From Actinomycetes bacterium (GTDB lineage: Bacteria > Actinomycetota > Acidimicrobiia > Acidimicrobiales > Acidimicrobilacustridaceae): 24,000 nucleotides of DNA. The stretch covers positions 58,909 to 82,908 of the forward strand of contig JBAXIB010000016.1 of NCBI GenBank assembly GCA_037138595.1. The letters are read 5' to 3'. The notes under the pieces were generated by a model that did no database searches, was not told the origin of the DNA, and saw only the letters and a list, made by a program, of their open reading frames with translations. This document shows positions 1 to 24,000 of this stretch, in pieces; the first letter of the stretch is position 1, and the number at the start of each line of letters is the position of its first letter. Position numbers and translations under genes: made by a program.

Positions 1-600
1 GCCGGCCAGCCAAAGTCGCCATGCGAGGTCTATGCCCGCGAACGGCTGGTCAAGCCCGAGGTCAAACGAATTGACCCCATCGAGTTCAGCTCGACGTGCT
101 ACCCATGCGTGGCCAGCAATCATTGTGCGTTCCGTGAGCGGCCGTTGCCCCACTGCTGGGGTTGGCCCGGCCGGAACCACCGGAAGCGGATGACCGGTAA
201 AGCACAGTCCGGGCGATAAAGCCGGTACTCGAACTCCATCTGGTCCCGAGACGGTGCCAGCGATGATTGCCGCACCGTGCTCACGATCAAGCGCGGCGAG
301 TGCGCGCCCGACCCAATCCTGATCCACCGATACGCCCGCGCGGACATACACAATGCGTTCGGCGCGTGTTGCCGCGATTCCCCGGGCCAATGCATCGCCA
401 TGAGTCGCCCCGGGGGCATCAATGACAACATGACCTGAAGTCACCCCTTGAATAGTTGAGCTGTTGGCCACCACGATGACCTGCACCGGAGCACCGTCAA
501 TCACCATGGTGGCAGCAGCCGACAGCGTGTGTTCAATGCCGCTCGCCGATCCAGTGGCGTCAACCAGCAGCGCTACTGATGGTCGTCGCACGCTACTCAT
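1..600 (-). CDS. GT2-like glycosyltransferase homologue, partial (N-terminal 200 aa; C-terminus lies beyond the left edge). Acidic signature residues are substituted, so it may be a pseudo-enzyme.
   Basis: This ORF is not in the supplied track because it runs off the window. Manual translation from the ATG at 600..598 is open through position 1: MSSVRRPSVALLVDATGSASGIEHTLSAAA...VQVIVVANSS...ERIVYVRAGVSVDQDW...FAGIDLAWRLWLAG. By eye it is collinear with the two bona fide GT2 proteins in this window (14373..15386 and 11124..12194). Its start overlaps the wzt stop (ATGAGTAG), which suggests translational coupling. Confidence 0.6.
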   Translation of the reverse strand, partial: MSSVRRPSVALLVDATGSASGIEHTLSAAATMVIDGAPVQVIVVANSSTIQGVTSGHVVIDAPGATHGDALARGIAATRAERIVYVRAGVSVDQDWVGRALAALDREHGAAIIAGTVSGPDGVRVPALSPGLCFTGHPLPVVPAGPTPAVGQRPLTERTMIAGHAWVARRAELDGVNSFDLGLDQPFAGIDLAWRLWLAG

Positions 601-1891
601 TATTTGTGTCGCCTGACCGCGACGCGGGGTCACCACCATCGCTCGCTCGATCTGCAGATCCGTTTGCTCGAATGGTTTCTGCCCCATCAGGTTGCGCCGT
701 CCAGCGGCCGCCAAGTGACATCACCCCGCCGAAAGTTTCATGAGGAATCCCAGCATCAACATCGAACCGAACGGCACGCTGACGAAAATCGAAAGGATGC
801 ACGACCGCGTAGTCATACAACGATGCCGAGATGTCATAGGTGCCGGGCAACAGCATCATCTTGTCGATCGACAGGTCGACTACGCCGGCGCCGTGAATCA
901 CATCAGGCACGAGTCCCGCCTCTCGCGTATTTGGCCCGGTGACCAACACGCCTTCGATATTAAAAATGGCGAGACCAAACACGGGGCGCTCAACTGGCTC
1001 ATCAGCGTGATACCGAACGCGAATCGTGACCGTTTCACCGGTATGCAAACGATTGGTCTCGCGACCGTTCACGTCAAGCAATTGAATGTCATCAATTTGT
1101 GCTTCGCCCGAGCCCCAACGCGCACCGCGCCCATCGGGTTCAGCGCCGGTTTGTCGATCGGTTTGCACCTCAGCGAGATAGTGGTCGACGACCTCGCCAG
1201 CTGGACCCGACATGCGGACCCTTCCATGTTCGAGCCACGCCAGTTCGTCACAGATCGTGCGCATGAGGCCAAGCCCGTGCGAAACCACGACGATGGTTTT
1301 GTCCTGAGCTCGTAGCTCCGCGAATTTTTCGTTGCATCGACGCTGAAACTGTTCGTCACCGACGGCCAAGACTTCGTCCACCAATAACACATCAGGTTCG
1401 ACATTGATGGCGACAGAAAACCCCAACCGCACGTACATCCCCGACGAATAGTTCTTAACTGGCGTGTCGATGAATTGTTCGAGGCCAGCGAACTCAACGA
1501 TGTCGTCGTATTTGCGATCGATATCTTTCGATCCCAACCCGAGGATTGCTCCATTCAGGTAAATGTTTTCCTTCCCTGAGAGTTCTGGGTGGAAACCCGC
1601 TCCAAGTTCAAGGAGCGCAGATATTTTGCCATTCACGGTAATCGACCCAGATTCGGGACGCAGAATGCGGGCCATGCATTTGAGCAGCGTGCTTTTCCCG
1701 GAGCCATTCTCTCCGATCAGTCCGAAGGTCGTGCCAGCCGGAACGACGAGTGATACATCGTCGAGCGCCTGAAACTCCTCATAGCGCGCACGACGCCCAC
1801 GCATCAACGTGGCCTTCAAGCTCTGATTCCGATCGTGATACAACCGAAACATTTTGCTGACATTTGCCACGGTGACCGCAGGTTCACTCAT
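593..1891 (-). CDS. wzt: Polysaccharide ABC exporter ATP-binding protein (Wzt/TagH type) with a C-terminal glycan-binding-like extension
   Basis: Walker A GENGSGKST, signature YSSGM, Walker B VLLVDE and H-loop SHG are all present. After the NBD there is a ~140-aa beta-rich extension (IDDIQLLDVNGRETNRLHTGETVTIRVRY...LLPGTYDISASLYDY...RAVRFDV) typical of Wzt C-terminal domains. I chose the start at MSEPAVTV (ATG 1891..1889) because it overlaps the wzm stop (TGATG). The tracked ORF extension to 1993 would lie inside wzm. Confidence 0.9.
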   Translation of the reverse strand: MSEPAVTVANVSKMFRLYHDRNQSLKATLMRGRRARYEEFQALDDVSLVVPAGTTFGLIGENGSGKSTLLKCMARILRPESGSITVNGKISALLELGAGFHPELSGKENIYLNGAILGLGSKDIDRKYDDIVEFAGLEQFIDTPVKNYSSGMYVRLGFSVAINVEPDVLLVDEVLAVGDEQFQRRCNEKFAELRAQDKTIVVVSHGLGLMRTICDELAWLEHGRVRMSGPAGEVVDHYLAEVQTDRQTGAEPDGRGARWGSGEAQIDDIQLLDVNGRETNRLHTGETVTIRVRYHADEPVERPVFGLAIFNIEGVLVTGPNTREAGLVPDVIHGAGVVDLSIDKMMLLPGTYDISASLYDYAVVHPFDFRQRAVRFDVDAGIPHETFGGVMSLGGRWTAQPDGAETIRANGSADRASDGGDPASRSGDTNNE

Positions 1892-2784
1892 CAGAGTTCC
1901 TCCGCCAAACGCGCTTCGAATTTTCGAAATACGACCATCCCAATGACTACGACGCCGAGTGACCATACGGTCACGTATGCCACTTGACTCCACCGCGGAA
2001 ATTGCAGGTCATACAGCATCGAACGGAAAATTTGCACAAACGAGAGCATGGGATTCAATACATAGATCGTCTTTACCCACGGCGGAATTCCGTGACTATC
2101 GGTCACCGTAGTAATCGGATAAATAATCGGCGTCAGGTAGAACCACAATTGGAGACCGATGCCGACGAGGTACTGCAGGTCGCGAAAATACACATTGAGC
2201 ACCGACAGCATCAGGCCGATACCCGTCACGAACAACGTCATCAAGACCATGGCGAGAATGATCCCGAGTATCCATGGCAGCACCATGTTGCCGAGTATTA
2301 GCAAGAACACCATCATGAGACCCATCTCGATGACGAAGCTCCAGTCGAGTGCCAAGACCGTGGCATAAACCAAAATTTCGCGAGGGAAATAGACCTTTTT
2401 GATCAGCCCGGCGTTGCCTAGCAGCGCCACCATCGAGCCATTCATCCCATTGGCCAAGAAGTTCCACGCCAATAATCCGCAGAGCAAGAATGCCGGATAG
2501 TTGTTCAACCCGCTTGGACTCGTCGTCGGTGAAATACCGATCAGCCGGCCGAAAACGACCGAAAAGATCACCATCGTCGCCAACGGATTAAGCAGCGACC
2601 ACGACCAGCCCAAAACTGATCGTTTGTACTTCCCCCGCAGCTCGCGCAACGTGAGGTTGACCAGGAGGTCCCGAGATTGGGTCAGGTCAGCCAATGGATT
2701 CATCGAGCGGGGTGCCTCCAGCAGGGCCAGGTCAGGGCGAGACACCGATCCAAGATTTCGGAACGGTACGCGCATGTCAAGCAC
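1891..2784 (-). CDS. wzm: ABC-2 type polysaccharide exporter permease (Wzm/TagG type)
   Basis: The N-terminal motif LTLRELRGKYKRSVLGWSWSLLNPL is followed by about 6 hydrophobic segments, and the gene sits directly upstream of wzt with start/stop coupling. The start is uncertain: GTG 2784, ATG 2775 or ATG 2703 (MNPLADL). Confidence 0.85.
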   Translation of the reverse strand: MLDMRVPFRNLGSVSRPDLALLEAPRSMNPLADLTQSRDLLVNLTLRELRGKYKRSVLGWSWSLLNPLATMVIFSVVFGRLIGISPTTSPSGLNNYPAFLLCGLLAWNFLANGMNGSMVALLGNAGLIKKVYFPREILVYATVLALDWSFVIEMGLMMVFLLILGNMVLPWILGIILAMVLMTLFVTGIGLMLSVLNVYFRDLQYLVGIGLQLWFYLTPIIYPITTVTDSHGIPPWVKTIYVLNPMLSFVQIFRSMLYDLQFPRWSQVAYVTVWSLGVVVIGMVVFRKFEARLAEEL

Positions 2785-2850
2785 GGCTAGTCAATCACAG
2801 GACCGCTACTAGCCCGGAACATCGCCCCAGTGGCCGGTAGCGTGGTCCTC
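2785..2850. promoter_or_regulatory. Overlapping dyad symmetries in the wzm / GT-B divergent intergenic region (candidate operator or 5' leader structure)
   Basis: GGCTAGT (2785..2791) pairs with ACTAGCC (2808..2814). AGGACCGCTAC (2799..2809) pairs with GTAGCG-TG-GTCCT (2837..2849), giving 11 bp with a 2-nt bulge. The two pairings share bases 2808..2809, so they are mutually exclusive. The second ends 4 nt before ATG 2854. Confidence 0.2.
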
Positions 2851-2853
2851 TGC

Positions 2854-5463
2854 ATGCGAATACTGACCGTTTCTGCCCATTACCCACCCAACTTCGTCAG
2901 CGGCGGCACATTGCAGCCCCAACGCATAAGCCAAGGCCTGCGAGATCTCGGCCATGAAGTGAGTGTGTACGCCGGTTGGATCGGTGATCGGACGCCACTT
3001 GAGAGTTGGAACGACTACGACGAGACCGGCATGGCCATTCAGTGGGTGGTGAGCTCACCGTGGATCGGATGGTCCGACGAACGTAATTGGCTCAACCCGG
3101 AAATTGGCAATCACTTTCGGAACCACATCGAACAACTCAAGCCCGACATCGTTCACTTTCATGCCTTGCAGTCGCTCGGAGCGGGGTTGTTGCCGATCGC
3201 GAAATCGATCGGGGCACAAGTGGTCGTCACTATGCATGACTTTTGGTGGCTCTGTTCGCGTCAGTTCTTAGTAAGTCCGCAACTCACACCCTGCAGCCTT
3301 GTGGTTGAAGCAGGCACATGCCAGTGCGAAGTGGATATCGCATGGCGATCGAACCGTGCGGCCAAACTCGCGACGCTGCTCGAATCGGCAGACTTGGTGT
3401 TAGCGCCGTCAGCATCAGCAACCCGAGTACTCGCGGCTAACGGTGTGGCACCGCATCGACTGCACGTCGACGAAAACGGATTGCCGAGCGAGGTTGTTGT
3501 TCGACTGCGCGCTCCGCGTCAACAAAACGAAGCCACCAATAAATCAGACACGGTTCGATTTCTTTACGCCGGCGGACCGAATGTGATGAAGGGCGCTGGT
3601 GTCTTGGTCGAAGCCGTGAATCGCATTTCGGATAGCGCTGCCTGGCACCTCAGCGCCTATGGACTCCAGGCCTATCTCGATACGTCAGGTGCATCAGTTG
3701 ATCACGCAGTCGTAGACGTCATCGACTCGTTTGACCCTGATCGCCTTGGCGATGTGTTAGCTGCCCATGACGTGTTGTTACTCCCATCGATCATGCGTGA
3801 GACACACTCGTTGCTCACCCGCGAGGCACTCGCGGCAGGCCTTCCGGTGATCTGCACCGATACCCTCGGGCCTGAGGAAGTCATTACCCACGGAGTCAAT
3901 GGTCTCGTCATCCCTGCCGCAGACCCCGCTGCACTTGCTGGTGCTATCGCCCGATTAACAAACGATCCGAAGGTGCTTAGCGAACTACAACGAGGCGCGT
4001 TGGACCCGGTGGCGGCGCGGTCGCTCGACGAACAAGTACGCGGCCTCGATGCATTGTTTTCCCGACTCATCGACGACGGCCCTACCACTGCTCGATCGAG
4101 CCAACTACGCGTGTTGTTCATCGTCGGCATTGACGGCGCCCCCCTTCGCTATCGGGCGCGGTTACCGGCCGAGGGCCTTGCCCACCTTGGAGTGCCCAGT
4201 GAGGTCCGTCACTATCGAGATCCGGAACTTCTCGCACTCGGCTCGAACGCCACCGTTATCGTTTTTTATCGGGTTCCCGCAACGATCCAAGTGCTCGATC
4301 TGATCGAGTCATTCCATCGCCAAGGACTCGTCTGCATCTTCGATGTCGATGACCTCATTTTTGACCCAACGATCAGCGATGAGATCCCCGCTCTTCGATT
4401 GCTCGCGCCTGATGAAGTCACGCTTTGGCGCCAAGGAATCGACCGCTATCGCACGACGCTTGAAGCATGCGATGCCTTTATTGGCAGCACGCCGATGCTC
4501 GTCGAACGCGCCGCCAAAGTTACCGGTCTGCCCGCTTATCATTTCGCCAATGGAGTTGGCATCGCCCTGGCACGACGCAGCGATGTCGAATTGAAGCGAC
4601 CCCGCAAAGACGGCCCGCTGCGGATCGGCTATCTCAGCGGGACTACAACCCACGATGAAGACTGGTTTTCAATCGAACCAGCCGTCATCGAAGTCCTCGA
4701 CCAGCTTCCCGACGTTGAGCTCTGGCTTGGTGGACACCTCCCCGAAAGCGATGCGCTCAAACGATTCGGTGCACGAGTCATCCGACTGCCGTTTGTGTCA
4801 TGGCTTGAACTTCCGGCAATTCTCCGCGACCTTGACGTCAACGTGTCGCCGCTTGCGCCGGACAGTCGATTCAATGAAGCAAAAAGTGCAATCAAATGGC
4901 TCGAAGCGGCGCTTTGCGCGACGCCGACAATCGCTAGCCCCACTCTTCCGTTTCGCGATGCCATTTCTGACGGCAACACCGGGCTCCTCGCTAGCACTCA
5001 CCACCAATGGACCGAAGCACTCACGCGATTGTTGAGCGACGAATCCGAGCGCAGCCGCATCGGTGGTTTGGCCCGAAGGCACGCGCTTCTCGAATGGGCA
5101 CCTGCCCTCCAAGGTGAGCGCTACCGGGTAATTCTCGAAGCCGCGCTCGCAGCCGGACCAAATCCAGCCCGAACCACCGAGTCGCGGTGGCAACCAGTCG
5201 CACTTGATGAACCCTCAATGCCCAACCAACTCGAGTCGTATCCAAGCGCCGATGATTCCGCTGAACCGCTGCTCAACCGAGACAACGGCAACCTTCACCT
5301 GTCGATCAGCACTGCCACCAGTGACATCGTGCGCGGCACGCTCATGACGCGCATCGTGAGGCTTTACCACAAAGCGCTCAGCACCCTTCGGAGCGAAGGG
5401 CTTGCGATCACCGTGCGAAAATCTCAAGCGAAGCTCCGGTCCCGATACGGTGCCCGTCCATGA
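2854..5463 (+). CDS. Two-module GT-B glycosyltransferase (N-terminal GT4-like module plus a second GT1/GT4-like module), a candidate glycan polymerase
   Basis: Module 1: MRILTVSAHYPPNFVSGG..., HFHAL, and LLLPSIMRETHSLLTREALAAGLPVICTD (EX7E). Module 2 starts around LRVLFIVGIDGAPLRYR and contains ...SRFNEAKSAIKWLEAALCATPTIAS.. The C-terminal tail is basic and amphipathic (RIVRLYHKALSTLRSEGLAITVRKSQAKLRSRY). I preferred ATG 2854 over the tracked GTG 2830. Confidence 0.8.
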   Translation: MRILTVSAHYPPNFVSGGTLQPQRISQGLRDLGHEVSVYAGWIGDRTPLESWNDYDETGMAIQWVVSSPWIGWSDERNWLNPEIGNHFRNHIEQLKPDIVHFHALQSLGAGLLPIAKSIGAQVVVTMHDFWWLCSRQFLVSPQLTPCSLVVEAGTCQCEVDIAWRSNRAAKLATLLESADLVLAPSASATRVLAANGVAPHRLHVDENGLPSEVVVRLRAPRQQNEATNKSDTVRFLYAGGPNVMKGAGVLVEAVNRISDSAAWHLSAYGLQAYLDTSGASVDHAVVDVIDSFDPDRLGDVLAAHDVLLLPSIMRETHSLLTREALAAGLPVICTDTLGPEEVITHGVNGLVIPAADPAALAGAIARLTNDPKVLSELQRGALDPVAARSLDEQVRGLDALFSRLIDDGPTTARSSQLRVLFIVGIDGAPLRYRARLPAEGLAHLGVPSEVRHYRDPELLALGSNATVIVFYRVPATIQVLDLIESFHRQGLVCIFDVDDLIFDPTISDEIPALRLLAPDEVTLWRQGIDRYRTTLEACDAFIGSTPMLVERAAKVTGLPAYHFANGVGIALARRSDVELKRPRKDGPLRIGYLSGTTTHDEDWFSIEPAVIEVLDQLPDVELWLGGHLPESDALKRFGARVIRLPFVSWLELPAILRDLDVNVSPLAPDSRFNEAKSAIKWLEAALCATPTIASPTLPFRDAISDGNTGLLASTHHQWTEALTRLLSDESERSRIGGLARRHALLEWAPALQGERYRVILEAALAAGPNPARTTESRWQPVALDEPSMPNQLESYPSADDSAEPLLNRDNGNLHLSISTATSDIVRGTLMTRIVRLYHKALSTLRSEGLAITVRKSQAKLRSRYGARP

Positions 5464-6461
5464 GCAACCAATCTCGATCGTTTGAACAGCAACCTTGGTT
5501 GACAGCTATCGATGGCGAGACGATGCGTGGCCTCGAAATTGGGGCGCTCGACAAACCTCGGTTCCCCAAGCACACCTATCGTGTGCAATACGTCGATCAT
5601 GCATCACAGCCTGATTTGCGCGAGAAATACGCCGCCGATGACGCTATGCGCGATCATCTTGACGACATCGTCGAGGTGGACTTCATCTGGAATGGCGAGC
5701 GACCGCTCAGTGACGTCGTCGGCCGCGACAACCGATTCGACTATGTCTTCGCGTCGCATGTCATCGAACATGCACCCGACATGATCGGATGGATGCGCGA
5801 AATCGCCCACGTGCTCAATGACGGCGGTTTGTTGTGCCTTGCCATTCCCGACAAGCGCCTTTGTTTCGACGTCAATCGACCCCTCACCGAAATAGGCGAT
5901 CTTGTCGATGCAAACCTTCGCGAATTGCGCGCACCGGGGTACCGACAGATCTGGGATTTTCACAGCAAAATCGTCGAAGTCGACGCTGCCGCGATGTGGG
6001 CCGGCACCGCCGATTATTCCGGCACGTGGCGATCCGATCTCGACCCCGACCAATGGGCCTATGAGCTATGCCTCAAGTACCAGCAAAGTGGCGAGTACAT
6101 CGATGGGCACTGCCAAGTCTTCACTCCGCGATCATTTCTCGCGGTGTACGAAAAGCTCGTAGCGCTTGACCTCGTCGATTTTGCAATTGCCGAATTTCAT
6201 CCGTCGCAACCTGGAACGATCGAATTTCGCGTCGTCTTTGAAAAGGTCTCCCCGGAATTGCCCGCAGCAGAACGCCGAAGCGCCCAGCTTGCATCGATTC
6301 CAACCTTCGATGACCCGGTTCCTCGACCGTCTGCACTTGCTTCATCGGTGCCGGGACCAGTGCCGTTTCTCGTGACCGGTCGCGAGGAAGCGCTCATCCG
6401 ACGCAAGCGCAAACTCATTGAAGCCATCAGAAAATTGATCCCGAAAACGAACCAAACCTAA
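5460..6461 (+). CDS. SAM-dependent methyltransferase-like protein with a Pro-rich linker and a basic amphipathic C-terminal helix
   Basis: Class I MTase-like core: GLEIGALDKP (motif I-like), FDYVFASHVIEHAPD, LNDGGLLCLAIPD. The C-terminus reads ...PVPRPSALASSVPGPVPF...EEALIRRKRKLIEAIRKLIPK. Its ATG overlaps the stop of the upstream GT (ATGA at 5460..5463). Confidence 0.7.
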   Translation: MSNQSRSFEQQPWLTAIDGETMRGLEIGALDKPRFPKHTYRVQYVDHASQPDLREKYAADDAMRDHLDDIVEVDFIWNGERPLSDVVGRDNRFDYVFASHVIEHAPDMIGWMREIAHVLNDGGLLCLAIPDKRLCFDVNRPLTEIGDLVDANLRELRAPGYRQIWDFHSKIVEVDAAAMWAGTADYSGTWRSDLDPDQWAYELCLKYQQSGEYIDGHCQVFTPRSFLAVYEKLVALDLVDFAIAEFHPSQPGTIEFRVVFEKVSPELPAAERRSAQLASIPTFDDPVPRPSALASSVPGPVPFLVTGREEALIRRKRKLIEAIRKLIPKTNQT

Positions 6462-6519
6462 GGCACTGCAGGTGGTGGCTGCCGACTAGGTAGAAGGTCA
6501 GGCCTGGTCGAAAATCAGG

Positions 6520-7551
6520 TCAGGTCGGGCGACGAAACGGATGGCGTACTCGCACCAATTTGGCGCGTATTCCGTGCAGCATTTCGGCCACGTTGACCTG
6601 CATTTCGATCAACGCCTCAAGCCGGGTTTCGAGGTGAGCGATCTGCGCCTGAACACCTTCGACCTCTCGCTGGATGTGATCGAGACGCGGCACCGTGTCT
6701 TGGCGGCTGACCTCGGTCGAGTCTGCAGCGATAAGTGCAGCGGCGATTGATGCAAAGTCGACGGTGCTTTCCGGAGCAAAACTTCGGTCGCCTACACGCG
6801 GCTCGCCGTTTGAACGCGCAACCACGACGTGACGGTAAAACGGAGCAAGCATTGATCGTTCGGCAAACGACAGATTGTACAACGTGTCATAACTGTTACT
6901 TAACGGCGATAAAGCGGGTCTGGCCTCAAGTTGAAAACGAAGCAGCATCATCACGAGCCAGTCCCATAAGTGCCCGTCACCGATCGTCTCAACCTGCCAG
7001 CCAACGTCTCGAAAAAGCTCAGTGGTCGCGGCAAGATCAGGTAATCCATTGGCGCGGTGTTCATCAAGCTGCGGCTGTTCGGTCCCCAGCGTCAGCAACG
7101 CATAGGTCCGCACTAATTCTTCGACCCCGGCAACTCCGGGAGTATCAAACGGAGCTGCAATGATCACCAGATCTCGCGAAACTCGCTGCAGTTCGGCCAA
7201 GAACGCCGGACGTCCGGCCGGAGGAACATGTTCGAGCACGTCACTACTAACGACCGCGTCGAAACTATCGTCAGCAAATGGCAACCGGGTGCCATCAGCC
7301 TGCGCAACGACCGCGCCTGCAAGCCGTTCAGTGACCACCGTGATGTCGATGCCGATCACCATGAGTTCGCCATCAAACGTATGGAGATGACCCGCACTAT
7401 CACCGACGTCGAGGACACGAATCGGTCCCGGGCCGAGGGAGCTCCGCAAGGCTCGAACAATCGCTCCGTAGCGGCCGTAACGGTCGAAGGAAGTCCATGC
7501 CATCGATGGGAACTCAATTCCGGCTTGCTCGGATCGCACTAATTCGCTCAC
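6520..7551 (-). CDS. Class I SAM-dependent methyltransferase with a C-terminal heptad-like helix
   Basis: IRVLDVGDSAGHL (motif I), DDSFDAVVSSDVLEHVPPAGRPAFLAELQRVSRDLVIIAAPF. The C-terminal ~45 aa (LDHIQREVEGVQAQIAHLETRLEALIEMQVNVAEMLHGIRAKL) look coiled-coil-like. The tracked start is GTG 7551; ATG 7503 (MAWTSFD) is an alternative. Confidence 0.75.
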   Translation of the reverse strand: MSELVRSEQAGIEFPSMAWTSFDRYGRYGAIVRALRSSLGPGPIRVLDVGDSAGHLHTFDGELMVIGIDITVVTERLAGAVVAQADGTRLPFADDSFDAVVSSDVLEHVPPAGRPAFLAELQRVSRDLVIIAAPFDTPGVAGVEELVRTYALLTLGTEQPQLDEHRANGLPDLAATTELFRDVGWQVETIGDGHLWDWLVMMLLRFQLEARPALSPLSNSYDTLYNLSFAERSMLAPFYRHVVVARSNGEPRVGDRSFAPESTVDFASIAAALIAADSTEVSRQDTVPRLDHIQREVEGVQAQIAHLETRLEALIEMQVNVAEMLHGIRAKLVRVRHPFRRPT

Positions 7552-7639
7552 GTCTCAGCTACTCCAAGAGGGGACCAAGTCGTTTCGCAGCGTAGCGGGC
7601 ACGCGCCATGCAAATGACGCCGAATACAAATGTGATTGA

Positions 7640-9799
7640 TCACAGGTAAAATCGCTCAACAATGATGGCTACGGCTATGACGTTCAACACGCCCATTGCC
7701 GATGCAACGGTGGCCAATGGCACGAGTGGACTCAACCGAGGAATCAATCGGCGAAGCGCCAAGGTTGGCAAGACGAGAACGACCGGCACCATCATCAAGC
7801 CATAGCGCCCCTGCACAAATGAAAGGTCCCCGCCGTGTGTCCACCAGGTATACATCAGCACGTATAACTCCCCCAGTGCCGCGGCAACCATCAGTAGGCA
7901 AATGAACGTCGCCAACACCATGTCCTGTTGGACGAGATCTACGGCGCGGCCTCGCGCTCGCCACCATGTCCGCAGGTCCCATGCGAACGTGAAAACCCAA
8001 GCTGCGACTAACGCGGAACCTACGACGACTGCTACCAGGATCACTTTCGTAATGACGGGTGGATAGGGCGTGTTGATCCAGCCGAAATTCCCCCAGAACT
8101 GATCGATCCAATTCATCCGAATCGCACGAAATGAATCGGCATGCAAAACATGCAAAAAGTCGCTGAGGCCATAGGAACCAGGGCTGGGCTCACCTTGGAA
8201 TCCCACTCCCGCATATCCGTACATGGTTGACATGCCCAGCCATAATCCGTAGGTCACGACGACACCAGCGAGGCCACTGAGTGCTTCCCACCACCACGCT
8301 GCGGGTCGACATCCGCGCCAGCGACCAATGAGCCATGCGATGACGATCGCCGGCGCAAATGCCAAGCCCAGCGGTTTAGCCAACAGACCGATGCCAAACG
8401 CGCACCCGGCGGCGGCCAGCACCCAGCGAGACCGGTCGCGCGCCAACAACGACACCGCGAAATAGGCGCAGGCGGCTCCTGCGGCTATGGCCAAGGCATC
8501 GTTATTCACGATTGCCGTTTGTTGACTAAGCATTGGCTGCAATGCCACAGCAGCTCCAACCAACAACGCAGCCGATTCGCGCCCTGGAAACAACAACCGT
8601 CCAAGCCGAACCGAGAAATAAACCGCGATAGCGCCGAGCATGACGCTCCAAAGGCGCATCGACCCAATGCGAATATCGATGCCGCCTGGAGTCACCGCAT
8701 AGATCAGAGCTGGTACCGCGTAATACGCCGGGGAATAACCAGCAGCCGCTCCGTTTCCGTTCGAGTGATCACTCGTTGCGGCTGAATCCAGACGAGAACG
8801 GCCCGCCCGGACCGACACAATGTCGTAGTCGGCGCGATCACTTCGCGCGACGTCGCTTTGATGAAAGATCTCTGCTGCGGCGCGAAGTTGCTCGCTATAG
8901 ATATCAGCGGATCCAGCTGGCACCCCGCGCTTGGGGATTGCGTGTTCAACGGCAAGAAACTGTGCGTACGCCACATGAGCGCCCTCGTCGACCCCCAACG
9001 TCGGTGGGATGATCGCCGACCACAGCAGGGCCTTCACCACGACGAACGCTAAGAGTACTGCTATGCCGCGTCGGCGCGGCACAAGCGCGACTCCGGCGAG
9101 CAGCAAGATTGCGCCGACAGCAAGAAAAAGAACGAACCATTCGTCGCGCCAGAATGGCCCGTATTTACTGATGCGATGGAGCGCAGTGCCGATTTGATTC
9201 GCGGCGATCCCTTCGCCGCCGTATTCGGCCCTGATTTCAACCGCGAGCAACGACGCCTGTCCATCGGTTCGCTGTGCGCTCGGCTCAGATGCAGTCGGGG
9301 TCGCACCAAACATGGTCAATTGGTGTTCCGAATCAGCCGAAAGCGAGATCCGGAGGCGATAGGTCTGGCCGTCAGATTCCGAGCGCGGCGAAAACGTTGC
9401 CACCGACATCAACGACGCGTCCCGCAACTGCGACCATGGAATCGTCGCTACGGCAACGGGCGTACCGTCCTCACTTTCAAGGCGGGCGATAACGGTTCCT
9501 CGACCTGATTCGCCGTAAGTGCCGAACCTGACTGAGACCTGAGAAAGTCCAGCCGCATTCGCTGTGAATTGCTGTTCGATGCCTTGGCCAGGATCAAACG
9601 GAAGCACTGGCTGTTGACCAATGAGTGACGCATGTTCGGAACGCTCCGCTTGATAGCTTCCAGCCGGTCGAACGAGCACGGCGGCGACGACGAGCACTGC
9701 TCCGCCGAATATCAGGCCAGCCCAGCGAAACCGTTTGGTAATTGATGGTTGAACATCAGGTTGTCCGGTAGCCACAGCAGCGGACTCGACGGCGACCAC
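7640..9799 (-). CDS. Large polytopic membrane protein, a DUF2142/GT-C-like glycosyltransferase with an extra N-terminal exported domain
   Basis: There are more than 12 hydrophobic segments. The first large outside loop carries GVDEGAHVAYAQFL, and FVQGRYGLM lies near the C-terminus. Both signatures recur in the 17349..18896 paralogue (PDEGAHIV, LQGRYLLP). The N-terminus has one TM segment followed by a ~170-aa non-hydrophobic domain. The GTG start directly abuts the TAA stop of the upstream DUF2304 gene. Confidence 0.65.
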   Translation of the reverse strand: MVAVESAAVATGQPDVQPSITKRFRWAGLIFGGAVLVVAAVLVRPAGSYQAERSEHASLIGQQPVLPFDPGQGIEQQFTANAAGLSQVSVRFGTYGESGRGTVIARLESEDGTPVAVATIPWSQLRDASLMSVATFSPRSESDGQTYRLRISLSADSEHQLTMFGATPTASEPSAQRTDGQASLLAVEIRAEYGGEGIAANQIGTALHRISKYGPFWRDEWFVLFLAVGAILLLAGVALVPRRRGIAVLLAFVVVKALLWSAIIPPTLGVDEGAHVAYAQFLAVEHAIPKRGVPAGSADIYSEQLRAAAEIFHQSDVARSDRADYDIVSVRAGRSRLDSAATSDHSNGNGAAAGYSPAYYAVPALIYAVTPGGIDIRIGSMRLWSVMLGAIAVYFSVRLGRLLFPGRESAALLVGAAVALQPMLSQQTAIVNNDALAIAAGAACAYFAVSLLARDRSRWVLAAAGCAFGIGLLAKPLGLAFAPAIVIAWLIGRWRGCRPAAWWWEALSGLAGVVVTYGLWLGMSTMYGYAGVGFQGEPSPGSYGLSDFLHVLHADSFRAIRMNWIDQFWGNFGWINTPYPPVITKVILVAVVVGSALVAAWVFTFAWDLRTWWRARGRAVDLVQQDMVLATFICLLMVAAALGELYVLMYTWWTHGGDLSFVQGRYGLMMVPVVLVLPTLALRRLIPRLSPLVPLATVASAMGVLNVIAVAIIVERFYL

Positions 9800-10246
9800 T
9801 TAAGCCATCGCGTCAGGATCGTGACCGACATCTTTAGAACTATCGGTCAATGAATCAACCGATGAATCAATTTCATTGACGCCGGCATCGCCTTGGCCGG
9901 TTCGAGTTCGATCAGTTTCGACCGGTCCTCGAAGCAACGTAATTTCCTCTGCTAGCACCTCGACGCGCGCTTCAAGTTTCGAAACATGAATCGACAAGTT
10001 GATGCATACTCCCAGAAGAAACAGCAGCCCCACGCCGAATATGAGGCTTGTCCCATAGGCGATGCCGAGTGCCGCCGACACCTTGTCAACGACTGGCCGG
10101 GCCAAACCCAAAATGAGCGTTCCGATACCTACGCTGAGCCACAACAGGGCATAACTCTCAGATAAGCGCCGACGACGAAGAATCTCGACGGTAAAGGCCA
10201 TAAGCGTAAACGCCGCGAGGAGAACAACGATCTCGAGACGGTTCAT
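9800..10246 (-). CDS. DUF2304-family small membrane protein, the usual partner of polyprenyl-phosphate GT2 enzymes
   Basis: The sequence MNRLEIVVLLAAFTLMAFTVEILRRRRLSESYALLWL... contains 4 hydrophobic helices, followed by a helical segment KLEARVEVLAEEITLLRG and an acidic tail. It has an ATGA overlap with the upstream GT2 (10243..10246), which is the typical GT2+DUF2304 pairing. Confidence 0.7.
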   Translation of the reverse strand: MNRLEIVVLLAAFTLMAFTVEILRRRRLSESYALLWLSVGIGTLILGLARPVVDKVSAALGIAYGTSLIFGVGLLFLLGVCINLSIHVSKLEARVEVLAEEITLLRGPVETDRTRTGQGDAGVNEIDSSVDSLTDSSKDVGHDPDAMA

Positions 10247-11085
10247 GAGGCGGATTTCGATTCATCGGCTGACTCGACGATGGTGAGTTCAGGCCGCCGA
10301 ACCCGATGCAACGCGATCACCAGGACGAGACGAGTGAGGTGGTACACGCTTCGCAAAAAGTTCGCCGATGGTTCACCACCTTGACGCTCGTGCATGTGGA
10401 CTGGCACTTCGACCACCGACAATCCCCAATCGCCCGCCAAGAGCAAAGCCTCAACCGTGTCAGAGAGATAGGCGCTCGGATACGAACGAGCAAAACGGGT
10501 GATTGCAACATTCGAAAACGCGCGAAACCCGCTTGTTGTGTCATGAATCGGCGTCGCTAAATAGCGGCTGACTCGCCAGGAAAGAAACCTCATCGACGCT
10601 CGGCGCATACCCGAAACTTCATAATCCGATCCGAAACGCGAACCAACCGCGAGGTCAGCCGCGCCCGATTCGACCAACGACACCAACACCTTTACGTCCA
10701 TCACCTCGTGCTGGCCATCAGCATCTACCTGAACTGCCATCGCATAACCCTGGTCGTGTGCAAATCGAAATCCAGTTCGAAGAGCAGCGCCAACCCCAAG
10801 ATTAAACGGATGGCGAAGCACCATGGCTCCAGCTTCAGCCGCGACCGCAGCCGTGCGGTCATGGGAACCATCATCGATGACGACCACATCGGCATGGATG
10901 TTCGCAAACACGTCACGCACCACCGACGAGACAGTCTGCTCCTCATTCAGCGCCGGGATGATGACGAGCAGGGTTGGCAGGACCGTTCCTTTGGGGTGGG
11001 ACTTCACCAAACGCGAGGCCGGTGGAGTCGATGTACGTGCCGACAAACTTACGTCTTGCGAGTAGGCAACCCTAGCAATCGACAC
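10243..11085 (-). CDS. GT2 polyprenyl-phosphate sugar synthase (GtrB/DPM1/GacI-like)
   Basis: LLVIIPALNEEQTVSSVV, VVVIDDGSHDRTA, HPFNLGVGAALRTGF, AVQVDADGQHE. It is a short soluble-type GT2 (~280 aa) followed by DUF2304. The tracked start is GTG and the true start may be further downstream. Confidence 0.85.
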   Translation of the reverse strand: MSIARVAYSQDVSLSARTSTPPASRLVKSHPKGTVLPTLLVIIPALNEEQTVSSVVRDVFANIHADVVVIDDGSHDRTAAVAAEAGAMVLRHPFNLGVGAALRTGFRFAHDQGYAMAVQVDADGQHEVMDVKVLVSLVESGAADLAVGSRFGSDYEVSGMRRASMRFLSWRVSRYLATPIHDTTSGFRAFSNVAITRFARSYPSAYLSDTVEALLLAGDWGLSVVEVPVHMHERQGGEPSANFLRSVYHLTRLVLVIALHRVRRPELTIVESADESKSAS

Positions 11086-11123
11086 CTTGGCCCGGGCTCA
11101 AGTAACGATTCCACTAGCGTTTA

Positions 11124-12194
11124 TTGATCGTGGCTCCCCTGCAACCATCCCACACCGCCGGCGCGTCAGGTGACGCGTTCGCCGATCGGGTTTCAGTCGT
11201 GATCGTGGCGTTTGGCGCCGATCCGTGGCTTGTACCGTCCGTCGATGCCGTTCTTTCGTCAGCGGGTGTCACGACCGATGTCATTGTCGTTGACAACGGT
11301 GGAACCGGTGGCCTGACCACCGATCTTGCCAAGCGAGATCGGGTGACGATCATTGGTTCTGGCGACAACATCGGATTCGCGGCCGGGTGCAACCTCGGCG
11401 TGGCCCATTCAAAGTCTCCGCTGGTGGCGCTGATTAATCCTGACGCGCGTGTCGAACCACGAGCATTGGCCGAATTGGCCCACGCGCTCGCGAACCCCGA
11501 GGTTGGGATAGCAACGGCAAGTGTTCGCCTCGCCGAGAACCCCGAATTGTTGAACTCAGCCGGTAATGCCATTCATTTTCTGGGGATCAGTTGGTCAGGA
11601 AATTTCAAGGCCGACGCGACTGACCACAACACCGAGGTACCTGTTACCGCAGCAAGTGGAGCGGCGATGATGATGCGACGGTCTACCTGGATCGACCTTG
11701 GTGGCCTCACCAATGAATTTTTCGCCTACTACGAAGACGCCGAACTCAGCCTGCGATGCTGGCAGCGCGGATTATCCGTGATCTTTGTTCCCACTGCGGT
11801 TGTCGTGCACCGTTATGAGTTTTCACGAAACCCGCTCAAGTACCAGCTCCTTGAACGCAATCGACTGATCTTGGTACTCACGACGTTTGGGACCCGGCAC
11901 CTTGTGCTCATGGCTCCTGCGTTCCTCGCGATTGAACTGGCGATTGTGGCAACCGCTGCGGCGCAAGGATGGCTGGGACCCAAGTTGAAGGGATATGTGT
12001 GGCTCGCTCGCAACGTGCGATGGATTCGCCAGAGACGACGCTCAGTCCAAAACGCGCGCACGGTGTCGGACTCGAACATGGCTCCATTATTTGCAAGCAA
12101 ACTTCAGCCCGAAAATCTGCCGCCACCAAAAGCACTCCAACCATTTGATCGGCTCCTTGTTCGCTATTGGGCGGTCGCTCGTCGGTTCCTGTAA
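11124..12194 (+). CDS. GT2 family glycosyltransferase (WbbL-like rhamnosyltransferase type)
   Basis: VSVVIVAFGADPW, VIVVDNGGTGG, GDNIGFAAGCNLG, ALINPDARVEP, FFAYYEDAELSLRCWQRGL. The tracked start is TTG at 11124, so the exact start is uncertain. Confidence 0.85.
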   Translation: MIVAPLQPSHTAGASGDAFADRVSVVIVAFGADPWLVPSVDAVLSSAGVTTDVIVVDNGGTGGLTTDLAKRDRVTIIGSGDNIGFAAGCNLGVAHSKSPLVALINPDARVEPRALAELAHALANPEVGIATASVRLAENPELLNSAGNAIHFLGISWSGNFKADATDHNTEVPVTAASGAAMMMRRSTWIDLGGLTNEFFAYYEDAELSLRCWQRGLSVIFVPTAVVVHRYEFSRNPLKYQLLERNRLILVLTTFGTRHLVLMAPAFLAIELAIVATAAAQGWLGPKLKGYVWLARNVRWIRQRRRSVQNARTVSDSNMAPLFASKLQPENLPPPKALQPFDRLLVRYWAVARRFL

Positions 12195-12213
12195 TCAGCC
12201 TAAAGTTCGACCG

Positions 12214-12942
12214 ATGATTAAGACTTCGAAGAAGGCGACTCAACGACGTGCGCTCGAGCTTCTTCAGGCGTCGGCCGATGCCGACGCCGAGGGATACGTT
12301 CATCTCCAGACAATCCCCTACCGTGGCCACCACCTTCTGACCGCTGCAGTTCTTGACGTGACGAACCCCGGTGATCGCGTGTTCGAAGGCGGTGTCTCAT
12401 CGGGGTATTTCGCGTCCGTGTTGGTGCGGGCCGGACTTCGTGTCGACGGCCATGAGCTGGATCCGAATGTCGCAGTACGCGCCCGCGAGGTTTGCGACAA
12501 CGTGTATGTCGGCGATCTCACTATCTTTGATCCTGAAGCCCTTGACGGCATGTACGACGTGCTGTTGTTCGGCGACACGCTTGAGCACCTGCCCGATCCA
12601 GCCCAAGTGCTCCGAGGGTTGAAAACAAAGTTGAGGCCGGGCGGAAGCCTGATCGTCAGCGTCCCCAATATTGCCAACTGGGCGATCCGTTTGTCGCTGC
12701 TCGCTGGCCGATTCAATTACACCGATCGAGGCATCCTGGATAGAACTCACCTGCGATTCTTCACCGTGCATACGTTGGCCGAAATGCTTGGCGACGCAGG
12801 ATTCGAAGTGACTTCACTCGTCGGATCAATTCCTGTTCCCGGCGTGAATGGCCAAAGAATGGGTCGACTCACGCATCGCATCGGCAATGTGCGGCCATCG
12901 ATTGCCGCTTACGGTCTCATCGTGACGGCCAAAGCTCGCTGA
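12214..12942 (+). CDS. Class I SAM-dependent methyltransferase
   Basis: DRVFEGGVSSGYFA (motif I-like), YDVLLFGDTLEHLPDP, LRPGGSLIVSVPNIANWAIRLSLLAGRFNYTDRGILDRTHLRFFT. I chose the start at ATG 12214 (MIKTSKK), 20 nt after the upstream GT2 stop. The tracked ORF extension from 11995 lies inside that GT2. Confidence 0.8.
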   Translation: MIKTSKKATQRRALELLQASADADAEGYVHLQTIPYRGHHLLTAAVLDVTNPGDRVFEGGVSSGYFASVLVRAGLRVDGHELDPNVAVRAREVCDNVYVGDLTIFDPEALDGMYDVLLFGDTLEHLPDPAQVLRGLKTKLRPGGSLIVSVPNIANWAIRLSLLAGRFNYTDRGILDRTHLRFFTVHTLAEMLGDAGFEVTSLVGSIPVPGVNGQRMGRLTHRIGNVRPSIAAYGLIVTAKAR

Positions 12943-12954
12943 CGCACTAAGCGG

Positions 12955-14277
12955 TCAGACCTCCATTGGGATGTCATTAATCGCATCAAGGAGATTGTCA
13001 GTCGTGGGTGCTGCCCCGCTGGCGATTGCTCGCCGAAGCAGAAACGCCATGGCCACCAGCGCAACCAGCGCCGCGCCCAAAAATGCAAGTTCAACGGTGA
13101 ACAATGGATCGTTCCCGAACCCAACGATCGCCATCATCGCCACGACGCCCGCACCCCAACCAAACGCCACGTGAGCCGCCAAGCCCAGTGCGATGAGCGC
13201 CTGAGCCAACGTCATCGCGACGATAAAACATGCCGTCGCCGCGGCCAACATGCCGACCGTTTGCCGACTGACCACGAACTCAGGTCCGAAAATGAGTTTG
13301 ATGAGTGATGGTCCAATCACGAGCACGACTACGACTCCGCCAGCGCCAATCGCGGTAACGGCGAGCACCATACGGCGAATCCCTGCGTTGAATTCGTCAA
13401 ATTTTCGCGCGACGGCCAATGCCGCCAGTGCGGGCAGCAACACCGCTTGCAACGCCTGAAACAAAAACAACGGGACGCGAGCGACCAAGAGTGCGGCCGT
13501 GAAGATGCCGACTTCGGCCGCTTGGTCTGGTCCAGCAAGGAACTGAAGCACTACCGGTGACGCATTAATCAAGGTCTGGGCCAGCAACGCTGCCGCCAAA
13601 AGCTTCCCAAGGCCAGCGGCAAGTTCACGCCAGGCAACATCCGGTTGCGCCAACGAATGATCGCGCCGCCACCAAAGGGCTGGAACTGCTACCACAAGCG
13701 GCGCTAGCCCTAATGCGAGTCCAATTGGCCCCGCGGTACGCACGCCTGAGGCGAGTAAGACAATGCAACATGCCAAGCGCACGAGTGCTTCACCGCCGAG
13801 AAACGTCCCGTATCGACCGAACCGCCCCAATCCGGACAAGATGCCCTCGGTCCAATTGGCGATGAGATATCCAGTCGCTCCCGCCAGCAGGCCGACAACG
13901 AGGAGCCCCTGACCACTGAACAGTCGGTCGGTCAGTGCCGGCGCCGCAATTGTGATTGCGATGGAAAGCACCGCGACCAACATGATGCCGAGCGCTAACG
14001 ACCGGCGGATGATCGAAGTTCCACCCAGGCCAGCGACACGCCTTCCAACTAGTCGGCGGCTGACTTCTTGTTCGAACGGCAGGAAGACTCCGCCGATCAA
14101 GAAAACCAGCGACCACAGAACCGCCAAACTGCCGTACTCACTTGGCCCCAGCACCCGAGCTGAAATGACCAAGTAGCAATAAGACGCGATTCCGGTAACC
14201 GCCAAACCTATGCCAACGGGGATCGTTCCGGTCGGAAGCGAGATGCGACCAGACCGCTCAGATGGAGACATAGCCAT
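12955..14277 (-). CDS. Wzx/MOP-superfamily polysaccharide or lipid-linked-sugar flippase
   Basis: The 440-aa protein is almost entirely hydrophobic (roughly 12-14 TM segments). It has the N-terminal pattern ...ARVLGPSEYGSLAVLWSLVFL... common in Polysacc_synt/RfbX-type proteins. A GGGAGAG Shine-Dalgarno-like element lies about 8 nt upstream of the ATG. Confidence 0.6.
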   Translation of the reverse strand: MAMSPSERSGRISLPTGTIPVGIGLAVTGIASYCYLVISARVLGPSEYGSLAVLWSLVFLIGGVFLPFEQEVSRRLVGRRVAGLGGTSIIRRSLALGIMLVAVLSIAITIAAPALTDRLFSGQGLLVVGLLAGATGYLIANWTEGILSGLGRFGRYGTFLGGEALVRLACCIVLLASGVRTAGPIGLALGLAPLVVAVPALWWRRDHSLAQPDVAWRELAAGLGKLLAAALLAQTLINASPVVLQFLAGPDQAAEVGIFTAALLVARVPLFLFQALQAVLLPALAALAVARKFDEFNAGIRRMVLAVTAIGAGGVVVVLVIGPSLIKLIFGPEFVVSRQTVGMLAAATACFIVAMTLAQALIALGLAAHVAFGWGAGVVAMMAIVGFGNDPLFTVELAFLGAALVALVAMAFLLRRAIASGAAPTTDNLLDAINDIPMEV

Positions 14278-14372
14278 TCTCTAGTCTCTCCCAGCGTGCG
14301 TCGCTCATTGGGGAGGGTCGGTCCGGCGAATAGGCGCACCATTTCGCCACGAAGCCACACCGATGAATCGAT

Positions 14373-15386
14373 TCAGGAGCGGCCGATCCATTGCGTTAGC
14401 TGCGCCATGGGCACGGTTCGCCGTTGGCGAATGTGGCGCCGTTCGAGCAACGCGGCCGGCACCAATCGCAAGAACCCAACATAAGCGCGCAATCGGATTC
14501 TCACCGTCGTCAGATCAAGACGTGACTTGGTCGAACGAGATGAAGTTACTGCCGAGCGCAAGTATGACAACGTCGTCAGGGGGTGACGGTACGCCGCGCT
14601 CCATGCGAGTGCACGCGGAGCATTCTTGACCAACACCACGAGGCGATTACGTTCGTTGAAATACTGGAACACTTCGCTACCGGTTCCAGTACTGGCGGCA
14701 TGCAAATGCAAGACCATTGAGGTCGGTTCATATCGATACCGCCAGCCGCGGCTTTGACCACGCCATGCCAGATCAGTGTCCTCGTAATAAAGAAACAATC
14801 GAGAATCGAACAATCCAACATCAGCCAGATAGCTCGGTCGCAACAACACGCTGCCACCACACCAAGTAAAGATCTCTGCCGGTTCGTCGAATTGTCCGGT
14901 GTCGGGTTGGCCAAATCCCCGGTCAGCACCGCTCCCATCGGCGAGAACGATCCCGCCGACATTGTTGATGATGTTTCGGCCATCATCCGTGGATCGTTCG
15001 GCAAATACGATTTTTGACTGCACCGCGCCGAGCCCGCTGTCATCGTCAAGTGCCTGAACCAACGGGTCAAGCCAATGGGGTTCGACGAATGCATCGTTGT
15101 TCAACAATGCGACGTAATCGACATCAGCCAAGTCAGTGAGCGCCAAGTTATTGGCAACAAATCCGAGATTTGAACCGGTCTCTCGAATAGTGACCTCCGG
15201 GTGCTCGACTCGCATCGTCGCCACACTGTTATCGGCAGAGGCGTTGTCAAGGACAACGACCTCTACGTCATGGACGGTCTCGATTGCCGCCAGCGCATCA
15301 AGGCATTTCATGACGGCGGCACCACCGTTGAAGTTCACGATGATCACGCGGATCCGGCGTTGCGGCCCAGGCGGGATACTCGTCAT
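14373..15386 (-). CDS. GT2 family glycosyltransferase (WbbL-like rhamnosyltransferase type)
   Basis: IRVIIVNFNGG, VVVLDNASADNS, GSNLGFVANN, ALLNNDAFVEPHWL, LFLYYEDTDLAWRGQSRGW. Confidence 0.85.
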   Translation of the reverse strand: MTSIPPGPQRRIRVIIVNFNGGAAVMKCLDALAAIETVHDVEVVVLDNASADNSVATMRVEHPEVTIRETGSNLGFVANNLALTDLADVDYVALLNNDAFVEPHWLDPLVQALDDDSGLGAVQSKIVFAERSTDDGRNIINNVGGIVLADGSGADRGFGQPDTGQFDEPAEIFTWCGGSVLLRPSYLADVGLFDSRLFLYYEDTDLAWRGQSRGWRYRYEPTSMVLHLHAASTGTGSEVFQYFNERNRLVVLVKNAPRALAWSAAYRHPLTTLSYLRSAVTSSRSTKSRLDLTTVRIRLRAYVGFLRLVPAALLERRHIRQRRTVPMAQLTQWIGRS

Positions 15387-15411
15387 GTTCGCATCATCGC
15401 CCGAGGCGCAC

Positions 15412-16254
15412 TCAGGTTGCCAGGATCCTTTTCACGAGCCGACCAAGCGGTTCGTGAAAATCGGAGGCCAGCGGGAGTCCACCAAGTCGAAGCGCAGCGT
15501 TGTCCAATACCGAATTCGCGGGTCGCGGCGCAGGACGCGCTGGTTTCAGGTCAGCAGTCGACACGGGATTAACTCGAGCAGCGTCCAAGCCGGCGGCTTC
15601 CAGCACCGCCTGGGCAAACTCGTACCAACTGACTGCACCCTGGTTGGTCACATGGAACAAACCCGCTCGCCGTTCGACAACAAGGCGGCGGACCACCCGT
15701 GCGAGATCATCAGCAAAGGTCGGATGCCCACGTTGGTCGCTCACAAACGACAATGAGTCGTGTTCATTTGCGAGCCGCAATATGGTTTTGACCATGTTCG
15801 CTCCGTGAAAACCGCTCACCCACGATGTGCGCACAATGGTGTCGGAAGTTCCGAGTTCGCGTTCGCCGCCCAGTTTTGAGCGTCCATACACCGAGGTCGG
15901 ATTCGTGTCATCCCATTCGGTATACGGCGCAGTCTTGGTGCCATCAAAGACGTAATCGGTCGACAGGTGACACACCCATGCTCCGGCAAAGCGAGCCGCA
16001 TCGGCAATGTGTCGAACGGCTAGTGCGTTTATGGCCCATGCCTTATCGATTTCAGATTCACACAGGTCAACGGCAGTAAAGGCTGCGCTATTGACGATCA
16101 CGTCGGGTTGTTTCGATGCAACAAATCCTACAACAGCATCTCGATCGGTTACGTCGAGTTCGCTATGGCCTGCGGCAATTACATCATGATCAGAAAAAAC
16201 GTCGACCAACTCGCGACCGACCTGGCCACCTGCTCCGGTAATAAGAATACGCAT
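15412..16254 (-). CDS. rmlD: dTDP-4-dehydrorhamnose reductase
   Basis: MRILITGAGGQVGREL, SAAFTAVD, STDYVFDG, PTSVYGRSKLGGE, RTSWV. I chose the start at ATG 16254. The tracked extension to 16464 overlaps rmlB. Confidence 0.92.
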   Translation of the reverse strand: MRILITGAGGQVGRELVDVFSDHDVIAAGHSELDVTDRDAVVGFVASKQPDVIVNSAAFTAVDLCESEIDKAWAINALAVRHIADAARFAGAWVCHLSTDYVFDGTKTAPYTEWDDTNPTSVYGRSKLGGERELGTSDTIVRTSWVSGFHGANMVKTILRLANEHDSLSFVSDQRGHPTFADDLARVVRRLVVERRAGLFHVTNQGAVSWYEFAQAVLEAAGLDAARVNPVSTADLKPARPAPRPANSVLDNAALRLGGLPLASDFHEPLGRLVKRILAT

Positions 16255-16294
16255 CAGGAGTGCCTCGTCATAGTGGTCATTCGGGCGGTGCTCA

Positions 16295-17251
16295 TCAATT
16301 TCCCCTGAGCGGTTCCCACCACCAACGATTCTCCCGATACCAAGCAACCGTTTCTTCGAGTGCTTCGTCGAGTGAACGCTGTCGATGCCATCCCAACTCA
16401 GTGATCTTTGCGATGTCAACCGAATAGCGCCGATCGTGTCCAAGCCGATCAGGGACGTAATCAATCATCTCATCACCAACACCCAATAGGCCCAAAATTT
16501 TGTCGACGAGCACACGATTGGGCGTTTCATTGCCAGCACCAATGTTGTAAATCTCGCCAGGGGTGCCTCTCTCGAGCACTAAGTGCACGGCGGCGCAGTG
16601 ATCATCGACATACAGCCAATCTCGCTCGTTAAGTCCGTCGCCATAAAGCGGAATGTGTCGACCGTCGAGCACGTTGGTCGTAAACAACGGGATCGCCTTT
16701 TCCGGATATTGGTATGGCCCGAAGTTATTGGTGCATCGGGTGACCATGACCGGCGTGCCGTAGGTTTGGTAATACGACAGGGCGATCAGGTCGCTTCCTG
16801 CCTTTGACGCCGAGTAAGGCGAACGAGGTTCGAGTGGGTCGGACTCACGAGACGAACCAACTTCAACCGAGCCGTACACTTCATCGGTCCCGATATGAAT
16901 GACGCGGTCAATCTCGAGTGCGCGGGCCGTGTCAACCACAACGTTGGTTCCAAAACAATTGGCATTCACGAAATCGTCTGGTCCCAATATCGATCGATCG
17001 ACATGACTCTCGGCCGCAAAGTGCACGACCGCATCATGACCAGCCATGGATTGCTCAAGTGTGGCGCGGTCGGTGATGTTTCCTTTCACGAATCGGAACC
17101 GAGGGCTGTCATCCACATCGCGCAACGTCGAAAGGTTGCCGGCATAGGTCAATGCGTCAAATACCGTGACTTCGTCATCGCTATGAGCCAACACGTGTCG
17201 CACGTAATTCGAACCGATGAAGCCGGCAGCGCCGGTAACAAAAAGCTTCAT
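16295..17251 (-). CDS. rmlB: dTDP-glucose 4,6-dehydratase
   Basis: MKLFVTGAAGFIGSNYV, VHFAAESHVDRS, TDEVYG, SPYSASKAGSD, NNFGPYQYPEK, GDGLNERDWLYVDDH. The start is ATG 17251, or ATG 17257 two codons upstream. Confidence 0.95.
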   Translation of the reverse strand: MKLFVTGAAGFIGSNYVRHVLAHSDDEVTVFDALTYAGNLSTLRDVDDSPRFRFVKGNITDRATLEQSMAGHDAVVHFAAESHVDRSILGPDDFVNANCFGTNVVVDTARALEIDRVIHIGTDEVYGSVEVGSSRESDPLEPRSPYSASKAGSDLIALSYYQTYGTPVMVTRCTNNFGPYQYPEKAIPLFTTNVLDGRHIPLYGDGLNERDWLYVDDHCAAVHLVLERGTPGEIYNIGAGNETPNRVLVDKILGLLGVGDEMIDYVPDRLGHDRRYSVDIAKITELGWHRQRSLDEALEETVAWYRENRWWWEPLRGN

Positions 17252-17348
17252 AACCATTATCTTCGCAGACGACGCCACACGACAGCGAAAATGCTCAATA
17301 GTCATTCCATGGCCACCGAAACCATCGGAGTACCATCAAGCGATCCCC

Positions 17349-18896
17349 ATGCTTGATCTGGAAGTACCTCCTCAACCCCAGCTTCGGCTCCGTCGGTTCG
17401 CTAGCAGTTTTTTGTTGATCCTGGCTTGCGTTGCCTCTTGGTCACTAGCCATGCCGCTTTTCAGCGCACCAGATGAAGGCGCACACATCGTCCGGGCCTA
17501 CGCCGTTGTCCATGGCGAACAGTCGCACCCCGACTTGGCTACCGGCGGATCGGCATTCTACGTTCCTGCAGAGATCGTCCACGGCGGGAACAACGACGAC
17601 CCATGCTTCGCCGGCAACCCCAATCAGCCTGCCTCATGCATGGACCTTCAATCTGACGGCCCTCAACACTCGGTTGACTCATCAGCCATCGGGTACCCAC
17701 CGTTTTACTATTTCATTGTCGGTTGGCCCACCTTGTTGACCTCGGGGCTCAAGTCGCTGTATCTGATCCGTCTCGTCGGCGCATTGGTGGTTGCATTGCT
17801 CATCGCACTAGGACTTGAAAGCGTTGTCCGATTGCGACGCCCAGCGCCACTGCTGCTTGCGGCCACCGTCGCCATTACGCCTGCCGTGTTGTATTTCGGT
17901 GCGATGGCTACGCCTTCGGGCATCACTATCGCCGCCGCGTTCGCGGTATGGACTGCCGGCATGTTCTTGGCACGTTCGAAAAAGCTTGACCGCATCGGAT
18001 GGGCTGCAGCGCGATTTGGATTTCCGTTGTGCCTCTTTCTTTTATTGCGTCGCGATGCAGTTTTTTGGGCCGTTCTCGTCATCGCGACCATCGCAGTGCT
18101 CATCCCTCGTGATCGATGGCGACTGCTACTTCGCGCTCGACCATTGTGGGCCTGGGCCGTTGCCTGCGCCGTGTGCGCCGGGATACAGCTACTCATAGCG
18201 GGAGCCGAAACGGGAAGTTCAGTAGCCGGCCAAGTTGGCTCCACTGGTGGAGACTTTTGGCGTGCAGTAGCTGACGCGTCGTGGTTAGCCCAACAGATTC
18301 AAGGGGGAATTCTCGGCTGGCTCGACGTGAATTTACCCTTCCCCGTGCTCTTCATCTTTGTAGTGAGCACCGGGTTCTTGGTCATCAGTGCAATTGGATT
18401 TTCTGGGCGAAGGGTCAGCCTTGCGCTGCTCGGCATGACGTTGGCAATCGTTACGATCCCCCTGCTGCTCGGAACAGTCCGCTGGCCATACTTGCAAGGT
18501 CGGTACCTGTTGCCGTTCACTGTTGGCCTGCCGCTTGTTGCTGGGCTAGGCCTCTCCGAAGCACTCAAGGGTCGGTTGGCGCCAAGACGTTTTCTTTGGC
18601 TACTCATGCCGCTAGTGGCCTTCGCTCAAATCGCCGCGTTCGCCCAAGCCATGCGTCGCTATGTCTCGGGCGCGACTGCCGAATGGTGGATTTTTTCGCG
18701 ACCGCAATGGAGTCCGCCGGCAGCAAGTCCGACGGTGTTCGTGCTTTTTTACATCGTCGCTATCGCTGCGCTTTTTGGGTGGCTGTATTACTTGGCCATT
18801 CGCACGCCGACTGCAGATCACGAATCGGCGACAGAAGACGAATCGACCGCATCAGAACGGCAACGCGCCGCGACGGTGGGACTGCCTATTCAGTAG
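17349..18896 (+). CDS. DUF2142-family polytopic membrane protein (GT-C-like glycosyltransferase candidate)
   Basis: After TM1 the sequence reads MPLFSAPDEGAHIVRAYAVVHGE, then YPPFYYFIVGWP, then more than 10 further hydrophobic segments, and WPYLQGRYLLPF near the C-terminus. I chose the start at ATG 17349 (MLDLEV). The tracked extension from 17217 overlaps rmlB on the other strand. Confidence 0.65.
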   Translation: MLDLEVPPQPQLRLRRFASSFLLILACVASWSLAMPLFSAPDEGAHIVRAYAVVHGEQSHPDLATGGSAFYVPAEIVHGGNNDDPCFAGNPNQPASCMDLQSDGPQHSVDSSAIGYPPFYYFIVGWPTLLTSGLKSLYLIRLVGALVVALLIALGLESVVRLRRPAPLLLAATVAITPAVLYFGAMATPSGITIAAAFAVWTAGMFLARSKKLDRIGWAAARFGFPLCLFLLLRRDAVFWAVLVIATIAVLIPRDRWRLLLRARPLWAWAVACAVCAGIQLLIAGAETGSSVAGQVGSTGGDFWRAVADASWLAQQIQGGILGWLDVNLPFPVLFIFVVSTGFLVISAIGFSGRRVSLALLGMTLAIVTIPLLLGTVRWPYLQGRYLLPFTVGLPLVAGLGLSEALKGRLAPRRFLWLLMPLVAFAQIAAFAQAMRRYVSGATAEWWIFSRPQWSPPAASPTVFVLFYIVAIAALFGWLYYLAIRTPTADHESATEDESTASERQRAATVGLPIQ

Positions 18897-18897
18897 G

Positions 18898-19464
18898 TCA
18901 GGGCCGCAACTGATAATGCGGTTGCCACTGGGGATCAAGATTGTCCCGGCCCGGGTTTTGCTGATCGCGTTGAGACAAAATCGGGTCGGTGAGTCCCCAA
19001 TCGGCAACGACGGCAGGGTCATCCCACTTCACGCCAAGTTCATCGGCCGGGTTGTAATAACTATCGACGAGATAGGTGATCGTCATGTCCGTCAGCGCGG
19101 CAAACCCATGAGCGACTCCCGGCGGGATGAAGATACCTCGGTGACTGTGGCTACCATCAGGCTGCCGCCCAAGATCGATAGATAACGTTGCACGGTCCGT
19201 GGGTGAACCCGTTCGCAAGTCATGGAGCACGACTCGGGCCGTCCCATAGGGGACATACCAAAAATCGGCTTGATGGAGATGATAATGAAGGCCGACAATC
19301 GCGCCGGCTTGACGGTCTCCGCGATTGCCCTGCACCATCTCTCGCCCTTGCGGAAACCACTCGCGCCGGTAGGTCTCGACGAAGTAACCGCGCTCGTCGC
19401 CGTGGATCGAGGGATCAGCAATAAAAACGCCGGCAATGATGTCGGATTCGGTAATGGATTCCAT
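18898..19464 (-). CDS. rmlC: dTDP-4-dehydrorhamnose 3,5-epimerase
   Basis: HGDERGYFVETYR, GLHYH..QADFWYVPYGTARVVLHDLR, GIFIPPGVAHGFAALTD, YLVDSYYNPADELGVKWDDP. Confidence 0.92.
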   Translation of the reverse strand: MESITESDIIAGVFIADPSIHGDERGYFVETYRREWFPQGREMVQGNRGDRQAGAIVGLHYHLHQADFWYVPYGTARVVLHDLRTGSPTDRATLSIDLGRQPDGSHSHRGIFIPPGVAHGFAALTDMTITYLVDSYYNPADELGVKWDDPAVVADWGLTDPILSQRDQQNPGRDNLDPQWQPHYQLRP

Positions 19465-19497
19465 GGGTATCGAAGCTAGCCGAAGCTCACTGAGTCG

Positions 19498-20604
19498 CTA
19501 TTCGAGATCAATGCTGCAGTGATCGCCAACCATGAGCCGAGTCGCACGTGGCCGAACATGTGAGCGGCCAACCTCAACAAATTTCCCAATGAGTGAATCA
19601 GTCAGACGCGGTACTGAGTTGATTTGGCTGTGTTCAAGCACCACTGAGTGTTCGATTTCCGAATCAATAATCTCGCAGTCATTTGCAACTGCAGTAAAGG
19701 GCCCGATGTAACTGTTCACCACCCGGGTATTTGATCCAATGATCGCCGGACCGCGCACCATCGAACCGATAATGATTGCGCCTTGTTCAATGACCACTCG
19801 GCCATCAATCTGAGAGTCGGCATCGACCGAACCATCGTTACGAGGCTCCAGTGTGTCGAGCACTCGACGGTTGCTCTCGAGCAATGGATCTTTCTTTCCC
19901 GTATCGAGCCACCAGCCTTCGACAACTTCGTGACGAACTCGGTCGCCCCGGTCGATGAGCCACTGAATTGCATCAGTAATTTCGAGTTCACCACGCGGCG
20001 ACGGTTGGATCGCTGACACAGCATCAAAAATGGTTGAGGTAAACAGGTAGACGCCAACAAGCGCGAGGTCCGAAGGTGGGTGCTCGGGTTTTTCGACCAG
20101 TCGCACAACCTCACCGTTGACGTCGACTTCGGCCACTCCAAATCGTTGCGGGTCGGGAACATGACACAGCAGTATCTGCGCCGATGGTGGTGCTTCTGCT
20201 CCAGCGAGCGTCGGCTCAGCACTTCGCTGTTGATCTTGCACAAATTCGTCGATGAAGCCGACTAATCCTTGCTGGAGCATGTTGTCGCCCAGATACATCA
20301 CGAAATCGTCACCATCTAGGAAATCGCTCGCGATGAGCACGCAATGAGCAAGACCCAGGGGCGCATCTTGCGGGATATAGGTCACGTCCACTCCCCACGC
20401 GGAACCGTCACCCACTGCCGCCATGATCTCAGCTTGGGTATCACCCACGATGATTCCGATTTCGGTGATACCGGCTTCAACCATGTCCTCGATCCCATAA
20501 AACAGAATCGGCTTGTTGGCCACTGGGACCAATTGCTTGGCGCTGGTATGGGTAATGGGCCGAAGCCGAGTTCCGGCACCGCCTGACAAAATGAGACCTT
20601 TCAT
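19498..20604 (-). CDS. rmlA: Glucose-1-phosphate thymidylyltransferase, long form with a C-terminal hexapeptide-repeat (left-handed beta-helix) domain
   Basis: MKGLILSGGAGTRLRPITHTSAKQLVPVANKPIL, GLAHCV, YLGDN, EITD. The C-terminal third has repeating I/V-G-x patterns (VIEQGAIIIGSMVRGPAIIGSNTRVVNSYIGPFTAV). I chose the start at ATG 20604; the tracked extension reaches 20709. Confidence 0.92.
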   Translation of the reverse strand: MKGLILSGGAGTRLRPITHTSAKQLVPVANKPILFYGIEDMVEAGITEIGIIVGDTQAEIMAAVGDGSAWGVDVTYIPQDAPLGLAHCVLIASDFLDGDDFVMYLGDNMLQQGLVGFIDEFVQDQQRSAEPTLAGAEAPPSAQILLCHVPDPQRFGVAEVDVNGEVVRLVEKPEHPPSDLALVGVYLFTSTIFDAVSAIQPSPRGELEITDAIQWLIDRGDRVRHEVVEGWWLDTGKKDPLLESNRRVLDTLEPRNDGSVDADSQIDGRVVIEQGAIIIGSMVRGPAIIGSNTRVVNSYIGPFTAVANDCEIIDSEIEHSVVLEHSQINSVPRLTDSLIGKFVEVGRSHVRPRATRLMVGDHCSIDLE

Positions 20605-20625
20605 GGCAGGGTGTCTACCACTGCT

Positions 20626-20655
20626 GCCGATGCCATCGCCTCCTAGTGCATCGGC
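20626..20655. promoter_or_regulatory. 8-bp inverted repeat in the rmlA / GH25 divergent intergenic region (candidate operator)
   Basis: GCCGATGC (20626..20633) and GCATCGGC (20648..20655) are separated by 14 nt. An inner palindrome CGATGcCATCG lies at 20628..20638. The motif CGATG/CATCG therefore occurs three times within 30 nt, inside the 77-bp divergent spacer. Confidence 0.2.
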
Positions 20656-20681
20656 TGGCCCGTTCGATTGGACCCGATGTA

Positions 20682-22226
20682 ATGGAAATACCTTCCCCCC
20701 GGCATTCAATTATCAACCGCTTGGGTCCACGATTGTTCGCCCCAGCGGCGGTGGCGATCATCGTCTTTTCTGCCGCCTTTGGGACGTTGCCATCCGCTTC
20801 CGCCGCCAATGCTTCAACTCAGCCGTTGTCTCCCTCATCGGTCGTTGCCAACGATGTCGCAAGCTCCGGCTTCTTGATAGGCCCCGATGTTTCTGGCTGG
20901 CAACATACCGGCGGCAACATTGATTGGGCCGCAGTCGCTGCATCCGGAGTCTCGTTTACGTTTGTCAAAGCAACCGAAGGTTTAAACGGCGGGACCATCC
21001 CGTATACCAACCCAAATTTCGCCCGCGACTTTGCTGGTGCGGGCAACAACGGGCTATATCGCGGTGCGTATCACTTTGCGCGACCTGCACTGCCGTTGTC
21101 GACGGCGGTCGATCAAGCTCGCCACTTCGTTTCCGTCACCGGAGCCATGAACAATGCGCTTGACCTACCTCCAGTGCTCGATCTCGAAGTCACGGGAGAT
21201 CTCGCTCCCACTGACCTGATCGCGTGGACAACAACTTGGCTCACGGCAGTTCAAAATCTCACAGGTCGACAGCCGATGATCTACTCAGGACCGTCGTTTT
21301 GGTACAGCGCGATGGCCAACACCACCGCACTCAATACGTATCCGTTGTGGATCGCCCGCTGGAACAACAACCCCGATCCACTTCCCTTACCGGGCGGATG
21401 GACCGCTTGGAGTTTTTGGCAATACACCTCGACTGGAGCAATCCCTGGAATCGTCGGCAACGTCGACATCAGTCGGTATTGCTGCAGTCTCGCTCGCCTT
21501 GCTGCGTTAAGCGGCAGTCCATCTGGTCGACCCCACATCTATCTTCGCAATTCGACCACGACCGGTGTAGCAAATACCGACTACGTGTTCTCTGCATCGG
21601 CCGGTGGCACCCTCTTGATGTGTGATTGGAATGGCGATGGCACCGACACGCCCGGTGTTTTTGTCAACGGCACCTGGTACCTCACGAACTCGACCACCGG
21701 CGGCATCCCTGAAATTGATTTTGCCTTTGGTGATCCCGGCGATATTCCCGTTTGTGGCGATTGGAATGGCACCGGCAGCGACCGCCCAGGGGTAGTTCGC
21801 CGAGGAGCTGCGTTGACCTGGTTTCTAAGCAATACCTTGGGTTCAGGTTTCGCGGATCGATCGTTCAGTTACGGCGATCGATTCGATGCTCCTCTCGTAG
21901 GTGATTGGAACGGCGATGGCACCGATACTCCGGCCGTCAAACGTGGGGCAATGTGGTATCTCTCCAACACCTCGGGTGTACCGAGGGCCGACCAATCGTT
22001 TGCCTATGGAAATCCCAGCGACATCGGAGTCATCGGCGAATGGACACGCACCGGCCACGACTCGGTAGGGGTAAAACGAGGAGCAGTGTGGTATCTCACC
22101 AATACCCTCGGAGCTCCATTTGCCGACATAACGATGACCTATGGCGAACCTAGTGACATTCCACTCACTGGCCGGTGGCGCGCCGGCGCTACGAGTTCGG
22201 TTGGCATCTCACGCCCGACGCTGTAG
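20682..22226 (+). CDS. Secreted GH25 muramidase (lysozyme) with a C-terminal array of five FG-GAP-like repeats
   Basis: Signal peptide: MEIPSPRHSIINRLGPRLFAPAAVAIIVFSAAFGTLPSASA/AN. GH25 motifs: GPDVSGWQ, FTFVKATEG, YHFA, PPVLDLEV, WIARW, WSFWQYTSTG, GNVDISRY. Five repeats follow (see the repeat feature). Confidence 0.9.
   Translation: MEIPSPRHSIINRLGPRLFAPAAVAIIVFSAAFGTLPSASAANASTQPLSPSSVVANDVASSGFLIGPDVSGWQHTGGNIDWAAVAASGVSFTFVKATEGLNGGTIPYTNPNFARDFAGAGNNGLYRGAYHFARPALPLSTAVDQARHFVSVTGAMNNALDLPPVLDLEVTGDLAPTDLIAWTTTWLTAVQNLTGRQPMIYSGPSFWYSAMANTTALNTYPLWIARWNNNPDPLPLPGGWTAWSFWQYTSTGAIPGIVGNVDISRYCCSLARLAALSGSPSGRPHIYLRNSTTTGVANTDYVFSASAGGTLLMCDWNGDGTDTPGVFVNGTWYLTNSTTGGIPEIDFAFGDPGDIPVCGDWNGTGSDRPGVVRRGAALTWFLSNTLGSGFADRSFSYGDRFDAPLVGDWNGDGTDTPAVKRGAMWYLSNTSGVPRADQSFAYGNPSDIGVIGEWTRTGHDSVGVKRGAVWYLTNTLGAPFADITMTYGEPSDIPLTGRWRAGATSSVGISRPTL
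21537..22223 (+). repeat. Coding tandem repeat: five units of ~45-48 aa (135-144 nt) with consensus WYLxN(S/T)xGxxxADxxFxYGxxxDxPxxGDWNGDGxDTPGVxRxG
   Basis: The anchor motifs fall with a 135/144/135/135 nt period: CDWNGDG at 21621..21641, GDWNGTG at 21756..21776, GDWNGDG at 21900..21920, GEWTRTG at 22035..22055 and GRWRAGA at 22170..22190. DWNGDGxD matches the DxNxDGxxD calcium-loop pattern of FG-GAP/VCBS repeats. Confidence 0.85.
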
Positions 22227-22248
22227 CGATCGGAAACGTTCTCAATCG

Positions 22249-24000
22249 TTAGCCCGCAAATTCCCGAACAATGCCAACCGTAGAACCCGCGCCAATTACC
22301 CAGCGACCAGTGATCGGTTTATCGGCGACATCGCCGAATGCGAATGAGTAATCAGCGGTGCCCTTGGTCACGCTGTTCACCAAATACCAGATGTTTCCGC
22401 GTTTGACCCCTGGGGTGTCAATGCCGTCGTTGTTCCAATCTCCGATGACTGCAACGTCAGTTGGACTTCCATAACCGAACACCAAGTCAGCTGAAATTTT
22501 TCCAATCGAATTTGCGAGGTACCAGGTTCCGCGACGCACGATCCCTGGCGTGTCGGTCCCATCGCCGTTCCAGTCGCCGACCACCGGCACATCGGCTGAA
22601 TCGCCGTAGCCAAACGCAAGTTCTGCAGTTGGACTTCCCAAGGTATTGGTCAAATACCATCTACCCGCCCGAACGATTCCCGGGGTATCAATTCGATCGC
22701 CGTTCCAGTCGCCGCAAACGGGAATATCAGAACCATTTCCGAACGCGAAGATCCGCGTTGCTGGTCCACCAGAGGTGGAATCGGTCACGTACCAGATCCC
22801 GTTCACGACTTTGGTCGGAGTCTGGGAACCATTTCCGTCGATATCACACATCAGGGTACGGCCGCCGGAAGGAACGACGAAGTGGTAACTAACGTCAGCC
22901 ACACCGCCTGTTTGAGAATTGCGCAGATACACACCGGTATAAGCAACGCACGCTCCGCGGTAGGTACTCAGATCACACAGGCTGTCGCCCTGCGTCCATG
23001 ACAACGCGGTGCGTGCATTCGCAGTCACTGGCTTCGAGGCGCTGATCGTGACGCCATATCCCGAGTCCTCGCGCAGCCAAACTCGATATTCGGTCGAACC
23101 ACTGATGAAGTTGTAATACGGAGCAGAAACCGGTGATGGCCCCCAAATCGGTATCCGCCACCCAACTGAACCCTCGGCAAGTGCGGGATCAACATAAGTG
23201 CATGTGACGGTGCCGAGTCCCGGCACCGTGCAGTTTCGGACAGTCGTGCCACCGCCGCGACTAACTGTTGGGTCGACATTCACATGCAGCGTCGTCGGAT
23301 CGTAAATCGCGTTATAGATCGTTTCGCAAACACCGCTGTTGCAACCAAACCACATACCCCATACTGAGGCTCGACGCTCAGCGTCCGTTCCCGTCGATGT
23401 ACACCATCGCGAGGCAATTGTGGTTGCCGCTTGCTGTGCCGCGGAGTCGGTGCTCATCGCTTGCGCACCGCTGAGCTTCCAACCGCCAGCCGAATCAAAT
23501 GCCCATGCACCAACGCCAGGATGCCAAAAGGCTTTCGGGTACACCGTCGACTTGGATCCAAATGCATACAGACCCGCGCTGGTGTCGTACCGAGACAAAG
23601 TCATCGGCGAAGGCGCGGCGAGACCAGATGCCCCAGTCTCGGGATAGGTCGGTGCCAACATGATCGACGCAAGCTGGTTTGTAGTGAGGCCACAAGCGGA
23701 ACCTGAACGCTGATTTGCCCAATACAGCGTGTCGTCAAGAGGGCCTTTGCCAAAGGTGTACACCGCGGCCTCAGGCACATTTAGCGAACGAGCTGCAAGC
23801 GAGCCGGTCACAGACGATTGAGTCCCCGGCACCCACGAAGTACCGCCGGTCCAATCGTCAGGTGCGACTTGGGGTGTGCTCGGCGCTGCTCCCGATGCTG
23901 TCGGCGACATACCGACCACCAGCGCGCTCAACGTCATGCATAACGCCATTGACACGACACGGGCACGCCACGTCGTAATTCGGCGGAGCGGGGAAGTCAT
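22249..24000 (-). CDS. Secreted Cys-rich protein of unknown function: a ~320-aa N-terminal region with no motif I can assign, followed by five FG-GAP-like repeats
   Basis: The 583-aa ORF has its ATG exactly at the window edge. A signal-peptide-like N-terminus (MTSPLRRITTWRARVVSMALCMTLSALVVGMSPTASG/AAPS) argues that this is the true start, but an upstream extension cannot be excluded. The C-terminal ~227 aa are collinear with the GH25 protein's C-terminus. Confidence 0.75.
   Translation of the reverse strand: MTSPLRRITTWRARVVSMALCMTLSALVVGMSPTASGAAPSTPQVAPDDWTGGTSWVPGTQSSVTGSLAARSLNVPEAAVYTFGKGPLDDTLYWANQRSGSACGLTTNQLASIMLAPTYPETGASGLAAPSPMTLSRYDTSAGLYAFGSKSTVYPKAFWHPGVGAWAFDSAGGWKLSGAQAMSTDSAAQQAATTIASRWCTSTGTDAERRASVWGMWFGCNSGVCETIYNAIYDPTTLHVNVDPTVSRGGGTTVRNCTVPGLGTVTCTYVDPALAEGSVGWRIPIWGPSPVSAPYYNFISGSTEYRVWLREDSGYGVTISASKPVTANARTALSWTQGDSLCDLSTYRGACVAYTGVYLRNSQTGGVADVSYHFVVPSGGRTLMCDIDGNGSQTPTKVVNGIWYVTDSTSGGPATRIFAFGNGSDIPVCGDWNGDRIDTPGIVRAGRWYLTNTLGSPTAELAFGYGDSADVPVVGDWNGDGTDTPGIVRRGTWYLANSIGKISADLVFGYGSPTDVAVIGDWNNDGIDTPGVKRGNIWYLVNSVTKGTADYSFAFGDVADKPITGRWVIGAGSTVGIVREFAG
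22252..22932 (-). repeat. Coding tandem repeat: five 45-aa units paralogous to 21537..22223
   Basis: The anchor motifs CDIDGNG, GDWNGDR, GDWNGDG, GDWNNDG and GRWVIGA start at residues 385, 430, 475, 520 and 565, an exact 45-aa period. The lead-in VYLRNSQTGGVADVSYHFVVPSGGRTLMCD parallels IYLRNSTTTGVANTDYVFSASAGGTLLMCD in the GH25 protein. Confidence 0.85.

Follow-up and report, generated by a model that had tools for sequence, protein, structure and literature searches.

The window analysed here, a stretch of 24,000 nucleotides, carries three consecutive genes and a methyltransferase gene on the minus strand, which encode the following proteins and protein features.

10243..11085, minus strand: GT2, 280 aa, GTG start; candidate polyprenyl-phosphate sugar synthase with a GT-A fold, GacI/WpsA/PpgS-like
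9800..10246, minus strand: DUF2304 protein, 148 aa, ATG start; GacJ/WpsB/Rv3632-like candidate for the membrane anchor/activator of the GT2
7640..9799, minus strand: GT-C of the DUF2142/PMT_2 type, 719 aa, GTG start, with an Emb-like N-terminal extension
9146..9670, minus strand: extracytoplasmic beta-sandwich of the GT-C, residues about 44-218, between TM1 and TM2
8975..8989, minus strand: D271-E272-G-A-H275 motif in the loop that follows TM3 on the outside, putative catalytic/metal site
6520..7551, minus strand: SAM-dependent methyltransferase (PF08241 at 6.7e-10)

An earlier note on this DNA had described the three genes as start/stop-coupled, which proved correct: the GT2 and DUF2304 genes share the ATGA at 10246..10243, and the TAA at 9802..9800 adjoins the GTG at 9799..9797. 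The Pfam searches that it had proposed returned Glycos_transf_2 (PF00535) at 3.5e-22, DUF2304 (PF10066) at 2.1e-20 and PMT_2 (PF13231) at 4.3e-9 (37.2 bits, cutoff 26.1) for the GT2, the small membrane protein and the 719-aa protein, respectively. The methyltransferase gene lies directly downstream of the GT-C gene on the same strand, separated by a gap of 88 nt, and the operon probably includes it as a fourth gene; a methyltransferase also follows the GT-C in other genome loci (L004, L006, L007, L008, L013 and L014). The surrounding locus contains the following genes.

593..2784, minus strand: wzm/wzt, ABC exporter of the backbone polysaccharide (PF01061, PF00005, PF14524 Wzt_C 2.6e-31)
11124..12194, plus strand: GT2, divergent from the GT2-DUF2304-GT-C operon (PF13641, PF00535)
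12955..14277, minus strand: MOP-superfamily (Wzx-type) flippase candidate for a lipid-linked sugar or oligosaccharide, 440 aa
15412..20604, minus strand: rmlD, rmlB, rmlC and rmlA, dTDP-L-rhamnose pathway (PF04321 8e-88, PF16363 2e-67, PF00908 3e-37, PF00483 2e-52)
17217..18896, plus strand: second GT-C, DUF2142, 559 aa (PF09913 1.4e-30), with its own DEGAH motif

The GT2 of the operon contains the motifs IIPALNEE, VIDDGSHD and VDADGQHE at residues 42, 69 and 120, just as had been noted before, and no TM helix was predicted in it. Its best NCBIfam match is PpgS (NF058614, 6.6e-34, 117.3 bits), other top matches are AglJ and the Dol-P-hexose transferase, and the best PDB matches are the Pyrococcus DPMS (5mlz, 6e-9) and ArnC (6e-8), with the DAD-x-QH motif aligned. 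These polyprenyl-phosphate sugar synthases are the closest relatives of the GT2. A score of 117 bits is far below the equivalog cutoff of 370 bits, and the protein is therefore not an orthologue of PpgS. The start codon is uncertain; an alternative gene call starting from the GTG at 11007 would yield a protein of 254 aa, and the homologues have a length of 234-254 aa.

The DUF2304 protein has three TM helices (residues 4-22, 31-49 and 68-86) and an acidic C-terminal tail, in agreement with its earlier description as a small membrane protein. GacJ and Rv3632, which both belong to the DUF2304 family, stimulate their GT2 partners (bioRxiv 10.1101/180810; PMC9671496). In the metagenome loci, which were seeded on DUF2304 alone, the GT2 and DUF2304 genes are adjacent and co-oriented without exception (25/25), and the DUF2304 gene is always found directly downstream. 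The pair is located at a distance of at most 10 kb from a GT-C relative in 17 of the 22 informative genome loci; in three loci (L010, L011 and L018), it does not lie within 10 kb of the GT-C, and among the DUF2304-seeded loci, the more distant ones have wzm/wzt or housekeeping genes, and no GT-C gene, after the pair. Both the distant pairs without a GT-C and the three GT-C loci without the pair weigh against the reading of these genes as one module.

PMT_2, the family under which GacL is also listed in a review (PMC8035078), is the sole Pfam match of the 719-aa protein itself at E<=0.01, and its homologues match PF09913, which is carried by most of them, PF13231 and, in some cases, PMT (PF02366). 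The protein is also related to the 559-aa DUF2142 protein of the window, as revealed by hhalign (probability 97.8%, E=1e-12) and by a BLASTP match. Judged by these sequence relationships, it appears to be a DUF2142-type GT-C like the lactococcal proteins WpsI and WpsJ. The AF2 model (pLDDT 93.1, pTM 0.93) has a GT-C fold and the top Foldseek matches are GT-C structures, namely Pmt4 as the best match, ArnT, EmbC, OST and ALG, which bears out the polytopic GT-C-like protein proposed before. The earlier note had further placed an acidic DE pair in the first outside loop. The pair is indeed present and lies on the outside; however, it follows the third TM helix and is not part of the first outside segment. 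The topology was set from the short inside loop RRRG at 241-245, which places the acidic loop with D271 and E272 (codons at 8989..8984) outside. D271, E272 and H275 are invariant across 35 homologues, and in the alignment with the 559-aa paralogue the motif corresponds to DEGAH.

The first outside segment, residues 46-215, is formed by a beta-sandwich of 170 aa in an Emb-like layout, for which the AF2 model shows beta strands at 73-193. This domain showed weak Foldseek matches to CBM6 (1o8p and 2cdp; E about 0.03-0.04) and a weak profile match to the fungal lectin 1y2t (E=0.007), and it is possibly a carbohydrate-binding module. Only 46 relatives were found among 1.84 billion representatives, nearly all of which are located N-terminally in proteins of ~700 aa. 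As the N-terminal layout is that of EmbB, with TMH1, a jelly-roll, TMH2, TMH3 and a catalytic loop bearing the acidic pair (PMC7305291), and as EmbC is among the Foldseek matches, the 719-aa protein could act processively, using one lipid-P-sugar donor after another to build a homopolymer or a branch outside the membrane instead of adding single stubs. This is very improbable, however: the TM-scores of EmbC are low (0.31/0.23), no relation to Emb was detected at the sequence level, and the 719-aa protein lacks the C-terminal periplasmic carbohydrate-binding domain of the Emb proteins and is ~350 residues shorter (719 aa versus about 1,050-1,100 aa). The donor synthase would be the GT2 in this locus, while Emb depends on the DPA pathway.

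The 440-aa protein encoded at 12955..14277 gave no Pfam or PDB sequence match with its own sequence; its homologues, which carry the name 'O-antigen/teichoic acid export membrane protein', match PF01943 or PF03023. Its AF2 model (pLDDT 86.7) has a Wzx/MOP fold, with WzxE (9g9n) giving the best Foldseek TM-score (0.72/0.77) and with MATE and MurJ also being matched, and the Wzx-type flippase that had been proposed for the window is thereby recovered. Likewise, the rmlABCD and wzm/wzt genes named before are confirmed by Pfam matches for RmlA-D, ABC2_membrane, ABC_tran and Wzt_C, the last of which is a C-terminal carbohydrate-binding domain of Wzt. The rml run is split by the plus-strand DUF2142 gene, whose product is devoid of the N-terminal beta-sandwich; this second GT-C, and not the 719-aa protein, could be the one that actually uses the donor, which is a point against the module. 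The source of the DNA is Acidimicrobiales-like. The wider gene set recurs in genome loci of Acidimicrobiia, Cellulomonas and Actinotalea, with Cellulomonas sp. Leaf334 and C. terrae among the cultured carriers, and the synteny kept across two actinobacterial classes extends to the rml genes, wzm/wzt and an 877-aa double-GT4 protein. Neither an initiating phosphoglycosyl transferase nor an LCP ligase is encoded in the window, which also weighs against the module. Galactan or arabinan genes were not found among the window proteins scanned with Pfam. Secreted repeat proteins are encoded near the module.

The GT2, the DUF2304 protein, the 719-aa GT-C and the MOP flippase are likely to constitute a four-component extracytoplasmic glycosylation module. 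Gene order, coupling, family and fold assignment, topology, conservation and synteny are shown by the analysis, and the proposed function is deduced from homology and synteny. On the cytoplasmic face, the three-TM DUF2304 protein would hold and activate the TM-less GT2, which would transfer a sugar from a nucleotide sugar onto polyprenyl monophosphate; by family precedent, this sugar would most likely be a HexNAc. Neighbouring cytoplasmic enzymes may extend or O-methylate the lipid-linked sugar before it is flipped by the Wzx-type protein. Outside the cell, the 719-aa GT-C would pass the sugar onto a rhamnose-containing polysaccharide using the loop with D271, E272 and H275, and the beta-sandwich domain may hold this acceptor, whose synthesis would fall to the remaining genes of the locus and whose export to Wzm/Wzt. 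What we infer are the enzymatic activities, the identity of sugar and acceptor, and the choice of the 719-aa protein over the second GT-C as the user of the donor.

The acceptor could also be something other than the polysaccharide of the locus: the sugar could be attached to secreted or wall proteins by a PMT-like O-glycosylation, to a lipoglycan, to a teichoic-type polymer or to peptidoglycan. The protein O-mannosyltransferase Pmt4 is the best Foldseek match of the 719-aa model, although its TM-scores are no more than moderate (0.39/0.55), some homologues match PMT (PF02366), the secreted repeat proteins mentioned above are encoded close by, and in mycobacteria the GT-C is unlinked to its donor synthase (PMC9671496). 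However, the synteny with wzm/wzt, the double-GT4 protein and the rml genes in two actinobacterial classes points to a polysaccharide, as does the assignment of lactococcal DUF2142 relatives to polysaccharide substrates (PMC12599335), and a different acceptor is considered unlikely.

With the rhamnose-containing polysaccharide as acceptor, the transferred unit could still be larger than one sugar. Two further GT2s are encoded at 11124..12194 and 14373..15386, both of which are syntenic, and the window encodes three methyltransferases. The first of these GT2s matches the TIGR01556 rhamnosyltransferase model of NCBIfam at 3.4e-12, which is below the cutoff, and its divergent arrangement is kept in many loci; it is a candidate for either a backbone rhamnosyltransferase or an extender of the lipid-linked sugar. 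In a lactococcal-type 'dual-chain' scheme, the GT2 and the DUF2304 protein would only prime a lipid-monophosphate sugar, the two further GT2s would extend it and, together with the methyltransferases, build an oligosaccharide in the cytoplasm, Wzx would flip this product and the two DUF2142-type GT-Cs would attach it to the rhamnan and perhaps also polymerise it. The scheme is likened to WpsA/B, WpsC-F, WpsG, WpsJ and WpsI; the general mechanism would be unchanged and only the transferred unit would differ. We hold it to be quite possible, if short of probable. WpsA/B are homologues of GacI/J and start an oligosaccharide on C55-P (PMC9574508), a DUF2142 domain is present in WpsI and WpsJ candidates were identified as DUF2142 proteins (PMC12599335), and both GT-Cs of the window appear to be of this type. 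The GT2-DUF2304 pair has a GT2 and a methyltransferase as conserved divergent neighbours, and a second methyltransferase follows the GT-C; SAM-dependent methylation would have to precede flipping. However, a role as backbone rhamnosyltransferases would suit the extra GT2s equally well, with weak TIGR01556 matches in both, none of the ORFs of at least 140 aa looked like a WpsH/Wzz-type co-polymerase (two TM helices, large outside loop), and a single sugar can also be served by a Wzx-type flippase, as the example of GacK demonstrates (PMC9574508). Since the 719-aa GT-C appears to be of the DUF2142 type like WpsI and WpsJ, a single sugar is no more plausible as the side chain than an oligosaccharide, and this variant fits at least as well as a GacL-type transfer.

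The published four-component schemes GacI/J/K/L and WpsA/B/G/J have the same parts list as the proposed module (PMC9574508, PMC8035078). In S. pyogenes, GacI, GacJ, GacK and GacL add a GlcNAc side chain to polyrhamnose. Compared via shared Pfam families only, both systems consist of an anchorless GT2, a three-TM DUF2304 protein, a Wzx-type flippase and a PMT_2-type GT-C, and both sit within a rhamnan locus with rml and ABC transporter genes. The window differs in its phylum, in the second GT-C and the three methyltransferases, and in the 719-aa GT-C, which is DUF2142-like and has an extra TM hairpin bearing the 170-aa beta-sandwich. The GacI/J/L-like reading of the earlier note was supported wherever sequence, profile or fold tools could test it. 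The dual-chain Rha-CWPS system of Lactococcus (WpsA/WpsB/WpsG/WpsJ and WpsI) likewise joins a primer pair of the GacI/J type, a Wzx flippase and one or more DUF2142-type GT-Cs with additional cytoplasmic GTs beside an ABC-exported rhamnan; however, its WpsH co-polymerase has no counterpart seen in the window, and methyltransferases are absent from the lactococcal scheme.

The GtrA/GtrB/GtrC serotype-conversion cassettes follow the same overall logic, in which a lipid-P-sugar synthase works together with a flippase and a polytopic transferase. GtrB has its own C-terminal TM helices, whereas the GT2 of the window has none; the flippase candidate has a MOP/Wzx fold and is not of the small GtrA type, and DUF2304 is no Gtr component. 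With no match to the GtrA family among the ORFs scanned with Pfam, a GtrA/B/C-type cassette was rejected.

The actinobacterial precedent is PpgS (Rv3631)/Rv3632/Rv3779 of M. tuberculosis and its homologues in C. glutamicum (PMC9671496), which decorate arabinogalactan with GalN. In this system, the GT2 is PpgS itself, i.e., the best NCBIfam match of the window GT2; as proposed for the window, its DUF2304 partner is co-transcribed with it and the lipid-P-sugar is used outside by a GT-C. In contrast to M. tuberculosis, where the GT-C is encoded elsewhere, the GT-C gene of the window is part of the same operon, and this operon is found in a rhamnose/ABC locus and not in an arabinogalactan context. 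As an actinobacterial version has already been published, the concept is not new, and the locus adds another example of a known system rather than a new kind: it looks like a module by which an uncultured Acidimicrobiia bacterium couples a sugar to a lipid inside the cell and then, on the outside, transfers it to a rhamnose polysaccharide of the wall.

The GT2, the DUF2304 protein and the 719-aa GT-C protein are encoded on the minus strand exactly where the earlier note had placed them, in a window with a G+C content of ~57%:

10243..11085, minus strand: GT2, 280 aa, GTG start
9800..10246, minus strand: DUF2304 protein, 148 aa, ATG start
7640..9799, minus strand: GT-C protein, 719 aa, GTG start

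Both start/stop couplings read from the sequence are present: the GT2 and DUF2304 genes share an ATGA overlap (10246..10243), and the TAA of the DUF2304 gene (9802..9800) is directly followed by the GTG of the GT-C gene (9799..9797). The start of the GT2 is uncertain; the gene call in another assembly takes the GTG at 11007, which gives a protein of 254 aa, its homologues are 234-254 aa long, and the long start would leave only ~40 nt to the divergent neighbour gene. A promoter and terminator scan of positions 6300..13000 gave 12 terminator-like sites (8.1±2.6 expected) and one promoter-like site (2.3 expected) and is uninformative with regard to the limits of the operon.

The motifs IIPALNEE, VIDDGSHD and VDADGQHE are located at residues 42, 69 and 120 of the GT2. 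The protein matches Pfam Glycos_transf_2 (3.5e-22) and the NCBIfam models PpgS (6.6e-34), AglJ and Dol-P-hexose transferase; in the PDB, it matches Pyrococcus DPMS 5mlz (6e-9) and ArnC (6e-8) with the NEE, DDxS and DAD-x-QH segments aligned. Judged by sequence similarity, its top matches within the GT2 family consist exclusively of enzymes that make polyprenyl- or dolichyl-phosphate monosaccharides, which supports the proposal that it is a lipid-monophosphate-sugar synthase. With 117 bits, the PpgS match falls far short of the 370-bit equivalog cutoff; the GT2 is therefore regarded as a relative of PpgS rather than PpgS proper, and an assignment of the sugar via this match was rejected for the same reason. 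As all characterised GT2-DUF2304 pairs use, to our knowledge, UDP-HexNAc as substrate, family precedent would make a HexNAc the best guess for the donor. The hydropathy scan detected no TM segment in the GT2; membership in the GtrABC systems was rejected, since the GT2 lacks a TM anchor and the scanned ORFs include no GtrA. The 148-aa protein could be confirmed as a DUF2304 small membrane protein by the profile match (2.1e-20) and three TM helices, which are followed by an acidic tail; searches against the PDB gave no meaningful match for it.

The 719-aa protein exceeds the Pfam PMT_2 threshold (37.2 vs 26.1 bits, residues 379-513). Only 45 relatives of the GT-C are found in a collection of 5.8 billion proteins, many of which also match DUF2142 and PMT, and an alignment of 35 relatives has D271, E272, H275, R322, R382, N433, D434, K475, R665 and Y666 among its invariant residues. 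Neither the single protein nor the profile of this alignment matched a GT-C enzyme among the PDB sequences; the fold was therefore established using Foldseek and an AlphaFold2 model based on the alignment (pLDDT 93.1, pTM 0.93). The best PDB matches of the model are Pmt4 (3e-5), ArnT (9e-5) and EmbC (9e-4), followed by Pmt1/2, OST and ALG enzymes, each with a probability of ~1.0 and only moderate TM-scores. The predicted structure ties the protein to GT-C enzymes and argues against its being unrelated to GT-C folds. The following topology was derived from the model and a hydropathy scan:

residues 20-43: TM1
residues ~46-195: beta-sandwich, plus a short helix
residues 220-237: TM2
between TM2 and TM3: RRRG loop, five residues
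residues 242-263: TM3
after TM3: DEGAH loop

According to the positive-inside rule, the short basic RRRG loop is probably cytoplasmic, thereby placing both the beta-sandwich and the DE loop outside. Within the GT-C core, the DE pair does occupy the canonical first loop; the outside portion of the whole protein, however, begins with the beta-sandwich and not with the DE loop.

The layout of the GT-C is that of EmbB, in which TMH1, a jelly-roll domain, TMH2 and TMH3 precede the catalytic acidic pair, with a PDN domain between TMH1 and TMH2 and a DDX motif in PL2 (PMC7305291). The likeness brings an Emb-like processive role of the GT-C into view, which is considered very unlikely. The N-terminal domain showed weak Foldseek matches to CBM6 (E ~0.03-0.04), and the alignment profile gave a weak match to a fungal lectin (E=0.007), which is a hint only. 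At the sequence level, the domain is matched by only 46 of 1.84 billion representatives, nearly all at the N-terminus of ~700-aa proteins, and seems nearly private to the family of the GT-C. The architecture is modestly unusual, and since the GT-C is compact and its N-terminal beta-sandwich Emb-like, it could serve as a tractable model of how GT-C enzymes hold polysaccharide acceptors. Distant relatives in Eisenbacteria, Chloroflexi and Limnocylindria MAGs (L028-L031) align only from residue ~235-255 on and therefore lack the N-terminal TM hairpin and the beta-sandwich; a PpgS-like GT2 is still present ~0.7-1 kb downstream.

Pfam searches confirmed the presence of rmlABCD and wzm/wzt and identified the following genes:

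1891..2784: wzm
593..1993: wzt, with a Wzt_C carbohydrate-binding domain (2.6e-31)
in the window: rmlD, rmlB, rmlC and rmlA
in the window: two further GT2s
in the window: 877-aa protein with two GT4 units
5460..6461, 6520..7551 and 12214..12942: three SAM methyltransferases
in the window: GH25 muramidase

The combination of Wzt_C and three SAM methyltransferases resembles the chain termination of the E. coli O8/O9a type, where the CBM of Wzt recognises a methyl cap. The methyltransferase gene at 5460..6461 has an ATGA overlap with the end of the double-GT4 gene (877 aa). One GT2 (14373..15386, minus strand) is located immediately downstream of rmlD (15412..16257, minus strand), just as wbbL follows rmlD in M. 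tuberculosis, and is a candidate for the rhamnosyltransferase that acts first on the backbone. The GH25 muramidase (20646..22226, plus strand) and a secreted protein of 583 aa (22249..24000, minus strand) have C-terminal repeats of ~45 aa in common (motif GDWNGDGTDTPGv.RG.WYL.N), with at least four copies in the former and at least three in the latter, which may be a wall-polysaccharide-binding module. Pfam searches with both repeat regions gave nothing above cutoff. A homologue in the related locus L004 matches Beta-prop_PLL; the idea of a PLL propeller, which was taken from this homologue, finds no support in the window proteins.

The 440-aa protein (12955..14277, minus strand) had no match of its own in the Pfam and PDB sequence searches. 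Some homologues match the profile of Polysacc_synt or of MurJ, their JGI annotation is O-antigen/teichoic acid export protein, and the AlphaFold2 model (pLDDT 86.7) adopts a MOP fold with the best TM-score to the lipid III flippase WzxE (0.72/0.77), which supports the proposed Wzx-type flippase. A Wzx protein is not needed for an ABC-exported backbone, and its presence would therefore fit a separate lipid-linked substituent. A second GT-C, a 559-aa DUF2142 protein (17217..18896, plus strand), is homologous to the 719-aa protein (hhalign probability 97.8%, E=1e-12), and the DEGAH motifs of the two proteins coincide in the alignment. Its gene separates rmlB from rmlC and is read from the other strand, and its true start is probably further downstream, since the long ORF start overlaps the N-terminus of rmlB.

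The GT-C is also encoded on an ENA metagenome contig of 204 kb; among genomes, MAGs of Acidimicrobiales and Microthrixaceae come closest, and more distant relatives (28-36% identity) are found in cultured Cellulomonas and Actinotalea. A tblastn search with all window proteins revealed that the whole gene set recurs in these groups, comprising wzm/wzt, the double-GT4 protein (~51% identity), rml genes, methyltransferases, the MOP flippase and the GT2-DUF2304 pair. In most Acidimicrobiia loci, the pair adjoins the GT-C, and in Micrococcales it lies 1-6 kb from it; of 22 informative loci, 17 have the pair at a distance of at most 10 kb. In all 25 metagenome loci seeded on DUF2304 only, the GT2 is directly upstream on the same strand, and the downstream genes vary (GT-C, wzm/wzt or housekeeping genes); what stays constant is therefore the pair, and the three-gene operon is a trait of the window's sub-clade. 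L045, L051, L053, L056 and L057 contain two divergent pairs back to back, the second of which shares ~44% (GT2) and 30-36% (DUF2304) identity with that of the window; a single genome would thus seem to encode two distinct lipid-P-sugar synthases. In the Microthrixaceae MAG MFD02134.bin.2.27, the whole locus is present in three versions (L007, L013, L014; GT-C 44-64% and rml genes ~85% identical to the window), with many apparent frameshifts in L007 and L013; this could reflect locus diversification, strain mixture or assembly error.

The earlier interpretation is supported at every computable point, with the enzymatic roles predicted from sequence and models. Most probably, the GT2-DUF2304 pair would make a polyprenyl-monophosphate sugar, the MOP protein would flip it, and the 719-aa GT-C would transfer the sugar to the exported rhamnose polymer; a different acceptor, e.g., a protein or a lipoglycan, is unlikely. 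In Lactococcus, WpsA/B are homologous to GacI/J and serve only to prime C55-P-GlcNAc, which is extended by cytoplasmic GTs and flipped by WpsG (Wzx); the GT-C WpsJ grafts the product onto rhamnan, and WpsI polymerises (PMC9574508). WpsI contains a DUF2142 domain, and WpsJ candidates were identified as DUF2142 proteins (PMC12599335). A corresponding variant, in which the pair only primes and an oligosaccharide is built on the lipid, flipped and grafted or polymerised by GT-Cs, has a real though lesser chance: both window GT-Cs appear to be of the DUF2142 type, the pair has a GT2 and a methyltransferase as conserved, divergently oriented neighbours, and a second methyltransferase follows the GT-C. 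SAM-dependent methylation must presumably precede flipping, which hints at cytoplasmic modification of the lipid-linked unit. Sequence cannot tell this variant and the single-sugar mechanism apart. Tentatively, Acidimicrobiia and Cellulomonadaceae might possess a lactococcus-like dual-chain wall polysaccharide. Its rhamnan, methyl-capped and ABC-exported, would receive oligosaccharides outside the cell that may be O-methylated and are built up from a lipid-monophosphate primer; two DUF2142 GT-Cs, of which one has a near-private Emb-like lectin domain, would graft or polymerise them. If this is true, the assembly logic of Rha-CWPS, so far studied in ovococcal Firmicutes, would be common to deep-branching Actinobacteriota.

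Wall decorations of this type usually set phage receptors, antigenicity and wall-hydrolase resistance, and the Acidimicrobiia are an almost entirely uncultured class. The same locus in cultured Cellulomonas and Actinotalea strains, among them Cellulomonas sp. Leaf334 (L016) and C. terrae NBRC 100819 (L020), makes genetic tests feasible; the literature on rhamnose-containing wall glycopolymers of Cellulomonas held nothing usable to tie a chemical structure to the locus. The module would extend wall decoration as known from GacIJKL/WpsABGJ and PpgS/Rv3632/Rv3779 to this under-studied lineage; as the concept is already known, the finding is useful for annotation and comparison and does not offer a new idea. 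GacI produces GlcNAc-P-undecaprenol and is bound and stimulated by GacJ (DUF2304), the Wzx-type GacK was proposed to flip the product, and GacL (GT-C, Pfam PMT_2) transfers the sugar onto polyrhamnose (10.1101/180810, PMC8035078, PMC9574508). In M. tuberculosis, PpgS and Rv3632 produce polyprenyl-P-GalNAc and Rv3779 puts GalN on arabinogalactan, and homologues are present in C. glutamicum (PMC9671496, PMC3485146). The mechanism was adopted because the parts list of the window module equals that of the published four-component GacI/J/K/L system, and PpgS/Rv3632/Rv3779 represent its characterised actinobacterial counterpart.

Follow-up and report, generated by a model that had tools for sequence, protein, structure and literature searches.

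A predicted five-bladed propeller shared by two convergent secreted proteins is probably a sugar-binding envelope anchor

Two convergent genes next to a rhamnose-polysaccharide locus encode secreted proteins with a common C-terminal repeat module. The locus raises the question of what this module is and what it binds. The window, the whole stretch of 24,000 nucleotides that was analysed, holds beside the two genes RmlA/B/C/D, Wzm/Wzt, GT2/GT4 glycosyltransferases, three methyltransferases, PMT_2 and DUF2142. The rhamnose-polysaccharide locus that the first-pass annotation had placed directly beside both genes is thereby confirmed. The features are as follows.

15412..20604, minus strand: dTDP-rhamnose genes rmlD, rmlB, rmlC and rmlA (Pfam; context, outside the module)
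17217-18896, plus strand: DUF2142 gene amid the rml genes (Pfam)
20646..22226, plus strand: secreted GH25 muramidase with C-terminal propeller, 526 aa from GTG 20646 (ORF and PF01183)
21537..22223, plus strand: GH25 propeller module, residues 298-526 (AlphaFold2, unit dissection, Foldseek)
22227..22248, no strand: intergenic gap of 22 bp between the convergent stop codons (sequence)
22249..24000, minus strand: ORF583, secreted 583-aa protein (signal-peptide-like N-terminus, Cys-rich domain, C-terminal propeller)
22264..22932, minus strand: ORF583 propeller module, residues 357-579 (BLASTP, self tblastn, units)
22981..23886, minus strand: ORF583 N-terminal catalytic-type domain (homologues in other genomes)

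The muramidase matches PF01183 (GH25) with E 2.4e-46 over residues 81-269 and contains the motifs GPDVSGWQ and LDLE, which we take to be typical of GH25. Its gene offers an alternative ATG at 20682 besides the GTG at 20646, and the N-terminus of the protein resembles a signal peptide (...AAFGTLPSASA/ANAS). The ATG of ORF583 coincides with the final three bases of the window. Both convergent ORFs are present as claimed, and a terminator scan of the 22-bp gap separating their stops finds no terminator-like hairpin. rmlA and the GH25 gene diverge; the start of rmlA likely lies near 20604, because the NTP_transferase domain begins only at residue 37 of the 403-aa rmlA ORF.

BLASTP aligns GH25 residues 281-523 collinearly with ORF583 residues 340-579 (125/243 identities, 51%, E 6e-77, one 3-residue gap), and self tblastn of the modules gives 54% identity over 226 aa. 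This bears out the proposal that the last ~230 aa of the two proteins are collinear paralogues. The interval 21537-22932 is bounded exactly by the I of IYLRNS (GH25) and the V of VYLRNS (ORF583). Unit dissection finds five repeats of ~45 aa per module in total, with the YLRNS lead-in being one of the five. The earlier description of a lead-in followed by five units is off by one. As had been noted, the terminal unit is degenerate in both proteins (GRWRAGA in GH25, GRWVIGA in ORF583). A perfect Dx[DN]xDG loop is found in only two blades per module: blades 1 and 3 of GH25, where blades 4 and 5 are degenerate, and blades 3 and 4 of ORF583, where blade 5 is degenerate. DWNGDG fits this general Ca2+-binding motif (PMC3123361).

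Counting blades by structure prediction, a check proposed in the first-pass annotation, gives five. AlphaFold2 models the GH25 module with a pLDDT of 97.1, a pTM of 0.92 and 20 strands, that is five blades of four strands in agreement with the five-unit count, and the five-bladed beta-propeller is a very confident prediction. The nearest solved structures in Foldseek are the seven-bladed FG-GAP/VCBS propellers ITFG2 (top match, E 6.1e-5), PVL (2bwm, E 1.4e-4), AAL2 (4tqm) and integrin alpha, including alphaIIb. TM-scores to solved propellers reach only 0.40-0.50 because blade numbers differ, and with matches this remote, ligand specificity is not transferable to the module. By fold, the module belongs with the VCBS/FG-GAP superfamily, as had been suggested from its loops. 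At the level of Pfam this likeness does not extend to the window proteins, which score 13.1 bits against the 26.9-bit cut-off of FG-GAP_3; 13 of 58 relatives touch this family and some exceed its threshold. No PDB chain is matched by sequence, whether individual modules or the family profile (none at E<=1) are used.

With the VCBS/FG-GAP supercluster (PF13517 FG-GAP_3, PF01839 FG-GAP; Pereira & Lupas 2021, PMC8023676), which supplies these best fold matches, the module shares four-stranded blades of ~45 aa and an Asp-rich Dx[DN]xDG loop per blade, although only two loops are perfect in each window module. The signature FG ... DxNxDG is paralleled by FxYG ... GDWNGDGxD, and both families are secreted and mostly prokaryotic. 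The module differs in having five instead of seven blades, in a loop (DWNGDGxD) one residue shorter than the integrin-type DxNxDGxxD, and in a post-loop strand reading TPGVxR instead of GAP. The supercluster includes PVL, integrins and the five-bladed tachylectin-2 (PMC8023676). This GlcNAc/GalNAc lectin (1TL2) resembles the module in its five blades, ~235 aa, supercluster and multivalent architecture, whereas tachylectin-like propellers lack the Asp-rich loop that the module has (PMC8023676). 1TL2 is absent from the top 50 Foldseek matches of the module. The same study names, as uncharacterised, 'VCBS actinolectins', a group that bridges the VCBS core and the five-bladed tachylectins (PMC8023676). 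The combination of GH25 barrel and propeller fits their published description; by contrast, the module family extends beyond Actinomycetota, and its range of partner domains is much wider than the one given in that study.

Very abundant but so far uncharacterised, the module matches 16,458 clusters at 50% identity (E<=1e-3). The observation that it is attached to two different N-terminal domains extends well beyond the window, as we find a mobile, non-catalytic module on many secreted enzymes, most often peptidoglycan-active ones. The commonest fusion partners are CAP domains and peptidoglycan-active domains (Amidase_2, SpoIID, NlpC/P60, M23, CHAP, YkuD, VanY, GH25, M15_4, the Rpf-type transglycosylase domain and SLT_3), the latter making up about one quarter of partner domains. 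GGACT and Excalibur are further partners, as are phytase, sulfatase, S8, M10 and GSDH, which are unrelated to the wall. Across 50,697 phage records the module is absent, and no phage lysin is found to carry it. The module also occurs in the archaeon Methanoperedens and in Blastocatellia, Anaerolineae and Saccharibacteria. Since the module thus reaches both an archaeon and diderm phyla, cell-wall anchoring is not its universal role.

The N-terminal domain of ORF583 comprises ~300 Cys-rich aa in a helical lobe and a beta lobe. Pfam and NCBIfam searches of ORF583 return no match. AlphaFold2 models the protein with a pLDDT of 88.7, and the fold matches are lysozyme-like but weak (phi29 gp13, E 0.04; MltE, E 0.5); the Cys-rich domain is possibly lysozyme-like. 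ORF583 has 66 homologues, and those of the catalytic domain end in three SLH domains (E 6.6e-41), in a PLL-type lectin propeller (P0156 versus PLL2 6rfz_A, E 1.9e-95), in classic FG-GAP repeats or in nothing. Within the same rml-adjacent island, related Acidimicrobiia carry the same enzymes with SLH, PLL-type propellers or classic FG-GAP in place of the module, and SLH fills this slot also on the neighbouring Amidase_2. With such alternatives on the same enzymes, the C-terminus represents an exchangeable envelope-targeting slot, in which the module is interchangeable with SLH and PLL-lectin modules. In the window and in L001, L020 and L076, every island enzyme found with any C-terminal module (GH25, ORF583 type and, where present, Amidase_2) has this propeller. 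PLL propellers stand on both corresponding enzymes in L077 and L079. L080 and L081 each combine SLH with classic FG-GAP anchors at a single locus, so that a genome does not always keep to one anchor type.

SLH domains anchor proteins to pyruvylated secondary cell-wall polymers. The analogy drawn earlier with SLH (PF00395), a non-covalent anchor of secreted wall enzymes, finds support in the shared C-terminal position; fold and sequence are unrelated to the module, and the ligand of SLH is known. The Photorhabdus propellers PLL, PLL2, PLL3 and PHL (PF26607 Beta-prop_PLL), whose type holds the slot in L077 and L079, have seven blades and a different repeat family (DGRLEVF...WxxWQ...WSGW), and even at E<=10 the window modules find no PLL/PHL chain. 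The choline-binding repeats of GH25 lysins (Cpl-1 / LytC type) follow the same logic, in which a repeat module recognising a wall glycopolymer targets the catalytic domain. Gp45, the receptor-binding protein of S. aureus phage phi11, reportedly has a five-bladed propeller and is targeted in this way. No sequence or fold match of the module to choline-binding repeats or the Gp45 propeller is found.

Both genes probably encode secreted wall-acting enzymes with a lectin-like propeller that anchors them to the cell envelope by glycan binding. Carbohydrate recognition is the typical association of VCBS-like propellers (PMC9218822). The module itself is probably a sugar-binding envelope anchor and wall targeting is likely; that the propeller binds a glycan and Ca2+, and which ligand it recognises, is what we infer. 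It would act as a non-catalytic, lectin-like targeting module, with Ca2+ in the Dx[DN]xDG loops stabilising the fold. A ring of several equivalent, shallow sites could then bind a repeating wall glycan with low affinity and multivalently, which would keep the enzyme on the envelope. Candidate ligands are the rhamnose-containing polysaccharide from the neighbouring locus or peptidoglycan GlcNAc.

The first-pass annotation had proposed anchoring to the glycopolymer made next door. In this tentative reading the propeller recognises a rhamnose-containing, possibly O-methylated polysaccharide and tethers the hydrolases in an SLH-like manner; a rhamnan is a possible ligand. Besides rmlABCD, Wzm/Wzt, glycosyltransferases and the three methyltransferases directly adjoining the gene pair, a survey of assemblies shows a genomic association with rml/wzm-wzt loci: of 47 assemblies, 9 have rmlA/C/D <=10 kb from a module gene, where a rough estimate puts the chance for a random 20-kb stretch at <1%. 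These assemblies span Acidimicrobiia and Micrococcales with varied partners (CAP, Excalibur, GGACT, SpoIID, Amidase_2), but five of the nine are Georgenia and the counts are not phylogenetically independent. rmlA/C/D are interleaved with module genes in Georgenia and in a Promicromonosporaceae MAG, and wzm/wzt lie alongside the module genes in L029 and L074. PLL-type propellers fill the same slot in two related genomes, and PLL-family lectins bind 6-deoxy and O-methylated sugars; characterised relatives recognise, besides L-fucose, O-methylated sugars, among them a methylated Glc-Rha disaccharide (PMC6943638). PG_binding_1 stands alongside the module in two representatives, which hints at a ligand other than peptidoglycan. 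However, L080 and L081 carry rmlABCD between two genes bearing SLH plus classic FG-GAP. Since rml in Acidimicrobiia flanks the same enzymes whether their anchor is this module, PLL, or SLH with FG-GAP, the adjacency belongs to the enzyme island and not to the module. Most module genes of multi-copy genomes (e.g. G. satyanarayanai) do not lie near rml, and presence in Methanoperedens, Blastocatellia and Saccharibacteria also argues against this ligand. The locus association of the earlier proposal is supported, its specific ligand no more than possible.

It is rather doubtful that the propeller instead binds the peptidoglycan glycan (GlcNAc/MurNAc) in the style of a substrate-binding domain, with no part for the neighbouring polysaccharide. 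Among solved lectins, the fungal PVL and AAL2 come closest in fold and recognise terminal GlcNAc specifically, tachylectin-2 binds GlcNAc/GalNAc (PMC8023676), and the share of peptidoglycan-active partners is consistent with such a ligand. Yet the fold matches are remote, the CAP, phytase, sulfatase and protease fusions and the murein-less archaeon fit poorly, and PG_binding_1 in the same protein would be redundant.

A role as protein-protein or self-recognition scaffold, docking to an S-layer or envelope protein or auto-regulating the enzyme, is unlikely. FG-GAP propellers of integrin and of ITFG2, the top Foldseek match, do bind proteins, self-recognition has been proposed for bacterial VCBS proteins (PMC9218822), and the broad partner range also fits generic docking. 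But in orthologous enzymes the module is exchanged for SLH or PLL lectins, both of them well-characterised as glycan binders; it is also enriched beside polysaccharide loci, and a conserved partner gene across loci is not seen.

At the DNA level the modules form two inverted arms of ~690 nt, 22 bp apart, and the estimate of about three-quarters identity agrees with the best 60-nt segment (75%). A repeat search recovers nothing beyond short patches (71% over 59 nt, 88% over 32 nt). The suggestion that this repeat drives inversion or gene conversion is effectively refuted and highly improbable, as a codon-aligned identity of 55% (382/690) and no exact match longer than 14 nt make an implausible recombination substrate. 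Orthologous modules in other genomes are 61-68% identical, with 68% and 66% between the two window modules and their orthologues, versus 54% between the neighbours, and L001 and L076 retain the convergent pair. This points to an old duplication without concerted evolution.

The two convergent genes encode secreted proteins that share their C-terminal module.

20646..22226, + strand: GH25 muramidase gene, ORF of 526 aa
22249..24000, - strand: ORF583 gene, ORF of 583 aa
22981-23886, - strand: N-terminal domain of ORF583, conserved, Cys-rich, ~300 aa

Their stop codons lie 22 bp apart, and a scan found no terminator between them. GH25 residues 281-523 align with ORF583 residues 340-579 at 51% identity with one 3-residue gap (BLASTP, E 6e-77). 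This similarity far exceeds chance and bears out the collinear paralogous ends that the first-pass annotation had described for the convergent ORFs. Coordinates 21537..22932 span exactly from the I of IYLRNS in GH25 to the V of VYLRNS in ORF583. Cut at the WY(L/V) strands, each protein contains five units of ~45 aa with the pattern WYLxN-x4-G-x-AD-xx-F-x-YG-xxx-D-x-P-xx-GDWNGDGxDTPGVxR. The unit length stands as first read, but the count is corrected: the YLRNS segment, taken then for a lead-in preceding five units, is itself unit 1 of the five. The final blade of both modules, whose degeneracy had been noticed, has lost the loop motif, as has that of the relatives' consensus. Both N-termini are signal-peptide-like. 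In the + strand product, the N-terminal domain belongs to GH25 (PF01183, 158.8 bits versus a 27-bit cut-off, E 2.4e-46), with a match to the full domain, profile positions 2-180 of 180.

At the nucleotide level, the two codon-aligned arms are 55% identical (382/690), with a longest exact shared run of 14 nt. The best 60-nt window reaches 75%, in agreement with the three-quarters identity estimated by eye for the best stretch. The GH25 module is 68% identical to the module of the related genome locus L020 and the ORF583 module 66% to that of L001, compared to 54% between the two window modules. L001 and L076 retain the convergent pair as well. The pair is an old duplication that has not undergone concerted evolution. 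A function in recombination of the two arms is not credible with such low identity, such short exact runs and orthologues closer than the paralogue, and the gene conversion or inversion proposed earlier was rejected on the same values.

The AlphaFold2 model of the module (mean pLDDT 97.1, pTM 0.92) arranges 20 strands as five groups of four. The module is predicted to be a five-bladed beta-propeller in which each repeat forms one four-stranded blade. Consensus sequences built from 58 and from 77 relatives likewise contain five units. With five units by sequence and five blades in the model, the module differs from the seven-bladed integrin type, for which five units had already seemed atypical. 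The nearest solved folds (Foldseek versus PDB) are seven-bladed FG-GAP/VCBS propellers. The best match is ITFG2 of the KICSTOR complex (E 6.1e-5), and the GlcNAc-specific fungal lectins PVL (2bwm, E 1.4e-4) and AAL2 (4tqm, E 3.7e-4), integrin alphaIIb (E 2.4e-3) and the TcB/TcC toxin propeller are also among the best. TM-scores (TMq) against solved propellers are just 0.40-0.50, as expected when rings of five and of seven blades are superposed.

In sequence, the module lies at the fringe of the FG-GAP/VCBS family. Pfam FG-GAP_3/VCBS (PF13517) and FG-GAP (PF01839) do not reach the gathering threshold in the GH25 protein (FG-GAP_3, 13.1 versus 26.9 bits, E 0.15) and do not match ORF583. Of the relatives, 13 in a set of 58 match FG-GAP_3 at E<=0.01, and 5 in a set of 77 do so at E<=1e-4. 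The FG-GAP/VCBS likeness noted at first holds for the fold neighbours but not for the Pfam score. Wall-binding families (SLH, LysM, SH3b, choline-binding CW_binding_1, PG_binding_1, CW_7 and LGFP) give no Pfam match at E<=1 in the C-terminal region of either protein, and scans of both against Pfam and NCBIfam gave no dedicated model for the module. PDB chains show no meaningful sequence match to the single modules or to the profile of alignment A1 (58 sequences: the module, 56 database relatives and the paralogous ORF583 module); caspase-6 matches at E~1 were dismissed as noise. A perfect Dx[DN]xDG loop (DWNGDG or DWNNDG) is present in two of the five blades per module, the remaining blades being variant or lost. 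DWNGDG fits the general Ca2+-binding motif Dx[DN]xDG (PMC3123361).

Pereira and Lupas grouped PVL and integrins with tachylectin-2, a five-bladed lectin, as a 'VCBS supercluster' and named the 'VCBS actinolectins', an uncharacterised actinobacterial family with a signal sequence and a propeller that stands alone or follows a TIM barrel (PMC8023676). The window proteins resemble this description in their signal-peptide-like N-termini, in the GH25 barrel combined with a propeller and in having their closest relatives in Microthrixaceae/Acidimicrobiia. The module family has probably been named there already without characterisation. Two other assignments were rejected. A precomputed PF26607 'Beta-prop_PLL' label on neighbouring genes had suggested PLL membership, but none of the PLL/PHL chains is matched by the window modules even at E<=10, and PF26607 is a different repeat family that takes the place of the module in sister genomes. 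A phage lysin origin was dismissed after tblastn against 50,697 phage records gave no match and the BFVD fold comparison gave nothing significant.

Neither Pfam nor NCBIfam has a family that matches the N-terminal ~300 aa of ORF583, for which 66 homologues were identified. This domain is marked by six conserved Cys and by the nearly invariant motifs PETGA...APSPMTLSRYD and WxPW. In its AlphaFold2 model (pLDDT 88.7), a helical lobe precedes a beta lobe. The best folds are lysozyme-like but non-significant (Foldseek; phi29 gp13, E 0.04; MltE, E 0.52; MltF, E 3.5), GH19 chitinase is also among the weak matches, and two homologues carry the UniRef label 'transglycosylase-like'. Cleavage of wall glycan is a plausible candidate activity.

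The C-terminus of ORF583-type enzymes, i.e. homologues of this domain, is an exchangeable slot for glycan-binding anchors, and the five-bladed module is one occupant. Among the database relatives, the domain is followed by three SLH domains in P0127 (E 6.6e-41) and P0138, by a PLL-type lectin propeller in P0156 (versus Photorhabdus PLL2 6rfz_A, E 1.9e-95), by classic GDxDGDG FG-GAP/VCBS repeats in P0175 and by nothing in some homologues. Anchoring to pyruvylated wall polymers is the textbook role of SLH. For PLL-family lectins, the ligands are L-fucose and O-methylated sugars (PMC6943638). The slot is regarded as exchangeable because SLH, PLL-type propeller and FG-GAP repeats occupy the same place, and as one for glycan anchors because the first two bind glycans.

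The module is very abundant. HMMER, run over all 1.84 billion cluster representatives (clusters at 50% identity), gave 16,458 matches at E<=1e-3, 9,718 at E<=1e-10 and 1,993 at E<=1e-30, and a scan with one genome per species gave at least 433 module loci. The closest loci among the matches listed belong to a Microthrixaceae MAG (67% and 60% identity), which makes Acidimicrobiia the probable origin of the window. Other hosts are Georgenia with several copies per genome, Arthrobacter, Agromyces, Actinotignum, Anaerolineae, Blastocatellia, Saccharibacteria, a Desulfuromonadales MAG and the archaeon Methanoperedens. The position of the module is variable, N- or C-terminal. Partner domains among 77 less-biased representatives are Amidase_2 (7), CAP (6), SpoIID, NlpC/P60, M23, CHAP, YkuD and PG_binding_1 (2 each), GH25, VanY and polysaccharide deacetylase (1 each), and also phytase, sulfatase, subtilase, matrixin and GSDH. 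Peptidoglycan-acting catalytic domains are found on about a quarter of these representatives and form the largest, not an exclusive, class. A word-indexed search shows a similar picture, with CAP commonest, followed by GGACT, GH25, CHAP, M23, M15_4, Rpf-type transglycosylase and SLT_3.

The best-supported reading, which we consider reasonably probable, is that the propeller is a non-catalytic lectin-like module retaining secreted enzymes on the envelope via multivalent glycan binding. The propeller would probably be stabilised by Ca2+, and multivalent binding to a repeating glycan would keep the secreted enzyme at the cell envelope. Paralogy, predicted fold, distribution and slot exchange are observed, and glycan binding, metal dependence and the ligand's identity are inferred.

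A tentative candidate for the ligand is the neighbouring, possibly O-methylated, rhamnan. The rhamnose-polysaccharide locus reported beside the pair by the first-pass annotation was recovered with RmlD, RmlB, RmlC, RmlA, Wzt and Wzm, together with a double GT4 and three GT2 glycosyltransferases and the following genes.

5460-7551 and 11995-12942: three SAM-methyltransferase genes inside the rhamnose/glycosyltransferase/ABC-transporter locus
7640-9799, - strand: PMT_2, GT-C-like membrane protein
17217-18896, + strand: DUF2142, GT-C-like membrane protein

The three methyltransferase genes suggest a polysaccharide that is O-methylated or carries a methylated terminal cap. Terminal methylation sets chain length in some Wzm/Wzt-exported O-antigens. 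Wzt contains a C-terminal carbohydrate-binding domain (PF14524). The PMT_2 and DUF2142 proteins imply extracytoplasmic glycosylation steps, and the DUF2142 gene interrupts the rml run. At their longest, the ORFs of rmlA (to 20709) and GH25 (from 20646) overlap in head-to-head orientation. The start of rmlA is more likely near 20604 because the NTP_transferase domain begins at residue 37, and the two divergent genes are then separated by a very short stretch of about 40-77 bp. A search of this divergent region (20605-20709) gave no sigma-70-like promoter.

In tblastn searches with the window proteins against 75 genome loci (47 assemblies), 9 of 47 assemblies have RmlA, RmlC or RmlD no more than 10 kb from a module gene, and in two further ones Wzm/Wzt adjoin such a gene. 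The rough expectation for a given rml gene in a random 20-kb window is well under 1%, so that the association is real. It reduces perhaps to three to five independent lineages, and in multi-copy genomes most module genes are not at rml loci. In five Georgenia genomes and a Promicromonosporaceae MAG, rmlC, rmlD and rmlA alternate with three or four module genes, whose partners are CAP, Excalibur, GGACT, SpoIID and Amidase_2. In these (Georgenia L047, L063, L073, L037 and L039; Promicromonosporaceae L003), genes for module-bearing secreted proteins separate rmlA, rmlC and rmlD individually, an unusual arrangement. Georgenia sp. 1P01AC has several module loci within about 110 kb (3.29-3.40 Mb).

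In Acidimicrobiia, the genes form a conserved island that starts with SIR2, ThiF/rhodanese and a polytopic membrane protein (a relative of window ORF 12955-14277) and continues with the ORF583-type enzyme, an optional GH25, the rml genes and an Amidase_2 with Rv3811_N domain. The anchors differ between loci.

Window, L001, L020, L076: five-bladed module on every enzyme there having a C-terminal module; rml adjacent
L077, L079: PLL propeller on ORF583-type enzyme and amidase; rml adjacent
L078: SLH on both enzymes; no rml within 10 kb
L080, L081: SLH on ORF583-type enzyme, classic FG-GAP_3 repeats on amidase; rmlABCD between both genes

In the first group, the module is carried by GH25 in all four loci, by the ORF583-type enzyme in the window, L001 and L076, and by Amidase_2 in L001 and L020. 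Enzymes within one genome tend to share one anchor type, as expected if the anchor reads something specific to the envelope of the organism. The rml adjacency in Acidimicrobiia is a property of the enzyme island, whatever anchor is used, and therefore cannot by itself identify the ligand of the module. The co-occurrence with rml genes proposed for survey is seen in part of the assemblies, and in Acidimicrobiia it belongs to the island. Many genes in L001, L020, L077 and L079 are split by frameshifts, with tblastn matches broken into adjacent frames and out-of-frame tails on called proteins such as P0121 and P0123. Errors of long-read assembly in the MAG contigs are the probable cause, and domain calls from the four loci need care.

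Peptidoglycan GlcNAc, in analogy to PVL and tachylectin-2, is a doubtful alternative ligand. PVL is among the nearest folds, and tachylectin-2 (1TL2) is five-bladed too. As for membership of the tachylectin-2-like lectins, 1TL2 is outside the top 50 Foldseek matches, and the A1 profile matches no PDB chain at E<=1. A protein-docking module is improbable in a slot shared with SLH domains and PLL-type lectins.

A wider claim is that Actinomycetota and Chloroflexota possess in this module a major, hitherto overlooked family of anchors to secondary cell-wall polymers, functionally equivalent to SLH and reading a (methyl)rhamnose-containing polysaccharide, each organism fitting all its wall hydrolases with the anchor (module, PLL propeller or SLH) that matches its polymer. 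We consider this unlikely as a whole. Concerted anchor switching was rejected as proof of a polymer-specific ligand; six loci show it, but SLH and FG-GAP anchors occur together beside rmlABCD in L080 and L081.

The fold superfamily and five-bladed members such as tachylectin-2 are known, and the principle of modular wall anchors on autolysins is well known. The site of action of autolysins and the cells they attack are set by cell-wall-binding modules, which are also reused for diagnostics, surface display and engineered lysins. To our knowledge, almost no such modules have been characterised in Actinomycetota outside mycolata, in Acidimicrobiia or in Chloroflexota. In the literature searched, no FG-GAP or five-bladed propeller is described as the domain by which a peptidoglycan hydrolase binds the wall, and no account was found of an abundant five-bladed VCBS-type propeller as a recurrent partner of such hydrolases, of its interchangeability with SLH/PLL-lectin anchors at a conserved island or of its association with rhamnose loci. 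If the lectin-type anchor is true and its ligand identified, thousands of secreted proteins would gain an annotation, and the anchor would help in studying the wall glycopolymers of these phyla, which are poorly known. The exchange of anchors at a single syntenic island, among the module, PLL propeller, SLH and classic FG-GAP, is a natural experiment relating anchor type to wall chemistry.

A Candidatus Methanoperedens MAG has three module copies (L010, L014, L015), with P0055 fused to a cohesin domain; the archaeal copies could reflect horizontal transfer, bin contamination or a non-murein ligand. Window ORF 12955-14277 (- strand) encodes a 440-aa polytopic membrane protein with no Pfam/NCBIfam match. 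It is kept in the polysaccharide loci of L001, L020 and L076 (52-56% identity), a paralogue (34-43%) lies between ThiF and the ORF583-type gene in L076, L078, L080 and L081, and the protein could be a flippase- or polymerase-like component. On the Acidimicrobiia MAG contigs L077 (11079-14085) and L079 (10001-14546), the propellers fused to Amidase_2 and to the ORF583-type enzyme beside rml are close homologues of the Photorhabdus PLL/PHL/PLL2 lectins for fucose and O-methyl sugars, and the L077 amidase gives a PLL-type match to 8q82_A (E 4.5e-39). PLL-type lectins as anchors of actinobacterial wall hydrolases are possibly worth a separate study.
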